Source: Escherichia phage A5-4. Taken from it: a DNA stretch of 64,000 nucleotides. Numbering within the stretch: the first letter of the stretch is position 1; every line of letters starts with the position of its first letter. The translations under genes were made by a program, and so were the position numbers. Under the pieces are notes generated by a model that had not been told where the DNA came from, did no database searches, and saw only the letters and a list, made by a program, of their open reading frames with translations. The stretch is from sequence record OP744025; one strand, given 5' to 3'. Positions 1 to 64,000 of the stretch are shown piece after piece.

Positions 1-882
1 ATAGGCAACATTGATCAAGTCATCACCGATGATATCCGTGCTGGTAAAGTGACTTCCGGTAACACTGTTATCACTCGCACTGTCGGGTCTAATGACCCCG
101 CTCTTGAAGTTCGTGGACCAGGTGAGATTCAGGGCGACCTTAATGTAACCGGAACTGTAACTGGTAACATTGACCTTAGCTCTCAAGACGTTAACGTTGC
201 TTCTATGACCTCAACGGGAACAGTAAATGCCCTTTCCATTGAGTCTCGTACATCGGTAACTGGATTGTCTGGTACATTCGGTGAAGATTATGAAGGTGCA
301 CCTACCTATGGTATAACTTCTCTTTCCGGCGCAAACATCAACAAGAACCTTCGAGTTGGTGGAAACCTGACTGTTGTTGGTAACATCTCTGGCAATATCG
401 ACTTATCTGGAAAGGCGATCGAGCCTGCATCTTTGTCTACCACGACAGCTACGTTAACGACGGCGAACATAACAGACCTGACTGTAACTGGTCAGTTTAA
501 TATCCCGACTGTACCGTTAAATGTTCAATCCCTTAGTTCTGAAAACGCTATTTCTGCAAGCAAGTTCAGCACCACACCAAAAGAAGTAAGCACCACCTCT
601 TCTTCTTACATCCCAGACGGCTCAACGAGCATATATAACGTAAACGTTATAAATGATGTTGAAGTGAAAGCGCCGATTGGCCTGTTGAGTTCAGGAAAAG
701 GTGAGTCAGTATTCCTCTTCTTTGAACAGGATGGTACTGGTGGACATGCGGTAACATTCGGATCGGAGTTTGTTGTGCACGGTACTGAAACCATCAACAC
801 AGATGCAAACACTGTGTCGGTAGTTAACATGGTTTATCGTGGCAAAGGCCCATTGATTGACGTATTCATCACTCGTCGCTAA
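1..882 (+). CDS. tail fibre-like protein, C-terminal part (5-prime end lies outside window)
   Basis: Frame 1 is open from base 1 (listed ORF 49..882 begins at an internal GTG). Gly/Thr/Ser/Asn-rich repeats (NVTGTVTGNIDLS, NLTVVGNISGNIDLS) typical of fibrous tail proteins. Terminator follows. Confidence 0.5.
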   Translation: MGNIDQVITDDIRAGKVTSGNTVITRTVGSNDPALEVRGPGEIQGDLNVTGTVTGNIDLSSQDVNVASMTSTGTVNALSIESRTSVTGLSGTFGEDYEGAPTYGITSLSGANINKNLRVGGNLTVVGNISGNIDLSGKAIEPASLSTTTATLTTANITDLTVTGQFNIPTVPLNVQSLSSENAISASKFSTTPKEVSTTSSSYIPDGSTSIYNVNVINDVEVKAPIGLLSSGKGESVFLFFEQDGTGGHAVTFGSEFVVHGTETINTDANTVSVVNMVYRGKGPLIDVFITRR

Positions 883-886
883 TAGA

Positions 887-910
887 GGCCCTTCGGGGCC
901 TTTTCTTTTT
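887..910 (+). terminator. rho-independent terminator
   Basis: Hairpin ggccc-ttcg-gggcc followed by ttttcttttt. Confidence 0.6.
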
Positions 911-921
911 AGGAGGACAAC

Positions 922-2157
922 ATGATCCCTTTTCCAATTATTAATTTCGGTGGCGGTGTTCCACTACCTATAGGCGTTACAATCAAGTATGCAGTAAGTA
1001 CCAGCACCGGAAATATTTTTATTCTGCTTACCAATGGGCATCTATATGTAACCGGATCTAATTATCTAAACGGGCTTGGTAAAACAGGGACCACAAATAA
1101 TGCAACTTCGGGATGGTCACTTACTAACACAGGTGTTGAAGAAGTTTATGAGGTAGGAACAGAAAGTACACTGTACGGCGGTGTGTGGGTTAAGAAAAAT
1201 AATAACCACTATGAATATATCTCTGCTGTGGTCTTTCCCACTGTTGACACAACTCTCCAAAACAGTTGGAACGTCTTGCCTGAATCCGCATACATCGTTG
1301 ATGGTGTAAATATTTTATCTTCAGCAATACAAATAGCCAGATCATACGCGATCCAACCCGACGGCACTGTTTACAGACTGCTTCCCGAGGGGCCGCAAGT
1401 AGCTTGGCCTGAAAAAACAAAATACCTGTATTTTGCAAACTATAATGCTATTCGTGTCGAGGTGGATGGGACTTTAAAATACCGAGGCGACAATGGTGTA
1501 GATCAAGTGGCAGGCACTTCTGCCGGAACAACATTATCAACTTGGACAACCATCGGGGATTCTTCTGTAAGGTATATTAGGGCAAAATGTGCTCGTGGTC
1601 AAGTGGCTAACACGAGTGGCGGTTCAGGTGCTCAATCTATTGTACTTGTTGTTGCACAGAGGGAAGATGGGTCATGGGATGCAGTTGGATCGACAGCAAG
1701 AGCAGGGATAAACTCAACCAACGTCCTCGGTCCTAATTTAGCACCTATGACAAGCATACCTGCGGGGGTTGAAGTTTATGTCACTAACCAGGTCAGTTAT
1801 ACAAACGCAAGTGTGGGAACAAGGGGAGCATTGCAAGTGTTCATCTCCGATAGGGTTAATGGCATCTATCAATCAACGGGTGGACAAGGTGGATACACCT
1901 ATTCTTTATTTAGGAATCTTTCTATAACCACTAATGCAACATCTTTCGATAATATATCTGAAGATATTATAAACGATGGTGGTATCCTTCACATGACGGG
2001 TTCATTATCCGATACTTTCAAAGTGATTGTTAGTGGTAATGGTAATCTTTACTGGACAGGGAGAGGATATTCAGGGGCTATGTACCCTGCTGACTTTACG
2101 GCCTCTAATACGATAGCTCAGAAGTTTAACTTGGAAGGTATAGTTATTCCAGCATAA
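922..2157 (+). CDS. tail fibre / receptor-binding-like protein with Gly-rich RCC1-like repeats
   Basis: 411 aa ORF with AGGAGG RBS at 911-916. Repeats of the aromatic-x-x-G-x-x-x-x-G kind (LYVTGSNYLNGLGKTG, LYWTGRGYSGAMYP), same style as ORFs at 62211-64000. Confidence 0.5.
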   Translation: MIPFPIINFGGGVPLPIGVTIKYAVSTSTGNIFILLTNGHLYVTGSNYLNGLGKTGTTNNATSGWSLTNTGVEEVYEVGTESTLYGGVWVKKNNNHYEYISAVVFPTVDTTLQNSWNVLPESAYIVDGVNILSSAIQIARSYAIQPDGTVYRLLPEGPQVAWPEKTKYLYFANYNAIRVEVDGTLKYRGDNGVDQVAGTSAGTTLSTWTTIGDSSVRYIRAKCARGQVANTSGGSGAQSIVLVVAQREDGSWDAVGSTARAGINSTNVLGPNLAPMTSIPAGVEVYVTNQVSYTNASVGTRGALQVFISDRVNGIYQSTGGQGGYTYSLFRNLSITTNATSFDNISEDIINDGGILHMTGSLSDTFKVIVSGNGNLYWTGRGYSGAMYPADFTASNTIAQKFNLEGIVIPA

Positions 2158-2163
2158 AGAAAA

Positions 2164-2190
2164 GGCGCTCAAATGAGCGCCTTTATTTTT
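2164..2190. terminator. bidirectional rho-independent terminator
   Basis: Hairpin ggcgctc-aaat-gagcgcc with A-run upstream and T-run downstream, between convergent genes. Confidence 0.6.
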
Positions 2191-2205
2191 ATCTAAATTT
2201 TACGA

Positions 2206-3381
2206 TCAAAACGGAATATCGTCGTCAAAATCCATATCATCTACAGACATATTCACATGGCCTTCGATATCAGGTGTAGGTGAATCTTCTGCTGACGGAG
2301 TTAACTGCGGTTCCGGCTCAGGTTTCTTTTCTTCTTTCTTAGGAGTTGAAGCACCGTTACGGATCTTATCTTCCAGTTGACAGATGAATCGGAAATTCTC
2401 TTCAGTCTTAGCAATAAACGTTTCAATGTTATTACTTCCCCAACGGGCAGAAAGAATACCACACTGGCCTAAACGAGCACCAAAAGAATAATCATCCATA
2501 GATTTAAACTCTTCGCGAAGTTTTGCTTTAATGGAGTCCATCGCTGCAAGAACTTGCTCTACAACAATACCCTGATTTGCGATCGTTTCATTCGGGAACA
2601 TTGCATCTGTGATAGACAGTGCATTACCTAAACGAATGGGGAGATCATCCTTACCTTTACCTGAACGAGAACCTGTTCCGGTGTTTGCACCTTTTGGACC
2701 ATATGCTTTAAAGCCAGTTACAGTACCATCTTCTGCACGAACACCTGCAATACGACCACCTTCTGAAATCTGACCTGCTTGTTCATCAGTAAGATTTACA
2801 GTAACTTCTGTGCCATCTTCCAGCTTAACAACTACCTTATTGCCTTCGATAGATGTGATATCACCATAAATCTTCTTAGCTGCACCACCAGACGGCTTTT
2901 GCTGCTGTTGGGAACCACTTGATTGCTGCTGTTGCTGACGAGGCTCACGAGCACCGGATGCGTCAGTAATTTTGATACGTGCTTTCTTACCTTCTGTAGA
3001 AGAACCTTGACTACCATCTTCTTTGGTATAGGTCTTGATAACAACAGGTAAACGAATTTTCATACCCTCTTTAAGATCAGTGTAACCACCTTCAGGATTT
3101 TTAATCTGGAACTGATTCTCATACTTCAGGTTTTTAACTTCACCCTCACCAAAAGAAATCCATGCTTGATCTTCACCTTCTTTAAGAAGAACCGCATAGC
3201 GGTGGGTATTGTTAATGCTTTTCTGCTGACCAGTATTCTTGTCTTTGAAGGTAGTCACTCGTGGGCTACCATCTCCATTAATACGTTTGATCATGATACG
3301 TTCAATCGTACCTGCTGCGATGTTTACTGTGGTATCGGAAACAGCATCGTATACAGCATTGATAACTTTAACTTCAGACAT
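2206..3381 (-). CDS. putative single-stranded DNA-binding protein
   Basis: 391 aa. C-terminus DDMDFDDDIPF is an SSB-type acidic tail; Gln/Ser-rich flexible linker (EPRQQQQQSSGSQQQQ); lies in the replication gene block. Confidence 0.5.
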   Translation of the reverse strand: MSEVKVINAVYDAVSDTTVNIAAGTIERIMIKRINGDGSPRVTTFKDKNTGQQKSINNTHRYAVLLKEGEDQAWISFGEGEVKNLKYENQFQIKNPEGGYTDLKEGMKIRLPVVIKTYTKEDGSQGSSTEGKKARIKITDASGAREPRQQQQQSSGSQQQQKPSGGAAKKIYGDITSIEGNKVVVKLEDGTEVTVNLTDEQAGQISEGGRIAGVRAEDGTVTGFKAYGPKGANTGTGSRSGKGKDDLPIRLGNALSITDAMFPNETIANQGIVVEQVLAAMDSIKAKLREEFKSMDDYSFGARLGQCGILSARWGSNNIETFIAKTEENFRFICQLEDKIRNGASTPKKEEKKPEPEPQLTPSAEDSPTPDIEGHVNMSVDDMDFDDDIPF

Positions 3382-3464
3382 TTAAATCTCCTTTAACTAT
3401 TGAACACACCATTTAAGGCCGAGAAACTATATTACAACTAACTTATTTGAATTGCAAACAACTT

Positions 3465-3845
3465 TTAGAGATAAACTCGCTTAACTTTTTCATGAACATT
3501 ATCAAACAAAGTGTTGATCATCTGCAAGTCTTTAATAAGTTCTTCCGTAAATTGTTCTTCTTTGTGAGCAAACACACGAGAACGGTCAATGTTTACGGGA
3601 TCTGCACTTTGGTCACCAGACAGGTCGAAAATGTCGATACCAATACGAGCACGACCTTTTTCAATCTTATTCTCATCATCAATACCATAAACACTCATGA
3701 TTTGCATTTCACGATCTTCTTCACTGTTTGTATAGATGATCGTGGTATTCAGATTCTTAATGCCATCATAAATGTGGATATTACGTGTAGCTGAGATAGG
3801 AATCCAATCACCAACCAAATAATCTTTACCGTCGAAAATACTCAT
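3465..3845 (-). CDS. hypothetical protein
   Basis: 126 aa ORF in the minus-strand block; no recognisable motif. Confidence 0.5.
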   Translation of the reverse strand: MSIFDGKDYLVGDWIPISATRNIHIYDGIKNLNTTIIYTNSEEDREMQIMSVYGIDDENKIEKGRARIGIDIFDLSGDQSADPVNIDRSRVFAHKEEQFTEELIKDLQMINTLFDNVHEKVKRVYL

Positions 3846-3899
3846 CTTCTTTCCTCTTTTGTTTAAGTGGGGCCATTATGCCCCACACTTAACTTTCTG

Positions 3900-4472
3900 T
3901 CAAGGACGTTTCGGTGGACTAACGACACCTTTTTTAGATAAAGGTAATTCGTCTGCATCTTTTCCACGGAGAGATTCTAACCACTCATCTAAAGATAGAG
4001 GTACTTTGCCAACACCCTTGGACCATACAGATAAGCAATACAGGTCGTATGCAGATGGGCCAGCATCACCCTTGTCACCATACGGCCCTTTTAAACTCGC
4101 CAACCAATCCTTTTCATTCAGTGGGATAGTGCCTGGATCTTCTTGTCGAAGAACTCTTAGGTATGTTTCATAAGCAGACTCTCCACGGGGACCCATTGGA
4201 CCAGGTAAACCTTGCGGTCCCTTTGCATACTCTAAATATGCAGACTTTGAACCATCATTGACCACTGAAACTTTATACAATGACCAAGCCAACAGAACTA
4301 TCCAACAAGCAAACAATGCAAGCGGGTAAGGGATCATTGAAGTAAAGAATGACAGGGCTAAAATTACAACCTTGTTCTTGTGATCACGACGGAAAGCGAT
4401 GATCACAGGGGCTAACCAGATAGCAAAGATAACCCACGCAGATAAGATAAACAACCAACTAATGTATTCCAT
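3900..4472 (-). CDS. membrane protein with superinfection-immunity-like N-terminus and collagen-like G-x-Y repeats
   Basis: N-terminal TM region WLAPVIIAFRRDHKNKVVILALSFF resembles the Imm-type motif; C-terminal GPQGLPGPMGPRGESAY and GPYGDKGDAGPSAY triplet repeats. Confidence 0.5.
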   Translation of the reverse strand: MEYISWLFILSAWVIFAIWLAPVIIAFRRDHKNKVVILALSFFTSMIPYPLALFACWIVLLAWSLYKVSVVNDGSKSAYLEYAKGPQGLPGPMGPRGESAYETYLRVLRQEDPGTIPLNEKDWLASLKGPYGDKGDAGPSAYDLYCLSVWSKGVGKVPLSLDEWLESLRGKDADELPLSKKGVVSPPKRP

Positions 4473-4660
4473 TAAGCCTCCTCAGTATCGTCTTTAAAGT
4501 AATCTAACATCCAACTCTCTACAGGTTTCGCATAGTAACCCGTTCGCCCTTTCTTTTGGAACTCCATAACAATTTCATTTGCAATACCTTTTGTGATTGC
4601 GATCCCGATCAGTGCACCACCAGGCCCCATTACTGCATGTGAACTAAGATCATTACTCAT
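4472..4660 (-). CDS. hypothetical protein
   Basis: 62 aa ORF abutting its neighbours. Confidence 0.4.
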   Translation of the reverse strand: MSNDLSSHAVMGPGGALIGIAITKGIANEIVMEFQKKGRTGYYAKPVESWMLDYFKDDTEEA

Positions 4661-4952
4661 TTTTAACCCCCTTCATTTTATCTCTTAAACTTTGAGCATC
4701 CCACGTATAACCTGAGGAGATACCTTTTTCACGTTCACTATCTTTGAACTTGCAAATTACAGATTTTGCTTCACCATCAACAACAACCGCATAACTGTTG
4801 TAGTAATTGTGTTGCTTCTTGCAAAATTCGTGTAACTCCTTGACCTCTGTTGGCATCAGAGAAGGTAGATTCTTGTATCGCTTTGTATGCTCGTCTTCAC
4901 CTTCTTTACAACCTATGAGAAGAAGTATACATAAAACGATCAACCTTTTCAA
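4653..4952 (-). CDS. putative lipoprotein
   Basis: TTG start with AGGAGG RBS 8 nt upstream; N-terminus LKRLIVLCILLLIGC carries a lipobox-like LIGC. Confidence 0.5.
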   Translation of the reverse strand: MKRLIVLCILLLIGCKEGEDEHTKRYKNLPSLMPTEVKELHEFCKKQHNYYNSYAVVVDGEAKSVICKFKDSEREKGISSGYTWDAQSLRDKMKGVKNE

Positions 4953-5101
4953 TAGTTACCTCCTAAATATTTTGTGATCTCTACTGCAAATATTGTTCCA
5001 AGTATAAACCATGTTGCACTTAACACGTTGAAAGGTAAAAACCTTGAACCTGCAAGAGAAACCATAATAAAGAACGTTACAAAAATTTCTGGAGAAATCA
5101 T
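4949..5101 (-). CDS. small hydrophobic protein (50 aa), not in ORF track
   Basis: ATG at 5101-5099 overlaps the upstream stop (TGATG); translation MISPEIFVTFFIMVSLAGSRFLPFNVLSATWFILGTIFAVEITKYLGGNY; stop overlaps the TTG start of the lipoprotein gene. Confidence 0.3.
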   Translation of the reverse strand: MISPEIFVTFFIMVSLAGSRFLPFNVLSATWFILGTIFAVEITKYLGGNY

Positions 5102-5502
5102 CATTGTTTTATAGTTCCCTTTGCAATCAATTCGTCAACCTCATCCTCTGCACGACACATAATCTGATAAATAGTCTCCGGATTGTTTAAGAATTCCGTA
5201 TACTTCTTGATACGGCATACTAAACGTGAACGAACTTGCCGCTCCCGAGTAACATGACGAAAATAATGACCTTTCTGACGATAAACCCAAGCATAGTATA
5301 CAGTCTTTGCTCGATTGCGATCTGAACCTAAACGCTCAGCCAACAGAGTGTAAGGGTCATTATTAGTGGGACCAAACAAAAATATTTCTGCAAAACTTTC
5401 TTTAACGATACGAGATTCTTCATCCGTGATTCGCGGACATTCTTCAGAACCGTAGCGTGGTGTTTTAGTGGCATTTGGCTTCTTAGGGTATACTTTACGC
5501 AT
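5101..5502 (-). CDS. hypothetical protein, possible HTH regulator
   Basis: 133 aa basic protein; segment TLLAERLGSDRNRAKTVYYAW looks like a helix-turn-helix. Speculative. Confidence 0.45.
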   Translation of the reverse strand: MRKVYPKKPNATKTPRYGSEECPRITDEESRIVKESFAEIFLFGPTNNDPYTLLAERLGSDRNRAKTVYYAWVYRQKGHYFRHVTRERQVRSRLVCRIKKYTEFLNNPETIYQIMCRAEDEVDELIAKGTIKQ

Positions 5503-5569
5503 TTCATCACTCCTCTAATTAAAACTCTTACTCCCGATGTGAGGAGCCTTTCGGCCCCTCTCTTAAATA

Positions 5570-6178
5570 TCAATCACAACTGCTTGAAGAACTACTACTG
5601 CTACTGTCAGAAGAATAACTATCATATGAAGATGAGCTTTCATACGAACTTGATCGACTTGAAGAACAGTAAGAACTTGAACTACTTGTACGATCTTCAC
5701 TGGAGGACATTACAGCAGCATACGTTGCCACACCACCTAAAGCTGCCACCTGAGGATCAACCTGGCTAGTTCCATATCCGTTTGGAGAGTCGCTCATTTT
5801 ACGTGGCGCTGCCCGACGTGCCTGATCAATATATTGTCGCTTTGCCTTCGGTGGTAATTTCTTACCTTGAGCATAAGACGGCAGTTCAACACCCTTCAGT
5901 TGTTCATCCAAAGGTTTCGGCGGCGTAGCCTGTGATTTTGGTCGTTCAACAGAGATATCAACAACCTTCATCGTCTTATCTTTGATGTTTAACCCAACCA
6001 ATACCTCATTTTCTTTTAATGGTTCTTCTAAAGATCGTGTTTCAACTGGACTGAATTTAACGCTTGCAGTTTCTTGACGTTGTTCAGCTTGCTTTGCGAT
6101 ATACTTATCGATCGCCGCAGTTTCTACTTCCAGCGGAATAAATAATGATTTTACCCAAGCAACAAACTTCTTGATCAT
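5570..6178 (-). CDS. hypothetical protein with Ser-rich C-terminal tail
   Basis: 202 aa; low-complexity C-terminus SSSSSSYCSSSRSSSYESSSSYDSYSSDSSSSSSSSSCD. Confidence 0.5.
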   Translation of the reverse strand: MIKKFVAWVKSLFIPLEVETAAIDKYIAKQAEQRQETASVKFSPVETRSLEEPLKENEVLVGLNIKDKTMKVVDISVERPKSQATPPKPLDEQLKGVELPSYAQGKKLPPKAKRQYIDQARRAAPRKMSDSPNGYGTSQVDPQVAALGGVATYAAVMSSSEDRTSSSSSYCSSSRSSSYESSSSYDSYSSDSSSSSSSSSCD

Positions 6179-6399
6179 ACTCTTTCTCCTTTTTCATCAA
6201 TAACGATTAATGGCTCAATAACTAAAAGGCGCTGCTTCATAAGACTTTTTATAGTCTCATCGATATCAGATAGAAGAATATCTTTTTGACTTTCTATCCA
6301 ATTACGTGCTGCCTTTTCTGAGACAAAGGCAATACCTTCTTGACCAATGTCCCACTCACAGAATACTTTATACACCATCATCCTCACCCTTGTCAACAT
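6175..6399 (-). CDS. hypothetical protein
   Basis: 74 aa ORF, 4-nt overlap with the downstream gene. Confidence 0.45.
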   Translation of the reverse strand: MLTRVRMMVYKVFCEWDIGQEGIAFVSEKAARNWIESQKDILLSDIDETIKSLMKQRLLVIEPLIVIDEKGERV

Positions 6400-6685
6400 T
6401 ATTTGGATTCAGTTTCTTTTCTGCCTGTTTCAAAATAATATCTAGCTTTTCAATTTCTTTGTGGAGAGGTTCAGACAACAACTTCTCACCAAAAAGCCAG
6501 AACTTCTTCATACCTTTTTTGACACCCTTCCCCATAAAATTAGCAAGATCTTCAAGCTTCCATGCAATAAAGCTAATAACCGCTGCAATAAGATGAACAA
6601 GTGCCAACAACACACGGTGCGGGTTTAAAATGCCAAGACAGATAAGCATAAAGATTATTTTTGTAAAGCCCCATACAATTTTCAT
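6368..6685 (-). CDS. hypothetical membrane protein
   Basis: 105 aa with two hydrophobic segments. Confidence 0.45.
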   Translation of the reverse strand: MKIVWGFTKIIFMLICLGILNPHRVLLALVHLIAAVISFIAWKLEDLANFMGKGVKKGMKKFWLFGEKLLSEPLHKEIEKLDIILKQAEKKLNPNNVDKGEDDGV

Positions 6686-7068
6686 TCGTAATTAATCCCC
6701 ACGTTAACAATTTCCCCAGTTTTATCATTGAACACTTCAATATCATAGTATTCAATAACGCCTTCTTCATCAAAAGAACTTTTCTGTTTACAAGGTGATA
6801 CCCAAAAGCCGTGAATTACCGCCTCTTCAAGACCATCAGTGCCGGACACACGACTTAATGTTGGATAAGGGACCAGTATAGGTTTTACTTCACCACACCC
6901 ACACGTACAGCAAAATACTTCATCTTCTTCCAGTTGGTACAGTCGCTTTTCTGGAACAAAAGTCAGATGCGCCAAAGGATATTTAGAGACGATGGCATTA
7001 ATATAAGGTTTTCCTGCCAAGCTGTCAATAAATTCATTAAACTCTTTTCTATTTTTTGATAAGCTCAT
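6682..7068 (-). CDS. hypothetical Cys-rich protein
   Basis: 128 aa; CCTCGCG cysteine cluster suggests metal binding. Confidence 0.5.
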   Translation of the reverse strand: MSLSKNRKEFNEFIDSLAGKPYINAIVSKYPLAHLTFVPEKRLYQLEEDEVFCCTCGCGEVKPILVPYPTLSRVSGTDGLEEAVIHGFWVSPCKQKSSFDEEGVIEYYDIEVFNDKTGEIVNVGINYE

Positions 7069-7301
7069 CGAGTACCTCCAAAAATATTTAAAGCTTTAGA
7101 ATAATCAATGTGACCTGGAACAGTGTGGGCCTCTTGTACAAGGCATTGCCGACAAATACGTGACACAACTGTTGTCTTGATCTCTTCTGTATCGTAGAAG
7201 CGAGACATTACCTTTGTAACTTGATTGCATTGAGTAATAACAAAATCGTGTTTACAACTTGGTTTGTTTTCTTCAGTTTCTTTCTTTTTAAAAGGCCACA
7301 T
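7065..7301 (-). CDS. hypothetical Cys-rich protein
   Basis: 78 aa; CKHD...C...CRQC pattern (zinc-ribbon-like); ATGA-type overlap with neighbour. Confidence 0.45.
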   Translation of the reverse strand: MWPFKKKETEENKPSCKHDFVITQCNQVTKVMSRFYDTEEIKTTVVSRICRQCLVQEAHTVPGHIDYSKALNIFGGTR

Positions 7302-7309
7302 GGTGACTC

Positions 7310-7492
7310 CTATTCTTCAACTATTTCGTATTCATCTTTCAAGAGCATAAATTGATAGCCCTTGCCCTTATTCGCAATAATAGTACCAGACGCGCTTTCT
7401 TTTGTCACGAAAAGAATTGAATCTTTTTGGACACCGTAATACTTAAGTTGCTCAAGCAGTTTGGTCTTTGATTCTAAGATTTTGACTTTCAT
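7310..7492 (-). CDS. hypothetical protein
   Basis: 60 aa ORF in block. Confidence 0.4.
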   Translation of the reverse strand: MKVKILESKTKLLEQLKYYGVQKDSILFVTKESASGTIIANKGKGYQFMLLKDEYEIVEE

Positions 7493-7749
7493 TAGATATC
7501 AATTACTACGATTTCAAGCATTGAATTTTCAACAGCTTCCTTAAGCTCATCGTATACAATAATAGACCAATCATTATTAAGATTACCTTTGATCAGTTTA
7601 GCCACCTGTTCTAACGAAGTCACAAAAGGTGTGTCACATTCATTATTGGAGAGACTTAACTTTGTATACATAAAGCCATCATCGTCAGCAGTCTGCCAAA
7701 ATGAAACAAATTCACCACTGACCTTATGTTTTGCTGAGTAAAATTTCAT
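7492..7749 (-). CDS. hypothetical protein
   Basis: 85 aa ORF in block. Confidence 0.45.
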   Translation of the reverse strand: MKFYSAKHKVSGEFVSFWQTADDDGFMYTKLSLSNNECDTPFVTSLEQVAKLIKGNLNNDWSIIVYDELKEAVENSMLEIVVIDI

Positions 7750-7770
7750 TTAATTATCCTCTCTGCCAGT

Positions 7771-8037
7771 TTATAATTTTTCTTTGCCCAAAGTAAGACT
7801 AATTTCGAAAGTTTTTGTTATAACTTTGTCGTCTTTGTCGAAGAAATCAAACTGGACATAACTCTCGGCCGAACTGACAACCAGGCCTACAGAGACAGTC
7901 CCTTCTGGTACGAGAGCCTTATATTCTTCTTTTAGCACAACGTCGTAAAAATACAACGCTCCACAATAAACTTCATCCCAACCATCAAAAGATTCGATGA
8001 AAGCTTTTTCAATACCAACTAAAGTCTTTTCTGACAT
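7771..8037 (-). CDS. hypothetical protein
   Basis: 88 aa ORF in block. Confidence 0.45.
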   Translation of the reverse strand: MSEKTLVGIEKAFIESFDGWDEVYCGALYFYDVVLKEEYKALVPEGTVSVGLVVSSAESYVQFDFFDKDDKVITKTFEISLTLGKEKL

Positions 8038-8060
8038 TATATTTTCCTCTTCGTTTCAAG

Positions 8061-8333
8061 TTAGATATAGTCTACACCAGCTTGTTCCAACAAGTCAAGC
8101 CTTAATTTAAGTTCTTTTTCACGATAGTCGGAAACAAGTTTATCCTTTTTCTTTTCTTCTTCTTCGAACTGGTCGAGTGGAAGAATACGAATAATGTGTT
8201 CTGCCTTCATGTAGGATGTTGATCCGATAAGCTGAACATTACCATTTGGCAGTAGTCGGCCTTTGATCACCCGATAACGAGGAAACAGGTCATATTTGAC
8301 GATTGCTGTAACTGCCATATTACTCATGTGCAT
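8061..8333 (-). CDS. hypothetical protein
   Basis: 90 aa ORF in block. Confidence 0.45.
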   Translation of the reverse strand: MHMSNMAVTAIVKYDLFPRYRVIKGRLLPNGNVQLIGSTSYMKAEHIIRILPLDQFEEEEKKKDKLVSDYREKELKLRLDLLEQAGVDYI

Positions 8334-8646
8334 TCTCCATGTCAGAAATTCGATCTTCTACCCAACCACGACGGTAAATGTTGAGGTAAGATTTACCTTT
8401 TGAACCATGATGGGCATATTCGTCAAAATCAAAATCGAAAGGTGTCTCGGTATTAAGACCTGCATCAAAGAATTGATTCTTCATTTCGAATTGCACTTTC
8501 ATGTCTGGATCATTTTTACCCAGGAATGAGGACAAATTAAAACAAAGGCCAGCGCCTCGGTAAAAAGCACCATCTTTTGGTGCACCGATATCTAACCATT
8601 TTTTATATTCTTGATAGAAATTAAGAAGTTGTGGGCTGCTTTTCAT
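8320..8646 (-). CDS. hypothetical protein (paralog of 18822..19118)
   Basis: 108 aa; shares FYxxYxxWLDxGAP...GLC...DAGL...FPFD pattern with ORF 18822..19118. Confidence 0.5.
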   Translation of the reverse strand: MKSSPQLLNFYQEYKKWLDIGAPKDGAFYRGAGLCFNLSSFLGKNDPDMKVQFEMKNQFFDAGLNTETPFDFDFDEYAHHGSKGKSYLNIYRRGWVEDRISDMENAHE

Positions 8647-8704
8647 TTTGTTCTCCTCATTTGTTTGATAGGACTACTATAACATAGTCCTATCCGCTTG
8701 TATA

Positions 8705-8947
8705 CTATTTAATTAAAGATTTTATAAATGCCTGATATGATTCAAGGTCCTCTTCTTTAATGTGGACTGTACCAGTCTCATCACCTGAAGAATTGAACAT
8801 CTGTACGATAAGATCTTGGTTGCCAGACGAAATGCAAGATAAGTTGCCTGGCTTCAAGCACTCGTTGTATGTTGCCGCTACATCGGTAAAAGCCGCAACG
8901 TTCCAGACACCACAATAATCCATACTTCTTTGAATAATAAAAATCAT
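8705..8947 (-). CDS. hypothetical protein
   Basis: Track ORF 8705..8995 trimmed to the internal ATG at 8947 (MIFIIQRSMDYCG...) to remove overlap with the upstream gene; start uncertain. Confidence 0.4.
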   Translation of the reverse strand: MIFIIQRSMDYCGVWNVAAFTDVAATYNECLKPGNLSCISSGNQDLIVQMFNSSGDETGTVHIKEEDLESYQAFIKSLIK

Positions 8948-8948
8948 C

Positions 8949-9326
8949 TTATACTCCAAATGTGGATTTGATTTCAGCAATAACCTCATGCACATTGTTT
9001 TCGTTTACTTCAAATGTGTAGGACGTTGGTTTAAGGAACGTCTGAGGTGAAACATTAACAAAGAATTCAAATTCATCATCAAAAATTTCAAAGTATTTTC
9101 CAGGTGTTGATTCTTGGCTTTTGAAAACAGTACCATCTTCCATAGTAACAGAAGAAACAGATTTTTCACCAAGGGTGTATGTTTTTAGCTCGTCAACAAC
9201 GAAACTGGGGCCGTGGCGACGGAGTATTTCAACCATAGTTCGGTTAGCTCCACAAATACCAGTACGCTTAATAAATAACTCTTCACACCGAGGATTGAGA
9301 ATATAAGTTTTTCCTACTTGCATCAT
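8949..9326 (-). CDS. hypothetical protein, member 3 of tandem paralog triplet
   Basis: 125 aa; N-terminus MxVGKTYxLNP and C-terminus EVIxxIKSTF shared with the next two genes. Confidence 0.55.
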   Translation of the reverse strand: MMQVGKTYILNPRCEELFIKRTGICGANRTMVEILRRHGPSFVVDELKTYTLGEKSVSSVTMEDGTVFKSQESTPGKYFEIFDDEFEFFVNVSPQTFLKPTSYTFEVNENNVHEVIAEIKSTFGV

Positions 9327-9336
9327 TACAATCTCC

Positions 9337-9696
9337 TTATGCTAAGTTAAATGTGGATTTGATCAGGTCAATAACCTCTTGTGCGTTGCTCTCCGACACA
9401 GATACCTGAATAATTTTAAGGTCGCTGACCTCTTCAAAGTATTCGAACTCAGATTCACGAAGTTCAAAGTACATTGCCCCACAGCCCACACTGAATGAAT
9501 CACACCCTACAGCGCCATCTTCTGTTGTGATGTTATTAACATACTCATCACCTTCGATCATGCTCATGTTGTTAACAATAAATCGTGGCCCGTGCTCATC
9601 CAGAAAAGAAACAATCTCGTGATTGTAACTTGGGTCAGCCTTAATAAATTTGTCTACGAGTTTTGGATTAAGTTTATAAGTTTTACCCACTTCCAT
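9337..9696 (-). CDS. hypothetical protein, member 2 of tandem paralog triplet
   Basis: 119 aa; clearly similar to 9708..10082 (MExGKTYxLN, HGPxFxVNN, YFELxESEF, VSxSNAQExxDLIKxTFNLA). Confidence 0.6.
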   Translation of the reverse strand: MEVGKTYKLNPKLVDKFIKADPSYNHEIVSFLDEHGPRFIVNNMSMIEGDEYVNNITTEDGAVGCDSFSVGCGAMYFELRESEFEYFEEVSDLKIIQVSVSESNAQEVIDLIKSTFNLA

Positions 9697-9707
9697 TTTT
9701 GTTCTCC

Positions 9708-10082
9708 TTACGCCAGGTTAAAGGTAGCTTTAATCAAATCTAAAGTTTCTTGTGCATTACTACGAGAGACGGCAACCTGAATAATAACAGGGTCTTCATC
9801 TTCCCCGACTTCTTTGAAGAAGGGGAATTCACTCTCTGCAAGTTCAAAGTATACACACTTGTTACCTTCGCGGTCGTGAAAAACGTCACTACCTAAAGTA
9901 CCATCTTCAAATATGACATTGTTAACATATCTAACATTATCATAAAAGTAGGTGTTGTTGACAACAAATTTAGGACCGTGTTTATAAAGAAGATCAGCCA
10001 ATTCTTGATTGTAGCTAGGGTCCATACTAATAAAAGCTTTTTCTAAGTCTTTATTAAGAATATAAGTTTTTCCGATTTCCAT
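9708..10082 (-). CDS. hypothetical protein, member 1 of tandem paralog triplet
   Basis: 124 aa; see 9337..9696. Confidence 0.6.
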   Translation of the reverse strand: MEIGKTYILNKDLEKAFISMDPSYNQELADLLYKHGPKFVVNNTYFYDNVRYVNNVIFEDGTLGSDVFHDREGNKCVYFELAESEFPFFKEVGEDEDPVIIQVAVSRSNAQETLDLIKATFNLA

Positions 10083-10095
10083 CTTTGTTTTCCTC

Positions 10096-10272
10096 TTATT
10101 TGTTGATGAATTGGCTAAGGATTTCGATAAGATCTTTAGCTTGTTTCTTGTCGAGAATCACGCTGTCTCCTGCATGGCAGATTTCAATAACATCCTCTTC
10201 TGCATGATATTCAACTTCCTTTGCATGAAAATCTTCAGTTTCTTTAATCACTTTTACAATGCGCTGTGTCAT
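10096..10272 (-). CDS. small acidic protein (58 aa), not in ORF track
   Basis: ATG at 10272 preceded by GGGAGAGAA; translation MTQRIVKVIKETEDFHAKEVEYHAEEDVIEICHAGDSVILDKKQAKDLIEILSQFINK; fills a gap in the minus-strand block. Confidence 0.4.
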   Translation of the reverse strand: MTQRIVKVIKETEDFHAKEVEYHAEEDVIEICHAGDSVILDKKQAKDLIEILSQFINK

Positions 10273-10382
10273 CTTGTTTCTCTCCCTTTCTCTCTTTCAT
10301 CGTTTAGTTTCGATAAGGTGATAGTACATCAACTAACCAATTATTATTTAGCAATTAGTGCTAAACGCCATAATCAATCTTA

Positions 10383-10625
10383 TTAATTTTCATTTAATAC
10401 CCTTAGTGCTCTCTTTTCACAAATATCCCTGAGCCTGATTACCTCTCCTATTAGATAGGAAATAGCCTTAGCTTGTACTGGTTCATCGTAATCCCCAACC
10501 GTCCCAAACACTTCATCGAGAGATAGGAAGAACTCTGAAGAGTAAATACTGTTTTGATCTTCTATAGCACGGTCTGCATTAAATTTAATATCTTCCAGGG
10601 CGCTATTACTGATATTCATAGTCAA
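10383..10625 (-). CDS. hypothetical protein
   Basis: 80 aa ORF, 4-nt overlap with the upstream gene. Confidence 0.45.
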   Translation of the reverse strand: MTMNISNSALEDIKFNADRAIEDQNSIYSSEFFLSLDEVFGTVGDYDEPVQAKAISYLIGEVIRLRDICEKRALRVLNEN

Positions 10626-11047
10626 ACTCCATAATCTATCTTAACAAGCTTCCCTTTGTAGTATCCAAAGTTTTTAGGAAATGCGTCGTACTCGAAGAAA
10701 TCTCGGTCAAGGGTTCTATCTTTATCGTTATCAACCTCATCATAAAGTTTTTGTAGATCAGCTGTAAATAATCCCTTATTCTCTACTGGTTTAGCCTTGT
10801 GCATCACAACCATAAGTCCGAATCTGTTTGAGTAAGCTATTGGGCATAGATGCGGGTTATTATACCCTTTCCACTGACCCTCCGTCATATTGCTGAGCAT
10901 TCCCTGAACAAACGCCTTCCATGAATTAAATCTTGGGAACTTAATCGCATACTTGTTTGTGATTATGACAATTCTCGTCCCACCACTCCTGTTTATCTGC
11001 ATCTTAATATCTCCAGACCTCGTTACTTGTTTCGATGAGGGCATCAT
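10622..11047 (-). CDS. hypothetical protein, possible small kinase-like fold
   Basis: 141 aa; Gly-rich loop RSGGTRIVIITNKYAIKF and KIDYG near C-terminus faintly resemble kinase subdomains. Speculative. Confidence 0.45.
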   Translation of the reverse strand: MMPSSKQVTRSGDIKMQINRSGGTRIVIITNKYAIKFPRFNSWKAFVQGMLSNMTEGQWKGYNNPHLCPIAYSNRFGLMVVMHKAKPVENKGLFTADLQKLYDEVDNDKDRTLDRDFFEYDAFPKNFGYYKGKLVKIDYGV

Positions 11048-11084
11048 ACCAGAATGAATCTGTGTGTCAACACTTTTTATTCAG

Positions 11085-11112
11085 GCAATAAAAAACCACC
11101 CCGAAGGGTGGC
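11085..11112 (-). terminator. rho-independent terminator
   Basis: Hairpin ccaccc-cgaa-gggtgg with T-run on the minus strand, just downstream of polymerase exon 2. Confidence 0.6.
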
Positions 11113-11129
11113 TTAAGATTAAAATTTCA

Positions 11130-11429
11130 TTAGTGACAATCTCCCCAGCTGTATCCACAAAGGTATTCTCCAGTTATCATCACTGGTGATTTCATCATCT
11201 TAGCTGCTTGTTCGACACAACGAACAACCATCTCTCCTACAGGGCAGTATGTAATAGTGAAGATACCATTTTCATCTGGATCACACTTAAACTTCCCTTC
11301 CTTCACGCAATGACCATCCAAGATCATTTTCTTAGCCAAGCAAGCTTCTACAAATTTCTTCGCGTCAGCTTCATTGTCAAAGGTCCAAGTCTTCTTAAAC
11401 TTGTGTGGCACTTCAAGCTGGTATTCATC
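11130..11429 (-). CDS. DNA polymerase (family A, T7 gp5-like), exon 2
   Basis: Frame of ORF 11130..11480 from GAT at 11429: DEYQLEVPHKF... ending ...GYSWGDCH, matching the family A C-terminus (T7 ...NWAICH); completes motif C when joined to exon 1. Confidence 0.7.
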   Translation of the reverse strand, partial: DEYQLEVPHKFKKTWTFDNEADAKKFVEACLAKKMILDGHCVKEGKFKCDPDENGIFTITYCPVGEMVVRCVEQAAKMMKSPVMITGEYLCGYSWGDCH

Positions 11430-12201
11430 CAAAAGTTTAACGAGGTCGTTACTCTCGCCCACATCATTACATGTTGCCATACGTTTTCACGTATGGATCG
11501 GACTATATCACCATCCTTTTCAGGATGCTCCCCATTTCGACGGCACTTGCTCGCCTACGCCTCTCGGCTAGTCTCTGAACGTTAGGACCATGTGTAGTCA
11601 CAAGAGATGTGTGTCCAGTTTTTACGGATTTTTATGGACCTTACCACGTTGTAAGGATAACCCATATCCCGAATCTGTGCACTTCCATAACCTTGCCCCA
11701 GGAAGTTGCAAATCTCTCTAACCTCTTCTTCGGTAACTATACTTCTGGCGTTATCAACCCCTGTTGCTGAACGACATTTATCAGCAAAGGTTTTCTTGAT
11801 ATTTCCACCACGAGTTGTCCATTGGAGGTTTGAATAGTGGTTATTCCTTTTGTCAGGCCACTTATGATCAACCTCCGGCAAACCTTCAGGGTTTGGTACA
11901 AAACACTCTGCCACCAAAACGTGAACAGCCTTTGTAGTCGTCCTTTTGTTGAGATACAGACTTACAATAAGATACCCACGTCCATTATCAACTGCCGCCA
12001 TTGGTTTCCCTCGACGACCTATAATGGTCCCGTCTTCATAAACCTTGTAACCGAAATAATCTTTATATTCCACATGATCCTCTTCGCTGCTGATTAACAT
12101 AGTCTCATACTAACTCACACTTGAATTAATATCAACCTTAGTCTTCCAGCAATTAAAGGAGTTTTCGATGTGAGTTACCTCACAAAGCCACAATGTTACT
12201 T
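11430..12201 (-). mobile_element. group I intron carrying an HNH homing endonuclease gene, inserted in polymerase motif C
   Basis: 772 nt between codons H and D of HDE. 5-prime exon ends in U, intron ends in G. Contains P-like AAUUGCUGGAAGACU (12139-12153), Q-like AAUCAGCAGC (12086-12095), R-like GUUCAGAGACUA (11566-11581) and S-like GAUAUAGUCC (11500-11511). Confidence 0.7.
11582..12100 (-). CDS. HNH homing endonuclease (intron-encoded)
   Basis: 172 aa; GYLIVSL...AVHVLVAECF...VDHKWPDKRNNHYSNLQWTTRGGN is an HNH-3 type signature; lies between the two polymerase exons. Confidence 0.75.
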   Translation of the reverse strand: MLISSEEDHVEYKDYFGYKVYEDGTIIGRRGKPMAAVDNGRGYLIVSLYLNKRTTTKAVHVLVAECFVPNPEGLPEVDHKWPDKRNNHYSNLQWTTRGGNIKKTFADKCRSATGVDNARSIVTEEEVREICNFLGQGYGSAQIRDMGYPYNVVRSIKIRKNWTHISCDYTWS

Positions 12202-14085
12202 ATGGTAATAGATAATACGTCTAACGCCTTCATCATACCAACCTTTCTTGACCAACTGCCAGTGCAGGAGGATACCCACCAAGTCAAACAGTGCAGCACC
12301 ACCATTCTGCTGATAAGCATTAAGCAATGAGTGTTTGGAACGAGTGTAGATCTTACGCCCATCCAGACCATAGATGAATCGCTTACCGTTAGCTTCCCAA
12401 AACTTCTCTAATGCTTCTTTACGACCTTTCAAGCCGATGTTGCTATCCCAGAATGCGTCGATTACTGCTTGGGCTTTCTCAAGACTGATACCAAGCATTG
12501 ATGCAATCTTCGCTGCCTGTGCCCCGTACATGATTCCGTATGTCACCCCTTTACCTTCGCCACGAGAAACCTTCTTCCCTGCTGCTTTGGTATATGCTTC
12601 TGCGTTTCGGGAGTGAGCATCTCCAGATTCCATGATACGAAGATAAGCACCGCCATCGAAATCATAAGCGCCCCATGCTGCGATCATGCCTTCCAAGTTT
12701 GAACCGTCGATACCTACCTGATATTTACCCTCAGAGGCTCTGAATAGTTCACGCATCTCTTTACCGAGAAGAACTTTCTCATCCGGCTTAGGTACGTTTG
12801 CTACGATCGTATGCTTACGACGACCTGTGTTAGTTATTCCACTATAACGGGCCGGAAGTTTACCGTCAACTCGTAGACGTGGATGGTTAAGCCATCCGGT
12901 ATCAACCTTCTCTTCTTTCAGCGGGTCAAGAACAGATCGTCGGTTACGTAAAGACAGCCATTTAACAATCTGTTTAGCCATTTCACCATCTACTCGCTCA
13001 AGGTTAGGGCAAAGACCTTGCTGATCCTTAAGTTGCGGGGATGTTGGCAATGCACGAGCTTTCTTACGGAAAAACTTGAACATCTTTTCTTTATCTGACC
13101 ACTGCTTAGGTGTGATCGCCAAGCTTTTCAGAATCAGATCACGATACTCCGTCTGATCCAAATCTTCAATGTATTGACGAACAATCAGATCAACCTCACT
13201 ATCAGGACGCTGTTTCTTGAACTGATCTTTAGTTGCATCCTTTGTACGCCAAATTGTTGGGACCCACCCTGCATCACGGATCAGGAACTTCTTAACGTCG
13301 TCCTGGTTACCAATACGCATCGGAATCATAATGTCCGGCATCTTTTGTTCTTTGATATCCATCAAAGCACGAGCCATATCTTCCGGCGGCAAAGGAACAA
13401 GTCCTTGCTGCTTAACGTTTTGTGCACGGATAAAATCACCCATTTTGGATTCATCCTCTACACCGTGCTCAACACAATACTTGATCGCGGCGGCAGTAAG
13501 AGATCCGTCAGCCTTAAACGGCTTACTTGGTGCACCTTTAAACTCCAAGGCTTCCCAATTGATATTATAACCTAACTTCTCTAACCATTTCCAACCTGTA
13601 CCGGAAAGAGATCCATCACCCTTGAAAGGTTTAGATGGGAATGTCGGTTGTGCTGATTTCGACATCTCTTTCTTCGGCAACTTAGGTTCAACCTCTAACT
13701 CAATGTCTGTCATCATCTTATCGATACGATCACGAAGCTTGAGTGCTTTTTCTTCATCAAATGAAACACCCTGAATTTCTTGCTCAATCATCAGGTAGTC
13801 AGTCAACATACCTCGACGCAGGGCATTCTTCCAGTTGATCATTTTATACTTCTTCTGATCTTTGTCTGTTTCATCCTTATACATGAAGCGTTTATCATCC
13901 GGCATAGATTCACAAGAGATCTCTTTCATCAGAGCATCCCATACCATTTCGTTGATAATTACGTCTTCAATAATACGATCGCAATACTTCCAAAGTGGAA
14001 GGCCACGCCAATCTTCGATCGCCACTTTCTGGTTAGCTACTCGCATACCCCAAGCTTCAAGCCCGTGTGGCCCTACAGGCTTCAT
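12202..14085 (-). CDS. DNA polymerase (family A, T7 gp5-like), polymerase part, exon 1
   Basis: HGLEAWGMRV matches T7 HALEAWGYRLG; Exo III-like YCDRIIEDV; motif B region SRGEGKGVTYGIMYGAQAAKI; reading frame ends ...RRIIYYH at the intron junction (track ORF 12196..14085). Confidence 0.8.
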
Positions 14086-14531
14086 TTTACCGTGACGGGG
14101 TTCTTTACCATCTCAGGACAACCGCGAGGCAGAGGGCGATCTGGATACAGTGTACGGGACATTGAAAGTGTATCGAAGATGTTTACTTGTTTACCATTAA
14201 TCGTACCCATGCAACCAGGGTCTGCAAACATATCGTAAGTTGTTCCAAGCATCTTCTTAAACAACTGGAGGTCGTAGCCGAAGATGTTGTGGATAGCAAT
14301 TGCTTTAGGCTCTGTGACAAACCACTCGTTTAATTCCTCAATGGTCCGAATCTTAAAGTTTTTACCTTTAGATTGGATAAATTTAACAGCTTGATCGTAA
14401 CCTTCCCGCTGGGGATCAAGAAAGATGTTCCAGTTATCTTTTTTATACTCTTTAAACAAGACGCAGTGAATCAGATCAACCTCTGTCAATAGACCATTCG
14501 CTTCCGCATCTCCAATAAATAAGCCTTTCAT
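14082..14531 (-). CDS. DNA polymerase 3-prime-5-prime exonuclease N-terminal part (Exo I/II), separate frame
   Basis: Exo I FIGDAEANGL and Exo II AIHNIFGYD align with T7 gp5 DIEAN / HNGHKYD. Likely start ATG 14531 with GAAGGAG RBS. Stop overlaps the next ORF start (ATGA at 14082-14085). Confidence 0.7.
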   Translation of the reverse strand: MKGLFIGDAEANGLLTEVDLIHCVLFKEYKKDNWNIFLDPQREGYDQAVKFIQSKGKNFKIRTIEELNEWFVTEPKAIAIHNIFGYDLQLFKKMLGTTYDMFADPGCMGTINGKQVNIFDTLSMSRTLYPDRPLPRGCPEMVKNPVTVK

Positions 14532-14696
14532 TTTTTCTCCTTCTTCAAGCTCCAACTAGACTAAAACAAAGCCCAGCCGGAGGTATGACCCTTCGGCTAG
14601 GTTATCAAAAGTGTCGGTATCCTTCATCAATAAAATAAAGCATCACTAACAGGGCGAATACCCCACATAAGAAGATCAAGCCCAATAAGGTGGGCA

Positions 14697-14972
14697 TCAG
14701 TCTTCTATTACCTCAAATTCACCACTAAAAGCTACGATAGTTTCACCGTAGCCCATGTTCAATCGGGCAGTTGTAGGTTTGCCATTCCTAGATAGATAGT
14801 ACACCCTCGCTTCGTAAATGTCACCAACTTTTACACCGTAAGCCTGTAGGTCTTTGTTATTGATATCTTTATTTTCAGCATTGATTATTCGAACACTGCT
14901 GATCTCTGAGTATACAGAATTATCTTTCATCAGTATTTTTCCTCTGGACGGAAAACTCCACGGCAAGCCCAC
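14697..14972 (-). CDS. hypothetical protein
   Basis: 91 aa ORF in block. Confidence 0.45.
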   Translation of the reverse strand: MGLPWSFPSRGKILMKDNSVYSEISSVRIINAENKDINNKDLQAYGVKVGDIYEARVYYLSRNGKPTTARLNMGYGETIVAFSGEFEVIED

Positions 14973-15214
14973 ATACTTGCTTCTTTGAGGCGATCTTTAG
15001 CCTTAGATAAGCAATCAGATGCAAAAAGCACGGAATCTAGATCCCCTTCGGGAATCGAAGAGTCATTAGCCAGTCGATTATATTCCTCAATAATCTCGTC
15101 TTCTAATGCTTTTAAAATAAGACCTAAACGAATTTCAGCATCTTTAATGGCATTCACCTTACCGATTTTTTCATCGGTGTGTGGTTTGTAGCCCTTAATG
15201 TCATCAATAGCCAT
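14930..15214 (-). CDS. hypothetical protein
   Basis: 94 aa ORF; start may be internal. Confidence 0.45.
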   Translation of the reverse strand: MAIDDIKGYKPHTDEKIGKVNAIKDAEIRLGLILKALEDEIIEEYNRLANDSSIPEGDLDSVLFASDCLSKAKDRLKEASMWACRGVFRPEEKY

Positions 15215-15696
15215 TACCAGTCCTCCTCTGTTTGTTCATACTCTGAAGGGGTGATGAAGTAATTCTGACCCCGCTTGCACTGGTTGAAAGTCCCAACATA
15301 CCAAGTACCGATATCCATGTTGATGAAAGTTTCTTCTTGAACAAAGATCAGATCAGCAAGATTATTGTCTGATCGTTGAGTCGCTAATAAAATATGCTCA
15401 AAATCTGCTAATGTCAGGTTATAACAGAAGCCGTCTTCGTCTTCCATGATTGCAACAACAGAACTACGCCCTTGGGTAAATTTACGAAACTGTAGACGTA
15501 AATGGCGATGCTCATGATCATTAGTCTTAACCTTTTTTCGATTTTCAAAGTATTCTTCGGAATAGTGTGGATGCTTTAATTTCAGTTTTTCAATTTCCTC
15601 AATAGAAAGAGCGTCCTTATCCCAACCAGTAAACCACTTACCATTATCATTAAATACCGCAGGGTATTTACGCTTACTTAAATCTTTAAACATCAT
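15214..15696 (-). CDS. hypothetical protein
   Basis: Track ORF 15214..15756 trimmed to internal ATG (MMFKDLSKRKYP...) to reduce overlap; start uncertain. Confidence 0.45.
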   Translation of the reverse strand: MMFKDLSKRKYPAVFNDNGKWFTGWDKDALSIEEIEKLKLKHPHYSEEYFENRKKVKTNDHEHRHLRLQFRKFTQGRSSVVAIMEDEDGFCYNLTLADFEHILLATQRSDNNLADLIFVQEETFINMDIGTWYVGTFNQCKRGQNYFITPSEYEQTEEDW

Positions 15697-16018
15697 AGTC
15701 CTCCCCATAAATATCTTGAATTTTTGAAACCAGGTATTCAGGATCACTACCATCATACCACACTTCTACGAAAACCTTTTGGGAATCCTTAACGATCTTT
15801 GCCCCTACTCTTTCAATCCCCTTAAAGAAAGATTGTAAGATGTAATCATCCAGCAAGTTCACCCCGTAAGCATCGTGGAGAGATTTCTCATCGTGAACAT
15901 ACACAACCATCTTACCATCGTAGGTGAGTTGGATATGGGGATCATCTTCCCAAGCAATAGCCGGAGAATCCGGCTCAAGCTTTGCGATAACCCCAATCGT
16001 CAAGCAGTTGTCACTCAC
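15686..16018 (-). CDS. hypothetical protein
   Basis: 110 aa acidic protein; ATGA-type overlap with the upstream gene. Confidence 0.5.
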   Translation of the reverse strand: MSDNCLTIGVIAKLEPDSPAIAWEDDPHIQLTYDGKMVVYVHDEKSLHDAYGVNLLDDYILQSFFKGIERVGAKIVKDSQKVFVEVWYDGSDPEYLVSKIQDIYGEDYDV

Positions 16019-17232
16019 TCCTTACCTCCTGCGATACGTAACATTTGGATAGTTTTCTCCAGTTCTTTACGAGGTTTGGCAACCAGGCGACGTTCATGTC
16101 GCTTAAGGAAACCCTCTAAAAACTCCAACGGTTTAAATGATAACACTTCCTGAACTGATTCGTCAACAGCATATTCTTTCTGGACCATACGATAAACCGG
16201 ATTCTTTACAGTTACCGGAGTATAACCCTTCGTGATCGCCATCTGAGTAACAACACGTTTCTTACCGTCGGTCCACGAATCGTCAATAGGGAAAGAATCT
16301 TTTCCGTATTTTTCAGCGAACAACTTAACTGCTGTCTTTGTCAGGTCGTCCTGATCTTCTTGTGACCGACTTTGACCCCAATAATAGCCACCAGAGGTCT
16401 TAGCACGACGTTCTGAGAACAAAGCAAGGTCATCGTACTGCTCAAGAGCTAAACGCGCCAGAAGTTCGATATCGTCGCTTTCTGACAGTAGTCGGTTTGC
16501 TTCGTACTTAACCTCAAAAGTATTTGCACTGTCACGATCACGGTCAAGAGTAAAAGCCTCTGGCTTAAAATCATAATCGAATTTAAAATTACCTGGAACA
16601 CGAGTAACGAACAGTCCATTTACAAACAGGTTGCAGTCGCCACCTGTGATAGAGCCATCCTCTTCTTCATTTTGGTATTCGTCCGCAGCATTGTATAGCT
16701 TAGTATAAGCTTTACCGCGGTCATTCTGAATAACGACTGTACGTTCAGTAGTTGGTGCATAGTTATCCATAATTTCCGACATAGCGTACTGAGGGATGTT
16801 TTCAATGATAACGGTCACAGTATTTGAATCACGACCCGATAAGGCGTTTTCATGGATATCCACCGCCAAAATGTTCTGTTCGTATGTGGTATCGTAAACC
16901 ATATTTGGAATCCAAAGATCATTACCATTTTCGATAACGATATCTGCGCCTTCACGAACAAGCACCAGAAGACCCACTTTCAGACCTTCACCAAACTTAC
17001 CGATCTTACTGTCATCATCACGTTTGGTTGAAACACCCATCAAAAGGCCGGAAACAGGAACAACACCGCCACGAGAGATGATTGTGATCTTACCTTGATT
17101 ACTATCATCATTCCCAAAATAAATATTGAAATCTTCTGTATCGATAGCATTTTGCATGAGTTCACGAGCACCTTGCCACCATGACCAGTGGCTGACGTAA
17201 TTTTCAGTGATGCTCAATTTAATCTGTTTCAT
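16015..17232 (-). CDS. GHKL (Bergerat-fold) ATPase-like protein
   Basis: 405 aa; N-box-like ELMQNAIDT and G2-box-like IGKFGEGLKVG; remainder unassigned. Confidence 0.45.
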   Translation of the reverse strand: MKQIKLSITENYVSHWSWWQGARELMQNAIDTEDFNIYFGNDDSNQGKITIISRGGVVPVSGLLMGVSTKRDDDSKIGKFGEGLKVGLLVLVREGADIVIENGNDLWIPNMVYDTTYEQNILAVDIHENALSGRDSNTVTVIIENIPQYAMSEIMDNYAPTTERTVVIQNDRGKAYTKLYNAADEYQNEEEDGSITGGDCNLFVNGLFVTRVPGNFKFDYDFKPEAFTLDRDRDSANTFEVKYEANRLLSESDDIELLARLALEQYDDLALFSERRAKTSGGYYWGQSRSQEDQDDLTKTAVKLFAEKYGKDSFPIDDSWTDGKKRVVTQMAITKGYTPVTVKNPVYRMVQKEYAVDESVQEVLSFKPLEFLEGFLKRHERRLVAKPRKELEKTIQMLRIAGGKE

Positions 17233-17244
17233 TTATTTGTCCTC

Positions 17245-17961
17245 TTATTTGTTGTATTGATAAATTGCTTCAGCTAAGCCCCGTGGGGTTAGTGACCGGA
17301 TCATCTTAGTTCTTGCTGACTTACCTCCTAACTTATTCTGCTGATCTGACCAACCAGGTGCAACAGGAACCGGAGAGGTTTTTGGAATTATAAACCCATT
17401 TCCTGTCCAAAGTCCAGTCTTTTTCGGATAAGCATCCCTTGGTTTAATGTATTGAGGAAAATAAGGGTTAACATCATTTACCGGAAGGTAACCGCCATAT
17501 TCCCAAGGGTTAAAATATACAGTAGGTTTTCGCCATTGTCCAGCTAAAACACTTACTGGGTTTTCAATCATATACGGACAATCGAAAACAAATTCAGCAA
17601 GCCAAGCTGCAATCTTCGCAGTTCTTACCGCCTTGACCTGGAAGAAAGGATCTTTTGCTTTCTTCGATGCAAAGTGACGAGAACCACTAACAGCCATATC
17701 GGTACATGGAGGATAGGCAAGGATCAGGTCCGGCGCAGGCAATCCTAAGTTCTCTACATTCTCCATCCATTCAATATCGATAAAGGCGTTAACGTAAGTG
17801 ATGTTGGGATGAATTTCCTTTACGCCTTCATAATCCCCGTGATCAGCATCGTCATAGTTGAAGCAGTAGCATTTGTGCCCTGCCTTCGCCCAGGGAAGAA
17901 CATCAATCCCTGAACCAGAAAAGAGACTCCAGATAATCTTTTTATTCATCGTAGCATCCAA
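17245..17961 (-). CDS. DNA cytosine-C5 methyltransferase-like protein (short form)
   Basis: 238 aa; motif I-like WSLFSGSGIDVL, motif IV-like LAYPPCTDMAVSGS, motif VI-like MIENPVSVL; no obvious target-recognition domain. Confidence 0.5.
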   Translation of the reverse strand: MDATMNKKIIWSLFSGSGIDVLPWAKAGHKCYCFNYDDADHGDYEGVKEIHPNITYVNAFIDIEWMENVENLGLPAPDLILAYPPCTDMAVSGSRHFASKKAKDPFFQVKAVRTAKIAAWLAEFVFDCPYMIENPVSVLAGQWRKPTVYFNPWEYGGYLPVNDVNPYFPQYIKPRDAYPKKTGLWTGNGFIIPKTSPVPVAPGWSDQQNKLGGKSARTKMIRSLTPRGLAEAIYQYNK

Positions 17962-18254
17962 ATAGTGGTTAATTTACAAATACACCAGAAAATCCCGATC
18001 AGTGTAGCCAGAGTAATAACACAAGTCAATACTATAGGTAAGAATATCGTCATAATCACTGCAAAGACTGAAATACCTATGCTTGCAATAAGATCCGGCA
18101 CGAAATAGTGAAATGGATCTCTTGCCTTTTTAATGTTGTCCCATGTTATTACTACGGAGCTAAGGACGAGCCAGAATAAAAAGTACAAAATGCAAGGAAA
18201 TAAAGTCATGTGTGACTTAACCATATCAAACCACATGTTGTAGAATTCAATCAT
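17946..18254 (-). CDS. hypothetical membrane protein
   Basis: 102 aa, three hydrophobic segments. Confidence 0.5.
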   Translation of the reverse strand: MIEFYNMWFDMVKSHMTLFPCILYFLFWLVLSSVVITWDNIKKARDPFHYFVPDLIASIGISVFAVIMTIFLPIVLTCVITLATLIGIFWCICKLTTIWMLR

Positions 18255-18574
18255 TCAGTTTTCCTCGGTACAGATGCAATAACAGCCTTTTCGACGAGAC
18301 ATACAATAAATCTCCCAATCCCTGCCAAAAGGAGAGCAAAGACTGTAAAAGGCAACCCATAAATAAGAACCAAAATCATCAATCCAAAACAAGCGGAAAA
18401 CAGGACTTCTGTGCCTAGCCACATTTTGGAGTAATTGATATAATTATGCCGCAATTTTAAAAACAGTCCAGCAATAGAGCCTACAGAAAATATACCAATC
18501 AACCAAGGTGCAGTTACAAATGAACGACTGAACCCTTCCCAAAAAACAAAAACATTAATGATTGCTTCGATCAT
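18251..18574 (-). CDS. hypothetical membrane protein
   Basis: 107 aa, hydrophobic segments; 4-nt overlap. Confidence 0.5.
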   Translation of the reverse strand: MIEAIINVFVFWEGFSRSFVTAPWLIGIFSVGSIAGLFLKLRHNYINYSKMWLGTEVLFSACFGLMILVLIYGLPFTVFALLLAGIGRFIVCLVEKAVIASVPRKTE

Positions 18575-18825
18575 AAACCATACCTCGCTTCATATAAGAA
18601 TTCATCAAGATCTTTACTGTCGTCGGAACCTTCTACTGTCAACGGCATCAGGTGTTCTTTGAAATAATAGCAAAGATTGCCGGAACTCGTTTCCACTAAA
18701 CATGTGGTTTTGCAAACCATCTTAACTTTCACCGATAGTCCCGCATCTTCATGGCTGTGGACCATTGCAAGACAACCATCATAAAGCTTATCCTCGTAAG
18801 GTAAGCAAGGATCTGGATTTTTCAT
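18571..18825 (-). CDS. hypothetical protein
   Basis: 84 aa ORF, 4-nt overlaps on both sides. Confidence 0.45.
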   Translation of the reverse strand: MKNPDPCLPYEDKLYDGCLAMVHSHEDAGLSVKVKMVCKTTCLVETSSGNLCYYFKEHLMPLTVEGSDDSKDLDEFLYEARYGL

Positions 18826-19118
18826 CGTGAACTTTCCTCCTCCGCATGTTTACGCACCCATTCTACACGGGACGCGTTCAGGTGTTTGTTATCGTCGTAG
18901 TGATACGCTTTCCAACCTTCGTCGAAAGGGAACTCCCAGTTCAGTCCGGCATCGGTAAACTGTTGCTGCATCTCTTTGAGTAACTTATAGTCACACTCTG
19001 AAAACTCTTCCAGTGCGTTACACAGACCGCAGGTCCGATCAAACGTCTCGGAGTGTGGTGCACCAGCGTCAAGCCACTCAGCATAGGCTTTATAGAATGC
19101 TTTAAGTTGCTCGCTCAT
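18822..19118 (-). CDS. hypothetical protein (paralog of 8320..8646)
   Basis: 98 aa; AFYKAYAEWLDAGAP...GLCNAL...DAGLNWEFPFD shared with 8320..8646. Confidence 0.5.
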   Translation of the reverse strand: MSEQLKAFYKAYAEWLDAGAPHSETFDRTCGLCNALEEFSECDYKLLKEMQQQFTDAGLNWEFPFDEGWKAYHYDDNKHLNASRVEWVRKHAEEESSR

Positions 19119-19514
19119 TTATTTATCCTCTGCATATGCAATCTTAGTCATGTAGTCAATACAATCATATTGAACATTGTGGCTATTAAAAACAGCCTTG
19201 TCTTTGTAAATAACTTGCCAATAATCAATGCTTTCAATTTCGGAAAGGTATGCAACACACTCCCCTTTTGGATTAATAAGTTCAACTCGATCAGTTTCTC
19301 GTAATTTCCAACCAGTAGGTAACTGAACAGCTTGTTCCTTAAAAATCACAATATCGTCACGGTGACCAGTTGCCCTTTTAAATGCCCGCAGTAATTCTTT
19401 GTATTCACGATATTTCACATAAAGGCCGTCCTCTGATTTTTCCATACGGGCTTCATTGATATTGCAATTACCATCCATATCTCCAACCAGGTCGTAACGA
19501 TATACAGGTTTCAT
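19119..19514 (-). CDS. hypothetical protein
   Basis: 131 aa ORF in block. Confidence 0.5.
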   Translation of the reverse strand: MKPVYRYDLVGDMDGNCNINEARMEKSEDGLYVKYREYKELLRAFKRATGHRDDIVIFKEQAVQLPTGWKLRETDRVELINPKGECVAYLSEIESIDYWQVIYKDKAVFNSHNVQYDCIDYMTKIAYAEDK

Positions 19515-19723
19515 TTTTTAACTTTCTCCTTTTTCTCAGGTTTTACATCGCAAACTTTTTGTTGATAACTGATCGGTGTTACATAGCGCCACGTCTTTTT
19601 AAGGTTCTCAACGAGGATTCGCATTTGTTCCTCATCAGCACCCCAGCCTGCGGTATGTGCTATTTCATCAACACTCATCTGGCATTTAACGTACCATCTT
19701 GTAATTGTCTTCGATTGTATCAT
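19511..19723 (-). CDS. hypothetical protein
   Basis: 70 aa ORF, 4-nt overlap. Confidence 0.45.
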   Translation of the reverse strand: MIQSKTITRWYVKCQMSVDEIAHTAGWGADEEQMRILVENLKKTWRYVTPISYQQKVCDVKPEKKEKVKK

Positions 19724-19750
19724 TATCGTTTCCTTGAGGTCAAGAGATTT

Positions 19751-20047
19751 TTATTTAATACCTAATTCTTTTGCACTGTAAATATCATTACCTTCATAGC
19801 CTTTGTAGTAGATCAGGATATCTTTGACAATCTCTCCCGTCGGTCCGCTCCGGCGAGTACGTGGTCGCTGTGCATTGACCAAATAAACTTCACCACGAGT
19901 ATTTATTTTTGTTGTACGATGGCCTTCGACAAAGGTCAAAGTTGTATATGCAGGAACCTTAACAAGAACTTCTACCTGGTCACCAGCAGTATTCTGTTGT
20001 TCATTTGCCATATCATCTTTAACAACAGTAGTCATAAGTTTGGTCAT
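19751..20047 (-). CDS. hypothetical protein
   Basis: 98 aa ORF in block. Confidence 0.45.
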   Translation of the reverse strand: MTKLMTTVVKDDMANEQQNTAGDQVEVLVKVPAYTTLTFVEGHRTTKINTRGEVYLVNAQRPRTRRSGPTGEIVKDILIYYKGYEGNDIYSAKELGIK

Positions 20048-20049
20048 TT

Positions 20050-20373
20050 TTATTCTCCTTTGTTCAGTGTGGATACGAATTCGATATAAGATTCTGCATT
20101 TCGTTTATGATAAATCTTAGGGTAACTTTCGGTTACTTTGCTGTATTTGATGTATCGCTCAAACATACCGACGACACCACCAATGGAATGCACAACAACG
20201 CCCTCTTCACCAACAAAGGTAACAACCTCTACGAATGGAGTATTATCGTAAGAGCGATTTACAATCAGGTCGCCAACTTCAAATTCGATTTTATCATTTT
20301 GTGAGTAGTACATTTGTTTTCTCCTTTCTGTTTGGTATGGGAGAAGTATAGGGAAGTTTGATGAGGGTGTCAA
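20050..20373 (-). CDS. hypothetical protein
   Basis: 107 aa ORF in block. Confidence 0.45.
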   Translation of the reverse strand: MTPSSNFPILLPYQTERRKQMYYSQNDKIEFEVGDLIVNRSYDNTPFVEVVTFVGEEGVVVHSIGGVVGMFERYIKYSKVTESYPKIYHKRNAESYIEFVSTLNKGE

Positions 20374-20405
20374 TAGAAAAAACCGCCCGAAGGCGGTTTA
20401 TTTTT
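20371..20405. terminator. bidirectional rho-independent terminator
   Basis: Hairpin ccgccc-gaag-gcgg flanked by A-run and T-run, immediately downstream of the helicase gene; same hairpin recurs at 62178-62193. Confidence 0.6.
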
Positions 20406-20409
20406 AGGA

Positions 20410-21516
20410 TCAGAAAGGTGCGTCGTCGTCCCAATCATCCGGCTCTGTGTCCGGCACATCAGGAATATCACCTGTGGATTCAACGATACTTTGTTGTTCC
20501 CACGTAGGTTCTTCTGAAGGTTGTTCCATTTCTTCCATAACCTTCTTGATCTCTTCCTCTTGCTCACGCAGGAAGTTATCATCCGGCTCAGGAATATCTT
20601 CCTCTTTAATATCTGAACGAGTGAGATCACTGTTTTGTTCAGACAGAGGTTGAATCTCTGCTGCTTTAGGCTTAAAGTCTGGAGAACGATGATCATCTTC
20701 TGGATGAGCGGCATACCACTCACGAAGAGTTTCATAAGGACTCTCTAAGAAGCCCTCTGGCGGTTCCAGATAATCACCCGTGTCAATGTCATAGAACACA
20801 GGGAATTTACCAGCACGACCGTGTTTACGGTCATCCAGAATAACAAAGTAAGAAGTGTTACGTTGTTTCATCGGGAGTTCTGGATCTTTGTTACGTTCAA
20901 TACCCCACATGTAATAAGTGTTACGCATCATTGCACGGCTACCAGCAAACTGCGCTGACTGGACTTGACCACCAAATTCATGAGGCTTACCAGATTCAGG
21001 CTTGTTAAGGTGACAGAAGCAATAATAGGTAAAGCCAAGCTCTTTTGCCAGTTTGGAGATCTCATCAGAGAATCGTTCCAGTTCCTGGTTAGCTTCGGAA
21101 GCACTCATACCTTGCACAAGACGAGTGATTGGGTCAATAAAGATATCTTCACAACCTTCTACGATCACTGCGTGACGGATAGCACCTTTCAGTTCATCCC
21201 ATACTGCACGACCATAGTTGTTATAATAGATAACACTATCACCAACTTCATCAGTAGCCTTGATCAGTTCTTCTTGCTTAAAGTAGCCACGTTGACCTTC
21301 AAATACTTCATTACCCCAAATGTCACGGAAAGTTCCATCTTCTTGAGGAATCATTACCTTTTCTGCGTTAACAAAGTCTTTATGATAACGCTTACCTGCG
21401 ATCTTTTTACAGGTAATTTCGTTCTCTTCTTCAAACTTAAACACCGCAGCCTTTGACTTCTCAATACCTGTAATGTGTTCTACCATCTGGTTAAGAAGTT
21501 CAGACTTACCCATTTT
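20410..21516 (-). CDS. primase-helicase (T7 gp4-like), helicase domain, exon 2
   Basis: Begins within Walker A (..KMGKSELL); CFCHLNKPESGKPHEFGGQVQSAQFAGSRAMMRNTYYMWGIERN aligns with T7 gp4 [32 protein letters not shown]...IALERN; acidic C-terminus ...DDWDDDAPF. Exon start uncertain by a few nt. Confidence 0.75.
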   Translation of the reverse strand, partial: KMGKSELLNQMVEHITGIEKSKAAVFKFEEENEITCKKIAGKRYHKDFVNAEKVMIPQEDGTFRDIWGNEVFEGQRGYFKQEELIKATDEVGDSVIYYNNYGRAVWDELKGAIRHAVIVEGCEDIFIDPITRLVQGMSASEANQELERFSDEISKLAKELGFTYYCFCHLNKPESGKPHEFGGQVQSAQFAGSRAMMRNTYYMWGIERNKDPELPMKQRNTSYFVILDDRKHGRAGKFPVFYDIDTGDYLEPPEGFLESPYETLREWYAAHPEDDHRSPDFKPKAAEIQPLSEQNSDLTRSDIKEEDIPEPDDNFLREQEEEIKKVMEEMEQPSEEPTWEQQSIVESTGDIPDVPDTEPDDWDDDAPF

Positions 21517-22268
21517 CACCGTTATGTTCGACAGGGTTCGCTACTCCCTGCCCGTTCTCTTACGAACTGCTACATGTCCCCATGCAGACCAGACTATATC
21601 TTCAACCTGTTTCCAGGTGCTATGCACTTCGGACCGCTTGGCCCTACTCTACTCGATTCAAGAGTCTAGCTCTTGTCTTTCGATAGTCGTTGCTCCTTCC
21701 TCTCAACCGCTTTGTAATTTGTCTTACGGTATCTCTGTGTATCCCAAAATGCTCTGCAATTTCTTTTTGTTGAAGCGTGGTATTAATAACCATTTCGTAA
21801 ACCTGCTTCTCAAAATCATCAGCATATCTATTTGGATTTCTTCTACCGTTGGCCCAACCATGATCGACATTTTCTTTCGTGGTTGTCCATTCCAAATTAA
21901 CATCGTTGTTGTTTTGCCTGTCGCTATCTTTATGATTAACAACAGGAAGGTTATGAGGGTTATCAACGTAGTGTTCAGCCACCAATTGGTGAATAAATCT
22001 ACGTGTAACCTTACCATCTTTACTTAACGAAACTCTAAGATACCCTGAACTATTGGTATCCGGTTTGAGTTTTTTAAGCTTCCGGTAAACATCTCCCCTT
22101 CGGGTAATGATGTAATTTTCAAAACCTTTTATTCTTTTCATTTCCCCCCCTTGCAATAAACAAAGAGGTTGAGAGGCTTGGATCAGGATTACGTGTTCTA
22201 CGCTTCCCCTGAGTTCACATAGTATTTAGTCGAGGCATCTCTGCCAAGGCTGGCTAGACTTAATGTTT
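21517..22268 (-). mobile_element. group I intron carrying an HNH homing endonuclease gene, inserted in helicase Walker A codons
   Basis: About 750 nt between ...FIGAG and (K)MGKS...; S-like AAGAUAUAGUCU (21591-21606); R-like CAACGACUAUCG (21681-21695); candidate P/Q in the 5-prime part (CUCAGGGGAAGCG, AAUCCUGAUCC). Boundaries approximate. Confidence 0.6.
21644..22156 (-). CDS. HNH homing endonuclease (intron-encoded)
   Basis: 170 aa; GYLRVSL...FIHQLVAEHYVDNPHNLPVVNHKDSDRQNNNDVNLEWTTTKEN is an HNH signature; probable true start at the internal ATG (MKRIKGF). Confidence 0.75.
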   Translation of the reverse strand: MQGGEMKRIKGFENYIITRRGDVYRKLKKLKPDTNSSGYLRVSLSKDGKVTRRFIHQLVAEHYVDNPHNLPVVNHKDSDRQNNNDVNLEWTTTKENVDHGWANGRRNPNRYADDFEKQVYEMVINTTLQQKEIAEHFGIHRDTVRQITKRLRGRSNDYRKTRARLLNRVE

Positions 22269-23204
22269 ACCAGCACCGATGAAGTAACCTTCACCTGGAC
22301 GACGACCCAAGGTAAGCTTGGTCATGGTGGGCCAAGGGAACTTCTTGCCGAGTTTAGGGATCTCATGTGCCTTTTCGCGGAACTGTGAATAAGTCGAGAA
22401 ACCATCCGGCACATATTCCTTTGGCTTCATTGCAGCCCAAAACAACTGATCAGAAAGTCCTTTGTTATACATGTCGCAAGGGTCCATATCTTCTGGAATG
22501 TCCACGACCTTCATTTGTGGAATTACAGAGTATACCGCTGCAACTGCATCTTTACCTTTCATGATCCCTTTGGCCTTCTCTGCTTCTGTCGCACGGTCAG
22601 CATCGAAAGCTACGATAATCTCTTCAAACTTACTCAGAAGCTTATAGTTATTCTTCTGTGATAAGTTTTGCACGGCATTGGATGTACCGTTAGAGATAGA
22701 TACAACTGTGAAGTTTGGTTTACGAGTGGAACCATCCTTCGGTTTGTACTTCTCTGTCAATACCTGCCACAAGATTGCAGCATCATATTCACCTTCAGTG
22801 ATAAAGATCATACGTTTGGAAGACTTATTTGCACCTTCCAGCCCAAACATATCACAAGCCACAGATTGGAAACCAATAGTTGTAAAGTGACCTTTCTGTT
22901 GCTTAGGGATCGTAAGATCACGCTTCTTAAAACCTACAACCTTACCTTCTAATGTATACGGGAAATAATGTGCTTCTGGTGTCATACCGTCTTTAGCTGA
23001 CAGTTTGGTACGAATACCAAATCGTTTAGCTGTCTTTTCGTCGATACCGCGCTCAGGGATACTTTTGCACGGGTAAGTCAATACGTCTTCAACTGTTTCT
23101 TCTACACGAGACACACCACCACCATAATTACGTGCTACTGAAGCTTTAGGATTTTTATGTCCAAACTTATAACCGCCAAACAAACTTTCGCCAATAGTGC
23201 TCAT
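22269..23204 (-). CDS. primase-helicase (T7 gp4-like), primase (TOPRIM) domain, exon 1
   Basis: KRMIFITEGEYDAAIL, VVSISNGTSNA, IIVAFDADRATEAE, EYVPDGFSTY and TLGRRPGE align with T7 gp4 TEGEIDMLTV, VVSLGHGASAA, ILMFDMDEAGRKA, PWIPDGVVS, TLGARGGE. No N-terminal Cys4 zinc-binding domain. Frame stops 3 codons after the proposed splice site. Confidence 0.75.
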
Positions 23205-23361
23205 TACTGCTCCTTGATCATCGTCGCCAAATAAATAGTGTTACCGTTTGAATTAATACCTGCTGTTACAGGACCCATCAATTTATAACCATAATCGTAA
23301 TGCTTCAGTATATATTTCTGAAGAGACAATAGATTTGTATACGATAGGATCTTAATGTCCA

Positions 23362-23670
23362 TCAAAAACCTCCAGTTTCTTCATCAAATGCCTGACTTAC
23401 TTGTGCATCACGGATACGTTCTTCAATACAACGATACACTACTTCATACGGGATATCAAGAGCAATTTCTTCACCATCTTCATAAACAGTGATTGAAAAA
23501 ATATCTAAGTAATCTTCGGCATCCCAATCTGACTCTGCATCTGGAATACCTTTGTACATAACAACCTCTACTTCAACAACCACCTCTTTACCGATCGCCT
23601 TATGAAAATGTGTGAATTCGAAGTTTACTGTACGCATTTTATTTTCTCCTGATAATTTATATTTATTCAA
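23362..23670 (-). CDS. hypothetical protein
   Basis: 102 aa acidic ORF. Confidence 0.45.
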   Translation of the reverse strand: MNKYKLSGENKMRTVNFEFTHFHKAIGKEVVVEVEVVMYKGIPDAESDWDAEDYLDIFSITVYEDGEEIALDIPYEVVYRCIEERIRDAQVSQAFDEETGGF

Positions 23671-23673
23671 TTC

Positions 23674-23865
23674 TTACTTTTTGGAAATGATATGTTCTTC
23701 ACGAACTTGAAGCTTAGTACCATCTGTCATTTCGACAAGATAAGCATTGCAAAGAATGTATTCTTGTAGCAACAAGACCTTACCATCACCTTTCTTACCG
23801 TACTTTTCGTCAACTTGGTCGAAACTTACTTCATCGTTGATTGCATATTTAAACACATTACTCAT
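23674..23865 (-). CDS. hypothetical protein
   Basis: 63 aa ORF. Confidence 0.4.
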   Translation of the reverse strand: MSNVFKYAINDEVSFDQVDEKYGKKGDGKVLLLQEYILCNAYLVEMTDGTKLQVREEHIISKK

Positions 23866-24239
23866 GCGTATTCAACCTCACTGATCATTTCAAAACCATC
23901 ATTTTGGATTAACGTTTTAACAAAGCCAATATTACCATCTTCTATGTTTCTGTGCAACCACATATACCCTTCAGCACAGTAAACATTAACACCGTAGCCT
24001 AGTTTAGCTGCTCGTTCAAAATCACCACTTTCTTTCTTAACCAAACAACGAACCATCTTTTTCATCAGTCTTTCCCCCTTATGATCAGGAACAACGTACT
24101 TATTGATTGCCTTAACAAGATGTTCCCGTAATTGTTGTGTATGACCATACTTTGAAACAGTTTCCATAATCTCACCAATGCACTTATTGAACAGGTGGGG
24201 TGGAATTTTTAACTTTCCGAATTGATCCATATCAACCAC
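23862..24239 (-). CDS. hypothetical protein
   Basis: 125 aa ORF, 4-nt overlap. Confidence 0.5.
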   Translation of the reverse strand: MVDMDQFGKLKIPPHLFNKCIGEIMETVSKYGHTQQLREHLVKAINKYVVPDHKGERLMKKMVRCLVKKESGDFERAAKLGYGVNVYCAEGYMWLHRNIEDGNIGFVKTLIQNDGFEMISEVEYA

Positions 24240-24449
24240 CTAAGTTAGTGAAATCTCTATTGTAACTTTAGCTTTACCTGCCACCATTGCAGTTCCAGAT
24301 TGTAACGCAAGCTCGATAGTTTCAAAATTTACAGATGGACTTTGCAACAATATACCATCAACAGCACGGAAAACCTCAGGCTTTTGACTATCCCGATTGA
24401 TAAAATATAATTCTCGGCTCTCCATAAACTTCACAATGTCAAACATCAT
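24240..24449 (-). CDS. hypothetical protein
   Basis: 69 aa ORF. Confidence 0.4.
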   Translation of the reverse strand: MMFDIVKFMESRELYFINRDSQKPEVFRAVDGILLQSPSVNFETIELALQSGTAMVAGKAKVTIEISLT

Positions 24450-24452
24450 CGC

Positions 24453-24677
24453 TTACTCCTCAATAATTTCAAGTTTACCGTTAATAGTATACAGAGTTGT
24501 CGCCTTCTCTTCAACAACTTTTAACGCGTTAATGACAGAATCATAAAACTCTTCAGATTCCTTAACTTCTTGTTTGCACTTCTTGATATGGTCGGCACTA
24601 ATATCCCGAAGACTCAACAGTTGTGCACGATTAAGTACAGACAAGTCTACAGAAAAATCATCAACTTTAAAACTCAT
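24453..24677 (-). CDS. hypothetical protein
   Basis: 74 aa ORF. Confidence 0.4.
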   Translation of the reverse strand: MSFKVDDFSVDLSVLNRAQLLSLRDISADHIKKCKQEVKESEEFYDSVINALKVVEEKATTLYTINGKLEIIEE

Positions 24678-24759
24678 ATTTAATCTCCTTGTTTGTGTTC
24701 AGTTACTTTATCACTTTGAGAGAAAGATGCAACAAGATTATTGCATCTTTTTTAATTAT

Positions 24760-26118
24760 TTACTGGTTATTGAAAATACTCGGGAACTTCTCGTGATAGA
24801 AGTCTACAACATCCTGATCAACGATGATATCTTTTACTCGCAGACGCTTCATCAGGCGAAGACCTTCTACGGATGTGGCACGAGATAGCATAACGTAGGC
24901 TTGCCCAGGTGTAAAAGTACCAAAACCAAGATCAATATTTACTTTACCCAAGGTAAGACCCTGCGCTTTGTGACCCGTGATCGCATAGCCTAACTTAAAT
25001 GGGTACTGGATATACTCACCGATAGATTTATCGACAAGAACAGTTTTTTCAACCATCTTCTTGATCGTCTTTTTGGTTCCGTCCGGCATATCAACTTCTT
25101 CCTCTTCAAGCATCATCTTTTTCTCAGGTACTTGAGCAACGTTGTTCCATGTTGCAGGGCCGATTGGGACCATCTTGCCATCGATATCTACAACAACAAA
25201 GGTTTTTGCGATACGACGAACAATGCCGACTGTACCGTTGACATAATCAGGCACTTTCTTCTTCTGATCATTGTCGTTAACAACAATCATTACTTTAAGA
25301 CCTTCCTTGAGAAAGAGTTTTTCATTAACTGGACGTTCAACAAACTCACCAGTAATACGGGCATTAAATTCATGCTGTTCAGCATTAATCTTTGCGTACT
25401 CTTTGTTGTTAATCTCTTCTGCCAGCTTGTTTGTGGTAGTTAAAGTTACTGCCCCGTCAAGTGGACGACCAAAGCAACGCTGGTTAAAGAAGTTAACGGC
25501 ATCAGGGATGTTTTTCCCGATACGAATATTGTTCAGGTGTTCTGCAAACACTGGATCACTTTGACGATGAACTTTAGGAAGATAAGCATAGGTCAGATTC
25601 AAAGATTCCCAAGTTTCACACCCAAAAGGAATTTCTTTCCCGTGCAGTTCACGGAACAAAGGAACTTCTTCTTTCTTAAGTACAGGCTTGATCTGGAAGC
25701 CGTCACCAAACATGATGATCTGGAGTCCACCAAAAGGCTTATCGGATTTACGATGGTGGCGAAGTTTCATATCGATTTCTTTCAGTTTGTCACTTCGAGT
25801 CATACCGATCTCATCGAACACGATACCATCGAGTGCATCAGATGCCATAAGCATAGCTGCCTTTTTAGATTTTGCTTTATAATCCTCGGAAGTTGTGACA
25901 CCAAAGGTTAAACCAAACGCTTTATGGGTAGTAACACCACGGATGTTTAATGATGCCACGCCTGTTGGACCAACAAACAGAAAACTATCAGCAAAGAAGT
26001 CACGCAGTGCTGCGATCATCATACTTTTACCACTACCACCAGGTCCGGTGATAAAAACGTTTTCCCCATTCATGATTGCTTGCATTGCCGCTTCGTTACC
26101 GATCACTGTCTTAGTCAT
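24760..26118 (-). CDS. SF1 DNA helicase (Dda/RecD/Pif1-like)
   Basis: 452 aa; Walker A ITGPGGSGKS, Walker B IVFDEIGM, later motifs YAITGHKAQGLT and AYVMLSRATS. Confidence 0.75.
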   Translation of the reverse strand: MTKTVIGNEAAMQAIMNGENVFITGPGGSGKSMMIAALRDFFADSFLFVGPTGVASLNIRGVTTHKAFGLTFGVTTSEDYKAKSKKAAMLMASDALDGIVFDEIGMTRSDKLKEIDMKLRHHRKSDKPFGGLQIIMFGDGFQIKPVLKKEEVPLFRELHGKEIPFGCETWESLNLTYAYLPKVHRQSDPVFAEHLNNIRIGKNIPDAVNFFNQRCFGRPLDGAVTLTTTNKLAEEINNKEYAKINAEQHEFNARITGEFVERPVNEKLFLKEGLKVMIVVNDNDQKKKVPDYVNGTVGIVRRIAKTFVVVDIDGKMVPIGPATWNNVAQVPEKKMMLEEEEVDMPDGTKKTIKKMVEKTVLVDKSIGEYIQYPFKLGYAITGHKAQGLTLGKVNIDLGFGTFTPGQAYVMLSRATSVEGLRLMKRLRVKDIIVDQDVVDFYHEKFPSIFNNQ

Positions 26119-26329
26119 TATTTAGTTCCTCATATTCATATGGGTAGAGTAGATATCCTTTGTTGTCTTTTAGTGCTACGGCTATAACACTCTCAAGGTA
26201 AAAATCATCATCATAGTGAATTTCTTCAATTACAAGAATATCACCTTTCTTTGGATGGTCATCGCGATCACTGAAATCATTTAGTAACTTTATTTTTACG
26301 TTTTTCATATAACATCTCCGCTGCCACAA
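26111..26329 (-). CDS. hypothetical protein
   Basis: 72 aa ORF. Confidence 0.4.
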   Translation of the reverse strand: MWQRRCYMKNVKIKLLNDFSDRDDHPKKGDILVIEEIHYDDDFYLESVIAVALKDNKGYLLYPYEYEELNND

Positions 26330-26489
26330 GGGTTAAGATCATTGCCATATACATTACAATAGAAGTCACGCTGATTTCAATGAAAACCTCGTCGGTTACA
26401 TGATCAAAGTAAGCATCCTTTACATATCTGACACCTACTAGCCAAAATGTCATAACTACAGCAAATGTCAGTATCATGCGTTTTATCAT
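26277..26489 (-). CDS. small two-TM membrane protein (holin-like candidate)
   Basis: 70 aa with two hydrophobic segments and a basic C-terminus (EKRKNKVTK); ATGA-coupled downstream of the wall hydrolase gene. Confidence 0.4.
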   Translation of the reverse strand: MIKRMILTFAVVMTFWLVGVRYVKDAYFDHVTDEVFIEISVTSIVMYMAMILTLVAAEMLYEKRKNKVTK

Positions 26490-27001
26490 TTCTTTTTCTC
26501 CTCTTTGTCTTTGTAAAAGATGTGATTTTCTATGGTGACTGTTCTTTTTAGAAGTTTACGCCAAACAGGTTTAACCTTCTTAGTATGATAGTACAGAGAT
26601 CCGTGTGTTGGGTCAAACCTTTTATACAAAACCTCATTATTTTTTATCTTGTGTACAAACTTGGAGATGCTTAGAGCGCCCTCCCAGGAATCTTTATCGG
26701 TTATGCTATAAGAGGATTTAGTTAATGTCCATGAGAACTGAGAGGCTTGATATACAACCCCTTTCATTGTCCTTGGGAATTTATCATTTTTCATCCGATT
26801 CATTGTAACAAAGGCAACAGCCATTTGCCCATTTATTGTCTCACCTCGTGACTCCATATAGACATTACAGGCCAAGGCATTTACAGAATTATCCTTTTTG
26901 GTACATTTATGAATAACCTTCTGTGCTCTCTCTTTGGCATAAGTGACGCCTGGTGCCAGAGACAGAGTACAAATCAAACCACATAAAACTAATTTTTTCA
27001 T
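26486..27001 (-). CDS. secreted cell-wall hydrolase (SleB / Hydrolase_2-like)
   Basis: Signal-peptide-like MKKLVLCGLICTLSLAPGVTYA; NVYMESRGETINGQMAVAFVTMNR resembles the SleB-family core. Confidence 0.55.
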   Translation of the reverse strand: MKKLVLCGLICTLSLAPGVTYAKERAQKVIHKCTKKDNSVNALACNVYMESRGETINGQMAVAFVTMNRMKNDKFPRTMKGVVYQASQFSWTLTKSSYSITDKDSWEGALSISKFVHKIKNNEVLYKRFDPTHGSLYYHTKKVKPVWRKLLKRTVTIENHIFYKDKEEKKK

Positions 27002-27047
27002 TTTTCCTCCAATTGAGGACCCAGCTTATCACTGGGTCACCCTCTTG

Positions 27048-27434
27048 TCAACTACCTTCGATATGCTTCTGAATTTGATCAGCAATGCCTTTCCATAAAC
27101 CATTAAGGAAAGGGTTACTTGTGATGATTTCGCCCAACCAAGGGCCATACAGGCGGTATACGTAGTCATCTGTGATCGCATAGATACTTCCATCACGTAC
27201 AGCAAGACCACGTACAAGGGAGGTTGTTACACGACGACCTGCAAACCCCGTCTTTTGGTATTCCAGTTCAGAATGTTCAATATAACCTACCAGATTTACC
27301 AGATTTTGAGTTCCATCAATTGCAAACCCACATTTCTTTTCAAGGTCTTCTGAAATCTTACTGATCCCCTCTAATGCGAAGTTACCTCCAAATTTTAGGC
27401 CGTACTTAGCTGCAAGTTTATCGTGCGCTGTCAT
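27048..27434 (-). CDS. hypothetical protein
   Basis: 128 aa ORF. Confidence 0.45.
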   Translation of the reverse strand: MTAHDKLAAKYGLKFGGNFALEGISKISEDLEKKCGFAIDGTQNLVNLVGYIEHSELEYQKTGFAGRRVTTSLVRGLAVRDGSIYAITDDYVYRLYGPWLGEIITSNPFLNGLWKGIADQIQKHIEGS

Positions 27435-27625
27435 TTTACACTTTCCTTGATCAGTTGTTCAAAAGTTTCAACATCCTGAGTGATATGTGCTGTACTTCCA
27501 TCACGGAAGACAACAACGGTAGTTTCTTCACCAAAATGATTACCTTCACGAAAGAGAAGAATCTCTTCTACACGTAGAGCAACTTTAAGACCACCCTCAC
27601 CTGTCAAATTTGCTTTTACGAACAT
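27431..27625 (-). CDS. hypothetical protein
   Basis: 64 aa ORF, 4-nt overlap. Confidence 0.4.
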   Translation of the reverse strand: MFVKANLTGEGGLKVALRVEEILLFREGNHFGEETTVVVFRDGSTAHITQDVETFEQLIKESVK

Positions 27626-27816
27626 TATAAACCTCCCATGCTACGAAGAATAACATCTTTCATACGAATAAGAATTTCATTCTTATCCACCTCAGGAAAA
27701 ATTTCAACCAGTTTAATAAGTAAACTTCTTCCACTTTTATACTCACCCGATCTTGCAAGGTGTAGAACAGTTCTTGCAAACTCTAACTCGTCTAAAGGTA
27801 CTTTTCCTTCAACCAT
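27625..27816 (-). CDS. hypothetical protein
   Basis: 63 aa ORF. Confidence 0.4.
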   Translation of the reverse strand: MVEGKVPLDELEFARTVLHLARSGEYKSGRSLLIKLVEIFPEVDKNEILIRMKDVILRSMGGL

Positions 27817-28070
27817 TCCGCAGCCTCCTTCAAGTTGTCAAACACTTTATAAGCAACACCTGTATATTCTGAATCCCAATCGTCACTTGGGTCATAATCC
27901 TCGTTAATCTCTTCTACATCAACATGATACTTATTTTCGTAGTCCTTTTCAACAAGAATACGAAGATCATGATAAACAGATGCTTCAACTTGGTCTGCTA
28001 TTTTATCAAAGTAATCTCGATCTGTCATCTTTATACCCCACAACGTTGGAGAAAAGCTTCGCAAATGCAC
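27792..28070 (-). CDS. hypothetical protein
   Basis: 92 aa acidic ORF; start may be internal. Confidence 0.4.
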   Translation of the reverse strand: MHLRSFSPTLWGIKMTDRDYFDKIADQVEASVYHDLRILVEKDYENKYHVDVEEINEDYDPSDDWDSEYTGVAYKVFDNLKEAAEWLKEKYL

Positions 28071-28282
28071 AAAAAATCTTCTTTTTCTACATTCTTGATA
28101 TCCATACCGATCTCTTTAAAAAGTTTAGGAAGATCAAGAGCCTTCGCGTCCTTTTCTAACTTGAAATAGCCGTTCTTATCATACGGAATTTTTTGGAGGA
28201 ATAGAACATCTGGATTATCAGAGCCTTTTGTTTTTGTTGCTAGATAATCATAAATATCTTCACGAGGTACTGGCTTCTTCAT
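28031..28282 (-). CDS. hypothetical protein
   Basis: 83 aa ORF. Confidence 0.4.
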   Translation of the reverse strand: MKKPVPREDIYDYLATKTKGSDNPDVLFLQKIPYDKNGYFKLEKDAKALDLPKLFKEIGMDIKNVEKEDFLCICEAFLQRCGV

Positions 28283-28283
28283 A

Positions 28284-28727
28284 TTATTCTCCTGTCAAAT
28301 TTAATTTGTCACCTTTTCGCATCTCAAGGAAGGCTTTGAGATCTCCAAACTTAGTTTCCGTAAACGCAGAACCTGCCGGAGCTTTGTTATAATCCCATGT
28401 TTCCTTTGCTTCGTCAATATCTCCCACACGAGATTCAATTTTCTTTCTGAATTCGTAAACGGAATACTTTGAACGAATAACTTTCGGCGGTACGTAACGC
28501 ATAATGCCTGCGTCGCTTGATCTCTTTGATAATGAAACCTTTTGTTGATGCATTTTAACACATCTTAAAACGTACTCCTCGAATTCCTTTTTAAAAGCCA
28601 GGTGAATCAAGGATTCTGGTGCAGAGAAGTGAACCTTGCGATAAGACCCATCATCATCCATAAGGTAACACACTTCTGGTTTTCCTGCAAAAACTTCAAC
28701 ATCAAAACTTTCAATCTGGAACTTCAT
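28284..28727 (-). CDS. hypothetical protein
   Basis: 147 aa ORF. Confidence 0.5.
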   Translation of the reverse strand: MKFQIESFDVEVFAGKPEVCYLMDDDGSYRKVHFSAPESLIHLAFKKEFEEYVLRCVKMHQQKVSLSKRSSDAGIMRYVPPKVIRSKYSVYEFRKKIESRVGDIDEAKETWDYNKAPAGSAFTETKFGDLKAFLEMRKGDKLNLTGE

Positions 28728-28771
28728 AAAGTAAAACCCCCATCGGTTAGGATAGGGGTATATTACATTGG

Positions 28772-28966
28772 TTACTCTACAGAGTCAACCGTTTCAACAA
28801 AGATAATATCACCATATTTCAGCTTACGGCGGTTGTCACCTTTGTGGGTGTGGTCCACAGGGTTAAATGATCCAATATCATTGGAATGTTTCCAGCCAGA
28901 TTTAACAGAAAACTGCTTAACAACAGCAGCAAAATCTTCCGGCTTTAACTCAATCATATGCTCCAT
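28772..28966 (-). CDS. hypothetical protein
   Basis: 64 aa ORF. Confidence 0.4.
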   Translation of the reverse strand: MEHMIELKPEDFAAVVKQFSVKSGWKHSNDIGSFNPVDHTHKGDNRRKLKYGDIIFVETVDSVE

Positions 28967-29053
28967 TACATACTCCTTTCATAAGAAATTTCTCTATAGG
29001 GGCTTCATAGAGTAAAACCCCTATTGATTAAGATAGAACCTATTATCAGTTAT

Positions 29054-29443
29054 TTACTCGTCAACAACTTTCCAACTCCAAAGATAACCATCTTTAGGCA
29101 TAGTGGAACCTTTAACAAATATCATTTCGTCATAAAGATCATTTTCGTTAGGCAAATCTTCTAGGAGTTTAAACTCAACATTGTTATACTCATTATAGAT
29201 GATTTGTGCACGGAGTTTCTTGCCTACCTTAATGGAGTTAGTTTCTGATCGAACACATTCAATAATGTATCCCTTTTCATAAGAAATTTCTTCACGAGAT
29301 ACCTTATAGACCTTGACCAACGCAGGAAATTCCTTTTGTATTTTCAAAGCTGTATGCTGCGCTTCTTGTTCACTATCATAACCCTTGAAGAATTTAAAAA
29401 CTTCACCTTCCCACTTGATCCAGACTTCATATTCTTTTTCCAT
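29054..29443 (-). CDS. hypothetical protein
   Basis: 129 aa ORF. Confidence 0.5.
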   Translation of the reverse strand: MEKEYEVWIKWEGEVFKFFKGYDSEQEAQHTALKIQKEFPALVKVYKVSREEISYEKGYIIECVRSETNSIKVGKKLRAQIIYNEYNNVEFKLLEDLPNENDLYDEMIFVKGSTMPKDGYLWSWKVVDE

Positions 29444-29453
29444 GTATCACCTC

Positions 29454-29771
29454 TTAAGAAATAAGTTGGATTTTTGGACCTTTTTCTTTTTCTGCTTGAC
29501 GCAGGCGTTCACGAACGTACAGTTCGATATCAGTTGGTCGCCACAATTCAACTATAACCACATCGAAACGGTTTTCGTGAGCACCAGGTTGTTTATTCAT
29601 GTAGCTTGCCATCAGGTCTGCACTTTCTTGATCAGCAAATACAGCTTTTGCTACGATTGGCTTACCATCTTCAGTTTGTCCCATACTCATGCTCGGAATG
29701 TTGTGACCTGCATCATTATCACGAATAGCAAACACAAGAGTAGTTTCAGCATTTTTCAGAAAGTCAGTCAT
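29454..29771 (-). CDS. hypothetical protein
   Basis: 105 aa ORF. Confidence 0.45.
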   Translation of the reverse strand: MTDFLKNAETTLVFAIRDNDAGHNIPSMSMGQTEDGKPIVAKAVFADQESADLMASYMNKQPGAHENRFDVVIVELWRPTDIELYVRERLRQAEKEKGPKIQLIS

Positions 29772-29991
29772 TAATAATCTCCACGTCAGAATTGATATCA
29801 GTTTTATAAAACAGTCCCAGAGTTTCTGCGACCCCTATCTCTATGAAAACAGCATCCTCATACACAACTGCATCAGAGGTTGCGTATACTTTATTATAAA
29901 TTGGCTGGCCTGTAAAGTCACAATCAACAATATATTTAAACTTTTGGCCTTTCTTTACATCACGGGCCTTGATCAGCTTAACATTAATCAT
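29764..29991 (-). CDS. hypothetical protein
   Basis: 75 aa ORF, 8-nt overlap. Confidence 0.4.
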   Translation of the reverse strand: MINVKLIKARDVKKGQKFKYIVDCDFTGQPIYNKVYATSDAVVYEDAVFIEIGVAETLGLFYKTDINSDVEIIND

Positions 29992-30679
29992 CGGTACTCC
30001 CTATTTGTAATGGTACAATACCTAAAGCTTCCAAACCTGCCTCCACGACCTTACGATTTACAGAAGCCTCAAACTCTGCTTGTGCTTTCGCCTTAACAAC
30101 CTCGGAGTTTTCCTTAAACACGTTAATCGCATGTTGAGTGATATCCGGCAGCTTTGAATGAACACGAGTGATCTTATTCTTAAGTTCAGTCAATTCTTTC
30201 TTTGTTGCCTTACCTTTCTCAATAAGTTGCTGGACTTCAATTACGGCTTCCAGATGGTCCTTTAAAAGATCTTTTAAGTCTTTATCCACGTTCAAGCCGA
30301 TCATGTCAGAACTGTTTTGTTGTCCCTCAATGCCAGGAACATATCCATCGCCCTTGATATATCTTAATGTGATTGGTACGCCTTGTCCACTATGGGATGC
30401 CACTAACTCTGCCCATTGGTAAGATGTTAATTCAATCTCAATGACACGAGAGTTTCGTGACGTATAATAAGACGGCAAACCATAAGAGATCTCCTGGTAT
30501 GCGGTATCAATACGTAAACAAACACGTTGATTATGGGTCGTGTCTGATCCGAACATTTCCACATTCCCACCAGTTGGGTGAGTGATTGATGCCAACCCAT
30601 AAGCTGGGTGTGTCTGGATTACACGCTCAAATACTCCAGCTTCAGATAATTTTACTTCGGGCTTCATTACGTTTCTCAT
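29984..30679 (-). CDS. hypothetical protein
   Basis: 231 aa ORF with a coiled-coil-like C-terminal half. Confidence 0.5.
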   Translation of the reverse strand: MRNVMKPEVKLSEAGVFERVIQTHPAYGLASITHPTGGNVEMFGSDTTHNQRVCLRIDTAYQEISYGLPSYYTSRNSRVIEIELTSYQWAELVASHSGQGVPITLRYIKGDGYVPGIEGQQNSSDMIGLNVDKDLKDLLKDHLEAVIEVQQLIEKGKATKKELTELKNKITRVHSKLPDITQHAINVFKENSEVVKAKAQAEFEASVNRKVVEAGLEALGIVPLQIGSTDD

Positions 30680-30687
30680 AAAATCCC

Positions 30688-30888
30688 CTATTTTATTTTT
30701 ACAATGTATTTAGAAGTTCTTCGGATTCTTTGGGTCCTTGTCCAAGTTGGGTCAACATACTCTATTCCTGCCATACCCTTACTCGGGATGATTCTGGTGA
30801 TAATCCCCTTAAATATAGTTTTACGATCGTCATAAGTAAAAGCTACTTTGTCACCAACTTTCATCTCTATACCCATTAAATCTTTCAA
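30688..30888 (-). CDS. hypothetical protein
   Basis: 66 aa ORF. Confidence 0.4.
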   Translation of the reverse strand: MKDLMGIEMKVGDKVAFTYDDRKTIFKGIITRIIPSKGMAGIEYVDPTWTRTQRIRRTSKYIVKIK

Positions 30889-30892
30889 ATCA

Positions 30893-31117
30893 TCAACCCC
30901 GTCTTTCTTTCAGTTCCTGTAAGAACAACTCATCAGCAAGATTATTTAAACTATTTGCCAGATTTCGGGCTTGTTCACGAGTAACACGAATACCAACAGA
31001 ATCACAACCCTCACGATCGCAGTAGTCAATTCCGATCAGGATTTTACCTTTTTCAGTTGAGGGTGTAATATTAATTTCTGCCTGATAATCTACGCCAATA
31101 TCCTGGAATGTCATCAT
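30893..31117 (-). CDS. hypothetical protein
   Basis: 74 aa ORF. Confidence 0.4.
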   Translation of the reverse strand: MMTFQDIGVDYQAEINITPSTEKGKILIGIDYCDREGCDSVGIRVTREQARNLANSLNNLADELFLQELKERRG

Positions 31118-31272
31118 TTTGTGTATACCTCTTGTATTTCTGCGATTAATGTTTCAGAGGAACTGGCAATTTCTGCTCGGACTTCCTCTGCTTTTTCTTT
31201 ATCTTCAAATAGGGTCGGATGAATTTGAGCATCCTCACCACAATGAAGACACAGTATAGCATAATACTTCAT
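31114..31272 (-). CDS. small protein (52 aa), not in ORF track
   Basis: ATG 31272 overlaps the upstream stop (TGATG) and its stop overlaps the next start (ATGA); translation MKYYAILCLHCGEDAQIHPTLFEDKEKAEEVRAEIASSSETLIAEIQEVYTK. Confidence 0.35.
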   Translation of the reverse strand: MKYYAILCLHCGEDAQIHPTLFEDKEKAEEVRAEIASSSETLIAEIQEVYTK

Positions 31273-31634
31273 CACTTATTACCTTTTTCTTCTTCATGCG
31301 GCTTAACAATAATCTCTTCAATAATCTCAGGATCAATGTTTTTAGTATACATAAAAGTATAAAGCGCCGTTTTCAAAGCGGCACGTTTACCATAGTAATG
31401 ATCTGCGATGCCATTCTGTTTTGATAGTTTATGAATCTCCACTATTTTGCTTTCAACTTCTTCGTTGGAGATCTCTATATACTCGACTGCTGACATGCGT
31501 TCAATAAATATTGCATTAAGACCGTATAACTTGGCATCTCGCTCCACGTATTCTTTGAATCGCTGCCACTCTACCTCATCTTTGATAAGGTCTGCAATTT
31601 TAAAGATTACTGGGTGCTTACGTGATTTGGTCAT
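31272..31634 (-). CDS. hypothetical protein
   Basis: 120 aa ORF. Confidence 0.5.
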   Translation of the reverse strand: MTKSRKHPVIFKIADLIKDEVEWQRFKEYVERDAKLYGLNAIFIERMSAVEYIEISNEEVESKIVEIHKLSKQNGIADHYYGKRAALKTALYTFMYTKNIDPEIIEEIIVKPHEEEKGNK

Positions 31635-31690
31635 TTATTCTCTCCTCGTTTGTTTTGATAGGGTCATATTACACGACCCTTGATATGGTG

Positions 31691-31948
31691 TCAACTAAAA
31701 ATTAAAGAAACAACGTGGTAAATTACTTGGGGAAAGATAACTACGAAGTACAGATCAACAAATCCAGAGATAAAGTGATAAGCCTTCAGTTTTGTACGTT
31801 TACCTTTGTAAAAATCAGAGATGATTTTGAAATATTTATAAAGATTCCTTAAAAGTGCAAAACCGATCAACCCCAATCCACTAAGAACCACAACAAAAAG
31901 TGAAAACTGGACGTCCGCACTAAAAACACCAATAATAAGATCTAACAT
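31691..31948 (-). CDS. hypothetical membrane protein
   Basis: 85 aa with two hydrophobic segments. Confidence 0.45.
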   Translation of the reverse strand: MLDLIIGVFSADVQFSLFVVVLSGLGLIGFALLRNLYKYFKIISDFYKGKRTKLKAYHFISGFVDLYFVVIFPQVIYHVVSLIFS

Positions 31949-32229
31949 TAAATTTCCTCCAATTCAGACTCTACGATGTAAAAACCTTGTAATATTTCAT
32001 AAACCCACGTATTAAAATGGTCAGAATATACTATACCCTTTACACTATAAGTTTTATTTTCAAACTTAACTGTTGGGTTATTGACCCTCACCACAGTATC
32101 ACTTGCAAACTTAGGCATACCGTGCTTTGAAATTGCTTCACGATCAACTTTGTAAACATCCCTCCCAAAGAACTTTTCTAGTGGACAAAGATTATTCTCA
32201 AAATCAGTACCCATAGTCAACATCTCCAT
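31948..32229 (-). CDS. hypothetical protein
   Basis: 93 aa ORF. Confidence 0.45.
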   Translation of the reverse strand: MEMLTMGTDFENNLCPLEKFFGRDVYKVDREAISKHGMPKFASDTVVRVNNPTVKFENKTYSVKGIVYSDHFNTWVYEILQGFYIVESELEEI

Positions 32230-32470
32230 TAATTACCGAGGTGCTTTTGTTTGTCTTACCATTTGAAGTCTTGATATGAGTATCTGCATGAGGACAATAC
32301 ACCACATTCAGACTCATATCTCCTGGGTTAGCTTTGAGACGATAAATCTTACAACCTGCCTCTTTCATTTCTTGCGGTAAAATGTAATTAGTAGTCTTAT
32401 CGACAACGCCCTTTTGATCACAACCGGAAATGAAACATACCATAAAAATCGCAGCAATAATCTTTTTCAT
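32204..32470 (-). CDS. putative lipoprotein
   Basis: 88 aa; N-terminus MKKIIAAIFMVCFISGCDQ with lipobox ISGC. Confidence 0.5.
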   Translation of the reverse strand: MKKIIAAIFMVCFISGCDQKGVVDKTTNYILPQEMKEAGCKIYRLKANPGDMSLNVVYCPHADTHIKTSNGKTNKSTSVINGDVDYGY

Positions 32471-32817
32471 TTTACCTCCATCATAAATACTTTAACTTTT
32501 CGTACCTCTAATCTTACTTTATTAGAGCCTTGAAGTCTATTTCTTTTTTCAATTGCGTCATTAATGTCGCCATAGAAGTAGTGATCCTTACCTATTGTTG
32601 GTATTCCATTGCCGCCTTGCATAGCCAGTGTATACATTTCTTTTCCACCTTGCAACCCTTTTGATACTTTTTCTTCAAAATATTTATTGAATTGGGTTGG
32701 TGAAGTGTCAATTTCTACATCATCTTCCCATCCCATAACTTTATCCCAAAAACGGTCAATCTTGTCAAGAACTTTGTTACTAATCTTTTTAATCTTCTTC
32801 AACATAATCTTCCCCAT
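32467..32817 (-). CDS. hypothetical protein
   Basis: 116 aa ORF, 4-nt overlap. Confidence 0.45.
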   Translation of the reverse strand: MGKIMLKKIKKISNKVLDKIDRFWDKVMGWEDDVEIDTSPTQFNKYFEEKVSKGLQGGKEMYTLAMQGGNGIPTIGKDHYFYGDINDAIEKRNRLQGSNKVRLEVRKVKVFMMEVK

Positions 32818-33277
32818 TATTTATTTGGATACCGAAACGATTTTCGTTAGTGGAAAAGAAACCATTTTCCATGCGGCGAATCTCTTCTTTCATCACTTCC
32901 TGCATCGTTAATTTAAGGATTTCTTTGTTTAATTTTGGCTTAACTTCACGGAGCTTGTCAAGAAGTTTTTCCATTTCTTCTTTTACTTTTTCTTCCTCAT
33001 TTTCTACCTCTAATTGGTCCATTGCATCTTTACAAACACAGCAATGGCCCACAACTCTTAAAATATGATTTTGTATAGGTAATGCTTTTCTTCCACAATA
33101 CCCACAAACAATAGACCCACCGGAGGACCGGGCATCTATCGTCAATGTAGGCTTGGCCCCTTCTGCTTGAGAATGCCAAGTCTTTTTACCCTGGTAATCA
33201 TACATAAAGAATTCGTAGGATCTTTCATCAACGTGGTCTTCGAGCATATGTAAAGTTCGTGTATTGAAATGTTTCAT
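32789..33277 (-). CDS. hypothetical Cys-rich protein (zinc-ribbon-like)
   Basis: 162 aa; CGYCGRK...GHCCVC cysteine cluster plus a Glu/Lys-rich helical tail; first gene of the leftward block. Confidence 0.5.
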   Translation of the reverse strand: MKHFNTRTLHMLEDHVDERSYEFFMYDYQGKKTWHSQAEGAKPTLTIDARSSGGSIVCGYCGRKALPIQNHILRVVGHCCVCKDAMDQLEVENEEEKVKEEMEKLLDKLREVKPKLNKEILKLTMQEVMKEEIRRMENGFFSTNENRFGIQINNGEDYVEED

Positions 33278-33397
33278 TTTTAACTCCTCGTCGTTTGTAT
33301 GTGCTAACTATACGAGAACTTGAGGGGAAGATCAATACTTGATTTGCATTTTATTTTCATTATACTGTGCACATCTAAAACGAGAAGGAGATGACAA

Positions 33398-33961
33398 ATG
33401 AGTCAAGATAAAGAGTTAGCCATTGCGATATCCGTAGCTGCTTCTGCCCATGTTGACCAAGTAGATAAAGGGGGGAATATCTATATTCTTCATCCTTTGC
33501 AGGTGATGCAAACATTGCAGCAAAAGGGAAGGGAAGATTTAATGGCAGCAGGAGTTTTGCATGATGTGATTGAAGATACTGAAATCACTATGGAACACCT
33601 CTTTAAAAAGGGGATTTCAGAAAGAACCTTAGTGATTGTCGATGCAGTGACAAAGAAACGTAAGCAATCTTCATCTGATTACCTAGAGGGGATTTTAGAG
33701 AGTGAGGGTGCTTGTCATGTTAAGCTTGCGGATCTTAAACACAACTTAGATATTCTGCGAACTTGTAGCACCACAGAAAAAGACTTGCAACGGGTCAGGA
33801 AGTATGTAACAATGCACTTGTTGATTACGGAGATGGTTGATTGGTATGAAAGTATCGGAAGGTATCTCGATTATTGTGATTCTTTTGCCTATTCTAGCTA
33901 TCTCGACGAACGTAAAGAATTTGTTCAGAAACTTATTAAAAAATGGAAGGAGTTTAAATGA
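33398..33961 (+). CDS. small alarmone hydrolase (SpoT/RelA-type HD-domain (p)ppGpp hydrolase-like)
   Basis: 187 aa; ILHPLQV, AAGVLHDVIEDT and VKLADLKHNL align with SpoT hydrolase motifs (ITHP, LLHDVIEDT, IKLADRTHNMRTL). Confidence 0.75.
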   Translation: MSQDKELAIAISVAASAHVDQVDKGGNIYILHPLQVMQTLQQKGREDLMAAGVLHDVIEDTEITMEHLFKKGISERTLVIVDAVTKKRKQSSSDYLEGILESEGACHVKLADLKHNLDILRTCSTTEKDLQRVRKYVTMHLLITEMVDWYESIGRYLDYCDSFAYSSYLDERKEFVQKLIKKWKEFK

Positions 33962-34491
33962 AAAAGGTATTGAGTATTGAGCCGTTCACAACAACATACT
34001 TTGACGATTTGGAACGTCATGGTGATTATGGGGTACAAGACGCTGATGGTTGGAAAGAATTCCCTGAAGAAACAAAAGGTGACATTACAAAGCTCGGTTG
34101 TAAGATCAATGGATCTGAACCAAAAGGTGTTTACACCATGTTTTCTTTCCTTGAAGCTATGAACCCAATGTACAAGGGAGATCGGCAATTTGGTTTTTCT
34201 TTTGCATCATTCCTTACTTGTAGCTGTGGTCATGGGGGTTGTGCAGGCTATCATGATAATGTGGTTATTCGACGTAAAAAGAATACCGTGATGGTCATGG
34301 GTAAAAAGGAAGATGGTTATGACGAAGGTGTTGTATTGACAGGTGAATCTGTTGTATACTTCGATAAAAAGCAGTGGGACGGTGTTCTAGAACACTACCT
34401 TAAACTCTTCAAAGAAAATCCTGATGGTGTTTTTGAAGATGCGGGTTTTATGTTTACTGGTCGTTGGGGGACTAAAAATTTTTCAAAATAA
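33958..34491 (+). CDS. hypothetical protein (ATGA-coupled to the alarmone hydrolase)
   Basis: 177 aa; CSCGHGGCAGYH Cys/His cluster; start overlaps the upstream stop. Confidence 0.55.
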   Translation: MKKVLSIEPFTTTYFDDLERHGDYGVQDADGWKEFPEETKGDITKLGCKINGSEPKGVYTMFSFLEAMNPMYKGDRQFGFSFASFLTCSCGHGGCAGYHDNVVIRRKKNTVMVMGKKEDGYDEGVVLTGESVVYFDKKQWDGVLEHYLKLFKENPDGVFEDAGFMFTGRWGTKNFSK

Positions 34492-34561
34492 TTTAAAAAC
34501 TTGTTGACTTAAGAAATAGAAAAGATATACTTATCACATCAAAAACAAGAGGAGATATAAA

Positions 34562-35791
34562 ATGCAAGCAACTTATCAACGTATGGACCAAACCATGTTC
34601 AAAAAACGTATCAGTGTTCGTGATATGGAATCACTGATTCGCCTAGGGGCTTCCATCGGAAAGACCGTATTCTTTTTTGGTGGTGCTGGTCTTGGTAAGT
34701 CTGAAAAAGTAAAACAGATCGCTGATTCCATGTTCCCACATCGTGTAGGTAATAACCTTTGTGATGTTCGTCTGTCGGATAAAGAGCCACAAGATATCGC
34801 AGGTATTCCGATTCCGATCTCTTATCCAGATCCGAAAACTGGTAAAGAAGTCACTCGTACCGTATATGCAGTTCCAAACTTTTGGCCTACTGATCCTGAT
34901 TGGGAAGGTATCGTGTTCTTGGATGAACTGCCAAATGCACCATTGGGCACTCAGCACTCTGCATATCAGGTTATTCTTGATCACGTTGCAGGTGAGCATA
35001 AGTTCCCGAAAGGTACTGTGTTTGTAGGTGCAGGTAACCGTGATACTGATGGAGCAGGGACTACTTCTATGCCTGGCCCATTGGTTAACCGTATGATCAT
35101 TGCAGAAGTTGATTATAATCTGGATGTGTGGATCGAAGACTATGCGATTCCGTTCCGTCTGCACCCGAACATTATTGGTTTCTTGAAGCAGTTTCCAGAG
35201 CATTTCTATACTGGTGACGTAGAAAACCGAAGTACTCCGGTTTATTCATCTCCTCGTCAATGGAAAACAGCATCTGACATTCTGTACAAGTATGATGCGG
35301 GTGAGATTAATGAATTTATCGCAGAGGTTGCTCTTGCAGGTACAGTTGGTGAAGGCCTGGAAGTACAGATCCTTGCTTATCATTTACGTGCTAAAGAACT
35401 TCCTCCGATTGAAGATATCTTTAGTGGTGCAGTTGAAGAACATAAACTTGATCGCAGTAAGAACGACCTTGTTTACGTCCTGGCACAAACTGGCCTTCGT
35501 CGCATGGAAGATGAGGTTATGGATAATGACATGACGGATGATAAGTTCCTTGAACGTGCAGGTAACTTCCTTACGTTCATGTACAATAACTATTATGCAA
35601 ACAACAAGGATACAATGATTGCTTTGATCTTGGGCGTGTTCCGTGGTCCAAACGATAAGCCATCTATCCTGACTGTTAACCCGAAACGTCAGAAAATGAT
35701 TCCGCTCATGCGTAAAAGTTGCCCGACTGTTTCTGCCGCAGTTATGGAATACATGACTCGCTATGGTCAACTGATTAAAGAATTCGAATAA
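34562..35791 (+). CDS. MoxR-like AAA+ ATPase (CobS-like)
   Basis: 409 aa; Walker A FFFGGAGLGKSE, Walker B IVFLDELPNAP, sensor-like VFVGAGNRD. Confidence 0.7.
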   Translation: MQATYQRMDQTMFKKRISVRDMESLIRLGASIGKTVFFFGGAGLGKSEKVKQIADSMFPHRVGNNLCDVRLSDKEPQDIAGIPIPISYPDPKTGKEVTRTVYAVPNFWPTDPDWEGIVFLDELPNAPLGTQHSAYQVILDHVAGEHKFPKGTVFVGAGNRDTDGAGTTSMPGPLVNRMIIAEVDYNLDVWIEDYAIPFRLHPNIIGFLKQFPEHFYTGDVENRSTPVYSSPRQWKTASDILYKYDAGEINEFIAEVALAGTVGEGLEVQILAYHLRAKELPPIEDIFSGAVEEHKLDRSKNDLVYVLAQTGLRRMEDEVMDNDMTDDKFLERAGNFLTFMYNNYYANNKDTMIALILGVFRGPNDKPSILTVNPKRQKMIPLMRKSCPTVSAAVMEYMTRYGQLIKEFE

Positions 35792-35795
35792 TCTC

Positions 35796-35824
35796 TTGAC
35801 AACGAAAAACAGTTAACTTAATAT
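35796..35824 (+). promoter_or_regulatory. sigma70-type promoter followed by a stem-loop
   Basis: TTGACA (35796-35801), 17-nt spacer, TAATAT (35819-35824); then imperfect hairpin 35827-35848 and T-run before the HNH gene. Confidence 0.5.
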
Positions 35825-35866
35825 AAGGGCATCTCGAAAGAGGTGTCCTTTTTTAATTTGGAGAAA

Positions 35867-36361
35867 ATGATGGATTTCATAAAAGAAGGATTTTCTTTCG
35901 ACCCCCTTGCAAAGTTTCTACTAAGGAGAAATGGAAGAGAAGTAGGGAATGTAGTAAAGAATCATAAAGGTTATGATAAAGACTATGTACGTGTAACATG
36001 GTCAAGGGAAAGGAAAAGAAAATCTGCGTATGCTCACAGGATCATTTGGGAATTGCATTATGGCAAGATACCTGATGGTTATTGTATAGACCACATAAAT
36101 GGAGATGGTTTGGATAACAGGATTGAAAACTTAAGATTGGCAACTAAGAGTCAGAATGGTCAAAACAGGAAAAACAACAAGAATAAAAAGGATGGTCTTC
36201 CTAAAGGTGTAGTTATGAATCATGGAAAATACACAGGAAGGGTCTATGTAAATGGAAAAAGGTTACAGAAAATTAGTTCCGACCTTGACGAAATAGTCAA
36301 TTGGTTGGAGAATAAACGTAAAGAAAATCACGGTGTGTTCATGAACAATGGAGAACAATAA
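35867..36361 (+). CDS. HNH homing endonuclease (free-standing)
   Basis: AYAHRIIWELHYGKIPDGYCIDHINGDGLDNRIENLRLATKSQN is an HNH signature; start set at ATG 35867 after GGAG; sits between the AAA+ and VWA genes, stop overlapping the VWA start. Confidence 0.7.
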   Translation: MMDFIKEGFSFDPLAKFLLRRNGREVGNVVKNHKGYDKDYVRVTWSRERKRKSAYAHRIIWELHYGKIPDGYCIDHINGDGLDNRIENLRLATKSQNGQNRKNNKNKKDGLPKGVVMNHGKYTGRVYVNGKRLQKISSDLDEIVNWLENKRKENHGVFMNNGEQ

Positions 36362-37899
36362 TGTCAAAAATTAGTCAAGAAGAAAAAGATATGATCGAAA
36401 TGCAAGTCTTCGAAGCTGAACGTATTATTGAAGCTGCAAGTCTTCAACTTATGCGCTTCAAAGCGTTCTACGGGGTGATGCTTTCGTCTATGCCTGTTAA
36501 AAAGGCGACGGAATGGTGTAGTACAATGGCGACTGATGGACGTAACCTGTATTACCATCCAGAGTTCGTTGCAGGTATGACAGAAGAACGTAAAAAATTG
36601 GTACTTGATCGACTTTCCAAATCTGAGAAAGATCCTAAAAAGCTGAAAGAGGGTATTGAGTTTATCAATGTCTTCTATCGTCGAAAGACTGCTCGTGAGC
36701 TTGCTCTTATTCTTGAGCATGAATGTGATCATGTGATCTCTGATCATGCTTCTCGTGGCAAGGGGTTTAATCACGAACTTTATAATATTGCTGCGGATCA
36801 TCGTATCAATACAACGGCGGTTCTTATTCACCAAAAGGGGGATGAGTTAGGTAAGGCATGGTTCCCTGCCGGAGAAAGAACAGTATTCGATAAGAATGCA
36901 GAATTTGGATTTATGGCCTGGTCTTACTGTGATTTCCGATTCAAAGATATGTATACTGAGCAGATCTATGAAATCCTGAATAAAGAGCAAGATGATAAAG
37001 AAAAATCCAAAGGGAAAGGTTCTGGTTCTGGAAGTGAAGAGGGTGATGGTGAAGAAGGTGGTCAAGGTCGTAAAGGTGTTGATCAGCACATGGATCAGAA
37101 TGGTGATCCAGAAGATTCAGAAGGTGATGGTATCGAAGATGCACTAGGAATCGACCGTAAAGCGAAGCCTAAGCAAACAGCAGAGGAACGCCAGTATAAC
37201 GATGGGGTTATGCGTCGAGCCATTGAGAATGCCGTACAGGCAGCAGGAAGCGGTGCACCGGAAGATGCTCGTCGTTTTGTAGAAGCGGCGGGTAAACCAA
37301 AGATTAATTATCTTCGTTTGTTGCGTAAAACTATTGAACGTCTGTTCAAAGATGATGTATCATATCGTCGTTTGTCACGCCGTAGTCACTCGTTAACTCG
37401 GACTCTTCGTGGCTCGGGTTACTTATCTGGACGACAGACGATTGGTTTACCCTCAAAGAATAAACAGAAGACTATTCGTGCAGGTGTCTTCTTCGACGTA
37501 TCTGGATCATTTAACGATGATCTGTTAAGACCAACAATGCGTGAGATTCGTGGATTGTGTAATCTTTACGATGAGTTTGAAGTTACAATGGCTTGCTGGT
37601 CAACAAAGGTTGGTAACATTGAAACGTATACGAAGAAGAATGTGAATGAGATTGCTAACTACAAGATCAAGACCACATTTGGTACGGATGTTTCTTGTGT
37701 GTTCGAGGCATTAGATGAAATGAAAGACCCTATGGATCAGATCATCATCTACACTGACGGTTACTTTGCTGATGTATCCCAAAAGAAAGATTGGGCCAAA
37801 AAGTATGGTAAGAATGTTCTTTGGATCATCCTGGGTCGTGGGTCTTCGTTCACCCCGCCTTTTGGCAAGGCAATTGATTTTGACAAGTATCTTAAATAA
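36361..37899 (+). CDS. VWA-domain protein with N-terminal HExxH metallopeptidase-like region (CobT-like partner of the AAA+ ATPase)
   Basis: 512 aa; HECDH (HExxH) near residue 120; Gly/Glu/Asp-rich linker; C-terminal VFFDVSGSF...IIIYTDGYF consistent with a VWA/MIDAS fold. Confidence 0.6.
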   Translation: MSKISQEEKDMIEMQVFEAERIIEAASLQLMRFKAFYGVMLSSMPVKKATEWCSTMATDGRNLYYHPEFVAGMTEERKKLVLDRLSKSEKDPKKLKEGIEFINVFYRRKTARELALILEHECDHVISDHASRGKGFNHELYNIAADHRINTTAVLIHQKGDELGKAWFPAGERTVFDKNAEFGFMAWSYCDFRFKDMYTEQIYEILNKEQDDKEKSKGKGSGSGSEEGDGEEGGQGRKGVDQHMDQNGDPEDSEGDGIEDALGIDRKAKPKQTAEERQYNDGVMRRAIENAVQAAGSGAPEDARRFVEAAGKPKINYLRLLRKTIERLFKDDVSYRRLSRRSHSLTRTLRGSGYLSGRQTIGLPSKNKQKTIRAGVFFDVSGSFNDDLLRPTMREIRGLCNLYDEFEVTMACWSTKVGNIETYTKKNVNEIANYKIKTTFGTDVSCVFEALDEMKDPMDQIIIYTDGYFADVSQKKDWAKKYGKNVLWIILGRGSSFTPPFGKAIDFDKYLK

Positions 37900-37908
37900 G
37901 GAGGATCT

Positions 37909-38280
37909 TTGAGCGAGTATACTTACAAGTTGTCAGTCGGTAGGCGTGGAGTGGTTATGACTATCAACATGATTAATGAAAGTGCGGAGGCTGTGAAATG
38001 GTGGGCCTCCACCTTTAACGGGAAAGGTTTTACTTTATCTCGTCATAAGGTTGGATCAGGAAAGCCAATAGATCTTGTCAAGGAGGACACTTTCTTGTAT
38101 CCTGATCGTATTGCTGATGAAGATATTGATTTCCTATCTGCTACGGTTGGTAGTTTGTTGGATGAGGAGCCAGACATTGTAAGGTTACTCTCTTTACTTA
38201 CAGCAATGTGGTCAGCAGGTCATGATGAGGAAAGTATGCATACGATGGTAAGGAATACGTTGAGACGTTGGTCTAAGTAA
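37909..38280 (+). CDS. hypothetical protein
   Basis: 123 aa; TTG start 8 nt after AGGAGG. Confidence 0.45.
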   Translation: MSEYTYKLSVGRRGVVMTINMINESAEAVKWWASTFNGKGFTLSRHKVGSGKPIDLVKEDTFLYPDRIADEDIDFLSATVGSLLDEEPDIVRLLSLLTAMWSAGHDEESMHTMVRNTLRRWSK

Positions 38281-38600
38281 CAACATTTCCTTTATGCCCA
38301 TTTAGGCATACAATACTATATTAGATGATAAACCCCTCAACCTGCTCGGTTGCTTCGACGGGGTTTATATATCTATTAAAAAATTAACCACACTCACATT
38401 CGTTCGGTACTTAATTTTTTAAGTCACCACAAAATTGTGTTGACACCACAATGAAACAGATGTAGAGTTAACAAGAGAAGGAAAGTCAATTGGATAAGTT
38501 TTACATATACTGTCTAACATTGGGATTGATCTTCATGATTGTTGGATCAGTGGGTAAAGTTTTACTCAATAGTTTTGGAATTTATTAAGAGGAGATCGTA

Positions 38601-38843
38601 ATGAGAGTACGTCAACATCGTGGTACATTGATCGAAAGTTTGAAAACTGTTAAACAGATTGAAGGTACAAAACAAGCTCTTGTGGATCATATCAACAAAG
38701 AGTTAGGTAAACCGTTTAACTTCTCTGTTGATTCGATCAGTATTGTGGAAAAAGGAGTTGATGAGCGTATCAACTGGAACAACCATCTGATCCTGATTGA
38801 TGGATTTGGTGTATTTGGTTATTGTGATCAACATCCTGTTTAA
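38601..38843 (+). CDS. hypothetical protein
   Basis: 80 aa; GAGGAG RBS upstream. Confidence 0.5.
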   Translation: MRVRQHRGTLIESLKTVKQIEGTKQALVDHINKELGKPFNFSVDSISIVEKGVDERINWNNHLILIDGFGVFGYCDQHPV

Positions 38844-38963
38844 GAGGTGGTTATGGGTATTAAATGGTGGTTGTTTGTAGTTCCTGCAAATGATAATGCA
38901 GGTGGTGATGGTAAACGTGCAGTCGCACAAACCTATGTCTATGGTCGTCATTAAGGGGTTATT

Positions 38964-39371
38964 ATGGATGCTTTTTTGAGTATGGTGTTTGCACTAACAG
39001 TGGTTGATTGGGTATTTATCGGTATCTATTTACTGTGTATTCCTTTTGTGATCTGGTTTTACATTGACCTTTTGGCAGGTACTGGCAAGGTAAGTGGGAT
39101 GGATTACTTCATGTTTATTGTTGTGATCCTGATGGGACCTTTAGCTTTGTTGTCTTTCCTTATTGCAAACATTGTGGTAAGAGGGGGCGCTATCAAACAA
39201 GCCATTCTTTTAAAGGTGAGTGGAACTGATATCGGTAAGAAGATCATTGTCTGGAACATTACACGTAAGCTTAAGAAGACTGATACCAAATGGGTTAATC
39301 CTTTAGAGCGAGCCGTTCAGAAACGTCACAAAGTCTTAATAGGGAGAAAACATGGGAAATGCAATCCGTAA
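38964..39371 (+). CDS. hypothetical membrane protein
   Basis: 135 aa with three hydrophobic segments. Confidence 0.5.
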   Translation: MDAFLSMVFALTVVDWVFIGIYLLCIPFVIWFYIDLLAGTGKVSGMDYFMFIVVILMGPLALLSFLIANIVVRGGAIKQAILLKVSGTDIGKKIIVWNITRKLKKTDTKWVNPLERAVQKRHKVLIGRKHGKCNP

Positions 39372-39512
39372 AATCAAGTGGAAGTTTTGGGAATACGCGC
39401 TGGTTGTTGCTGGATATCTTTTCGGATACGGTCATGAAGTGTACTATGGTGTGAAGCATAATCGAAACATGGCGTACTTCGCGTGGAAGTTTCCAGAGCG
39501 TAAGGAAAAGAA

Positions 39513-40034
39513 ATGAAAGTCACAGAAAGCTTAGTTAAAAAGCTTCGAATAGAAGAACTCCAGGAAGAAAGGCTCGATCCTATCGAGGTTATCATTGAGA
39601 ACTACGAGAATGGTAGAGGTAAGCTTATAGTCACCTCAAGTGGTAAGTCTTGGGTAGGCCAATGGAATGCAATGGGAGGTAGTGTAGAGTCCTTCATCCA
39701 ACGGGTAGATAATGACTACCTTATCGGATGTATGGGGCGAGCGCCTAAATTCATTGAAGACAAGGATGAAGATCCTGTCTTCATTAAGAAGATGATCTTG
39801 AAGCAACGCCGGACCGATTCAATAACTAAAGGGCAGGCGAGATGGGCTTGGGATTATACGGAGACGTTTGCCCCTGACCGTGATCACATCCTTCATGGGG
39901 TTCCTTTTGCGCTTCAACCCCTGAGGGAGTTAGAAGAACCTTGGTATCTGGACTGGCCCACAAAAATCAATACGGATTATGTACACCAAAGTAAGATCCT
40001 GGATGTTGTTCGTAAAGTCATAAAGCCAAATTAA
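39513..40034 (+). CDS. hypothetical protein
   Basis: 173 aa ORF. Confidence 0.5.
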   Translation: MKVTESLVKKLRIEELQEERLDPIEVIIENYENGRGKLIVTSSGKSWVGQWNAMGGSVESFIQRVDNDYLIGCMGRAPKFIEDKDEDPVFIKKMILKQRRTDSITKGQARWAWDYTETFAPDRDHILHGVPFALQPLRELEEPWYLDWPTKINTDYVHQSKILDVVRKVIKPN

Positions 40035-40108
40035 TCACAAAAAGGGGTTGACGGGAGTCGCCCCTTAAGTTAGACTTCAGTTATCGAAACAAAGAGGGGA
40101 AACACATA

Positions 40109-40324
40109 ATGACTAAGATTGTAACTTACGTGTTCGAAGGTGATTCTGTACCCAGTGAATTTTTTGAAGATGTTTACAGCAATGATCGTGGAGTGGAACC
40201 TTTAAAGGTTTTACTTGTTGATGTTACCAACTACGGTGATGATATCGAAGTCACAGTGCAAGGAACAACCCGAGAAGTCATTGATGAACGTATGAAGTAT
40301 TGGACACTGTTGCTGAAAAAATAA
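40109..40324 (+). CDS. hypothetical protein
   Basis: 71 aa ORF with GAGGGG RBS. Confidence 0.45.
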   Translation: MTKIVTYVFEGDSVPSEFFEDVYSNDRGVEPLKVLLVDVTNYGDDIEVTVQGTTREVIDERMKYWTLLLKK

Positions 40325-40356
40325 AAAAGTTATTTTAAATTACATAGGAGAAAGAA

Positions 40357-40980
40357 ATGGCTATCTATGCAAAACTGAAAGAAAGTAAGAAAAGTTATTT
40401 TATTTCAATGGACCCATCTAACCGACGTATGATTGAAAATCATGGTGATCGATTCATTGTTCGACCTTCTGAGAATAACGATTCTTACTTACGTCCGGTG
40501 GGTCCACGTATTGAGGGTCAGTTCTTAACATCCCGAGATATCGAAGAGTATTTCACATTCTTCCCTAAATGGTCAGCAGAGTCAGCAGAATACATCGTTA
40601 ACCTAGCGGTTCCACGGGGTCAAGTGGCTATCGACAATCAGTATCTGTTAGGGGATGGAAGTGTTAGTGATTACAAAATTAAAACAAGTCATCCGAATAT
40701 GTGGCGACTGTATAACTCTGATAACCCTGACGATTACGTTATGCTCAACCAAAGTAATTTAGAGAAATACTTCACTTTACAGGAAGATAGCTTAAAGAAA
40801 GCATTGGCTAAGTTTGATAATTACACTCCTGCACCTGTAGAAAAAGAACAGGAAGTTGTAGATACGTATGTTTTTGAAGTGAACATTAAGCGCACAGTCA
40901 GAGTTAAGGATGCGGAAGTCACAGAGGACAATCTGGATCAATTCATTGCACAGCTTACTAAACTGGTTAAAGGAGAATAA
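40357..40980 (+). CDS. hypothetical protein
   Basis: 207 aa ORF with GGAGA RBS. Confidence 0.5.
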   Translation: MAIYAKLKESKKSYFISMDPSNRRMIENHGDRFIVRPSENNDSYLRPVGPRIEGQFLTSRDIEEYFTFFPKWSAESAEYIVNLAVPRGQVAIDNQYLLGDGSVSDYKIKTSHPNMWRLYNSDNPDDYVMLNQSNLEKYFTLQEDSLKKALAKFDNYTPAPVEKEQEVVDTYVFEVNIKRTVRVKDAEVTEDNLDQFIAQLTKLVKGE

Positions 40981-40983
40981 AAG

Positions 40984-41298
40984 ATGATTATCGATGAAAG
41001 AACGCAAGTAGTTATTGACAAGACTTTCAGTGTACGTAAAAGTATCATTGCAGACATTAGTCTTGAGCGTATCACCGAGGAGGGTATTGATACTTCTGTA
41101 AACTATCCCTTGGTGGAAGAAGACTTCCTACGTAAAATTATGAAGCAGGGTTTTACCGACTACGTTCGGGTAGAAACGAACAAAGACATGTGGTTAGTTT
41201 TTACATTAACTGCGGACACTGATCACGAACAAGAATTCAATGTGGCATTGGCCTGGATTCTTAAATACTGTGATGACAATGATCTGGAGGTGATGTAA
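40984..41298 (+). CDS. hypothetical protein
   Basis: 104 aa ORF. Confidence 0.45.
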   Translation: MIIDERTQVVIDKTFSVRKSIIADISLERITEEGIDTSVNYPLVEEDFLRKIMKQGFTDYVRVETNKDMWLVFTLTADTDHEQEFNVALAWILKYCDDNDLEVM

Positions 41299-41525
41299 TG
41301 CACAAGCTTCCAAAGAACTTTCGATTCTATCGTGATCTGAAATTAAAGTCTGTACTGTTTGTCGAGAATTTAGAGTTAGAGGAGTTTTATGGTTTTGAAT
41401 GGTACAAAGGGGATATGGGAGAGATGAACTTAGAGAATGTTCTCAAATTTTGGGGAAATGATGATGGGGAAGGATACAGCCCCACACCAAAACACAAGCT
41501 TTCCCTTGTTGAGATTAGACAGTAA
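41298..41525 (+). CDS. hypothetical protein
   Basis: 75 aa ORF, overlapping start/stop. Confidence 0.45.
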   Translation: MHKLPKNFRFYRDLKLKSVLFVENLELEEFYGFEWYKGDMGEMNLENVLKFWGNDDGEGYSPTPKHKLSLVEIRQ

Positions 41526-41630
41526 CAAAAGAAGGGGCCTAAACAGGCCCCTGTAAACATAAACAAGCACAAGACGATAAATAACCTTACCAAAGATAAA
41601 AGGTCCTCACAAACGCATACAGGAGCTTAC

Positions 41631-42449
41631 ATGGCCTACCGTAAATTTGACCCACTGATCATTTATGAAGTTGTCCCAATGAGCGTCACCAATCCTCATG
41701 GTTTGCAATCACCTACTCCACTTGACCATAAGACAATGATCAGGAATGCAGAGTACACCTTAAGAGATCTTGAGAACGAAGAGATTGAAAGTGCTGTGCA
41801 TGGATTGAAAGACCTGATCCGTGAACTTGATACGGATGATTCTGTTCAAGAATATATTGAAAAGTCAGAGGCGCTAATCACGAAGTTTCATGAGTACCGC
41901 ACTAAGGTATCGCGTATTCTTGATGAAGCTTTTGATCCTTCATCAAAAGACCCGATAAATGATGACAAGGCAATAGCCTTACTCAGCCAAATAGCTGACG
42001 CTACTGACAGCATGGACCCTGGTTTTGTAAGGGCTGATCATACCTGTGTAGATCAGTTTCCTTTAGCCTATCTTAAATCCAAAAAAGCATTCGGTAGTCT
42101 GGCTTTTGTCTGGGAGTATGAGAAAGATTCCCTTACTCGTTACATCAATCGGGTAGGTAAGAAAGATACTTCAGTTACGTTAAATATCTTTTGTGATGGT
42201 TCCTTGATGGTCCATAACAACTGGACAAAAGAGAGCATCCTCTTTGGTAAAGAAAGAGATCAGAAATTTAAACTGGTAAACTATATCCGTTTCGCAACAG
42301 AGGATAGTAAAATGGGTAAGTCATTTAAAGAGGAGGACTTTAAAACTTTCTTTGAGGATTGGCTTTCCCCAACAGAAGAAGAGATCCAACTCTTCAAGGC
42401 TGTAAATGGGGATGTTTCGTTCGACCTCTACACACTTTTTAATGAGTGA
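41631..42449 (+). CDS. hypothetical protein
   Basis: 272 aa ORF; last gene before the iteron region. Confidence 0.5.
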   Translation: MAYRKFDPLIIYEVVPMSVTNPHGLQSPTPLDHKTMIRNAEYTLRDLENEEIESAVHGLKDLIRELDTDDSVQEYIEKSEALITKFHEYRTKVSRILDEAFDPSSKDPINDDKAIALLSQIADATDSMDPGFVRADHTCVDQFPLAYLKSKKAFGSLAFVWEYEKDSLTRYINRVGKKDTSVTLNIFCDGSLMVHNNWTKESILFGKERDQKFKLVNYIRFATEDSKMGKSFKEEDFKTFFEDWLSPTEEEIQLFKAVNGDVSFDLYTLFNE

Positions 42450-42746
42450 TATTTGTTCGCTGAAACAAATTCAGATTTCAGATCCAAAATCTATTTGAGA
42501 TATTTCCCTGTGATATTTGTTTCATGGGGAATTTTCAGATTTCAATTTGAAATTCTATTTGAGATAAATTTAAGACTCCTGCCACCGTGCCCCATCCATA
42601 CTGTGTCATTCCTGCATACCTGCACCACTAGATCAACTTAGTTGATGCCCCTCTTACAGACTCACCCTCCAGATTCAATACGTTACTGCTCCACTATACA
42701 TACGATACAAAGCAAACATACGACACTCATGACCAGAATAATTTGA

Positions 42747-42912
42747 GAACTTGAGAGGTTTTTCATTTTTGAGATCGTAACCTGAAAACTGTGCACGAGA
42801 ACTTGAGAGGTTTTTCGATACAGGGATTAGGAACTTGATAGCTTTTTCATTTTTGAGTTTGCATTTGAACTTGAGAACTTGAGCTACAGGCCAGATACTT
42901 GAGAGGTTTTTC
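42747..42912. repeat. iteron-like direct repeats
   Basis: Five copies of GAACTTGAGAGGTTTTTC-like units at 42747-42764, 42799-42816, 42831-42848, 42867-42884 (partial) and 42895-42912, inside an 800-bp ORF-free region. Confidence 0.7.
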
Positions 42913-43269
42913 AAATTTCAGTTTCATTTCAAAATTGAAAAATTTTTCATAAGCATAAAAGTATAGAGGTTGTCAAGGTCTTTGATAAGAAATTTTTCAG
43001 GGGGTGAGAATTATTCTCATTTGCAAAATAGCGGGCAGGGGTGGTGATTGCCTCGTGAAACCGTCCTCATCACCGTGAATATATAATAGCACCGTTTTTG
43101 ATTCGAAAGCAACAACATTTTAAAAATATTTTTCGGTAAATTTTAGGCGAGCTACCAGCGATTATAGCTATCGATGCCCTTCGGCTATCATCACCCAAGT
43201 TTAACGCCGTTGGTAGGCGATTGTTTTCCTATGTAGGCATTATGGCCCCTGGCGGGGCCGTTGTCAACA

Positions 43270-43551
43270 TTATTTTTTATCTTCTTGCCAGGTAAGAACG
43301 CCTAACCAAAAATACACGTCGCCCTTAGCGTTCGGCGGTATCTTGCTTTCTTTCCCGCCAGCACACGCCCAAAGGTAACCATCGGTAAACGTATCAAGGT
43401 AGTCCATATCTTCCACCTTTCGATCCGCCAGGTTAAGGATAGTATTAACGTCTAAGCCTGTTGCGCTTGCTACCTGGTAGACCGTGCCACCTTGCCAGCC
43501 TAACGAGTGCATAAGATGCAAAGTAGTAGTAGTAGTGGTGATGGTAGTCAT
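43270..43551 (-). CDS. hypothetical protein
   Basis: 93 aa; poly-Thr N-terminus MTTITTTTTTL; isolated leftward gene. Confidence 0.4.
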   Translation of the reverse strand: MTTITTTTTTLHLMHSLGWQGGTVYQVASATGLDVNTILNLADRKVEDMDYLDTFTDGYLWACAGGKESKIPPNAKGDVYFWLGVLTWQEDKK

Positions 43552-43748
43552 AGTATCGCCCTTTCTTCTGTTGTGCGCCCTGGTTGGCGCGGTAAAAAGA
43601 CTATAAATGATCTTCCTTTATATGGCAAGGAAAAAGAAAATTAAAAAAGATTGAAAATAATGTTGACGTGGTGAATCTGGTAGCGTAGTATTCATCTCAT
43701 CGAACGGCGACATGCCAACAAGTAAACAAATAAAAGGGCAACAACAAA

Positions 43749-43934
43749 ATGAATAAAAGAATTACAAACGTAAATCCTGGCGAACGTTTCCAACATGAGG
43801 GGCATTTGCACACTGTAGTAAGCAACAAAGAGCATACTGTAAGAGTAAATAGAAATATCTTGCAACTTCGCGATCGTTTTGGTATCGTACAGACTTACAC
43901 TTTCGAAGCAAATAAAACAGTTAAAACTTTCTGA
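43749..43934 (+). CDS. hypothetical small protein
   Basis: 61 aa; promoter TTGACG-N17-TAGTAT upstream. Confidence 0.45.
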   Translation: MNKRITNVNPGERFQHEGHLHTVVSNKEHTVRVNRNILQLRDRFGIVQTYTFEANKTVKTF

Positions 43935-43945
43935 GGATTTTTAAA

Positions 43946-44281
43946 ATGGCACTAGTCACTAAGTATTTCATTGAAGGCCAGCAAGCGGCGCAACAAGGTT
44001 ACAGCCGTGTTACTCGTTACAAGAAAGAAGAAAACAAGATTGAATTTTTCAAGGGTTACGATAGTGTAAACCGTGATGCAATGGTCCTACGCTTCGAATC
44101 CGATCCAGTGGGCAAGCCTGTTACCTCTTACCAGGCATCACCGCAGATTGTTTATGTTGGTACTGTTAAAGAATGTAACGACAAGTTAATCACTTTGAAG
44201 CAGGCCGATCGTGCGGGTTACTTTGTTGTTTACACTGCTGACGGTAAGCCTTACCAGTACGAAAGCAAATATTTTAAATAA
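43946..44281 (+). CDS. hypothetical protein
   Basis: 111 aa; GAGGA RBS. Confidence 0.5.
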   Translation: MALVTKYFIEGQQAAQQGYSRVTRYKKEENKIEFFKGYDSVNRDAMVLRFESDPVGKPVTSYQASPQIVYVGTVKECNDKLITLKQADRAGYFVVYTADGKPYQYESKYFK

Positions 44282-44362
44282 AAAGTATTGACAGAAAGAA
44301 AGAAGTAAATTAAATTATACCACGTAACGCCGCAATCGTGCGGCAATAAAAACTGATAGGAA

Positions 44363-44584
44363 TTGAACAAAATGGCTAAAATCATCATTAAAAAATCCCG
44401 TGTATCTTCTGTTGCTCGCGTCGAAATGGTAAACACTATGCCAGGTTACCGGACTCGCGAGGAAGCCCGAAGCGTTGCAAAACAGATTAAAGCCCGTGGC
44501 TTAACTGTAAGTGCACCGACCAAAACACAAGAAGGATGGAAGGTATCTATTAAATCCGGTACACTGTCAATCAATAAACACTAA
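44363..44584 (+). CDS. hypothetical small basic protein
   Basis: 73 aa; promoter (TTGACA at 44287) and stem-loop upstream. Confidence 0.5.
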   Translation: MNKMAKIIIKKSRVSSVARVEMVNTMPGYRTREEARSVAKQIKARGLTVSAPTKTQEGWKVSIKSGTLSINKH

Positions 44585-44801
44585 TAGCCAAAACATTAAC
44601 GGGGCAACTTTGCCCTCATTAAATAACATTATCCAGGAGTATTAACATGACTAGCCAAAACACTAACATTGAAAAAATCAACATTACTAAAGAGCGTAAA
44701 GCATGGAATGAAACATTAAATCTCAAAGGTAAGAAGCTGAATAAAACTAAACGCGATCGCAGTACAAAGCGGGCCTTTTGTGAATTTACAGCGGATCAAG
44801 A

Positions 44802-45101
44802 GTGATGATTAAAGTTATTGCACTTACTGCTTTATTGTGTATACCATTTTTGGCGCACGGTACTAAGTTTTACGGTGCTAACTTGATAGATTGTAAAGCT
44901 CATATGCTGGACCATGAAACAGGCAACAAATTTCTTAAGCCTTTCCAGATCAATCCGGCGGCATTTAGTGACGGTGTTTTGTATCAGGAAGGTAAAGCCA
45001 GTACGCTGATAATGCATTACGATCCGGCAACAAAGAAAGGTAGTCTATCAATCCAGGTTGGAGAGGTGGAAGAGTTTTCCGGTGAAATAGTCTGTAATTA
45101 A
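44802..45101 (+). CDS. hypothetical secreted protein
   Basis: 99 aa; N-terminal signal-peptide-like MMIKVIALTALLCIPFLAHG. Confidence 0.5.
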   Translation: MMIKVIALTALLCIPFLAHGTKFYGANLIDCKAHMLDHETGNKFLKPFQINPAAFSDGVLYQEGKASTLIMHYDPATKKGSLSIQVGEVEEFSGEIVCN

Positions 45102-45109
45102 TATCTTGA

Positions 45110-45136
45110 GGCCCGTCATTGTACGGGCCTTTTTCT
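45110..45136 (+). terminator. rho-independent terminator
   Basis: Hairpin ggcccg-tcattgta-cgggcc followed by ttttt. Confidence 0.6.
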
Positions 45137-45290
45137 TTTATGAAAATAATTTTGAAAATGTTGTTGACAGTAAAATCGATTCTGTTAAGATGTATCACAT
45201 CAGGACGGGGAACGAAGTAAACACTCCCCGTTAAGTAGTCCAGGAGTAAGACATACGAAAAACTCCCCTGATAAAAAGATTTAAAAGTGG

Positions 45291-45318
45291 TTGACACAAA
45301 ATTAAAAACTGTTAAGAT
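45291..45318 (+). promoter_or_regulatory. promoter plus stem-loop cassette
   Basis: TTGACA (45291-45296), 16-nt spacer, TAAGAT (45313-45318); GC hairpin ggcggcaatagtgccgcc at 45330-45347; then RBS and ATG 45368. Confidence 0.6.
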
Positions 45319-45367
45319 GTATCACATACGGCGGCAATAGTGCCGCCTCCAACAAAGAGAAATTATC

Positions 45368-45619
45368 ATGGCTAACAAAACTAAAACCACTAAAACTTAT
45401 AACGGTCACAAAAACAAAAATCATTGGAACGTTTCTCTATGGCTTAACAATGATTCATCACTTTACCAGCTGGCGAAAGAATTTATTAACGCTAACACTA
45501 ATCGTAATGATGCGGCGCGGGATATGATGATTTTTCTGGAACAAACTGGACAATATAAAACTCCAGACGGTTTCAAGTACAGCACTACGGCGATCCGTGC
45601 TGCAATGGTTGGAATGTAA
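45368..45619 (+). CDS. hypothetical protein (paralog of 47186..47425)
   Basis: 83 aa; shares HKNKxHWNVSLW...TPDGFKYSTTAIRAAMVGM with 47186..47425. Confidence 0.6.
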   Translation: MANKTKTTKTYNGHKNKNHWNVSLWLNNDSSLYQLAKEFINANTNRNDAARDMMIFLEQTGQYKTPDGFKYSTTAIRAAMVGM

Positions 45620-45675
45620 TATTCAATACTGTAACAATGGCGGGATTAGTTCCCGCCTTTGCGGAGAAATATCTA

Positions 45676-45963
45676 ATGAGCAAAGTAATTGACTGTAAAG
45701 TGTTAACCAAATCATTGTCAATCAGTGAGTGCACCAATGGTTATTGGCTTTATGATGAAACACGCGGCATGAATCTGGCTATGGAAGCTAAAACGGCTGA
45801 GGCGGCGTATGTGCAAGCCCTGGAATACTACCAGAGACGTTTAAAGGAAGTAGAAAACAATTATCAGAATCTCAAAGAGAAAGTAGATCATTTCGTTGGT
45901 CAATTCGTTGACGATGACGAGGAAGACGGGCACTACTGCAACCGCTGCGGATCTTACAGTTAA
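45676..45963 (+). CDS. hypothetical protein
   Basis: Track ORF 45637..45963 trimmed to ATG 45676 (MSKVIDCK...) because the first 13 codons lie in the upstream stem-loop; CNRCG near C-terminus. Confidence 0.45.
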   Translation: MSKVIDCKVLTKSLSISECTNGYWLYDETRGMNLAMEAKTAEAAYVQALEYYQRRLKEVENNYQNLKEKVDHFVGQFVDDDEEDGHYCNRCGSYS

Positions 45964-46049
45964 GTACTTGCAATTAGTTTTAAGTACTGTATAATGTTTT
46001 ACATCGAGAGCGGGAATAGTTCCCGCCTCACATCAAAGAGATTAAAATT

Positions 46050-46277
46050 ATGGCTATCCTTATTGTTCGTGTATCCGGTACAGTTGGTAACTCCCAGGTT
46101 GTAGCAGTTGTAACAAGCAAAAAGATTAATGAATCTTCTAAAATCTTGAACGAATGGGCCGTTGCTAACTTTGGTCAATGGTCGAGCGTCGAGTATCTCG
46201 AATCTTACCAGGTGCCAACTATTAGCCTAACCGATCTCAATGTTGATCGCCTGTTATGCCTGGATGAATTGATTTAA
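46050..46277 (+). CDS. hypothetical small protein
   Basis: 75 aa; stem-loop gcgggaatagttcccgc upstream. Confidence 0.5.
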   Translation: MAILIVRVSGTVGNSQVVAVVTSKKINESSKILNEWAVANFGQWSSVEYLESYQVPTISLTDLNVDRLLCLDELI

Positions 46278-46361
46278 AAAGTAGTTGCAAAGTAAAACGA
46301 ATAAAGTATAATACATTACATCAGGGGGAGAAATGATTCTCCCCACTAAAAGGAAACTAAA

Positions 46362-46505
46362 ATGAAAACTTGTCAGTGTGGTAAAAAGTCTATTGCTGGT
46401 CTGCGTCGCGGTGTTGCTTTATGCCAGTATCATTACAATAGTCAAGTATGGGGTAAAACGTGGGCTGACCAGGTTGAAGCAGCAAAGAAAGCAAAAAGTA
46501 ATTGA
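46362..46505 (+). CDS. small Cys-rich protein (47 aa), not in ORF track
   Basis: ATG 46362 follows the stem-loop ggggagaaatgattctcccc; translation MKTCQCGKKSIAGLRRGVALCQYHYNSQVWGKTWADQVEAAKKAKSN; replaces the unlikely minus-strand ORF 46390..46707. Confidence 0.4.
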   Translation: MKTCQCGKKSIAGLRRGVALCQYHYNSQVWGKTWADQVEAAKKAKSN

Positions 46506-46529
46506 CAGCAAGAAGAAAAAGAGTAAACT
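46502..46529 (+). promoter_or_regulatory. promoter plus stem-loop cassette
   Basis: TTGACA (46502-46507), 16-nt spacer, TAAACT (46524-46529); hairpin ggcggcaatagcgccgcc at 46541-46558. Confidence 0.55.
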
Positions 46530-46582
46530 GTATTACGTAGGGCGGCAATAGCGCCGCCACATCAAAGATAGAGAGAATCAAA

Positions 46583-46801
46583 ATGGCCAATATCCGCACT
46601 GTACTGAAAAATGCAAAACAAGTTTTATTTTCTGACGATGAATATTTTAATCGCAATATCAAAGGCGTTCGGAACATTGAGGATGTAAAGGAATTATTTG
46701 GAATCAAAGGTAACGTATATCGTAAAGGATTGCACGGTAATAATTTTGAATATAAGTTGGCTGATAGTGATTATAATTTTACACTGACCACCATTAGTTG
46801 A
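46583..46801 (+). CDS. hypothetical small protein
   Basis: 72 aa ORF after the cassette. Confidence 0.5.
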   Translation: MANIRTVLKNAKQVLFSDDEYFNRNIKGVRNIEDVKELFGIKGNVYRKGLHGNNFEYKLADSDYNFTLTTIS

Positions 46802-46881
46802 AAGTTTTAATCTAGCGCTATTGACTTAAGCCGATAGTGCTGGCATAATAACTTTTATCAAGAACATCAAAGGAAAGTAAA

Positions 46882-47094
46882 ATGGCTATCATTACTAAAA
46901 TCAAAGTAAACAAAACACTGGTTAAGCTGGAAGAAGTGAAAGCAGGTTATAAAGTATCTTGGTGTGGCATGTATCGGATGTTCACAGATATAGACGATGC
47001 AATCAATTACTACACTAACACGATTAAAAACTTTGTTCGTGCTGATGTGATTATTGCAGTGGAAGCACATAAAGCATCGAAAGAAAGTAAGTAA
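46882..47094 (+). CDS. hypothetical small protein
   Basis: 70 aa ORF; promoter-like TTGACT upstream. Confidence 0.5.
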   Translation: MAIITKIKVNKTLVKLEEVKAGYKVSWCGMYRMFTDIDDAINYYTNTIKNFVRADVIIAVEAHKASKESK

Positions 47095-47185
47095 AATTAT
47101 TACCACAGTACTATTGACAACTGCTGATAGTACTGACATAATAACTTTTATCAAGTAGTACAAATCAAAAAGAGAGAATATCATC

Positions 47186-47425
47186 ATGGCTAAATCTAAA
47201 ACTTTCAACGATCACAAAAACAAAACTCATTGGAATGTTTCCTTGTGGATTAATAATGGTGAAGCACTGTATCGGCTTGCTCAAAATTGCATTGCACAAA
47301 GTAAAACTAAAGATATTGCTGCGGAATGTATGTACCGCAGATTAAAAGCGAACGGCACTACAACAACGCCGGACGGATTTAAGTATAGCACCACTGCGAT
47401 CCGTGCCGCGATGGTTGGAATGTAA
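47186..47425 (+). CDS. hypothetical protein (paralog of 45368..45619)
   Basis: 79 aa; see 45368..45619. Confidence 0.6.
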   Translation: MAKSKTFNDHKNKTHWNVSLWINNGEALYRLAQNCIAQSKTKDIAAECMYRRLKANGTTTTPDGFKYSTTAIRAAMVGM

Positions 47426-47444
47426 AAAGAAAAAGTAAAAGTAG

Positions 47445-47473
47445 TTGACACAAAGAAACAAAACAAGTAAATT
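47445..47473 (+). promoter_or_regulatory. promoter plus stem-loop cassette (near-identical copy at 49565)
   Basis: TTGACA (47445-47450), 17-nt spacer, TAAATT (47468-47473); hairpin gcgggg-aatgg-ccccgc at 47485-47501. Confidence 0.6.
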
Positions 47474-47523
47474 AATCACATCAGGCGGGGAATGGCCCCG
47501 CTAAAAGAGAAGAGAGAAATCAA

Positions 47524-47856
47524 ATGAGCTTTTTATCTATCGTGCAGACTAACTTTGAAAATGATTTTATTGCTCAAGCTATCAACATTGACAAAGGTAT
47601 CCCAAATATCAATTTTGGTTTTAATAGTGGTGGTTATGAGAGATACCAGTATTTTGTAACTGACGATGGAAGTGTTTTAGGTATCAATACGGTGATGGCT
47701 AATATCCAAAACATTAATTTCAATGATCCCGATGAGCGCTCATTCTATATCGTCGGTGTCCAGGTGAACTACAATGATGACTCTTTAATCGATGATTACA
47801 CTGGCGAGACGTTAGAGAGTGCTTACGGTGACGAATCAGAAGAAGAAGAAGAATAA
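47524..47856 (+). CDS. hypothetical acidic protein
   Basis: 110 aa; C-terminus DESEEEEE. Confidence 0.5.
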   Translation: MSFLSIVQTNFENDFIAQAINIDKGIPNINFGFNSGGYERYQYFVTDDGSVLGINTVMANIQNINFNDPDERSFYIVGVQVNYNDDSLIDDYTGETLESAYGDESEEEEE

Positions 47857-47956
47857 GATTAAAAAAGTAGTTGACTGAAAGACTACAAAGAAGTAAGATA
47901 ATTAACGAATAGGGGGAAACATCTTCCCCCATAAACAAAAGAAAGAGAGATTAAAA

Positions 47957-48139
47957 ATGACAGAACTGATTGCAACTACAAAGATCGAAGGCGTTAACGA
48001 TGTTACTTTGTCCTATGATCCTTCTACTCTGGTTTATGTTGTGAAATATGGCAGAATGATCGCAGAACTTGATTGCATTGATGAGGCTTTCGAAAAATAT
48101 TTCGAACTTATCAATATTGCTTATGATGACTACCGTTAA
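47957..48139 (+). CDS. hypothetical small protein
   Basis: 60 aa; promoter TTGACT and hairpin gggggaaacatcttccccc upstream. Confidence 0.45.
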   Translation: MTELIATTKIEGVNDVTLSYDPSTLVYVVKYGRMIAELDCIDEAFEKYFELINIAYDDYR

Positions 48140-48169
48140 TATACAACGCAAAAATAGAAAGGTGATAAA

Positions 48170-48379
48170 ATGATCAATGAAAAAACAATCAATGACGTTC
48201 GAGAGGAAGTTTTAGCCGTTGCCGTAGAATCTGGCGCACGTCAGGCATTTTGGAAAGCTACTGATCTTTACCCTGAGCAAGCCGAAAATATTCTCAATCA
48301 GGTCAGCGTTAAACTTGAACAAATGGGAAAACTGAAAACAAGTGAGCGCCTCGACCAAATCATTAAAGAAAGTTTTTGA
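48170..48379 (+). CDS. hypothetical small protein
   Basis: 69 aa; AAAGGTGA RBS. Confidence 0.5.
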   Translation: MINEKTINDVREEVLAVAVESGARQAFWKATDLYPEQAENILNQVSVKLEQMGKLKTSERLDQIIKESF

Positions 48380-48443
48380 TTGACTTTTAACATTGCCCCT
48401 ATTAGTATTCAGGGGCAAGATTAAAAGAAACAAGGACACGAAG

Positions 48444-48755
48444 ATGAATGATATTGTTAGCATCATAGGTTTACTCGGCATAGGTTACATCGCCACATCA
48501 ATTACAATGAGTTACTTCAATAAAAGGCGTGATAAAATGTTTTGTTACTTTGAGTATCGTTACCGTGGTAAGGTTGGATCATCCCGTGACTATGGTCCGA
48601 TGTTAGAGATTGATGCGGTTGGCGCTATGCAGTATCGCCAGTCACTAGGGGCTGAAATAATTTTTGAAGTGTACCGCAGTACAGAAGAAGAGATCCACGA
48701 CATTATTGATGAGCGTCAATATTATCACGAACAACAAACTAAACGCAGGGCTTAA
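48444..48755 (+). CDS. hypothetical membrane-anchored protein
   Basis: Track ORF 48393..48755 trimmed to ATG 48444 (MNDIVSIIGLLGIGYIATS...) because the upstream codons overlap a promoter (TTGACT 48380, TAGTAT). Confidence 0.5.
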   Translation: MNDIVSIIGLLGIGYIATSITMSYFNKRRDKMFCYFEYRYRGKVGSSRDYGPMLEIDAVGAMQYRQSLGAEIIFEVYRSTEEEIHDIIDERQYYHEQQTKRRA

Positions 48756-48903
48756 GATATGACTAATACAAACCGACAAAAAATCATCAAAACTAAAAAG
48801 CTTGATTTCAATACTTATCAAGAATGCAAGAAGAAAGTAAAAGATAAGCGAGAGAACAAGCGGCATGAATGGATCACTAATACAATCGATCTTTAACAAT
48901 CAA

Positions 48904-48930
48904 GGCCCGCTATGATGTGGGCCTTTCTTT
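48904..48930 (+). terminator. rho-independent terminator
   Basis: Hairpin ggccc...gggcc followed by tttcttt. Confidence 0.5.
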
Positions 48931-48943
48931 ATGGAGAACAGAC

Positions 48944-49171
48944 ATGATTAATATTCTTTCACTTACAGAAGTGATCCGCTTCCTCAAAAACAACGCCCTG
49001 GGAACGTCTATAGCGTATCTAATCCCTCAAGGTAAAGATTATGCCAGCGTTACACGTTCAATCACTGCTACGGCCTCCAGAGAAGAAATAAAGGTCAGTG
49101 TAAGCCAATTGCTCATCGTTGATCCTTCCTCCTGTGAAACAACCCAGGCTGTAAAGATAATTAGAAAATAA
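48944..49171 (+). CDS. hypothetical small protein
   Basis: Track ORF 48917..49171 trimmed to ATG 48944 (MINILSLTEV...) with GGAGA RBS; the earlier ATG lies inside the terminator hairpin. Confidence 0.45.
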   Translation: MINILSLTEVIRFLKNNALGTSIAYLIPQGKDYASVTRSITATASREEIKVSVSQLLIVDPSSCETTQAVKIIRK

Positions 49172-49256
49172 TTTAAAAAACTTCTTGCATCCATTATCGA
49201 GAAGATGTACATTAGTTTCATCAAGACGAGATGAAGATAACCCAAAGGTGATTACT

Positions 49257-49550
49257 ATGTTATACGAAGTTTTTGCAGGTTTCTGTTTTTATGGTGCTGC
49301 CGCCGTTCGCCAGTGTGATGACTATGTAGTTGAGTCATTCGATGATCCTTTGGCGTGTGAGATTGTTACTACAACTTATGAGCAAGATCGCCGTTGGATT
49401 AATCCGGCCTGTATTGCATCGCCTGAGGTTGAAGCTATGCCGGAAGGTGAGGAATTGACAGAAGAAGACTTGCAAGAAGTAAAAGAAGTTATGAGTTACA
49501 TGATTGATAATCTGGACGCTGAAAACTTGCAACGTGCCTTACAAAAATAA
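49257..49550 (+). CDS. hypothetical acidic protein
   Basis: Track ORF 49185..49550 trimmed to ATG 49257 (MLYEVFAGF...) with AAAGGTG RBS; upstream codons overlap a promoter. Confidence 0.45.
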   Translation: MLYEVFAGFCFYGAAAVRQCDDYVVESFDDPLACEIVTTTYEQDRRWINPACIASPEVEAMPEGEELTEEDLQEVKEVMSYMIDNLDAENLQRALQK

Positions 49551-49564
49551 TTTTAAAAAAGTAG

Positions 49565-49593
49565 TTGACTCGAAGAAACAAAACAAGTAAATT
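49565..49593 (+). promoter_or_regulatory. promoter plus stem-loop cassette (near-identical copy of 47445)
   Basis: TTGACT (49565-49570), 17-nt spacer, TAAATT (49588-49593); hairpin gcgggg-aatgg-ccccgc at about 49605-49621. Confidence 0.6.
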
Positions 49594-49637
49594 AATCACA
49601 TGAGGCGGGGAATGGCCCCGCTGAACAAAAAGAGATT

Positions 49638-50018
49638 ATGAAAATGGCTAAAAATACTAACGTTTGTGATTACGCTGATCTGGTTACTCTGAATGCAGAT
49701 TCTAAAATCAACCTGTCAAACGTGGAAGCGGTGCACGTCCTGGCCCGCCGCTGGTTCCAAAAGTTATATGGTAATACTTATTTCTCTTTAAGTGTGGATG
49801 TGGAGATCGCTGGTAAATTGGTAGAAGTAGTTAACGTCCCGTTTAAATATGGTTATGGTGATCATTTCGATACCGTGGCACTGGAAGAATTTAGCAAGGT
49901 TATCAACATGGAAGGAAAAGAGTTTTCAGAGTATAGTTACCTTTCCCGTTTTTGCCGTGACAATAACATCCCTGTTTATTCGAACGCTGTTGATGTTAAA
50001 CGCAAAAAAGATATGTAA
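49638..50018 (+). CDS. hypothetical protein
   Basis: 126 aa ORF downstream of the cassette. Confidence 0.5.
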   Translation: MKMAKNTNVCDYADLVTLNADSKINLSNVEAVHVLARRWFQKLYGNTYFSLSVDVEIAGKLVEVVNVPFKYGYGDHFDTVALEEFSKVINMEGKEFSEYSYLSRFCRDNNIPVYSNAVDVKRKKDM

Positions 50019-50105
50019 TTATTATTGACAGTACATAGAAAACAAGTAAACTGTATTACATAGAAAGCGGGAACACTTCCCGCTTATATTTCAGGAATAA
50101 GAGAA

Positions 50106-50357
50106 ATGATCGAACAAATCAAAACTACGACGGCTAACGTAACGGGTACAATATCGCACTTTATTAGTGATGAATCGCGGGGCGTTCCTTATTGTGCAGT
50201 ACATGTAAACAAAAATGGCGACTACTGGTTAACGGCGTATGGATCTTATTCTTTCGGACGTAGTGCACACCAAAAGATCCTGGATAAAGTACAACCAACG
50301 GGTAAAAATATTACCGCTGAGATGTTTAATAAATCACTTGCAAAGTTAAAAGCGTAA
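50106..50357 (+). CDS. hypothetical small protein
   Basis: 83 aa; cassette with hairpin gcgggaacacttcccgc upstream. Confidence 0.5.
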   Translation: MIEQIKTTTANVTGTISHFISDESRGVPYCAVHVNKNGDYWLTAYGSYSFGRSAHQKILDKVQPTGKNITAEMFNKSLAKLKA

Positions 50358-50418
50358 AGTATAATACATCACATCAGGCGGGGAGTGTTTCCCCGCCACA
50401 AAATGAAAGGCCAACAAA

Positions 50419-50598
50419 ATGAAATCAAGCATGATGGTAGCGACTGTAAACATTATCATTGGTAACGGAACTGGACACCACGAAATCATAAAAAACAAGG
50501 CTTACTCTATTAGCTCCCTCAAAAACGACATGCGTTTATCTTTGGGCCAAATCCGCGCTTACTTTCGTGAAGGCTATCAGAAAAAAGTAGCAAATTAA
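50419..50598 (+). CDS. small protein (59 aa), not in ORF track
   Basis: ATG 50419 follows hairpin ggcggggagtgtttccccgcc; translation MKSSMMVATVNIIIGNGTGHHEIIKNKAYSISSLKNDMRLSLGQIRAYFREGYQKKVAN. Confidence 0.45.
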   Translation: MKSSMMVATVNIIIGNGTGHHEIIKNKAYSISSLKNDMRLSLGQIRAYFREGYQKKVAN

Positions 50599-50658
50599 TA
50601 GTTGACGCAAAGGTCATTTTAATTTAATCTATAACAAATCGACAAATGAGGCATAATC

Positions 50659-50961
50659 ATGTTTACCAAAGCAAATGAGTATTTCTTTTTAGATTTACTT
50701 GATGAAAGTATCTTTGTAGCTATGGGCAAAAAGTCAATGGTCTTTAAACGCAAAAAAGATAATGGTGACTTTGAAGATAGCGAAGCCGTGCTAACAGTCA
50801 AGGAAGGTAGAGATCCTGCTACGTCTGTTTTAATCTACACCTTGACCAACGGCGGTGAAGTTATCGCATCAGGTAGTAGCCATCCGATCCCAAAATCGGA
50901 AGTGAACACTGTAATTATTGGTTTTGTTGTAGCTTGTTTCTACGAGGAAAAAAGCAAATGA
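50659..50961 (+). CDS. hypothetical protein
   Basis: 100 aa; promoter TTGACG at about 50600 upstream. Confidence 0.5.
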   Translation: MFTKANEYFFLDLLDESIFVAMGKKSMVFKRKKDNGDFEDSEAVLTVKEGRDPATSVLIYTLTNGGEVIASGSSHPIPKSEVNTVIIGFVVACFYEEKSK

Positions 50962-51122
50962 ATCCGCAAAATTTATCTTATGTAAACTGGCCCAATAAGG
51001 CTGAGAAGAAAGAAAACTTGAAACGTCTGGTTAACTTTTATCGTGAAGCTGGTCATAGTAAAGTAACAGCGGTTAAAATGGCAAAGCGCCACCTTAACAA
51101 GCCAAGTACTAAACTAATTTAA
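50958..51122 (+). CDS. hypothetical small basic protein
   Basis: Track ORF 50934..51122 trimmed to ATG 50958 (MNPQNLSYV...), ATGA-coupled to the upstream gene, GAGGAA RBS. Confidence 0.45.
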   Translation: MNPQNLSYVNWPNKAEKKENLKRLVNFYREAGHSKVTAVKMAKRHLNKPSTKLI

Positions 51123-51193
51123 AAACTTGTTGACGTTGGCTTGTGCCGTACCTATAATGGACGGCATAGGCAAACGAAATAGGATTTATAGAA

Positions 51194-51400
51194 ATGAAAA
51201 AGAAAATTGTATATAATATTATTAGCTTTATCGCAACTATCCTCCTGGCTATTGCTGGTCTATCTTTGATTGTTGCAGTAGGATCTCTGTTTCCTGGGGC
51301 AATAAGTATTAGCATAGCTTTCGCCGCATTGTCTGTTTTTACAGGGTATGCAGGGATTAAAGTTACTTATTGGTCAGAAGATTACAAATATTCAAACTGA
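51194..51400 (+). CDS. hypothetical small membrane protein
   Basis: 68 aa, two hydrophobic segments; promoter TTGACG-N17-TATAAT upstream. Confidence 0.5.
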   Translation: MKKKIVYNIISFIATILLAIAGLSLIVAVGSLFPGAISISIAFAALSVFTGYAGIKVTYWSEDYKYSN

Positions 51401-51413
51401 ATTGAGGTGTAAG

Positions 51414-51563
51414 ATGTACAAGCTATTAACCTGGGAAACAGAATCATCGTCACCGATCAGCCGGACCTTTTTTGATTTGTGCACGGCTTACAGGCTGGCA
51501 AAGGGAGGGTATCATAAGGCCCAAATCATTGATGAATTTAATGTTATCCTTTATGAATTTTAA
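51414..51563 (+). CDS. hypothetical small protein
   Basis: Track ORF 51348..51563 trimmed to ATG 51414 (MYKLLTWE...) with GAGGTG RBS. Confidence 0.4.
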   Translation: MYKLLTWETESSSPISRTFFDLCTAYRLAKGGYHKAQIIDEFNVILYEF

Positions 51564-51790
51564 TCAATTCATATACTTAAAAGAAAGTTAGAAAAAGTTT
51601 TAAAAAGTGGTTGCAACAGGTATTGGATAGTAGTATAGTACTTTCAACGGGGCGAGATGGCCCAAAACGAAAAAACTTGAAAGGTGATTATCATGATGGC
51701 AATTTTCTTAATTTCTCTTCTGGTCGCTGTATGTTCTGCCACTGCTGCCGCTGTACTTTATGACACCCGCTACAATGAGGAATAATAAAA

Positions 51791-52009
51791 ATGAATATTG
51801 TCAACATTACAGGTAAGACCGAGATCCTTAAGAATCTTGCGCCAGGTGAGTCCACCGTATGGATCTGCAAAGATGGCGAAGTAGAAAAACAAATGAGATT
51901 GTTTACCGCTATTTGTTGTCGGTTAAATATGAAAGTTACACAAATCCGATCGATGATTGTTAGTGTGGGAAACATTCCGACTGAATGCATAATTCTTACA
52001 AAGATTTAA
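51791..52009 (+). CDS. hypothetical small protein
   Basis: 72 aa; GAGGAA RBS. Confidence 0.45.
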   Translation: MNIVNITGKTEILKNLAPGESTVWICKDGEVEKQMRLFTAICCRLNMKVTQIRSMIVSVGNIPTECIILTKI

Positions 52010-52085
52010 AAATAGCTTTACAACAACGATAAAATCAGTACAATACAAATCAGGCAATAAAGCCAACTAAAGAAAGGTAAAGACC

Positions 52086-52325
52086 ATGCAAACTATTATC
52101 ACTAAATTTCTTCCTCCTACGAATACCCGTGGCGCTCGCATCAAAGCAAAATGTTGGTTGACAGATATCACTATCGCCTATCCGGTAGCCGAGATCAACG
52201 AAGCCCATAAACTGGCGGCAGAAGTGTTAATTACAAAATTGAAGATGACAACAGATATTGATTGGAAAATTGTTGCAAGTGGTGAAACACCGGACGGATC
52301 AGGTTATGCATTTATCATCAAATAA
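52086..52325 (+). CDS. hypothetical small protein
   Basis: 79 aa ORF. Confidence 0.5.
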   Translation: MQTIITKFLPPTNTRGARIKAKCWLTDITIAYPVAEINEAHKLAAEVLITKLKMTTDIDWKIVASGETPDGSGYAFIIK

Positions 52326-52328
52326 TTG

Positions 52329-52357
52329 TTGACAACAGCAAAGTAAGCGCGTAGTAT
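52329..52357 (+). promoter_or_regulatory. promoter plus stem-loop cassette
   Basis: TTGACA (52329-52334), 17-nt spacer, TAGTAT (52352-52357); hairpin ggggcgacaagcgcccc follows. Confidence 0.55.
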
Positions 52358-52393
52358 TCATTTTACAGGGGCGACAAGCGCCCCGCTTATCAG

Positions 52394-52675
52394 ATGAGAC
52401 AAATCATGAAAATATCATTGGACGTTGCAATCAAGGCCATCGAATCCGGTTACACTCTGGTTAAGGACGATAAGGCTAAAATCGTGCATCACGTTAACAA
52501 GGAAACAGGCGAAAGCATGATCACATATAAAGCCGCCTACTTTCTCCAATCAGTAGCAGATCCGCGCCTGCAACGCCAGGTTACGGCGGCTATCGCTAAA
52601 AAATTATGTGCTTTACAGGGTACAAGTTTTAACGAGATCGCCCCGTGTTTTGATTGGTCAAGCTTGAAAAAATAG
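52394..52675 (+). CDS. hypothetical protein
   Basis: 93 aa ORF; alternative start ATG 52406. Confidence 0.5.
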   Translation: MRQIMKISLDVAIKAIESGYTLVKDDKAKIVHHVNKETGESMITYKAAYFLQSVADPRLQRQVTAAIAKKLCALQGTSFNEIAPCFDWSSLKK

Positions 52676-53090
52676 TTTGACAATACGCAGTTATCTGGTA
52701 AAGTGTACTACATAGCGCGGAAATACTTCCCGCCATTAATGAGGATAATTTAATGAAAACTTTCAACGCAACAGCCTCGACAATTGGTTATATTATTACA
52801 GTGCAAGCCGTAGATCTGGTAGCAGCAGCAAACAAGATTAAAAGAATGATCCCGCTAGGTAGTGAATTTTCCGTTTGGGAAGTAAAATAATTCTTGACAA
52901 TAGTTTGTTACTTGATAGAATGTATTTCGTAGGGCGGGGCAATGGAGCAACGCCCATTAATGAGGCTAGCATCATGTTAGAGAAAATTTTCACGGTTGCA
53001 GTGGTTGGCCTGGCGTTATCGGTTGGAGTGGTTGCAACTATGGCTAATATGATCCTATCTTCCCACGGTATCGGTTAAGAGAGACACATC

Positions 53091-53477
53091 ATGAAAACAG
53101 AAATCATTATTGAAATCATCAACGGTTACAAAGAGGCTTTTATCTTTGCTGAATCAGCCAGGAATCACGAAGGTGATTTTATAGATGACATGACTGATTA
53201 TGATTTTTCAGATCAAGCCCAGCAACGGATCATTCGTGACGTGGCGGCTTTTTGTGACGCCAATGATGCCGCTATCTCTGAGGCAATGAGCGACGGCGCA
53301 ACAGCCAACCAGATCGGGAATGATTTACATTTTACCCGTAACGGTCACAGCGTAGGCTTTTGGGATCGCCCTGAGATATACACTACTAACACGGCTAACC
53401 GTTTGACCAATGCCGCTAAATTTATGCCAAACGTGTCAGCCTACATTGGGAAAGATAATCTGATTTATATTGAATAA
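53091..53477 (+). CDS. hypothetical acidic protein
   Basis: 128 aa ORF. Confidence 0.5.
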   Translation: MKTEIIIEIINGYKEAFIFAESARNHEGDFIDDMTDYDFSDQAQQRIIRDVAAFCDANDAAISEAMSDGATANQIGNDLHFTRNGHSVGFWDRPEIYTTNTANRLTNAAKFMPNVSAYIGKDNLIYIE

Positions 53478-53483
53478 AAAGTA

Positions 53484-53511
53484 TTGACAAGCTGAATCAA
53501 CCTGACAAGAT
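53484..53511 (+). promoter_or_regulatory. promoter plus stem-loop cassette
   Basis: TTGACA (53484-53489), 16-nt spacer, CAAGAT (53506-53511); hairpin ggggcgataaacgcccc at 53522-53538. Confidence 0.55.
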
Positions 53512-53558
53512 GTATCACATAGGGGCGATAAACGCCCCATAACAGAAAGGGTAATCTT

Positions 53559-53753
53559 ATGACGTTAGCAACATGTACCGGATCAAAAATTGCTTGCTTT
53601 GAGTTTATGGAAGACTACCACACGACCGCAATCACTGACCAATATATTACAGTGATCACGCGTGACGGTATCGCCTGGCATGTTCCGGTTTATGATGGGG
53701 ATACCTATGAAGTCACCGACAGCGACGGCAATACAGCTATCTTTGTTGTCTAA
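53559..53753 (+). CDS. hypothetical small protein
   Basis: 64 aa ORF. Confidence 0.45.
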   Translation: MTLATCTGSKIACFEFMEDYHTTAITDQYITVITRDGIAWHVPVYDGDTYEVTDSDGNTAIFVV

Positions 53754-53765
53754 GGGGGAAACACT

Positions 53766-53993
53766 ATGCACAATAACATCATTACCGATCGTGCCGCCAC
53801 TATGCGCCCTGGCGATCGGGCACGTTTACAGGTTGGCGCTTATCCGTTCCCTACTTATGACTTTTGCAAGGTGACGGCAGTCGAAAACAATCCCTTTGAT
53901 CCTGATACCGTGATCATCTGGTACGAAGGAAGGGGAAATAAGTATGAAGATGTTTTATGGCGGGATGAGCATATCAACATTATTCGTTACTAA
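53766..53993 (+). CDS. hypothetical small protein
   Basis: 75 aa ORF. Confidence 0.45.
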   Translation: MHNNIITDRAATMRPGDRARLQVGAYPFPTYDFCKVTAVENNPFDPDTVIIWYEGRGNKYEDVLWRDEHINIIRY

Positions 53994-54111
53994 TCGCCAC
54001 CTAACAGCCTAAATAGTAGGAGGTAATGCAATCCCCTACTCAATGAGAATGGAGCGCCCTGGCTTATGCTGGGGCGTTTTATGTTGTATGGAAATAATTT
54101 AGAAAATAAGC

Positions 54112-54140
54112 TTGACGCCGGGAATGTTAGCGCGTATAGT
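54112..54140 (+). promoter_or_regulatory. promoter plus stem-loop cassette
   Basis: TTGACG (54112-54117), 17-nt spacer, TATAGT (54135-54140); hairpin gcggcaatagtgccgc at 54153-54168. Confidence 0.6.
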
Positions 54141-54188
54141 TTATCACATAGGGCGGCAATAGTGCCGCTCATAATTGGAGTAGAGATC

Positions 54189-54362
54189 ATGGCAATTCTG
54201 GCGAAAGATGTAAAAGTAGGTATGACCTTTAATGATTGTGAAGTTGTCTATGTTGCCGCGCACGGCGACGGTATCATTACCATTGAAACAGAACACTTTG
54301 ATCGAGATTGTGGCGAGATGGAATATTTTTCTTGCGAGTATCATGAAAACGATGAGTTTTAA
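54189..54362 (+). CDS. hypothetical small protein
   Basis: Track ORF 54066..54362 trimmed to ATG 54189 (MAILAKDVKVG...) because the upstream codons overlap the promoter cassette. Confidence 0.45.
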   Translation: MAILAKDVKVGMTFNDCEVVYVAAHGDGIITIETEHFDRDCGEMEYFSCEYHENDEF

Positions 54363-54442
54363 ACTATTGACACTGTAAGTAATTGTGTTAATATTTTTGT
54401 GTAGGGCGGCAATGTTGCCGCTCACTGACTGGAGCTATCACC

Positions 54443-54844
54443 ATGACCTTTACAATCACCTCTTACACTGACGTTGCCAGCATTGCTAAAACTTTCGGCC
54501 CTGAAGCCCTTAAATATGCGGTATCCAATGGTAATCTGACAAAAGAGGAATGTTATCTGATTGGAAGCTGTAAACGTTGGGCGGTATCTCGTAACATCGA
54601 GATTGAAAACGTAAATGATGGCAACATCGAATATAGCGTTGATGCAGTATTCCAAGTTGTTGATTTAGGTGGTATCTATAATACCAATCTTAATGATGTG
54701 CGTATCGTTCGCACTGGCTTTGGGGCTTATGATGTTCCAGTTCGTGAAGCTATGGAAAAAGGTTATATTAATCCAGCCATTTTAAGCATGATCATGACTG
54801 AGGCCAAACAACGTAACGAGATACGGGCTATCCTGGGCCTGTAA
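54443..54844 (+). CDS. hypothetical protein
   Basis: 133 aa; cassette with hairpin ggcggcaatgttgccgc upstream. Confidence 0.5.
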   Translation: MTFTITSYTDVASIAKTFGPEALKYAVSNGNLTKEECYLIGSCKRWAVSRNIEIENVNDGNIEYSVDAVFQVVDLGGIYNTNLNDVRIVRTGFGAYDVPVREAMEKGYINPAILSMIMTEAKQRNEIRAILGL

Positions 54845-54943
54845 TGAAATATTAATGGAAAACTATTGACACGGATCGTCAATATGCTAATATTTATCAC
54901 GTAGGGCGGCAACGCCCCAGATTAATAAAAATAGGAAATAAAT

Positions 54944-55150
54944 ATGACTACTTCAATGATCAGATCTTCCGACATTAAAAAGGCTTTATCTGCATTGCGT
55001 TATCATCATAGAATGAAAGTAATCAACGATGAGAGCTATCTAGATTCATCGTTAGAAAGCGATACGTTGGAAGCCATTTCAAAATTATCTGATTTGCATA
55101 AACGCATGACCGAAAGCAACCGATCCGACTTCATAGGGGGCGAAATATGA
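54944..55150 (+). CDS. hypothetical small protein
   Basis: 68 aa ORF. Confidence 0.45.
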   Translation: MTTSMIRSSDIKKALSALRYHHRMKVINDESYLDSSLESDTLEAISKLSDLHKRMTESNRSDFIGGEI

Positions 55151-55407
55151 GCATTGCAATGTTAATCAATACCGTAGAAGAGGCGAAAGCATTAAAGTTA
55201 CGTGTTGAACTGATTGATCAGCCAGGTGGAGATCTCCTTGTACAAATCTATCCCCCAAAGGATGATTCTGGCGCTTATGATTGGTGCTACTCTGACACGT
55301 TCGAACAAGTAGACATTAAAGCAATAACATCATTTATCAATAGGGCTATACTTGAGCAAACGATAGAACTTAACGGGATGTTAAAAACACCCTGGCACAT
55401 TTACTGA
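55147..55407 (+). CDS. hypothetical small protein
   Basis: 86 aa; ATGA-coupled to the upstream gene; terminator follows. Confidence 0.5.
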   Translation: MSIAMLINTVEEAKALKLRVELIDQPGGDLLVQIYPPKDDSGAYDWCYSDTFEQVDIKAITSFINRAILEQTIELNGMLKTPWHIY

Positions 55408-55418
55408 GTTCGACAAAA

Positions 55419-55446
55419 GGGCTTGACTTGTTCAGCCCTTTTTTGC
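55419..55446 (+). terminator. rho-independent terminator
   Basis: Hairpin gggcttgacttgttcagccc followed by ttttttg. Confidence 0.6.
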
Positions 55447-55619
55447 TATTCTTATCAAACGGGCGGCACCTGGGAACAGGGGGGAGGTAATCACTGGACG
55501 ACTCCGCTATATAGTGATAGTAAATAGCTATCAATAATCTCCAAAAATAAAATAAAACCTATCGAGTCTTTACAATTCTTTCTATTGACACAACAACCGC
55601 ATTACAGTATTATTTATCT

Positions 55620-55880
55620 CGTAGGGCAGCGAAGCAGTGATGTAAAGTAGTTACTCTATGATGTAAGTTCTGAGAAGTCGAATCCGATAAAGTATCAGAA
55701 AGTTTCTAAGTTTTCGAATCGTCCAGATGAAAAAGGCTGGCAAGTGTTGAGAAAGGGCACGTTGAGTAAGTCCTGAACAGGGGCGCTCCTAGACACCTTC
55801 TACTGAGATTGCGATCGAAGTGTTAAACTGTGAGAAACGATAAAGAGTACCAGGAAAGAAAGAAGTAAAAGAAGTGAAAA
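55620..55880 (+). ncRNA. candidate promoter-driven non-coding transcript
   Basis: Promoter TTGACA (55585-55590) + TATTAT (55608-55613) is followed by about 260 nt with no ORF longer than a few codons, up to the next promoter (TTGACA 55886). Every other cassette in the array sits directly in front of an ORF. Confidence 0.25.

Positions 55881-64000: not shown

What the first reader, a model, noticed from the sequence alone, without database searches (positions are those of the whole stretch)
20410..20440. Helicase and SSB-like protein both end in an acidic tail with a terminal Phe
The helicase ends ...PDDWDDDAPF and the SSB-like protein (2206..3381) ends ...DDMDFDDDIPF. In the T7 replisome the acidic C-terminal tails of gp4 and gp2.5, each ending in Phe, dock on the polymerase. 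The same arrangement here suggests a T7-style replisome, with the SSB tail identical in its last six residues to the E. coli SSB tip.
Basis: partly seen in the sequence, partly recalled or inferred. Interest (0 to 1): 0.4.

Follow-up and report, generated by a model that had tools for sequence, protein, structure and literature searches.

The report
Replisome docking tails on helicase and SSB
In this E. coli phage, both the replicative primase-helicase and an unusual single-strand-DNA-binding-like protein end in a conserved acidic tail finishing in Pro-Phe; this resembles the phage T7 replisome, except that the SSB-like tail copies the host SSB tip exactly.

Summary
ORF 20410..21519(-) ends PDDWDDDAPF and ORF 2206..3381(-) ends DDMDFDDDIPF. 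The last nine residues of the second, not six, equal the E. coli SSB tip MDFDDDIPF.

The "helicase" is exon 2 of a 681-aa T7 gp4-like primase-helicase. A 749-nt group I intron carrying an HNH endonuclease gene splits it inside the Walker A motif.

Both tails are conserved while their linkers drift. All 27 long-tail helicase homologues end in PF, and 97 of 120 homologues end in F. Of 92 homologues of the 391-aa protein, 75 end in PF, mostly as D-F-D-D-D-I-P-F.

The 391-aa protein has no Pfam SSB or gp2.5 match. It belongs to a large uncharacterised phage family (phrog_4477). Its model shows an N-terminal OB fold, a small beta domain, a helical domain and a disordered acidic tail. A 2026 preprint describes the rV5-type orthologue as SSB-like, with this C-tip, and as a trigger of the DRT10 defence system.

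Related contigs pair gp4-like helicases ending in F with either a gp2.5-like or a phrog_4477 SSB ending in PF or PW, so a T7-style arrangement is plausible. Docking on the polymerase is not shown, and T7's basic patches are not conserved here. This is a new member of a known kind, of moderate interest.

The parts
20413..20442 (-). Tip of the primase-helicase tail, PDDWDDDAPF, followed by the stop codon at 20410..20412
   Evidence: In 27 of 27 long-tail homologues the last two residues are P and F, position -5 is D/E in 26 of 27 and position -6 in 23 of 27.
20413..20745 (-). 111-aa acidic, proline-rich tail of the helicase after the conserved EPPEGFL motif (37 D/E, 9 K/R, 13 P). I infer that it is a disordered linker; its structure was not modelled.
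   Evidence: The homologous tails have a median length of 104 aa, with 29% D/E, 5% K/R and 12% P, and their sequence is not conserved.
20410..21519 (-). Exon 2 of the gp4-like primase-helicase: the SF4 helicase domain from VKMGKS of Walker A, plus the tail
   Evidence: DnaB_C E=6e-6; phrog_239 E=8e-75; alignment to the intron-less A73 allele.
21520..22268 (-). Group I intron of 749 nt interrupting the Walker A codons (GAG|VKMGKS). It carries the HNH/HTH homing-endonuclease ORF 21644..22156(-).
   Evidence: Phages A73 and LTH01 have the uninterrupted gene. Rfam Intron_gpI scores 24.6 bits, E=6e-4, at 21570..21760, with the GAAGAUAUAGUC core. HNH_3 and HTH domains are detected. Exon 1 ends in U and the intron ends in G. 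The boundary is ambiguous by 1 nt.
22269..23204 (-). Exon 1 of the primase-helicase: Toprim primase domain and linker up to GAG of Walker A. There is no N-terminal Cys4 zinc finger.
   Evidence: Toprim_2 E=0.002; phrog_239 E=5e-75. BLAST to T7 gp4 starts at gp4 residue 80. The spliced product is 681 aa.
2206..3381 (-). 391-aa SSB-like protein of family phrog_4477
   Evidence: phrog_4477 E=4e-81; no Pfam SSB match; no PDB sequence match; 92 homologues; 205 representatives in the profile search.
2962..3363 (-). N-terminal beta-barrel (aa 7-140) with an OB fold
2701..2877 (-). Small SH3/OB-like beta domain (aa 169-227)
   Evidence: AF2 model; Myosin_N SH3-like hit below the Pfam cut-off. The preprint on Bas52_0087 describes a second OB fold.
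2359..2643 (-). Four-helix domain (aa 247-341), probably the oligomerisation module
   Evidence: AF2 model. The DRT10 escape mutations D252V and Y351C in the rV5-type orthologue map to a predicted oligomerisation interface. D252 aligns with D245 here, which is invariant.
2209..2349 (-). Disordered P/E-rich linker (aa 345-382) and the tip MDFDDDIPF (aa 383-391, nt 2209..2235)
   Evidence: pLDDT is below 50 for residues 345-375. The tip columns D384, P390 and F391 are invariant, and F385, D386, D388 and I389 are at least 90% conserved, while the linker is not conserved.
11130..14555 (-). Family A DNA polymerase, the candidate docking partner. In this window it is in three pieces: 14082..14555, 12202..14085 and 11130..11429. 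A 772-nt intron (11430..12201) carrying the HNH ORF 11582..12100 lies between the last two.
   Evidence: DNA_pol_A E=2e-11; phrog_17 and phrog_8888; 29% identity to T7 gp5, E=6e-21. The intron-less 876-aa UPEC06 allele and the 884-aa A7_1 allele define the junctions.

Best explanation
Both C termini are short linear docking motifs, an acidic run followed by x-Pro-Phe-COOH, held at the end of long flexible acidic linkers. They belong to a T7-type replication module. The helicase is a gp4 homologue and its tail is the counterpart of the gp4 tail (compare DWSNDTDF in T7 with DWDDDAPF here). In this lineage the tail is lengthened to about 110 residues, so a hexamer, as gp4-type helicases form (not tested here), would carry six long tethers. 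The 391-aa protein is the phage's ssDNA-binding protein. It is a functional analogue of gp2.5, not a homologue, built from an OB fold, a small beta domain, a helical oligomerisation domain and a disordered tail. Its nine-residue tip is identical to the host SSB tip. Proposed mechanism: the two tails plug into basic and hydrophobic pockets on replisome partners, most likely the phage Pol A. This would tether the polymerase to the helicase and let the polymerase engage and displace the SSB, as in T7. Because the SSB-like tip equals the host tip, the same protein can also engage, or compete for, host SSB-interacting proteins such as exonuclease I (SbcB). Shown here: the sequences, the homology to gp4 and gp5, the conservation and co-occurrence of the tails, and the OB fold in a predicted model. 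Inferred: ssDNA binding, the identity of the docking partners, and any host interaction.
For: Tails read directly. T7 tails read from NC_001604. Homology to gp4 at E=1.6e-29 and to gp5 at E=6e-21. Helicase tail: 97 of 120 homologues end in F, and 27 of 27 long-tail homologues end in PF with D/E at -5 and -6. SSB-like tail: 75 of 92 homologues end in PF, mostly D-F-D-D-D-I-P-F, and 102 of 141 further representatives end in PF, while the linkers are unconserved. It also appears in L014 (helicase ...EFEEF, phrog_4477 protein ...DDDIPW, Pol A 44% identical) and in L012 (helicase ...GHSF, gp2.5-like SSB ...SEAPF, 704-aa Pol A). OB fold. No other SSB candidate was found in the window or in the parts of relative A7_1 lying outside it. 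T7 mechanism: gp4 tails bind gp5 basic patches (PMC12593628); the gp2.5 tail anchors on the front basic patch, and a DTDF peptide is bound in PDB 6P7E (PMC12339929). The rV5-type orthologue Bas52_0087 is predicted to be SSB-like with the C-tip FDDDIPF and is genetically linked to SbcB and DRT10 (bioRxiv 10.64898/2026.04.29.721553; orthology).
Confidence: 0.55

Rival explanations
1. Host mimicry is the main function. The 391-aa protein carries an exact copy of the host SSB tip in order to recruit or sequester host SSB-interacting proteins (exonuclease I, RecQ, PriA, the chi subunit and others) on phage ssDNA. The SSB-tip-like helicase tail does the same at the fork. The phage polymerase is not the docking target.
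For: The tip is nine of nine residues identical to E. coli MDFDDDIPF. The DFDDDIPF tip recurs in family members annotated as Cronobacter, Pectobacterium, Serratia and Salmonella phages. The orthologue Bas52_0087 is needed to trigger DRT10, a system tuned by the SSB-tip-binding exonuclease SbcB. The T7 polymerase basic patches are absent.
Against: The helicase tail is inherited from the gp4 family, where it binds the phage polymerase. In helicase homologues position -3 is P, A or C rather than the I of SSB tips. The phage encodes its own polymerase, helicase, ligase and exonuclease, so it has less need of host replisome factors. This rival is not exclusive of the best explanation.
Confidence: 0.3
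2. The tails are mainly autoregulatory. The acidic tail folds back onto the protein's own DNA-binding surface (the OB cleft of the SSB-like protein, or the DNA channel or subunit interface of the helicase). It would tune ssDNA affinity, cooperativity or oligomerisation, with no specific partner pocket.
For: From established knowledge not tested here, this behaviour is known for T7 gp2.5 and E. coli SSB tails. The initial-structure methods of PMC12339929 describe a C-terminal tail in the gp2.5 groove in the AF2 model. In the model here, pLDDT rises slightly at the tip (block mean 59 for residues 381-390, against 33-49 in the linker).
Against: Electrostatic fold-back needs acidity but not an invariant Pro-Phe-COOH. 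The strict conservation of the last two residues in both families is the signature of a pocket-binding motif.
Confidence: 0.1
3. Coincidence: two unrelated acidic C termini that happen to end in Phe.
For: Acidic C termini are common in phage proteins. Two other ORFs in the window have acidic termini ending in an aromatic residue.
Against: Only these two of 148 ORFs end in PF, and both tips are conserved across hundreds of homologues. The tail of the 180-aa ORF that looked similar is not conserved, which shows the test can fail.
Confidence: 0.01

Closest known systems
Phage T7 replisome: gp4 primase-helicase, gp5 Pol A and gp2.5 SSB, with acidic C-terminal tails ending in Phe
   Same: The helicase and polymerase are homologous. 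Both the helicase and the SSB candidate have acidic tails with a terminal Phe. The helicase tail keeps the D-W...F spacing of gp4 (DWSNDTDF against DWDDDAPF).
   Different: The SSB here is not a gp2.5 homologue. The helicase tail is about 110 aa against about 17 aa in T7, and it ends in PF rather than DF. The gp5 basic patches and thioredoxin-binding domain are not conserved. The helicase lacks the N-terminal zinc finger. Both the helicase and the polymerase genes are interrupted by HNH-carrying introns.
Bacterial SSB (PF00436) with an intrinsically disordered linker and the SSB-Ct tip MDFDDDIPF
   Same: An OB fold at the N terminus, a disordered linker and an identical nine-residue tip.
   Different: There is no detectable sequence homology. 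The protein has extra beta and helical domains, is 391 aa against 178 aa, and probably oligomerises through the helical domain rather than through an OB tetramer.
Bas52_0087, the SSB-like trigger of the DRT10 (UG17) defence system in an rV5-type phage (bioRxiv 10.64898/2026.04.29.721553)
   Same: Same family: the near-identical bas57_0085 is 27% identical to the window protein, E=3e-17, has the same domain order and ends AFDDDIPF. D252 aligns with the invariant D245.
   Different: It is a divergent orthologue from another genus. rV5-type records were not seen among the listed tblastn hits of this helicase at E<=1e-20 (60 of 393 records shown). The preprint, as far as I read it, does not discuss a matching helicase tail.
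Group I introns with homing endonucleases in phage replication genes (for example in DNA polymerase genes of T7-like and SPO1-like phages; from my own knowledge)
   Same: The introns sit in the most conserved motifs (helicase Walker A, polymerase motif C) and carry HNH ORFs. Intron-less alleles exist in sister phages.
   Different: This concerns the gene structure, not the tails.

Membership tests
T7 gp4-like (SF4) primase-helicase | Significant sequence homology to gp4 across the primase and helicase domains | tested here: met
   BLASTP 26% identity over 515 aa, E=1.6e-29; phrog_239 'DNA primase/helicase' E about 1e-75 for both exons.
T7 gp4-like (SF4) primase-helicase | Intact Walker A (P-loop) and a DnaB-type helicase domain | tested here: met
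   These are intact only after removal of the intron: GAG|VKMGKS. DnaB_C scores E=6e-6, 26.2 bits, just under the 27-bit cut-off.
T7 gp4-like (SF4) primase-helicase | N-terminal Cys4 zinc-binding domain of the primase | tested here: not met
   The first 60 residues hold a single Cys, and the alignment to gp4 starts at gp4 residue 80. This resembles Twinkle-type proteins. It does not affect the helicase assignment but puts primase template recognition in doubt.
T7 gp4-like (SF4) primase-helicase | Acidic C-terminal tail ending in an aromatic residue | tested here: met
   ...DDWDDDAPF. It is conserved: 97 of 120 homologues end in F.
T7 gp4-like (SF4) primase-helicase | The tail binds basic patches of the cognate Pol A | not testable with these tools
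   The basic-patch residues of gp5 are not conserved in the alignment. No complex prediction or binding assay was available.
Bacterial SSB family (Pfam PF00436) | Sequence match to the SSB OB-domain profile | tested here: not met
   No Pfam SSB hit. No PDB sequence hit. tblastn of E. coli SSB gives E=1.2.
Bacterial SSB family (Pfam PF00436) | OB fold of the nucleic-acid-binding type | tested here: met
Bacterial SSB family (Pfam PF00436) | Disordered linker plus the conserved acidic tip D-F-D-D-D-I-P-F | tested here: met
   pLDDT is below 50 for residues 345-375. The tip is identical to MDFDDDIPF.
Bacterial SSB family (Pfam PF00436) | Binds ssDNA | not testable with these tools
   No biochemical data exist for any member of phrog_4477 that I could find.
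T7 gp2.5-like SSB / annealing protein (phrog_112) | Sequence homology to gp2.5 | tested here: not met
   BLASTP E=8.2 against T7 gp2.5. The PHROG scan gives only phrog_4477. tblastn with the L012 gp2.5-like protein finds nothing in the genome.
phrog_4477 (uncharacterised phage SSB-like family) | Full-length profile match and shared domain order with the C-terminal [ILV]-P-F tip | tested here: met
   E=4e-81 over residues 4-391; alignment A1; 205 representatives.
Group I intron (Rfam RF00028) | Match to the catalytic-core covariance model at the gathering score | tested here: inconclusive
   24.6 bits against the 50-bit gathering score, E=6e-4 in a 1-kb search. Support comes from the precise absence in A73 and LTH01, a 5' exon ending in U, an intron ending in G and an internal HNH ORF.

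The most novel reading that the evidence does not exclude
The replicative helicase of this phage lineage has evolved its gp4-type tail into an SSB-tip look-alike (D-W-D-D-D-A-P-F on a 110-residue acidic tether, six per hexamer if the helicase forms a gp4-type hexamer). The helicase and a non-canonical, host-mimicking SSB would then compete for one and the same tip-binding pocket. That pocket could lie on the phage polymerase, or on host SSB-interacting proteins such as exonuclease I. This would give a hand-off hub that also explains why the SSB-like family is sensed by SbcB-dependent defence systems such as DRT10.
Probability: 0.2. Interest if true: 0.6.

Novelty: new member of a known kind. 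Interest (0 to 1): 0.4.

Why it matters
If the tails work as proposed, the T7 way of holding a replisome together, through acidic Phe-terminated tethers on the helicase and the SSB, extends to about 140-kb myophages. It would also survive replacement of the SSB by an unrelated protein family. That would make the tail, rather than the SSB fold, the conserved part of the interface. The work also gives a first functional hypothesis for phrog_4477, a large uncharacterised phage protein family with 205 representatives at 50% clustering. Nearly all of its complete members carry a host-type SSB tip, and one member was recently linked to activation of the DRT10 defence system. Because the tip equals the host's, the protein is a natural probe, or competitor, for the host SSB interactome. 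The terminal Phe gives a simple one-codon genetic test in the culturable sister phages A7_1, A73 and W70.

Tried and rejected
1. A third tail. The 180-aa ORF 15214..15756(-) next to the polymerase ends ...EQTEEDW, but its homologues in phiTE, PVP-SE1 and Klebsiella phage DP end ...EPVEVGDV or ...EPVEVR. The tail is not conserved, so I rejected it. ORF 54066..54362(+) (...HENDEF) and ORF 23362..23670(-) (...DEETGGF) were not pursued beyond PHROG hits of unknown function.

2. Sequence-level identification of the 391-aa protein. Pfam gave only a sub-threshold Myosin_N SH3 hit. The PDB phmmer search gave nothing. A search with the tail alone returned only spurious protocadherin repeats.

3. Transfer of the T7 docking sites. 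The alignment of five polymerases shows that the front basic patch loop and the thioredoxin-binding-domain loops are not conserved, so no partner surface could be named.

4. A classical SSB or gp2.5-like gene elsewhere in the genome. tblastn of E. coli SSB (sequence from memory), T7 gp2.5 and the L012 gp2.5-like protein found nothing below E=0.2 in the window or in the two A7_1 segments outside it.

5. Rfam at gathering thresholds found no RNA family in the window. The intron appeared only in an E-value search.

I did not use the second structure job.

Full report
**1. The observation**

The window comes from a Vequintavirinae-like E. coli myophage. The helicase region is 96.6% identical to phage A7_1 (OP795442), and its other close relatives are A73, W70, LTH01 and UPEC06.

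ORF 20410..21519(-) ends ...TEPDDWDDDAPF and ORF 2206..3381(-), 391 aa, ends ...VDDMDFDDDIPF. The E. coli SSB tip is the nonapeptide MDFDDDIPF (PMC7145534). Translating NC_001604 confirms the T7 comparison: gp4 ends ...STDWSNDTDF and gp2.5 ends ...EADEDGDF.

In a crude set of 148 ORFs from the window, only these two end in PF. Only four combine a net-acidic last ten residues with an aromatic terminus.

**2. What the 'helicase' is**

The 369-aa ORF is the second exon of one gene.

- Phages A73 and LTH01 carry an uninterrupted 681-aa 'DNA primase/helicase'.
- Aligning A73 to the window places a 749-nt insertion at 21520..22268(-) inside the Walker A codons, GAG|VKMGKS.
- The insertion holds an HNH plus HTH endonuclease ORF at 21644..22156(-).
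- It matches the Rfam group I intron model weakly: 24.6 bits, E=6e-4, with the GAAGAUAUAGUC core.
- Exon 1 ends in U and the insertion ends in G.

The spliced protein is homologous to T7 gp4, with 26% identity over 515 aa, E=1.6e-29. It has Toprim and DnaB_C signatures and a strong phrog_239 match. It lacks the N-terminal Cys4 zinc finger: there is one Cys in the first 60 residues, and the alignment starts at gp4 residue 80.

**3. Conservation of the helicase tail**

Among the 120 listed homologues, 97 end in F and 102 end in an aromatic residue. They fall into two classes.

- In 27 proteins from genomes of the window's type, a tail of median length 104 aa follows the conserved EPPEGFL motif. 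These tails are 29% D/E, 5% K/R and 12% P. Their sequence is not conserved except at the end. Positions -1 (F) and -2 (P) are invariant in 27 of 27. Position -5 is D/E in 26 of 27 and position -6 in 23 of 27. Position -3 is P, A or C. An aromatic residue often sits at -7 or -8.
- The remaining proteins, mostly about 570 aa, have a tail of about 20 residues that still ends in xF.

The terminal Phe is therefore an old feature of this helicase family. The long acidic tether ending in PF marks the window's lineage.

**4. What the 391-aa protein is**

Sequence methods do not identify it. There is no Pfam SSB match and no PDB sequence match. The only hit is phrog_4477, 'unknown function', at E=4e-81.

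An AlphaFold2 model built on 43 homologues has mean pLDDT 78.8 and shows four parts:

- a beta-barrel (aa 7-140);
- a small beta domain (aa 169-227);
- a four-helix domain (aa 247-341);
- disordered linkers, including residues 345-375 ahead of the tip.

No EcSSB-like or gp2.5-like gene is detectable in the window or in the A7_1 segments outside it. This protein is therefore the only SSB candidate.

A 2026 preprint (bioRxiv 10.64898/2026.04.29.721553) describes Bas52_0087 of an rV5-type phage. It reports predicted SSB-like architecture, a C-tip FDDDIPF, a requirement for triggering the DRT10 defence system, and a link to the SSB-tip-binding exonuclease SbcB. The near-identical bas57_0085 has the reported escape positions D252 and Y351. 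It is 27% identical to the window protein, E=3e-17, with the same domain order. The SSB-like reading therefore has independent, though still predictive and genetic, support.

**5. Conservation of the SSB-like tail**

- Of 92 homologues, down to about 26% identity, 75 end in PF, nearly all as D-F-D-[DE]-D-I-P-F. Fourteen more have that motif followed by a 15-16-residue extension. The rest are fragments.
- In alignment A1, D384, P390 and F391 are invariant. F385, D386, D388 and I389 are at least 90% conserved. The preceding 40 residues are not conserved.
- A profile search of 1.84 billion representatives finds 205 family members. Of the 141 new ones, 102 end in PF. Many are 260-300 aa proteins with an N-terminal domain, the helical domain and the tip. 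None has a Pfam domain.

This is a large uncharacterised phage family defined in part by a host-type SSB tip.

**6. Do the two tails travel together?**

- By matching contig lengths, at least five further genomes hold both a long-tail PF helicase and a phrog_4477 protein ending in IPF. Examples are Salmonella phage SSBI34 and Serratia phage ChuuTotoro.
- An 11-kb environmental contig (L014) holds a gp4-like helicase ending ...DQEFEEF, a Pol A 44% identical to the window's, and a short phrog_4477 protein ending ...EFDDDIPW.
- An 87-kb contig (L012) has a helicase 60% identical to the window's, ending ...GHSF. Instead of a phrog_4477 protein it has a gp2.5-like SSB (phrog_112, E=5e-9) ending ...EEENLSEAPF, together with a 704-aa Pol A.

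So the helicase and Pol A module is constant and the SSB fold has been exchanged. In every case the SSB candidate ends in an acidic run plus an aromatic residue. This is the strongest argument here for a T7-style functional arrangement.

**7. The polymerase**

The Pol A is homologous to T7 gp5, E=6e-21. The T7 surfaces that bind the tails are not conserved. These are the front basic patch K587/K589/R590/R591 (PMC12339929) and the patch near the thioredoxin-binding domain (PMC12593628). Here the front loop is 11-12 residues shorter and keeps one K and one R. The thioredoxin-binding-domain region is replaced by a longer insert with a duplicated SKPFK-x-DGSL motif.

Docking on the polymerase is therefore inferred from analogy only. 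Host SSB-interacting proteins, the helicase itself or the SSB-like OB fold remain possible targets.

**8. Verdict**

The T7 analogy holds for the helicase, which is a homologue with a homologous tail. It is plausible for the SSB-like protein, which is an analogue. The specific claim that both tails dock on the polymerase is untested and lacks the T7 signature residues.

The SSB-like tip is better described as a copy of the host SSB tip.

Both kinds of tail are known (T7 gp4 and gp2.5, and the bacterial SSB tip), and the SSB-like family with this tip has been noted in a preprint. I therefore rate this a new member of a known kind. The SSB-tip-like end of the helicase and the breadth of phrog_4477 are the fresher elements. 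Interest is moderate.

Noticed in passing
window 21520..22268 (-): The primase-helicase gene is split inside its Walker A codons by a 749-nt group I intron carrying an HNH/HTH endonuclease ORF (21644..22156). Sister phages A73 and LTH01 lack it. About 90 nt of the intron's 3' core (around 21520..21650) is 84-88% identical to segments in unrelated phages, lying in other genes. Examples are a Klebsiella Roth32 helicase, the Pectobacterium CB7 ribonucleotide reductase region (the phiTE hit lies under no annotated feature), Vibrio JSF38 and Escherichia phage kvi. This suggests a mobile intron family.
   Followed up: yes
window 11430..12201 (-): The DNA polymerase gene is also interrupted by an insertion of about 772 nt, with HNH ORF 11582..12100. 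It lies exactly between YYH and DEYQL of polymerase motif C. UPEC06 and A7_1 have the uninterrupted gene. I presume this is a second group I intron, but I did not check the RNA structure.
   Followed up: partly
window 14082..14090 (-): Relative to UPEC06 (CACAGGTAAAATGAAG) the window reads CACGGTAAAATGAAG. This 1-nt deletion splits the polymerase into a 157-aa N-terminal exonuclease piece and a 629-aa piece overlapping at ATGA. UPEC06 and A7_1 have one uninterrupted ORF, and the first polymerase ORF of A73 also spans this site. The cause may be a sequencing error, a recent mutation or a site needing frameshifting.
   Followed up: partly
homologues P0007, P0008, P0014, P0015, P0027, P0052, P0053, P0067, P0076, P0079, P0080, P0082, P0083, P0086; P0235, P0245, P0305, P0337: About 15% of the SSB-like family, including Salmonella phage SSBI34, carry a conserved 15-16-residue extension directly after the tip (...DDDIPF-APIGLQYPNHAIYVL). 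This would remove the free Phe carboxylate. The window gene has no such extension; its stop codon is followed by a terminator hairpin. The extension is unexplained. It could be a second motif, a cleaved pro-sequence or a masked tip.
   Followed up: partly
helicase homologues P0113, P0114, P0117, P0124, P0127, P0132, P0188: Several homologous helicase ORFs break off at or just after ...QFAGSRAMMR, and one (P0188, 888 aa) carries a Hint/intein-associated Pfam domain. This helicase gene appears to be a repeated target of introns and inteins at more than one site.
   Followed up: no
L011 7042..7563 (-) = A7_1 102042..102563, outside the window: A third protein of the sister phage (A71_20, 173 aa, phrog_12009 of unknown function, annotated 'ATP synthase gamma chain') ends ...KFIVDEDIPF. 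This is an SSB-tip-like end without a disordered linker. I did not check its conservation.
   Followed up: partly
window 22269..23204 (-): The primase part has Toprim acidic motifs (EGEYD, DADR) but no Cys4 zinc-binding domain, as in Twinkle-type proteins. How primer sites are recognised, or whether it primes at all, is open.
   Followed up: partly
window 12900..13700 (-), polymerase residues about 150-395 of the 629-aa piece: Where T7 gp5 has its thioredoxin-binding domain, this polymerase has a longer unrelated insert containing a duplicated motif (PSKPFKGDGSLSGTGWKWLEKLGY and PSKPFKADGSLTAAAIKYCVEHGV). It may be a different processivity or partner-binding element.
   Followed up: no
window 8949..10082 (-): Three tandem paralogous genes of 119-125 aa (8949..9326, 9337..9696, 9708..10082) begin M-x-[IV]-GKTY-x-LNP and end ...TF[NG][LV]A. 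Their function is unknown.
   Followed up: no
window 5570..6178 (-): A 202-aa ORF has a C-terminal third that is almost pure Ser (...SSDSSSSSSSSSCD).
   Followed up: no
window 45368..45619 (+) and 47186..47425 (+): Two small ORFs end in the identical 14 residues KYSTTAIRAAMVGM, which points to a local duplication.
   Followed up: no

Follow-up and report, generated by a model that had tools for sequence, protein, structure and literature searches.

A td-like group I intron with an HNH endonuclease gene predicted within the Walker A codons of a coliphage primase-helicase gene

The window analyzed here is a stretch of 64,000 nt from Escherichia phage A5-4 (sequence record OP744025). In its minus strand, a primase open reading frame (ORF), an HNH endonuclease ORF and a helicase ORF follow one another, and the features assigned to this locus are the following (with the evidence used given in brackets):

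22269..23204, minus strand: exon 1 of the putative gp4-like primase-helicase gene, codons 1-312 (ORF list, PHROG 239, colinearity with intron-less A73/LTH01)
21520..22268, minus strand: predicted group I intron of 749 nt, IA2-like (td-like), with an ORF in the P6a loop (intron-less alleles and the U(-1)/omega-G rule)
21644..22141, minus strand: putative intron-encoded HNH homing endonuclease gene, 165 aa, from ATG at 22141 to the stop codon UAG at 21646..21644 (Pfam, PHROG 59, 1U3E)
20410..21519, minus strand: exon 2, codons 313-681 and the stop codon (ORF list, Pfam DnaB_C, PHROG 239, colinearity with A73/LTH01)

The primase ORF (23204..22260) ends with GEGYFIGAGKH and a stop codon, the unspliced exon 1 frame running up to 22260 and reading K-H-stop (AAA CAU UAA) inside the intron. 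The helicase ORF (21519..20410) begins with a GTG codon and reads MKMGKSELL. A preliminary description of the locus had noted a primase ORF ending in FIGAGKH, a helicase ORF beginning with KMGKSELL, an HNH gene between them and an alignment of the primase with T7 gp4, and each of these points was recovered. Splicing in silico from 22269 to 21519 joins the two flanking ORFs into a 2046-nt ORF encoding a 681-aa protein, which is identical to the uninterrupted primase/helicase gp82 of phage A73 at 682 of 682 positions, the stop column being counted. The predicted spliced junction reads ...GGUGCUGGU/GUGAAAAUGGG. Exon 1 contributes the primase/TOPRIM part and the first two residues of the Walker A motif, while exon 2 contributes VKMGKS of this motif, the remaining DnaB-family helicase domain and an acidic C-terminal tail. 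The restored motif reads GAG/VKMGKS and its P-loop, AxxxxGKS, consists of A311-G312 from exon 1 and V313-K314-M315-G316-K317-S318 from exon 2, so that the split falls within Walker A, where the preliminary description had already placed a group I intron. Residues 51-528 of the spliced protein align in a single stretch with the T7 gp4 structures 5IKN, 6N7I and 1Q57, and across the junction TLGRRPGEGYFIGAGVKMGKS stands opposite a 21-letter segment of T7 gp4. Pfam matches on the primase-helicase are Toprim (weak) and DnaB_C. We therefore read the two ORFs as exons of one gp4-like gene and its predicted product as a bifunctional primase-helicase of the T7 gp4 type, in which a TOPRIM domain is followed by a DnaB-family helicase domain carrying Walker A.

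It could be argued that the phage naturally has one gene for the primase and another for the helicase, like gp61 and gp41 of T4, with a free-standing HNH gene in an ordinary intergenic region and no splicing. The GenBank records of A7_1, UPEC06 and W70 are in line with such an arrangement, as a “hypothetical protein” and a “DNA primase/helicase” are annotated there as distinct CDSs, and the first codon of exon 2 coincides with an in-frame GTG. The break, however, lies inside the P-loop, and the product of the downstream ORF would start with MKMGKS without the A-G of AxxxxGKS. Both ORFs occupy adjoining positions of one profile, PHROG 239 “DNA primase/helicase” (101-366 and 368-658 of 801), the gene is continuous in six related phages, from which the insert can be excised to the nucleotide, and the supposed intergenic RNA contains a group I core that scores 70 bits and shows covariation (see below). 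Two independent genes are thus held to be exceedingly improbable.

Comparison with intron-less homologs, which had been proposed as a check on the insertion site, revealed a clean insertion. The primase/helicase genes of A73 and LTH01, each annotated as one 2046-nt CDS, as well as those of the Certrevirus phages DU_PP_I, CR9 and F1M1E, in which GAGVKMGKS is encoded without interruption, are continuous. The intron boundaries were fixed by means of the intron-less alleles in combination with the U(-1)/omega-G rule. Exon 1 is colinear with A73/LTH01 up to 22270/22269 and exon 2 from 21520/21519 onwards. In megablast searches against phage genomes, the alignments to A73 and LTH01, whose intron-less allele reads ATCGGGGCTGGGGTCAAGATGGG, break at window positions 22270/21520. 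As codon 312 is GGG in the intron-less alleles and GGU in the window, alignment alone does not separate the junction 22269/21519 from 22270/21520; the former was chosen on the basis of the group I U/G rule, and the protein is the same from both. The 5' splice site is predicted to lie after U22269 and the 3' splice site after the terminal G21520, the omega-G, which directly precedes exon 2 as set by the intron-less alleles. For the element as a whole, 21517-22268 had been proposed earlier, of which the upper end agrees with our assignment and the lower end lies 3 nt off (21520). Likewise, the range of candidate 5' splice sites (22269-22275) includes the site after U22269, whereas the 3' site after G21520 falls outside the range suggested for it (21511-21517).

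The P1 helix contains the predicted 5' splice site and is present in the unconstrained minimum free energy (MFE) fold:

22269..22274, minus strand: 5' strand of P1, exon sequence GCUGGU, complementary to the internal guide sequence
22249..22254, minus strand: internal guide sequence (IGS) GCCAGC, the 3' strand of P1, intron nt 15-20

The uridine at the splice site would be U22269, which stands opposite G15 of the intron in a U.G wobble. Boundaries shifted by one nucleotide, to G22270 for the 5' and C21521 for the 3' splice site (each being the last nucleotide before the cut), would coincide with the break in the BLAST alignment to the GGG-containing alleles and would likewise restore Gly-Val. 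With such a shift, however, the 5' splice site would follow a G in place of U and the intron would end in C in place of G, which breaks the two most conserved rules of group I introns together with the U.G pair formed by guide nucleotide G15. The U...G rule is kept in all nine related intron groups examined; in nine of nine, located at other sites, the IGS is complementary to the respective 5' exon and a U.G pair is found at the splice site. The probability of shifted boundaries is accordingly taken to be negligible. A P10 helix, in which the guide region pairs with the beginning of the 3' exon, is dispensable in many group I introns. By inspection, no contiguous complementarity was seen between intron nt 1-14 and GUGAAAAUGG; as no convincing P10 was found, the choice of the 3' splice site rests on the omega-G and on the alignment with intron-less alleles. 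The 7-mer UAAGUCU occurs in both the P1 loop and exon 2; the two copies are identical rather than complementary and were treated as a coincidence.

The sequence between the exons was compared with the Rfam models. At the gathering threshold, no match was obtained in the whole window. With an E-value threshold, RF00028 matched the window with 24.6 bits at 21760..21570, covering the 3' half only, and a second fragment of 10.9 bits covered P4-P6; the window remains below the RF00028 gathering score of 50 because the 470-nt ORF loop in P6a splits the model. Rfam matches to gyrA RNA and rpsL RNA in the window (E 0.44 and 7.8) were discarded as chance. A natural variant of the intron is available from phage W70, in which the intron is 283 nt long and lacks the ORF. 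Outside the P6a loop, which has shrunk to CCUU-GAAA-AAGG, it matches the window at 100% of positions. This copy matches RF00028 over its full length (1-253) with 70.4 bits and an E-value of 8e-17 (gathering score 50), so that the covariance-model search, also proposed beforehand, was passed by way of the ORF-less variant. It is this copy on which the membership in RF00028 rests, and the intron core in the window is accordingly classified, from its sequence, as a group I ribozyme.

Unconstrained MFE folding recovers P1, P2, P4, P5, P6/P6a, P7.1, P7.2, P8, P9, P9.1 and P9.2. Covariation was assessed by counting pairs in a MAFFT alignment of 11 related introns, in which P8 and P6a are partly misaligned. 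In these introns, 92.1% of the cells of the td-like fold (P1-P9.2) are paired, compared to 29.5-40.5% when the partners are slid, and double (compensatory) changes occur in 33 of 67 pairs; none of 500 shuffles matched any of the observed measures. Given the E-value of the W70 copy and the outcome of the shuffling, the core is not a product of chance. The elements are arranged as follows:

22234..22245, minus strand: P2 hairpin GGCA-GAGA-UGCC, with a GNRA loop that is GUAA in UPEC06 (covariation, MFE)
22222..22216, minus strand: P3 5' strand; 22212..22207: P4 5' strand (Rfam alignment of the W70 copy)
22203..22191, minus strand: P5 hairpin; 22188..22183: P4 3' strand; 22181..22180: P6 5' strand (Rfam alignment of the W70 copy)
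22171..22176, minus strand: P6a 5' strand CCUCUC, whose partner is GAGAGG at 21704..21699; this stem closes the ORF-bearing loop
21683..21704, minus strand: “R” element, comprising the P6a 3' strand (21704..21699), the P6 3' strand (21696..21695), J6/7 AGCAAC and the P7 5' strand GACUAU (21688..21683)
21682..21654, minus strand: P7.1; 21644..21631: P7.2 (MFE, covariation)
21592..21626, minus strand: “S” element, comprising the P3 3' strand UGCAUAG (21626..21620), P8 (21618..21605), J8/7 UGAAGAU and the P7 3' strand AUAGUC (21597..21592)
21587..21570, minus strand: P9; 21567..21554: P9.1; 21550..21532: P9.2; followed by the 3' tail UCGAACAUAAC and the omega-G at 21520 (MFE, covariation)

The S-like AAGAUAUAGUCU (21602..21591) and R-like CAACGACUAUCG (21692..21681) sequences of the preliminary description are present as well. 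The conserved core helices from P3 to P8, with P3 and P7 forming a pseudoknot, have the support of covariation. P7 does not vary among the 11 sequences. Double changes were found in six of seven pairs of P3, four of five pairs of P7.2 and all five pairs of P9.2, and in two pairs of P5, where a C-G pair has become U-A and a G-C pair C-G in UPEC06, a member of the same clade. In P8, only 50.9% of the cells are paired in the automatic alignment, which is attributed to misalignment of its loop. Peripheral hairpins P7.1 and P7.2 are the hallmark insertions of subgroup IA. The intron was assigned by its architecture to subgroup IA2, in which T4 td is found, as the modeled fold places P7.1/P7.2 between P7 and the 3' strand of P3 and includes the P9.1/P9.2 extensions. 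Two other types of intervening element were considered and rejected: for an intein, the frame of exon 1 stops two codons into the insert and the HNH ORF has its own start; for a group II intron, no Rfam group II match was found at E <=10 in 21300..22500, and the ORF contains HNH and helix-turn-helix (HTH) domains only.

The start codon of the HNH ORF at 22141 is preceded by a G-rich, Shine-Dalgarno-like AAGGGGGGG. Its product shows the layout of I-HmuI, with I-HmuI-like N-terminal and HNH domains and a C-terminal helix-turn-helix. In Pfam, HNH_3 is matched with 21.4 bits, just below the cut-off of 24.8, in addition to an HTH domain; matches to PHROG 59 “HNH endonuclease” (E 4e-43) and to I-HmuI (PDB 1U3E; E 1.4e-14, residues 2-106) were also obtained. 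The motif VVNHKD...NN..NLEW aligns with VVDHKD...NN..NLRW of I-HmuI; the D of DHKD in I-HmuI is replaced by N, a residue often seen at this position within the family. The ORF extends into the ribozyme core, its last ~19 codons lying in the 3' strands of P6a and P6, J6/7, P7 and P7.1. Comparison with the UPEC06 ortholog yielded a dN/dS of 0.066, a value that shows purifying selection at the sequence level, and the predicted endonuclease looks functional. A scan of 20300..23500 provided no evidence for a separate promoter of the HNH gene, with seven promoter-like sites compared to 6.7 expected.

These features are very probably explained by a mobile, self-splicing IA2 group I intron of the T4 td type that separates codons 312 and 313 of one gp4-like primase-helicase gene. 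In this model, the gene would be transcribed from the minus strand into one pre-mRNA in which the intron folds and exon GCUGGU pairs with the internal guide GCCAGC to give P1. Exogenous guanosine would attack after U22269 in the U.G wobble, the freed 3'-OH would attack after the terminal G21520, and ligation of the exons would yield an mRNA encoding the complete enzyme of 681 aa. An unspliced transcript could give rise to no more than a primase fragment of 314 aa and a helicase missing half of its P-loop.

Alternatively, the element might be a group I intron by descent that is now splicing-dead or dependent on host or phage factors, with the gene being a pseudogene or another helicase being used. 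This view can draw on the lack of a clear P10, on the fact that splicing itself is inferred from sequence, and on the overlap of the ORF with P6'-P7.1, through which translation could disturb folding. Nevertheless, P7, J8/7 and the omega-G are intact, the core is identical in W70, a phage isolated in culture, and the core of isolate A7_1 is one G.U to A-U change apart, located in P7.2. In the more diverged copy of UPEC06 (91% identity), compensatory changes have preserved all of the helices. If the replicative primase-helicase is essential, as may be extrapolated from T7 gp4, an inactive intron would be lethal. Loss of self-splicing is thus regarded as very unlikely.

Within the clade of the window, three states are found at one and the same site: it is empty in A73 and LTH01, occupied by intron and endonuclease gene in the window, A7_1 and UPEC06, and occupied by an endonuclease-less intron in W70. 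In the flanks from -120 to +60, the four intron-containing phages differ from each other by 0-6 nt and from the intron-less phages by 14-25 nt. Conversely, the distal part of exon 2 in the window shows 0 differences in 1050 positions to intron-less A73, and the distal part of exon 1 in UPEC06 shows 0 in 816 to intron-less LTH01. The exon flanks thus follow the presence of the intron, whereas the distal exons do not. The tract concerned was delimited as follows:

21466..22377, minus strand: approximate co-conversion tract, in which the flanks from -108 to +54 carry the haplotype common to intron-containing phages

This mosaic pattern indicates recent horizontal movement of the intron, which on these comparisons is a real and recently mobile element. 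During mixed infection, the HNH enzyme would cleave or nick alleles without the intron close to the insertion site, and recombinational repair would then transfer to the recipient the intron together with ~20-110 bp of exon on its flanks, i.e., homing with co-conversion; both the activity of the endonuclease and its cleavage site are predictions, the dN/dS and the co-conversion-like exon mosaic being indirect evidence for site-specific cleavage. A search of IMG/VR viral contigs for the exact junction pattern GGTAAACATTAAGTCTAGCCAGC returned 0 matches, and the combination of intron and site found in the window seems confined to few coliphage isolates.

IA2 introns that carry HNH genes have long been known as a class from phage replication genes, and BLASTN searches with the 283-nt core returned 926 phage records. 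The T4 td intron with I-TevI (IA2, RF00028) resembles the window intron in its P1-P9 core with P7.1/P7.2 and P9.1/P9.2, in an endonuclease ORF looped out from P6a and in its conserved site in a gene of nucleotide or DNA metabolism. It differs in its host gene, which codes for thymidylate synthase rather than primase-helicase, and in its endonuclease, which is of the GIY-YIG rather than the HNH (I-HmuI) type; unlike in td, the 3' end of the ORF in the window reaches ~55 nt into the ribozyme core. The group I introns in the DNA polymerase genes of Bacillus phages SPO1/SP82 (I-HmuI/I-HmuII) reside, as does the window intron, in an essential replication gene, and I-HmuI (1U3E), of which the window ORF product is a clear homolog, has the same order of N-terminal DNA-binding, HNH and C-terminal HTH parts, but host gene and host clade are different. 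Certrevirus phage CB7, which like the phage studied here belongs to the Vequintavirinae, contains group I introns with HNH ORFs in genes of replication and nucleotide metabolism. Introns were described in its terL, DNA polymerase, nrdA, nrdB and phosphoribosyl transferase genes, with none reported for primase/helicase, and splicing of HNH introns was shown by RT-PCR for terL, DNA polymerase, nrdA and nrdB (PMC7344957). The 3' core of the window intron is ~84% identical over 93 nt to the nrdA region of CB7/phiTE; in contrast to the window, the Certrevirus primase/helicase genes examined are intron-less. In our search of the literature on group I introns in phage primase/helicase genes or at Walker A sites, only general or unrelated cases were retrieved, the CB7 paper (PMC7344957) being the closest.

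Introns that, as in the window, interrupt a gp4-like primase/helicase gene within its Walker A codons were identified in further phages. They occur in Escherichia phage ULINTec6 (Vectrevirus), whose GenBank record notes “Phage intron,” in Klebsiella phages vB_Kp_Z1/Roth32 (Gajwadongvirus), in KZY1 (Zobellviridae) and in Pseudoalteromonas phage HP1 (Zobellviridae, Melvirus). Their IA2 cores are 70-81% identical to that of the window and their HNH ORFs share 31-52% amino acid identity with the window ORF, Roth32 representing an ORF-less form; each intron has a guide sequence matching its own 5' exon. The insertion points are staggered: relative to the window (GAG/VKMGKS, position 0), they lie at +2 in HP1, at +8 in Z1/Roth32/ULINTec6 (GxGV^GKT) and at +12 in KZY1 (KMG/KS). 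It is conceivable, though rather doubtful, that the dozen nucleotides coding for Walker A in gp4-like genes serve, across phage families, as a landing strip on which a single lineage of IA2 introns with HNH enzymes of the I-HmuI type has settled. If true, this would imply repeated short-range retargeting, in which the endonuclease recognizes the conserved P-loop DNA and the IGS of the ribozyme is reset; that one lineage moved stepwise, rather than being captured independently at each site, is speculation. Retargeting has already been proposed as an origin of new mobile introns, and to our knowledge it has not been described for a primase-helicase gene.

As a representative of a well-known class, the intron is ordinary and leaves the known workings of such elements unchanged. 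With this insertion, the P-loop of a primase-helicase joins the conserved catalytic motifs targeted by self-splicing elements. The small clade displays all three stages of the homing endonuclease life cycle at one site, with co-conversion tracts discernible at the nucleotide level, and might serve as a tidy natural system for the study of intron homing and of marker exclusion between co-infecting coliphages. A correct annotation would join the exons into one CDS for the 681-aa protein, mark the intron as a feature and name the HNH homing endonuclease gene. In the nearest deposited genomes, A7_1, UPEC06 and W70, the intron is unannotated, and one of the records calls an antisense ORF inside it.

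The arrangement of a primase ORF, an HNH gene and a helicase ORF that had been described from the sequence was confirmed, and all three were found on the minus strand:

23204..22260, minus strand: primase ORF, 314 aa, C-terminal end ...LGRRPGEGYFIGAGKH and stop
22141..21644, minus strand: HNH ORF, 165 aa counted from ATG
21519..20410, minus strand: helicase ORF, start (GTG)MKMGKSELL

Both the primase and the helicase ORF match PHROG 239 'DNA primase/helicase' (E ~1e-74 each), at adjoining profile positions (101-366 and 368-658, respectively), and Pfam identified DnaB_C in the helicase ORF and, weakly, Toprim in the primase ORF. Spliced in silico, the 681-aa product can be aligned to T7 gp4 structures without a break at the junction, as one stretch covering residues 51-528. 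The exon junction is situated between G312 and V313, within the P-loop A311-GVKM-GKS318, which together with the adjoining PHROG positions bears out the proposal of one primase-helicase gene split inside Walker A. The preliminary description was correct in attributing this split to a group I intron. Directly 3' of the helicase stop codon, a strong intrinsic terminator (20399..20380, minus strand; 8-bp stem AAACCGCC/GGCGGTTT and T-run) is followed by a near-consensus sigma-70 promoter (20373..20345, minus strand; TTGACA-17-TATACT, 11/12 matches) that probably drives the following transcription unit.

The intron boundaries were derived by comparison with relatives whose site is empty. A73 and LTH01 exhibit a single continuous 2046-nt 'DNA primase/helicase' CDS, and BLAST alignments of the window to both break at 22270|21520. 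As GGG in the intron-less alleles stands opposite the window GGT at the 5' junction, the alignment allows both 22270/21521 and 22269/21520. Group I chemistry requires a U at the 5' exon end and a G at the intron end, and this combination is found for 22269/21520 only. In P1, exon GCUGGU pairs with the six-base intron guide GCCAGC (22254..22249), with U22269 wobbling with G15. The U/G rule and this wobble therefore define an intron of 749 nt (22268..21520, minus strand). Joining 22269 to 21519 yields a 2046-nt ORF whose 681-aa product equals A73 gp82 at every residue (682/682 counting the stop column). Of the candidate splice sites proposed earlier, the 5' range (22269-22275) includes U22269, while the 3' range (21511-21517) is replaced by G21520, based on the intron-less alleles and the U/G rule. 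The gene is also continuous in the more distant Certrevirus phages DU_PP_I, CR9 and F1M1E, which keep the motif GAGVKMGKS, so that the intron-less homologs uniformly agree with an insertion into one gene. Inspection of the window intron did not reveal a convincing P10. The heptamer UAAGUCU occurs twice on the minus strand, in the P1 loop (22255..22261) and in exon 2 (21503..21509; GGUAAGUCU, GKS codons); these copies are identical rather than complementary, which rules them out as P10, and the repeat is possibly a coincidence.

At the gathering threshold, Rfam gave no match in the window, and at an E-value threshold only the 3' half of the intron was detected (24.6 bits), because an ORF-bearing loop of ~470 nt interrupts the core. 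A natural ORF-less copy in phage W70, identical to the window over 94 nt 5' and 182 nt 3' of the loop (100%), scored 70.4 bits (E 8e-17) on the full RF00028 model, exceeding the gathering score of 50 bits. The derived secondary structure comprises P1, P2 with a GNRA loop, P3 to P6, P6a (CCUCUC/GAGAGG) closing the ORF loop, P7 (GACUAU/AUAGUC), P7.1, P7.2, P8, P9 with a GNRA loop, P9.1, P9.2, the 3' tail and omega-G, an IA2 layout like that of T4 td. The strings previously noted as R-like and S-like were located at 21692..21681 and 21602..21591, respectively. When the W70 sequence was folded with short exon flanks and no constraints, the MFE structure (z = -2.2) contained P1, P2, P4, P5, P6/P6a, P7.1, P7.2, P8, P9, P9.1 and P9.2. 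The core was further aligned with ten related introns (A7_1, UPEC06, Roth32, Z1, ULINTec6, KZY1, JSF38, kvi, an Acinetobacter phage and a Pseudomonas phage). In this 11-intron alignment, standard pairs occupy 92.1% of pair cells, compared to 29.5-40.5% with 3' partners slid by 1-3 columns; both sides change in 33/67 pairs, and 0/500 shuffles attain any of five covariation measures. P8 is poorly paired (50.9%) in the automatic alignment, which was attributed to differing loop lengths. Inside the clade, the UPEC06 core (91% identical to that of the window) differs by compensatory changes on both sides of pairs in P5 (C-G to U-A, G-C to C-G) and P9.2 (G-C to A-U), and P7.2 and P8 show wobble switches. 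The RF00028 match and the covariation establish the group I identity of the insert, and we infer that the window intron is self-splicing.

The HNH protein carries a C-terminal helix-turn-helix and is homologous over residues 2-106 to I-HmuI (PDB 1U3E, E 1.4e-14), the nicking HNH endonuclease from the DNA-polymerase intron of Bacillus phage SPO1; it is predicted to be an active endonuclease. P6a', P6', J6/7, P7 and P7.1 encode its final ~19 codons, and the first base of P7.2 lies within its UAG stop. Comparison of the window ORF (21647..22141) with its UPEC06 ortholog (L012 1664..2158; 85% aa and 79% nt identity) gave a dN/dS of 0.066, indicating purifying selection at the protein level. For synonymous changes, saturation is seen over the ORF (dS ~2.3) and in its loop part, but divergence is low (0.27) in the overlap with the ribozyme, so the overlap is under an additional RNA-level constraint. 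The two phages have nearly identical exon flanks and 91% identity in the ribozyme core, as against only 79% for the HNH ORF DNA; because of this higher divergence, ORF and ribozyme may have partly separate histories.

The window belongs to an unclassified coliphage clade within Vequintavirinae, with phage A7_1 as best database match (~97%). In addition to the empty site of A73 and LTH01, the clade includes inserts of ~750 nt with the HNH ORF, the same in A7_1 and UPEC06, and the 283-nt ORF-less insert of W70. These three states fit the usual gain-and-decay cycle of homing endonucleases, and the latter two states also occur in Klebsiella phages (Z1 with ORF, Roth32 ORF-less). Compared with intron-less A73, the window shows exclusively synonymous differences, which cluster around the insertion site (14 in -108..0, 5 in +1..+54, 0 in the other 1056 nt of exon 2). 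A comparison of six phages gave the following pattern:

Exon differences in flank and distal regions
Flank -120..+60, four intron-containing phages among themselves: 0-6 differences
Flank -120..+60, intron-containing vs intron-less: 14-25 differences
Distal exon 2, window vs intron-less A73: 0/1050 differences
Distal exon 2, window vs intron-containing A7_1: 46 differences
Distal exon 1, intron-containing UPEC06 vs intron-less LTH01: 0/816 differences

Consequently, the presence of the intron does not follow the history of the gene around it. The intron moves together with a short exon tract, which is the footprint expected of endonuclease-driven homing and co-conversion and points to recent mobility.

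BLASTN with the 283-nt core retrieved similar sequence from 926 phage records, indicating a large and familiar intron family. The window element is thus a currently unannotated member of a well-known class, and it is of value mainly for correct annotation and as a neat natural case of intron homing. In the A7_1, UPEC06 and W70 records, the exons should be joined into one CDS and an intron feature added. Exon 1 is labelled 'hypothetical protein' in UPEC06 and W70, and in A7_1 an antisense ORF (L004 2775..3278) is annotated as 'hypothetical protein' in place of the HNH gene; a 184-aa ORF (21473..22027, plus strand) lies antisense to the window HNH gene. In CB7, a phage of the same subfamily, RT-PCR has demonstrated that HNH introns in terL, DNA polymerase, nrdA and nrdB are spliced, whereas an intron in the primase/helicase gene, as in the window, was not reported (PMC7344957). 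In Autographiviridae and Zobellviridae, too, gp4-like genes are split within their Walker A codons by related IA2 introns, and the ULINTec6 record notes a 'Phage intron':

Insertion sites relative to window site 0 (GAG|VKMGKS)
HP1 (Pseudoalteromonas phage): +2 nt, GSGV^KMGKS
Z1, Roth32, ULINTec6: +8 nt, GxGV^GKT
KZY1: +12 nt, KMG|KS

In each of these five introns the guide sequence matches its own exon, and the HNH proteins of the related gp4-splitting introns share 31-52% identity with that of the window. A search of open-access text retrieved no paper on a primase-helicase Walker A intron; these staggered sites across phage families are the sole, and only mildly, novel angle. JSF38 (L007 1860..2585) carries the same intron family outside Walker A, in the primase part of the gp4-like gene (FVDA|WWQPSE), with the 3' end of the window intron (UCGAACAUAACG); its exon shares the 18-aa stretch HYAKRAKQAVEMGLSYFC with a Klebsiella phage gene, though its host label is Vibrio.

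W70 and, at the homologous site, HP1 also have an intron after ...SRAMMR, a second gp4 hotspot that is empty in the window (~20923|20922), A73 and A7_1. The W70 occupant (L003 ~3413..4258) is a second, HNH-containing group I intron of 846 nt in the helicase domain (RF00028 24.7 bits), with exon AUGCGU pairing with IGS GCGCAUC. The window itself contains another group I intron (11478..12211, minus strand; RF00028 42.9 bits, E 2.7e-09, local scan), which comes after a 629-aa family A DNA polymerase ORF (14085..12196) and harbours a 172-aa HNH_3 ORF (12100..11582); the next polymerase exon is presumably ORF 11480..11130, which lies downstream.

Follow-up and report, generated by a model that had tools for sequence, protein, structure and literature searches.

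A gp4-type phage primase-helicase without an N-terminal zinc-binding domain, and its membership in a deep clade that may prime by a different, intrinsic mechanism

The primase-helicase of Escherichia phage A5-4, encoded within the 64,000-nucleotide stretch of DNA analysed here (sequence record OP744025; hereafter "the window"), is of the same type as gp4 of phage T7 but lacks the N-terminal Cys4 zinc-binding domain (ZBD). This absence is a property of a large and old clade that includes the proteins of Vequintavirinae, namely rV5 and phages phiTE and CR9 of Certrevirus, as well as that of Vibrio phage ICP1, and is not peculiar to the phage from which the window comes. In the accepted view of bacterial DnaG and T7 gp4, the ZBD is needed for template recognition, stabilisation of the dinucleotide, and hand-off of the primer. 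The leading reading of the window protein, in which confidence is evenly poised, is that it would be an active primase working with no zinc ribbon, independently of zinc and tethered to its own helicase ring. The broader proposal, that the whole clade (Vequintavirinae, ICP1, and many uncultured phages) primes the lagging strand in this way, with basic insertions and an N-terminal tail replacing the ZBD, is offered more tentatively and falls somewhat short of an even chance.

The source phage is an E. coli myophage of about 140 kb from the Vequintavirinae, with 94–98% DNA identity to phages A7_1, W70, A73, UPEC06, and LTH01, and the protein sequence encoded by its primase exon shares 87% identity with its counterpart in the Certrevirus phage phiTE. 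The ORF at 22260..23204 (minus strand), which opens with the residues MSTIGESLFGGYKFGHK just as the preliminary description of this DNA had given them, is not a complete gene but the first exon of a gene for a gp4-type primase-helicase. Phage A73 carries an intron-less allele, A73_82, an uninterrupted frame of 681 amino acids annotated as DNA primase/helicase, in which nucleotides 1–935 correspond to window positions 23204..22270 and nucleotides 936–2046 to positions 21520..20410, with the residues GAG joined directly to VKMGKS. The coding limits of exon 1 are accordingly 22269/70..23204, and the exon codes residues 1–311 and the first bases of codon 312, comprising the N-terminal tail, the primase RNA-polymerase domain, a linker, and the first half of the Walker A motif (GAG). 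Because the intron sits within the Walker A codons, and because the A73 allele shows the junction, the last two codons of the ORF (K-H-stop) represent read-through into a group I intron. Only upon removal of that intron does the helicase domain share a polypeptide with the primase; the spliced window protein, also 681 amino acids long, then equals the A73 allele. In the annotations of A7_1 and W70, the pieces of the interrupted gene appear as separate hypothetical proteins. The features of the locus are as follows.

22269..23204, minus strand: exon 1 of the primase-helicase gene, an ORF whose limits are set by the intron-less A73 allele
23100..23204, minus strand: N-terminal tail, residues 1–35, rich in Lys, Tyr, and Gly, predicted to be disordered, without Cys, standing in place of the ZBD and linker
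22395..23099, minus strand: primase RNA-polymerase domain, residues ~36–270, placed by phmmer alignment to T7 gp4, Foldseek matches to 1nui and 6n9x, and residue conservation
22887..22919, minus strand: extended basic hairpin loop, residues 96–106 (DLTIPKQQKGH), between two strands of the N-terminal subdomain, clade-specific
22557..22589, minus strand: basic insertion of ~11 residues, residues 206–216 (TEAEKAKGIMK), directly after the DxD metal-binding motif, clade-specific
21520..22268, minus strand: group I intron of 749 nt within the Walker A codons, preceded by U and ending in G
21644..22156, minus strand: putative intron-encoded HNH homing endonuclease (NUMOD4, HNH_3, and HTH), from Pfam matches
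20410..21519, minus strand: exon 2, residues 313–681, with VKMGKS (the rest of Walker A), the SF4/DnaB-like helicase domain, and the C-terminal tail
20413..20778, minus strand: long acidic C-terminal tail, from the translation, ending in DDWDDDAPF

The 749-nt insertion is a group I intron, for which splicing is predicted. It is missing from A73 and LTH01, which are otherwise collinear with the window; exon 1 ends in GGT and the intron in AACG. Its match to the Rfam model RF00028 (24.6 bits, E 7.5e-4) lies under the gathering score of 50, with the typical GAAGAUAUAGUC core matched. At the identical insertion site, W70 carries an intron of 283 nt without an ORF. The HNH_3, NUMOD4, and HTH matches within the intron ORF of the window all lie under their gathering scores, and the endonuclease likely starts at the ATG at 22141, which is preceded by a G-rich ribosome-binding site.

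Downstream of the intron, the helicase half of the protein is readily recognised. The spliced A73 protein passes the Pfam gathering score of the DnaB_C model (31.9 bits against 27), and the Toprim_2 match of the window ORF, at 18.9 bits, falls under its cut-off of 22.1. The T7 gp4 protein ends in an acidic, Phe-terminated tail that binds the DNA polymerase. By its sequence, the C-terminal tail of the window protein resembles this polymerase-binding tail; the homologues from rV5, ICP1, and KPP10 likewise end in an acidic stretch followed by PF, and a family A DNA polymerase gene is found in the same replication module as the window primase-helicase.

The N-terminal Cys4 ZBD is absent in cis from the window protein. 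Spliced residues 51–529 align to T7 gp4 residues 83–512 (phmmer against PDB sequences, E 6e-20), and because the alignment begins at T7 residue 83, the ZBD and linker of T7 have no counterpart. Moreover, residues 1–50 hold a single Cys (C46) and a single His (H16), so that four zinc ligands are impossible. An AlphaFold2 model built on a 17-sequence alignment gives residues 1–32 a pLDDT below 50 and a confident fold from about residue 40 to 270, for which the top Foldseek matches in the PDB are T7 primase (6n9x and 1nui, E 1e-10 to 7e-12), followed by bacterial DnaG catalytic cores and Twinkle. The claim of the preliminary description that the gene specifies a gp4-like TOPRIM domain with no Cys4 zinc ribbon is thus borne out, as is its statement that the upstream ORF at 23362..23670 encodes none: neither this ORF nor the one at 23204..23365 has a Cys4 motif or a Pfam hit.

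That description had also left room for a ribbon encoded upstream in frame, through an unrecognised start or a further intron. In the same frame, a stop codon precedes the ATG by 11 codons and no other possible start falls between the two, and a custom ZBD HMM (described below) finds no ZBD-like segment in any of the six frames of the window; together these rule out both an N-terminal extension and an upstream exon. More generally, it might be supposed that the N-terminus has been mis-called or that the gene is a decaying pseudogene, the real protein having a ZBD, and the interruption of the gene and its piecemeal annotation in A7_1 and W70 would lend this some colour. Such an artefact is effectively refuted. 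Besides the upstream stop and the silence of the HMM in every window frame, the start is translationally coupled, its ATG and the stop of the ORF before it overlapping as ATGA. A73, A7_1, and W70 have the same N-terminus as the window protein, and exon 1 differs from theirs by 19–33 nucleotides with zero amino acid changes, the tail included; every substitution is synonymous, and exon 1 is under purifying selection. An intact, intron-less allele exists in A73, and in 72 independent cluster representatives without a ZBD the sequence begins with Met and continues into a tail of 12 residues or more.

The distribution of the ZBD among relatives places the window protein within a broad group. All 24 of 24 close homologues lack the domain (one of them is labelled "twinkle protein" by JGI). 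A primase-only profile, built from naturally intron-truncated homologues and run against 1.84 billion cluster representatives, returned 1902 hits at E <= 1e-3. Among the best 150 of these 1902 (50%-identity representatives), 82 have no ZBD, in that not more than one Cys precedes the domain and the N-terminus is not extended, 61 have one, and 7 are ambiguous or fragments, proportions that are not population estimates because the sample is biased toward the clade of the query. The 61 ZBD-bearing representatives carry ZBDs of two sequence types. Among complete phage genomes, rV5 ORF230 and ICP1 gp57 are without a ZBD, and the proteins of KPP10, the N4-like phage Bas94, and PhiCHU have one. In a neighbour-joining tree of the RNA-polymerase domain, a rough tree of 143 sequences that include the window protein and those five phage proteins and share the bias toward the clade of the query, 79 of the 82 ZBD-less sequences analysed fall in one pure clade, the window protein, rV5, and ICP1 among them. 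Fitch parsimony on this tree requires 4 changes and assigns the ZBD to the root, in keeping with a history in which ancestors of the clade would have lost an N-terminal Cys4 ZBD. The N-terminal tail of the clade is similar to the (D/N)PY..K segment found behind the second CxxC of ZBD-bearing relatives, a likeness that would fit a clean deletion of the ribbon.

A domain lost in cis might be supplied in trans. Pfam zinc-ribbon models miss the ZBD even in KPP10, Bas94, and PhiCHU, where it is present, so that negative results from Pfam carry no weight here. A custom HMM built from the 61 ZBDs of related primase-helicases was used instead; it scores those three control phages at 32–39 bits and detects homologues of the gp4-type ZBD, whereas a very divergent or non-homologous ribbon or DNA-binding partner would escape it. 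Six-frame searches found no ZBD in the window (best E = 0.011, to the second knuckle of an unrelated small ORF), none in the remaining 81 kb of A7_1, the closest complete genome at 96% identity (best E 0.13), and none in the whole rV5 genome (best E 0.25). The flanks of three metagenomic relatives and the 5.7 kb around ICP1 gp57 gave only out-of-frame noise. A homologous ZBD is thus not encoded elsewhere in the window, in the rest of A7_1, or in rV5. A separate zinc-ribbon gene of the split-primase type known from jumbo phages was likewise not found by the HMM in these three sequences.

Several individual candidates were considered and set aside. The best match in the window, ORF 45637..45963 (plus strand), fits only the second knuckle, by its C-terminal DGHYCNRCGSY; it is an accessory gene common to jumbo coliphages (PBECO4, 121Q) and to phi92- and phAPEC8-like phages, with no match reported in rV5, ICP1, or Certrevirus genomes. 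Two Cys-rich ORFs had been suggested for checking in the preliminary description. One, ORF 32789..33277 (minus strand), encodes CxxC-x16-HCCxC, then a coiled coil and an acidic tail, but its CxxC...CCxC motif matches no model of the primase zinc-ribbon family. Homologues of it are found in PAK_P3-like Pseudomonas phages as well, and KPP10, which has a ZBD in its primase-helicase, belongs to that group. The other, 6682..7301, proved not to be one ORF; it yields a Cys-containing piece of 78 amino acids without a relevant Pfam hit. By tblastn, the small ORFs on either side of the primase gene match nothing in the rV5, ICP1, or metagenomic loci, and a conserved small neighbour was rejected as the partner. 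The zinc ribbon at the C-terminus of rV5 ORF 99 belongs to a DnaQ-like exonuclease subunit; A7_1 encodes a different exonuclease at the syntenic position, and the ribbon is not relevant here.

These results bear on the possibility that a phage or host protein, either non-homologous to the gp4 ZBD or too diverged from it to be recognised, supplies template recognition in trans. Precedents for such an arrangement exist. When the zinc-finger and RNA-polymerase domains of the Arabidopsis Twinkle primase are expressed separately, they complement each other in trans, and priming in T7 likewise takes place in trans, across subunits (PMC10557236). In some jumbo phages, a standalone zinc ribbon of the primase type accompanies a DnaG-like primase (PMC7824862). 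The phage genome, moreover, has many small ORFs without an assigned function, a few of them with Cys motifs. A separate factor is nevertheless judged quite improbable: besides the six-frame scans, the sole marginal match covers a single knuckle of a gene not found in phages of the rV5, ICP1, and Certrevirus types, the Cys-rich ORF 32789..33277 is shared with relatives of a ZBD-bearing phage, the ORFs adjoining the primase gene are not common to rV5, ICP1, and the metagenomic relatives, and no candidate was found that tracks the ZBD-less clade.

Whether the domain still primes is a distinct question, on which the catalytic site offers the most direct evidence. The RNA-polymerase domain comprises an N-terminal subdomain and a TOPRIM fold and carries E137, G138, D141, D201, D203, and D241. 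In an alignment with 6n7i, T7 residues E157, D161, D207, D209, and D237 correspond to window residues E137, D141, D201, D203, and D241, and T7 K122 and R124 to K93 and R95; the catalytic roles of these T7 residues are known from the structure of T7 primase. Among 85 ZBD-less sequences, E137 and G138 are each conserved in 84, D141 in 79, and D201 and D203 each in 82; overall, the metal-binding acidic and active-site basic residues are kept in 79–84 of the 85 ZBD-less representatives, rates matched by those in 64 ZBD-bearing sequences. The primase domain of the window protein is, on this evidence, very probably still a primase.

An opposing account is that the primase domain has been kept for helicase loading, hexamer architecture, or contacts with the polymerase, while host DnaG, transcripts, or recombination-dependent initiation would supply the primers for the lagging strand. 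The 56-kDa form of T7 gp4, produced from an internal start at Met64, is a natural form of that protein without the ZBD. Like the window protein it consists of an RNA-polymerase domain and a helicase; made alongside the full-length form, it is a full helicase but does not carry out template-directed primer synthesis (PMC2910064). This closest biochemical precedent, which speaks against priming by an RNA-polymerase domain on its own, is the strongest counter-argument to zinc-independent priming. Loading of the T7 hexamer onto DNA requires residues of the primase domain (PMC9198812), and animal Twinkle, a gp4-type primase-helicase, has helicase activity only (PMC3610141).

A purely structural domain would not, however, be expected to conserve its catalytic residues as ZBD-bearing primases do. 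In the window phage the ZBD-less form is the only product, unlike in T7, and its lineage has kept an intact active site over deep divergence. The N-terminal region of metazoan Twinkle likewise gives no working zinc finger, but its loss of priming is attributed to sequence changes in the primase domain (PMC3610141); in the window protein, by contrast, every catalytic residue is conserved and the ZBD is missing outright, not degenerated. Nor was another primase gene found. Searched with the RNA-polymerase-domain profile, the window, A7_1, and rV5 show no further TOPRIM primase, and scans of about 20 large unannotated ORFs with Pfam and PHROGs show no AEP, PrimPol, or DnaG. The annotation of rV5 lists a single primase, as does the paper on the Certrevirus CB7 (PMC7344957). 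A domain that no longer primes is thus considered unlikely.

If the domain primes, features that accompany the loss of the ZBD become of particular interest, and three distinguish the clade. The first is the N-terminal tail itself, which across the clade has a median length of 21 amino acids before a conserved ETVEDVxxYP anchor and is enriched in Lys (16.6%, against 9.4% in the domain) and Tyr (8.5% against 4.1%), with Cys at 0.1%. An aromatic residue occurs within the first 10 residues in 68 of 72 tails, compared with 55.3 +/- 3.2 in shuffled sequences. The second is a longer hairpin behind the KxR motif, whose median length is 11 residues without a ZBD and 6 with one, and whose motif in the clade is KKRD(L/W)TxPK...HF; K101 is present in 75/85 ZBD-less but 23/64 ZBD-bearing sequences, and D96 and H106 are almost specific to the clade. 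The third is the Lys-rich insertion beside the DxD motif, with the pattern TxxE(K)xKG(I/V)x(K/R), found in about 70 of the 85 ZBD-less sequences (E209 in 63, K212 in 46, K/R216 in 69); depending on the column, its positions are a gap in 44–60 of the 64 ZBD-bearing sequences. The spacing from D203 to D241 reflects this difference, with medians of 37 residues without a ZBD and 26 with one.

In the proposed mechanism, the window protein would be catalytically active and would start primers without a zinc ribbon. In T7 the ZBD holds on to the template and the newly made dinucleotide and passes the primer on to the polymerase; in the clade these tasks would have moved to three specific features: the extended basic hairpin (KKRD-L/W-T-x-P-K...HF), the 11-residue Lys-rich insertion at the DxD motif, and the flexible Lys/Tyr-rich tail. 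Tethering to the helicase ring on the lagging strand would probably help, and the sequence specificity for template would probably be lower than, or different from, that of T7. That the insertions and tail compensate for the ZBD is a correlative proposal, drawn solely from their co-occurrence with its loss. As between the two options raised in the preliminary description, a separate factor or a different mechanism, the second is favoured in the form of a different, intrinsic mechanism, since no gp4-type ZBD was detected in trans, the catalytic residues are conserved, and the basic insertions are shared by the clade.

Comparison with better known systems helps to delimit what is unusual about this architecture. 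The 63-kDa form of T7 gp4 (PDB 1NUI, 1Q57, 5IKN, 6N7I) shares with the window protein the TOPRIM RNA-polymerase domain with the same acidic residues, a linker, and an SF4 helicase with a GxGKS Walker A, CHL(K/N)xP, and the GSxAxxR arginine-finger motif, as well as an acidic C-terminal tail ending in Phe and a family A DNA polymerase gene in the replication module. The window protein differs in having no Cys4 ZBD but instead the 35-residue disordered tail, in the two basic insertions within the RNA-polymerase domain, in a much longer C-terminal tail, and in the splitting of its gene by an intron. The DnaG-like primases of jumbo phages are also TOPRIM polypeptides to which no zinc ribbon is fused (Iyer et al. 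2021, PMC7824862), but there the ribbon is a separate gene, of which none was detected in the window, A7_1, or rV5. Another type of solution is illustrated by the NrS-1 primase-polymerase, likewise a phage primase without the usual zinc finger, in which a loop inside the protein takes over the function of the zinc finger (PMC8718748). Its AEP fold is unrelated to TOPRIM, and the replacement, shown by experiment in NrS-1, is for the window protein a proposal from sequence. TtDnaG2 proved to carry a ZBD (PMC5634424).

The sequences of rV5, phiTE, and ICP1 have been public for years under the plain label "primase/helicase." The full-text literature searched, of which coverage was incomplete, yielded no description of a ZBD-less clade of gp4-like phage proteins and no biochemical test of priming by its members; the literature on ICP1 describes gp57 as a T7-like helicase-primase without remark on the ZBD (PMC7145576). 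For annotation, this means that "DNA primase/helicase" labels cover two architectures, and that Pfam zinc-ribbon models miss the ZBD where it is present. The window protein is an ordinary member of its phage group, and its architecture may be a moderate surprise to a primase specialist. Genetically tractable members (ICP1 gp57 and rV5 ORF230), together with the intron-less A73 allele for expression, make a direct test possible, and a zinc-independent primase-helicase of low specificity could serve primer-free isothermal amplification. More broadly, a deep and diverse clade that lacks the ZBD while keeping the catalytic residues is a natural experiment on the minimum required of a TOPRIM primase. 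If the proposed reading is true, DnaG-family primases would have a second, zinc-independent route of initiation, with a template specificity that is probably relaxed or different.

In the primase-helicases of the control phages KPP10, Bas94, and PhiCHU, Pfam-A identifies no zinc-ribbon family, though these gp4 homologues clearly carry the N-terminal Cys4 zinc-binding domain, and Pfam-based architectures therefore cannot separate primase-helicases that have it from those that lack it. The product of rV5 ORF 99 (26361..27344 of its sequence) is DnaQ-like, falls in phrog_403 ("DNA polymerase exonuclease subunit"), and has a C-terminal zinc ribbon of the form CxxC-x23-CxxC; the syntenic gene of A7_1, a close relative of the window phage (33271..34380 of its sequence), encodes a different exonuclease (phrog_107).

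Two small ORFs of the window encode Cys-containing products:

45637..45963 (+), small ORF of 95-108 aa with the C-terminal end ...DDDEEDGHYCNRCGSYS

32789..33277 (-), gene for a 162-aa protein, first in the leftward transcription unit

The final residues of the first product look like the second knuckle in one type of gp4 zinc-binding domain. Because this ORF is common to unrelated coliphages at 65-89% identity (the jumbo phages PBECO4 and 121Q, phi92, and phAPEC8), it looks, on sequence comparison, like a host-specific accessory gene that has been exchanged horizontally. Besides a zinc-ribbon-like CGYC-x16-HCCVC motif, the second product has a coiled-coil region, and its C-terminus is acidic; it is assigned to PHROG families of unknown function and has homologues in Certrevirus, phAPEC8-like, and PAK_P3-like phages.

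Transcription in the window diverges near 33.5 kb, where the sign of the GC skew switches. About 19 kb of the window (~42500..61300) contain no ORF of at least 150 aa, with small plus-strand ORFs densely packed and promoter-like TTGCAA-N17-TATAAT sequences interspersed (for example, near 45970..46000), and this is probably an early-gene region. In the window, neither tRNA genes nor Rfam matches at the gathering score were found. Two paralogous RCC1-repeat (β-propeller) proteins, encoded at 62211..63353 (-) in the window and at 722..1921 in the A7_1 sequence, represent unusual phage cargo. A DUF2201 metallopeptidase/VWA-like protein is among the products of an adjacent operon, 34562..37899 (+).

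Mobile introns have a hot spot in the primase-helicase gene, and the DNA polymerase gene is also in pieces:

21520..22268 (-), 749-nt HNH-bearing intron within the Walker A codons, also in A7_1

11582..12100 (-), HNH endonuclease ORF directly 3' of the DNA polymerase pieces

At the site of the Walker A intron, the related phage W70 has a 283-nt intron without an ORF (4032..4314 of its sequence), together with a second, HNH-bearing intron of 841 nt (4918..5758) at the arginine-finger motif (GSRAMMR); the primase-helicase genes of the relatives A73 and LTH01 have no introns. In alignment, these two motifs are the exact truncation points of many metagenomic homologues (~300-325 and ~490-537 aa). 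The DNA polymerase, which is of family A (T7-like), is encoded in ORFs 14082..14555 and 12196..14085, within the stretch 11582..14555 (-) that also takes in the HNH ORF; its gene probably holds further introns, such as have been reported in Certrevirus phage CB7. Codons flanking the Walker A insertion site (22260..22285 and 21505..21525 (-)) differ only synonymously from those of an intron-less allele (L001, 4015..4050), reading GGT GCT GGT GTG AAA with the intron versus GGG GCT GGG GTC AAG without it, as would be expected for co-conversion tracts or cleavage-resistant variants of the homing site.

Follow-up and report, generated by a model that had tools for sequence, protein, structure and literature searches.

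The question raised by this locus is whether a gene for an exported cell-wall hydrolase, together with the small membrane-protein gene that overlaps its end, constitutes the lysis cassette of the phage or instead serves some accessory function. The two ORFs lie on the minus strand at 26277-27001 of the window (by which we mean the whole 64-kb stretch of DNA that was analysed), and a sequence-only reading had proposed that they might form a lysis cassette, with a secreted SleB-like enzyme and a holin- or pinholin-like protein as its parts. Buttimer et al. (2020) described an 'endolysin plus class II holin candidate' for CB7_83/CB7_82 of Pectobacterium phage CB7 (PMC7344957); the gene pair and its endolysin/holin reading are thus already published for a sister genus, and the window is mainly confirmatory in this respect. 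We favor, with a probability of about 0.55, the view that the hydrolase is an auxiliary Sec-exported muralytic enzyme and that the 70-aa product of the second gene is a facultative, holin-like putative membrane partner. We consider the pair less likely to be the main lysis cassette than to be an accessory module for lysis or the envelope. If it works in this way, the lysis programme of Vequintavirinae-type phages, a group under development for phage therapy, would include a further muralytic activity delivered by Sec, and this would help to explain the occurrence of an exported SleB-like enzyme beside a normal endolysin in many large virulent phages.

Genomic setting of the gene pair

The source phage of the window is a large, virulent, Vequintavirinae-like E. 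coli myophage that is ~97% identical to phage A73, and it is placed in a separate, unclassified E. coli-infecting group, as distinct from the Certrevirus phages CB7 and CR8. Genome content outside the window is described here from the genomes of relatives (A73, W70, LTH01, UPEC06 and A7_1). Coordinates of the features that we discuss are collected in Table 1.

Table 1. Features of the hydrolase locus, in coordinates of the window (KD, hydropathy scale)
Feature	Position	Strand	Basis or remarks
PIF1/Dda-like DNA helicase	24760..26118	-	Pfam PF05970 6e-22; phrog_30356 2e-236; next gene, same leftward string
65-aa acidic protein, ATG at 26308	26111..26308	-	phrog_14198 E=9e-9; 32-nt overlap with end of two-TM ORF
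70-aa (8.2 kDa) predicted two-TM inner-membrane protein, CDS	26277..26489	-	ORF listing, sequence
TM segment 2, residues 36-58	26316..26384	-	KD maximum 2.22, peak 35-61; then basic tail EMLYEKRKNKVTK
TM segment 1, residues 5-20, MILTFAVVMTFWLVGV	26430..26477	-	KD hydropathy maximum 2.37
Shine-Dalgarno of 70-aa ORF, GAGGAG	26498..26503	-	8 nt upstream of ATG, inside hydrolase C-terminal KEEKKK codons
171-aa SleB-type cell-wall hydrolase, CDS	26486..27001	-	ORF listing, PF07486, PHROG 938, AlphaFold2 model
SleB/CwlJ-type catalytic domain, residues 37-165	26507..26893	-	phmmer alignment to 4F55/4FET from residue 37
Glu50 codon, predicted catalytic Glu in Y-M-E-S-R-G-E	26852..26854	-	conservation, SleB alignment
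Cys33 codon (26905..26903) to Cys45 codon (26869..26867), span	26867..26905	-	clade-conserved Cys pair just upstream of catalytic Glu
Predicted Sec signal peptide, residues 1-22	26936..27001	-	n-region MKK, h-region LVLCGLICTLSLA, c-region PGVTYA
Hydrolase Shine-Dalgarno, GGAGG	27006..27010	-	4 nt upstream of ATG, read from sequence
128-aa cytoplasmic protein, phrog_12555	27048..27434	-	E=7e-29

The locus is part of a replication block, as the sequence-only reading had stated: the PIF1/Dda-like helicase gene is immediately downstream of the pair, and genes for a primase/helicase and a DNA polymerase are found further on. That reading had also regarded this position as unusual. However, we observed the same early/replication context in all of the Vequintavirinae relatives examined, and the corresponding gene of T5-like phages is likewise in the early region. 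Judged by gene order and size only, a gene similar to that of the 128-aa protein is directly upstream of the hydrolase gene in UPEC06, CR8, P8734, pEa_SNUABM_55, rV5, L090 and L092. The Certrevirus pairs CB7_83/CB7_82 and CR8 gp090/gp089 are embedded in the same gene order as the pair in the window, namely upstream gene, SleB-like hydrolase, overlapping two-TM ORF, small ORF and PIF1-like helicase. The CR8 hydrolase is 57% identical to that of the window, and CB7 has the same genome type as the window phage and carries no rIIA. In the L090/L091 arrangement, where the two-TM gene is missing, a homologue of the 65-aa protein is coupled directly to the hydrolase. A promoter scan of positions 20000-35000 yielded 56 sites, compared with an expectation of 39.9 +/- 6.0, and none was convincingly placed upstream of the hydrolase; a search of the literature for transcriptomes of Vequintavirinae was without result.

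Location among replication genes is one of several observations compatible with a different function for the pair, one unconnected with lysis: it might modify the envelope or exclude superinfecting phages early on, as a module in which the hydrolase would trim or remodel peptidoglycan in the infected cell and the 70-aa protein would be Imm-like or would regulate or inhibit the hydrolase. Also in keeping with this idea, rIIA-like genes directly follow the same slot in other Vequintavirinae genera: in rV5, P8734 and pEa_SNUABM_55 the hydrolase module adjoins such genes, which are annotated 'lysis inhibitor' or 'membrane integrity protector'. Neither the 64-kb window nor the segments of A7_1 and UPEC06 that were searched contained an rIIA homologue. 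The idea offers no account of how cleavage of peptidoglycan would give exclusion, and we return to it below with regard to the 70-aa protein.

The hydrolase and its predicted export

The hydrolase gene encodes a preprotein of 19.8 kDa and a predicted mature form of 149 aa (17.5 kDa, pI 9.9). Its sequence matches Pfam family PF07486 (Hydrolase_2) with E=2.3e-23 and 83.1 bits (cut-off 27), over an envelope of residues 53-163 that takes in the full model (1-100 of 100), and matches PHROG 938, 'endolysin', with 5.6e-27. The SleB-family core that the sequence-only reading had quoted, ESRGE...GQMAVAFVTMNR, is present. Glu50, which is invariant in our alignments of 28 and 31 homologues, aligns with the YGESRGE motif of Bacillus SleB (4F55/4FET), and Glu54 is at least 90% conserved among the 31; the catalytic role of Glu50 is one that we presume from what has been described for Bacillus SleB. 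An AlphaFold2 model of the protein (pLDDT 86.7) was compared with the PDB by Foldseek, and the only matches were the SleB structures 4F55 and 4FET (E ~1e-6, probability 1.0, target-normalised TM 0.74). By domain, fold and conserved Glu, then, the hydrolase is a SleB-family cell-wall hydrolase. Its dN/dS is ~0.03, and that of the helicase 0.02.

The likeness to Bacillus SleB, a spore cortex lytic transglycosylase, is one of catalytic fold and of the E-S-R-G-E motif with its catalytic Glu. Against the SleB equivalog TIGR02869 the hydrolase scored 63.4 bits, where the cut-off is 236.5, and matched model positions 73-201 only. Unlike Bacillus SleB, it possesses no N-terminal peptidoglycan-binding domain (Pfam detected no PG_binding domain there) and no YpeB-like partner, whereas an additional strand at the N-terminus and a pair of Cys residues are present. 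YpeB, the operon partner of SleB, is a membrane protein of ~450 aa with PepSY domains; the product of the gene downstream of the hydrolase is 70 aa long, and neither Pfam nor NCBIfam gave a significant match to it. Bacillus SleB needs muramic-delta-lactam in the spore cortex, so that activity of the phage hydrolase on vegetative E. coli peptidoglycan is an assumption on our part; since the host does not form spores, the substrate must be ordinary peptidoglycan. To our knowledge, the sole experiment on record for SleB-like enzymes of Gram-negative phages is an unpublished remark on toxicity, and our literature search found no characterised PF07486 lysin from such a phage. Lysqdvp001, which we had considered as a characterised Hydrolase_2 endolysin, was dropped, being CHAP-based according to the literature.

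The N-terminus of the hydrolase, MKKLVLCGLICTLSLAPGVTYA followed by KE, is signal-peptide-like, as the sequence-only reading had claimed, with a hydropathy peak over residues 3-13 and an h-region that is about half Gly/Ala/Ser/Thr/Cys. Hydropathy and inspection of motifs place the predicted signal-peptide cleavage at A22/K23, and residues 1-23 are disordered in the AlphaFold2 model. By inspection of the alignment, most homologues of the Vequintavirinae clade keep at this position a small-x-small motif with K-E/D after it. An N-terminal hydrophobic stretch was scored, with a lenient threshold, at 73 of 73 homologue loci, a count that includes ~4 short proteins whose hydrophobic stretch is where the catalytic domain begins. 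We predict from these features that the hydrolase is exported by way of a cleavable signal peptide; since a conserved signal-peptidase-type site follows the h-region in most members of the clade, cleavage is expected rather than release from a signal anchor. A signal peptide was also described for the CB7 homologue, and this protein was reported, without data shown, to be toxic in E. coli (PMC7344957). We rejected the possibility that the hydrolase is a lipoprotein, as neither LVLC nor GLIC is a lipobox and several homologues have Ser in place of the Cys.

Cys33 and Cys45 are kept together in most of the Vequintavirinae-type clade. Other viral homologues have a different Cys pair (60 of 68 carry a Cys at position -8 relative to the Glu), and the aligned stretches of Bacillus SleB contain neither Cys. 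The Cys33-Cys45 pair probably forms a disulfide in the periplasm. Systems such as R/S21 of phage 21 and Lyz of P1 resemble the present locus in that an exported endolysin is found beside a small two-TM, N-in/C-in protein with a dual-start-like motif, and SAR endolysins share with the hydrolase a Cys within the hydrophobic stretch at the N-terminus as well as two Cys residues close to the catalytic Glu. SAR/pinholin pairs differ in that the hydrolase is likely to be cleaved and belongs to another catalytic family, and also with regard to both TM segments of the 70-aa protein, as described below. Disulfide caging of the SAR-endolysin or P1-Lyz type, involving Cys7/Cys11 and Cys33/Cys45, is unsupported, the N-terminal Cys being missing in CR8, rV5 and others and a site of the cleavage type being conserved.

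A small, facultative two-TM partner

The start of the 70-aa ORF overlaps the stop codon of the hydrolase gene (ATGA at 26489..26486), and through this overlap the 70-aa protein is translationally coupled to the hydrolase. On the overlap, the length of the protein, its two hydrophobic segments and its charged tail (EKRKNKVTK), our observations agree with the sequence-only reading. Charges of +2 at the N-terminus, -2 in the loop and +3 at the C-terminus predict an N-in/C-in topology by the positive-inside rule, and hence the arrangement of class II holins, two TM segments with both termini in the cytoplasm. The sequence M-I-K-R-M ahead of TM1 could provide a dual start, and the L092 homologue begins with MIKM. 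These properties, including the basic C-terminus, as well as the stop/start overlap, a Shine-Dalgarno sequence of its own and the occurrence of a two-TM ORF after the hydrolase in several Vequintavirinae lineages, speak for the proposal made both in the sequence-only reading and by Buttimer et al. that the pair is a self-contained lysis cassette. The hydrolase would in that event be a true endolysin delivered by Sec, and the 70-aa protein a class II holin or pinholin whose collapse of the proton-motive force would activate the periplasmic enzyme. The reported toxicity of the CB7 homologue may be counted in its favor as well.

Other features of the 70-aa protein do not fit this proposal. TM1 (KD 2.37) is strongly hydrophobic and not SAR-like, and TM2, ISVTSIVMYMAMILTLVAA, contains by inspection no G/A/S-xxx-G zipper. 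No holin-family match was detected in Pfam, NCBIfam or the PHROG lysis families; the best Pfam hit was DUF2627 (E=0.017, below the cut-off), and among the PHROGs there was a match to phrog_15393, of unknown function (E=0.002). A basic tail is not a constant feature of the positional analogues, the C-terminal charges of which are, by inspection, approximately +3, 0, -4, -1, -2 and +3, with neutral or acidic tails in the L092, L093, CR8 and pEa_SNUABM_55 analogues. The CR8 counterpart lacks both the basic tail and the possible dual start. Nor is a small membrane protein exceptional in this DNA: at least six other small ORFs with at least two predicted TM segments were found on the local coding strand in the 64-kb window.

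Distribution of the two-TM gene is also relevant. We found two-TM positional analogues in CR8, pEa_SNUABM_55, P8734, L092 and L093, whereas L090/L091 (in which the hydrolase is 85% identical), L095 and rV5 keep the hydrolase without a two-TM gene, as does CR9 according to the literature. The L090 type is represented by the 141-kb contig ERZ27245996:k123_278439. Among the 73 scored loci, a small two-TM gene downstream of the hydrolase was present at only 2, both from Vequintavirinae reference phages that had been added to the set, and at none of the scored viral-metagenome loci; the pairing is confined to Vequintavirinae. (In the scan of viral contigs, a single hydrolase query confirmed no relative, and an alignment-based scan succeeded.) The exported-type hydrolase and the coupled two-TM gene that the cassette proposal calls for are both present, but the latter is facultative, and, with the evidence on other lysis genes that is given below, we regard the pair as unlikely to be a self-contained lysis cassette, although this is the most serious of the alternatives.

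Could the 70-aa ORF be spurious or decaying, with the hydrolase alone functional? An exhaustive phmmer search of 1.84 billion representatives retrieved only its own cluster, the gene is missing in close relatives, and 3 of 5 related GenBank records leave out the ORF that overlaps its end. These observations are outweighed by others. Five related phages, in which up to 30 of 210 nucleotides differ, all have an intact frame, and dN/dS is 0.07-0.14; the Shine-Dalgarno sequence is strong and is accompanied by the ATGA overlap; and this position is taken in L092 by a homologue with 31% identity (pairwise E=5e-11) and in three further lineages by two-TM analogues. We consider a spurious or decaying ORF to be highly improbable. 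The 70-aa ORF is a real gene, and both it and the hydrolase gene are under purifying selection.

The hydrolases of L092 and the window are 82% identical, and the 70-aa protein, at 31% identity between the two genomes, diverges far faster than the hydrolase. The small membrane proteins of CB7 and CR8 show no detectable similarity to it. A search of 5.8 billion word-indexed proteins, tblastn of phage genomes at E<=10 and NCBIfam returned only near-identical copies, and homology is for this reason uninformative as to the identity of the 70-aa protein. It is a real but facultative, lineage-specific partner of the hydrolase.

Rapid divergence and sporadic presence would also fit a host- or competitor-facing accessory gene, and hence the exclusion module that we introduced above. 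Imm of T4, which is made early, likewise has two TM segments in a length of ~83 aa. However, the 70-aa protein has no sequence similarity to Imm, Sp or any other exclusion family, and its dN/dS, well below 1, gives no hint that selection within the species cluster is diversifying. We think it improbable that the pair is an exclusion or envelope-modification module of this kind.

Relation to other lysis genes and a proposed function

All five of the closest relatives (A73, W70, LTH01, UPEC06 and A7_1) encode, in DNA outside the window, a 127-aa Peptidase_M15_4 protein that is 99-100% identical among them. The protein shares 83.5% identity with the CB7/phiTE 'endolysin' and 72% with PY100 lys, and it matches a solved Peptidase M15C-domain protein (5.7e-48), the L-Ala-D-Glu endopeptidase 8Q2G (2.6e-45) and the T5 endolysin 2MXZ (1.5e-19). 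By these matches it is a classical cytoplasmic L-Ala-D-Glu peptidase endolysin. Its gene sits in a nucleotide-metabolism block, outside the late region and with no adjacent holin, so that we argue by analogy only in calling it the 'primary' enzyme. A7_1 also has an Rz/Rz1-type spanin pair, encoded just upstream of TerL: the i-spanin matches phrog_4297 (3e-20), and the o-spanin carries the lipobox LVGC. An endolysin-holin-spanin cluster was accordingly not observed: the spanins are beside TerL, the M15 gene is elsewhere and the two-TM gene is not always kept. That the closest relatives encode their classical endolysin, and A7_1 its spanins, at other sites argues against the pair as the self-contained cassette, and together with the signal-peptide features of the hydrolase, which predict export, it is what would be expected for an auxiliary endolysin.

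We propose the following for an auxiliary hydrolase and its partner. A Sec-type signal peptide (residues 1-22, cut after VTYA) would direct the hydrolase to the periplasm, and cleavage would free a 17.5-kDa, very basic enzyme consisting of a single SleB/CwlJ-type domain, with a probable Cys33-Cys45 staple. Glu50 would serve as the general acid in cleavage of the glycan strands of peptidoglycan, presumably at the bond attacked by a lytic transglycosylase. The main endolysin would most likely be the cytoplasmic Peptidase_M15_4 enzyme encoded elsewhere, with Rz/Rz1-type spanins encoded next to the terminase gene. As a second lysin, made from the replication-gene string, the hydrolase may be pre-loaded in the periplasm. 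There it could carry out low-level wall remodelling, or it could stay latent up to the de-energisation of the membrane at lysis, in the manner of Kayvirus Tgl and of Lys44 of fOg44. The 70-aa protein would be located in the inner membrane in an N-in/C-in orientation, as a dispensable, fast-evolving partner. Every function considered for this protein is inferred, and its most likely job is a holin-like one, in which it would depolarise the membrane and so trigger or tune lysis, rather than act as the sole or essential holin of the phage group.

Tgl of Kayvirus is the closest functional model for the hydrolase. Tgl is a Sec-secreted second endolysin, with an early-type promoter, that acts with the main endolysin after membrane permeabilisation, and it is toxic to E. 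coli only with its signal peptide (PMC7150955). The 2 enzymes are alike in being small muralytic proteins with a cleavable signal peptide (predicted for the hydrolase) that are encoded apart from the main late endolysin. They differ in that Tgl is an IsaA/SceD-like transglycosylase, of an unrelated catalytic family, from a phage of a Gram-positive host (Staphylococcus), and in that no coupled small membrane protein is described for Tgl in the parts of that report available to us (PMC7150955).

Coexistence of a SleB-type enzyme with a separate endolysin is seen also in T5-like, rV5-like and Phapecoctavirus phages, and exported SleB-type enzymes are encoded in more than 1,200 sequenced phage genomes, the T5-like and rV5-like ones included. 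T5-like phages carry lys, holin and SleB genes together (PMC3326045), and enzymes of PF00959 and of PF07486 occur together in a Phapecoctavirus phage (PMC10793346). For rV5-like phages an active 156-aa lysozyme-like endolysin, LysECP26, has been described (PMC9728275), and rV5 also has a SleB-like gene. The T5-like enzyme (AKFV33 ORF81) resembles that of the window in being an exported PF07486 protein, with ~40% identity over the domain, that is encoded in the early region of a phage which also has an endolysin of the M15 family; its locus differs in that the next ORF encodes a 56-aa non-membrane protein, and the Cys pair is arranged otherwise. One might suppose that exported SleB-type enzymes constitute an unrecognised second route of attack on the wall in large virulent Gram-negative phages, with the periplasm pre-loaded early and the enzyme latent, and triggered or restrained in the present lineage by a private two-TM partner that evolves rapidly. 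We put this forward as a speculation that is rather unlikely to hold in full; if true, a Sec-lysin/mini-holin or lysin/anti-lysin pair would operate in parallel to the classical holin-endolysin-spanin pathway.

The sequence-only reading had named a different endolysin/holin pair elsewhere in the genome as one finding that would tell against a lysis cassette. The M15 endolysin of the five closest relatives provides one half of such a pair; a second holin was not recognised in this genome type, in the window or in the relatives, which is a point in favor of the cassette proposal. For want of another holin, the best-placed candidate for this role is still the 70-aa protein. As a check on alternative holins, we noted a pair of membrane-protein genes in the late operon of A7_1, at 28578-28910 (110 aa, phrog_5345) and 28907-29365 (152 aa, phrog_7451). 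Both phrogs are of unknown function, and conservation of the 110-aa protein extends to 105 phage records from different Vequintavirinae genera.

Locus arrangement and the SleB-type hydrolase

The two reading frames named in the sequence-only reading, one for a hydrolase and one for a 70-aa membrane protein, are both present on the minus strand (see Table), where the start of the second and the stop of the first share an ATGA overlap. From the sequence, we read a GGAGG Shine-Dalgarno element 4 bases 5' of the hydrolase ATG and a GAGGAG element for the 70-aa ORF inside the codons of the hydrolase C-terminal KEEKKK. Genes for a primase/helicase and a DNA polymerase are found farther along the strand that also carries the adjoining helicase gene, so that the pair stands, as had been proposed, within a string of replication genes. 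This position had been called unusual; instead, this is where the subfamily normally has its hydrolase gene, and the gene for the M15 endolysin described below is likewise placed away from the late region. The locus shares 97% identity with Escherichia phage A73 and 92-94% with A7_1, LTH01, UPEC06 and W70, myophages of 137-145 kb that are recorded as Vequintavirinae. In UPEC06, the first gene already bears the annotation 'putative cell wall hydrolase SleB', and the other is listed as hypothetical.

Table. Features of the window
Feature	Position	Strand	Remarks
Hydrolase CDS, 171 aa	27001..26486	-	ORF listing
70-aa CDS	26489..26277	-	ORF listing
Third small ORF, 65 aa	ATG at 26308	-	32-nt overlap with end of 70-aa frame
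PIF1/Dda-like helicase	26118..24760	-	next after 65-aa ORF
Primase/helicase part	22260-23204	-	phrog_239 profile positions 101-366
ORF in primase/helicase insert	21644-22156		
Primase/helicase part	20410-21519	-	phrog_239 profile positions 368-658
190-aa protein	3900-4472	-	3 predicted TM segments, then collagen-like Gly-X-Y stretch
Lipoprotein-like small ORF	4653-4952	-	lipobox-type N-terminus MKRLIVLCILLLIGC
Lipoprotein-like small ORF	32204-32470	-	lipobox-type N-terminus MKKIIAAIFMVCFISGC
Further small two-TM ORFs (examples)	4949-5104, 6368-6685, 17946-18574, 31691-31948		

The SleB-family core proposed earlier for the hydrolase was well supported. The protein matched the whole of Pfam model PF07486 (Hydrolase_2, SleB/CwlJ catalytic domain; E=2.3e-23) and PHROG 938 'endolysin', and Glu50 was invariant among 31 homologues. 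Its AlphaFold2 model is confident for residues 30-165 (mean pLDDT 86.7) and disordered for residues 1-23, and the only PDB matches of this model were the SleB catalytic domains 4F55 and 4FET (probability 1.0, target-normalised TM 0.74). Bacillus SleB crystal structures align with the hydrolase through the Y-x-E-S-R-G-E motif; an N-terminal peptidoglycan-binding domain is found in SleB and not in the phage protein. A spore SleB orthologue was rejected on this ground and because the protein scored 63 bits against the equivalog cut-off of 236.5.

The N-terminus, MKKLVLCGLICTLSLAPGVTYA|KE, has in its hydropathy profile the n/h/c layout of a Sec signal peptide, in agreement with the signal-peptide-like start noted earlier. 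By inspection of the alignment, the h-region varies freely across the Vequintavirinae-type clade, and most members keep a small-x-small site followed by K-E or K-D at its end. An N-terminal hydrophobic stretch was scored, at a lenient threshold, in 73/73 homologue loci from viral metagenomes and reference phages, about 4 of them short proteins whose catalytic domain itself begins with the stretch. The Vequintavirinae-clade enzymes carry the cysteine pair Cys33/Cys45. Among other viral homologues (L007-L086), 60/68 have a Cys 8 residues ahead of the catalytic Glu and another later in the chain, before an xVVxQ motif. Such conserved pairs, which also occur in Gram-negative SleB-like enzymes but are absent from the aligned stretches of Bacillus SleB, fit folding in an oxidising periplasm. 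We infer that the hydrolase would be exported, cleaved after Ala22 and disulfide-bonded, with a predicted mature form of 149 aa (17.5 kDa, pI 9.9); it is almost certainly an exported SleB-fold enzyme that cleaves peptidoglycan.

As a separate observation, the hydrolase and helicase genes (window 24760-27001) disagreed in their patterns of divergence. The hydrolase showed zero amino-acid differences from UPEC06 at a dS of 0.36, and a dS of ~1.0 against A7_1 and W70; the helicase was near-identical to A73 and W70 (dS 0.03-0.07), with a dS of ~0.46 against UPEC06. This discordance implies a mosaic junction, with a putative recombination breakpoint between the two genes.

The 70-aa membrane protein and its coupling to the hydrolase

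The 70-aa frame was unbroken in 5/5 related phages even though up to 30 of 210 nucleotides differ, and its dN/dS of 0.07-0.14 (hydrolase, 0.03; helicase, 0.02) likewise argues that it is a real gene. Hydropathy peaks at residues 5-20 and 35-61, together with a basic tail, correspond to the two hydrophobic segments and charged tail described previously, and from its charges (N-terminus +2, loop -2, C-terminus +3) both ends are predicted to be cytoplasmic (N-in/C-in). These properties point to a genuine inner-membrane protein, translationally coupled to the hydrolase. Through its basic tail and the N-terminal MIKRM, which could be a dual-start motif, the protein looks like a class II holin. It matched no family, holin or other, in Pfam, PHROG or NCBIfam. 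No homologues beyond near-identical copies were found among 5.8 billion indexed proteins and 50,697 phage records, and an exhaustive scan of 1.84 billion representatives again recovered near-identical copies only.

We observed that the coupling was only partly kept. The hydrolase gene is followed by a small two-TM ORF of 62 aa (annotated 'membrane protein') in Cronobacter phage CR8, of 76 aa in Erwinia phage pEa_SNUABM_55, of 51 aa (without annotation) in Klebsiella phage P8734, and of 70 and 73 aa in the metagenomic relatives L092 and L093, respectively. Such an ORF is absent from L090 and L091, two contigs independent of each other, in which a hydrolase 85% identical to that of the window directly overlaps a homologue of the 65-aa ORF; from L095, in which the helicase comes directly next; from rV5, in which rIIA comes directly next; and from phage CR9 (PMC7344957). 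Between genomes with 82% identical hydrolases the small proteins were 31% identical, and between the window and CR8 (hydrolases 57% identical) similarity was undetectable; nor was the basic tail kept among the positional analogues. Among the 73 scored loci, a small two-TM neighbour was present in 2, both Vequintavirinae references, and the coupling disappears beyond this subfamily; in T5-like loci, a 56-aa non-membrane protein follows the hydrolase. Small membrane proteins are, moreover, frequent in the window genome: a crude gene call gave at least 6 other small ORFs on the local coding strand of the 64 kb, each with 2 or more TM segments predicted.

Other neighbours of SleB-like genes were also noted. 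In about 10 marine or environmental viral contigs (L018, L021, L024, L038, L055, L069, L073, L074, L079, L084), the gene is followed by a conserved soluble protein of 71-87 aa ending in KLPI or KLPL, and in a further group by a NAD-dependent epimerase-like protein of ~295 aa. In rV5, P8734 and pEa_SNUABM_55, the module adjoins an rIIA-like gene of ~660 aa, whose place is filled by the PIF1-like helicase in the window's group and Certrevirus; no rIIA homologue was found in the window or in the searched A7_1 and UPEC06 segments.

Other lysis genes and the role of the pair

The lysis-cassette reading made the hydrolase the endolysin and the 70-aa protein its holin or pinholin, subject to there being no other such pair in the genome. 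An alternative endolysin was indeed found in the close relatives: a 127-aa Peptidase_M15_4 protein without a signal sequence, present in 5/5 (99-100% identical among them) and encoded outside the window, in their ribonucleotide-reductase/PhoH block. With the annotated endolysins of CB7 and phiTE it shares 83.5% identity, and with lys of Yersinia phage PY100 72%; it matched a solved Peptidase M15C-domain protein (E=5.7e-48), the solved L-Ala-D-Glu endopeptidase 8Q2G (E=2.6e-45) and T5 endolysin 2MXZ (E=1.5e-19). In A7_1, an Rz-like i-spanin gene (phrog_4297, 3e-20) lies just upstream of the large terminase gene and is overlapped by one base by the gene for a 99-aa lipoprotein (lipobox LVGC), by sequence a typical o-spanin. 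No recognisable holin was found in this genome type. A candidate alternative holin/antiholin is a late-operon pair between baseplate/tail genes of A7_1 (OP795442.1, 28578-29365), outside the window: a 110-aa protein with an N-terminal TM segment and coiled coil (phrog_5345), kept in 105 phage records across Vequintavirinae genera, and a 152-aa protein with 4-5 TM segments (phrog_7451).

A homologous pair has been described in Pectobacterium phage CB7 (Buttimer et al. 2020, PMC7344957). Its hydrolase, CB7_83, is SleB-like with a signal peptide, occurs in all Vequintavirinae genera and, on data that the paper does not show, proved toxic on expression in E. coli; a separate M15 endolysin, and spanins beside the terminase gene, were also listed (PMC7344957). 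In T5-like phages, the early region contains lys, holin and SleB-like genes (PMC3326045); one Phapecoctavirus phage has PF00959 and PF07486 enzymes together (PMC10793346); and in rV5-like phages the lysozyme-like endolysin LysECP26 (156 aa), which has been characterised (PMC9728275), occurs alongside a SleB-like gene. Our literature search turned up no PF07486 enzyme of a Gram-negative phage that had been studied biochemically or genetically. Functionally, the closest precedent is Kayvirus Tgl, a Sec-secreted second lysin with an early-type promoter that works alongside the main endolysin after membrane permeabilisation (PMC7150955).

Because this genome type has a classical cytoplasmic endolysin and spanins, and because exported family members coexist with separate endolysins in T5-like and rV5-like phages, the hydrolase is more likely an auxiliary lysin than the primary endolysin. 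Of the lysis-cassette reading, the exported enzyme and its coupled, holin-like two-TM partner stand; the other endolysin, the dispensability of the two-TM gene and its lack of a holin family weigh against the rest. Dispensable in close relatives, very fast-evolving and of no known family, the 70-aa protein is most aptly seen as a facultative partner of the hydrolase that is specific to its lineage. A holin-like trigger is our leading guess for its role; an Imm-like exclusion protein and a regulator are live alternatives. The observation of the pair is confirmed; its interpretation is supported in part and already published for a sister genus.

Additional features of the window

The primase/helicase (phrog_239) is divided between two ORFs by an insert of ~740 nt that contains a further ORF; the split may reflect a mobile-element insertion or an intron-like interruption. 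The 190-aa protein matched PHROG 'immunity to superinfection' weakly, and tail-fibre families through its repeat. The several further small two-TM ORFs indicate that the window phage encodes many early membrane proteins.
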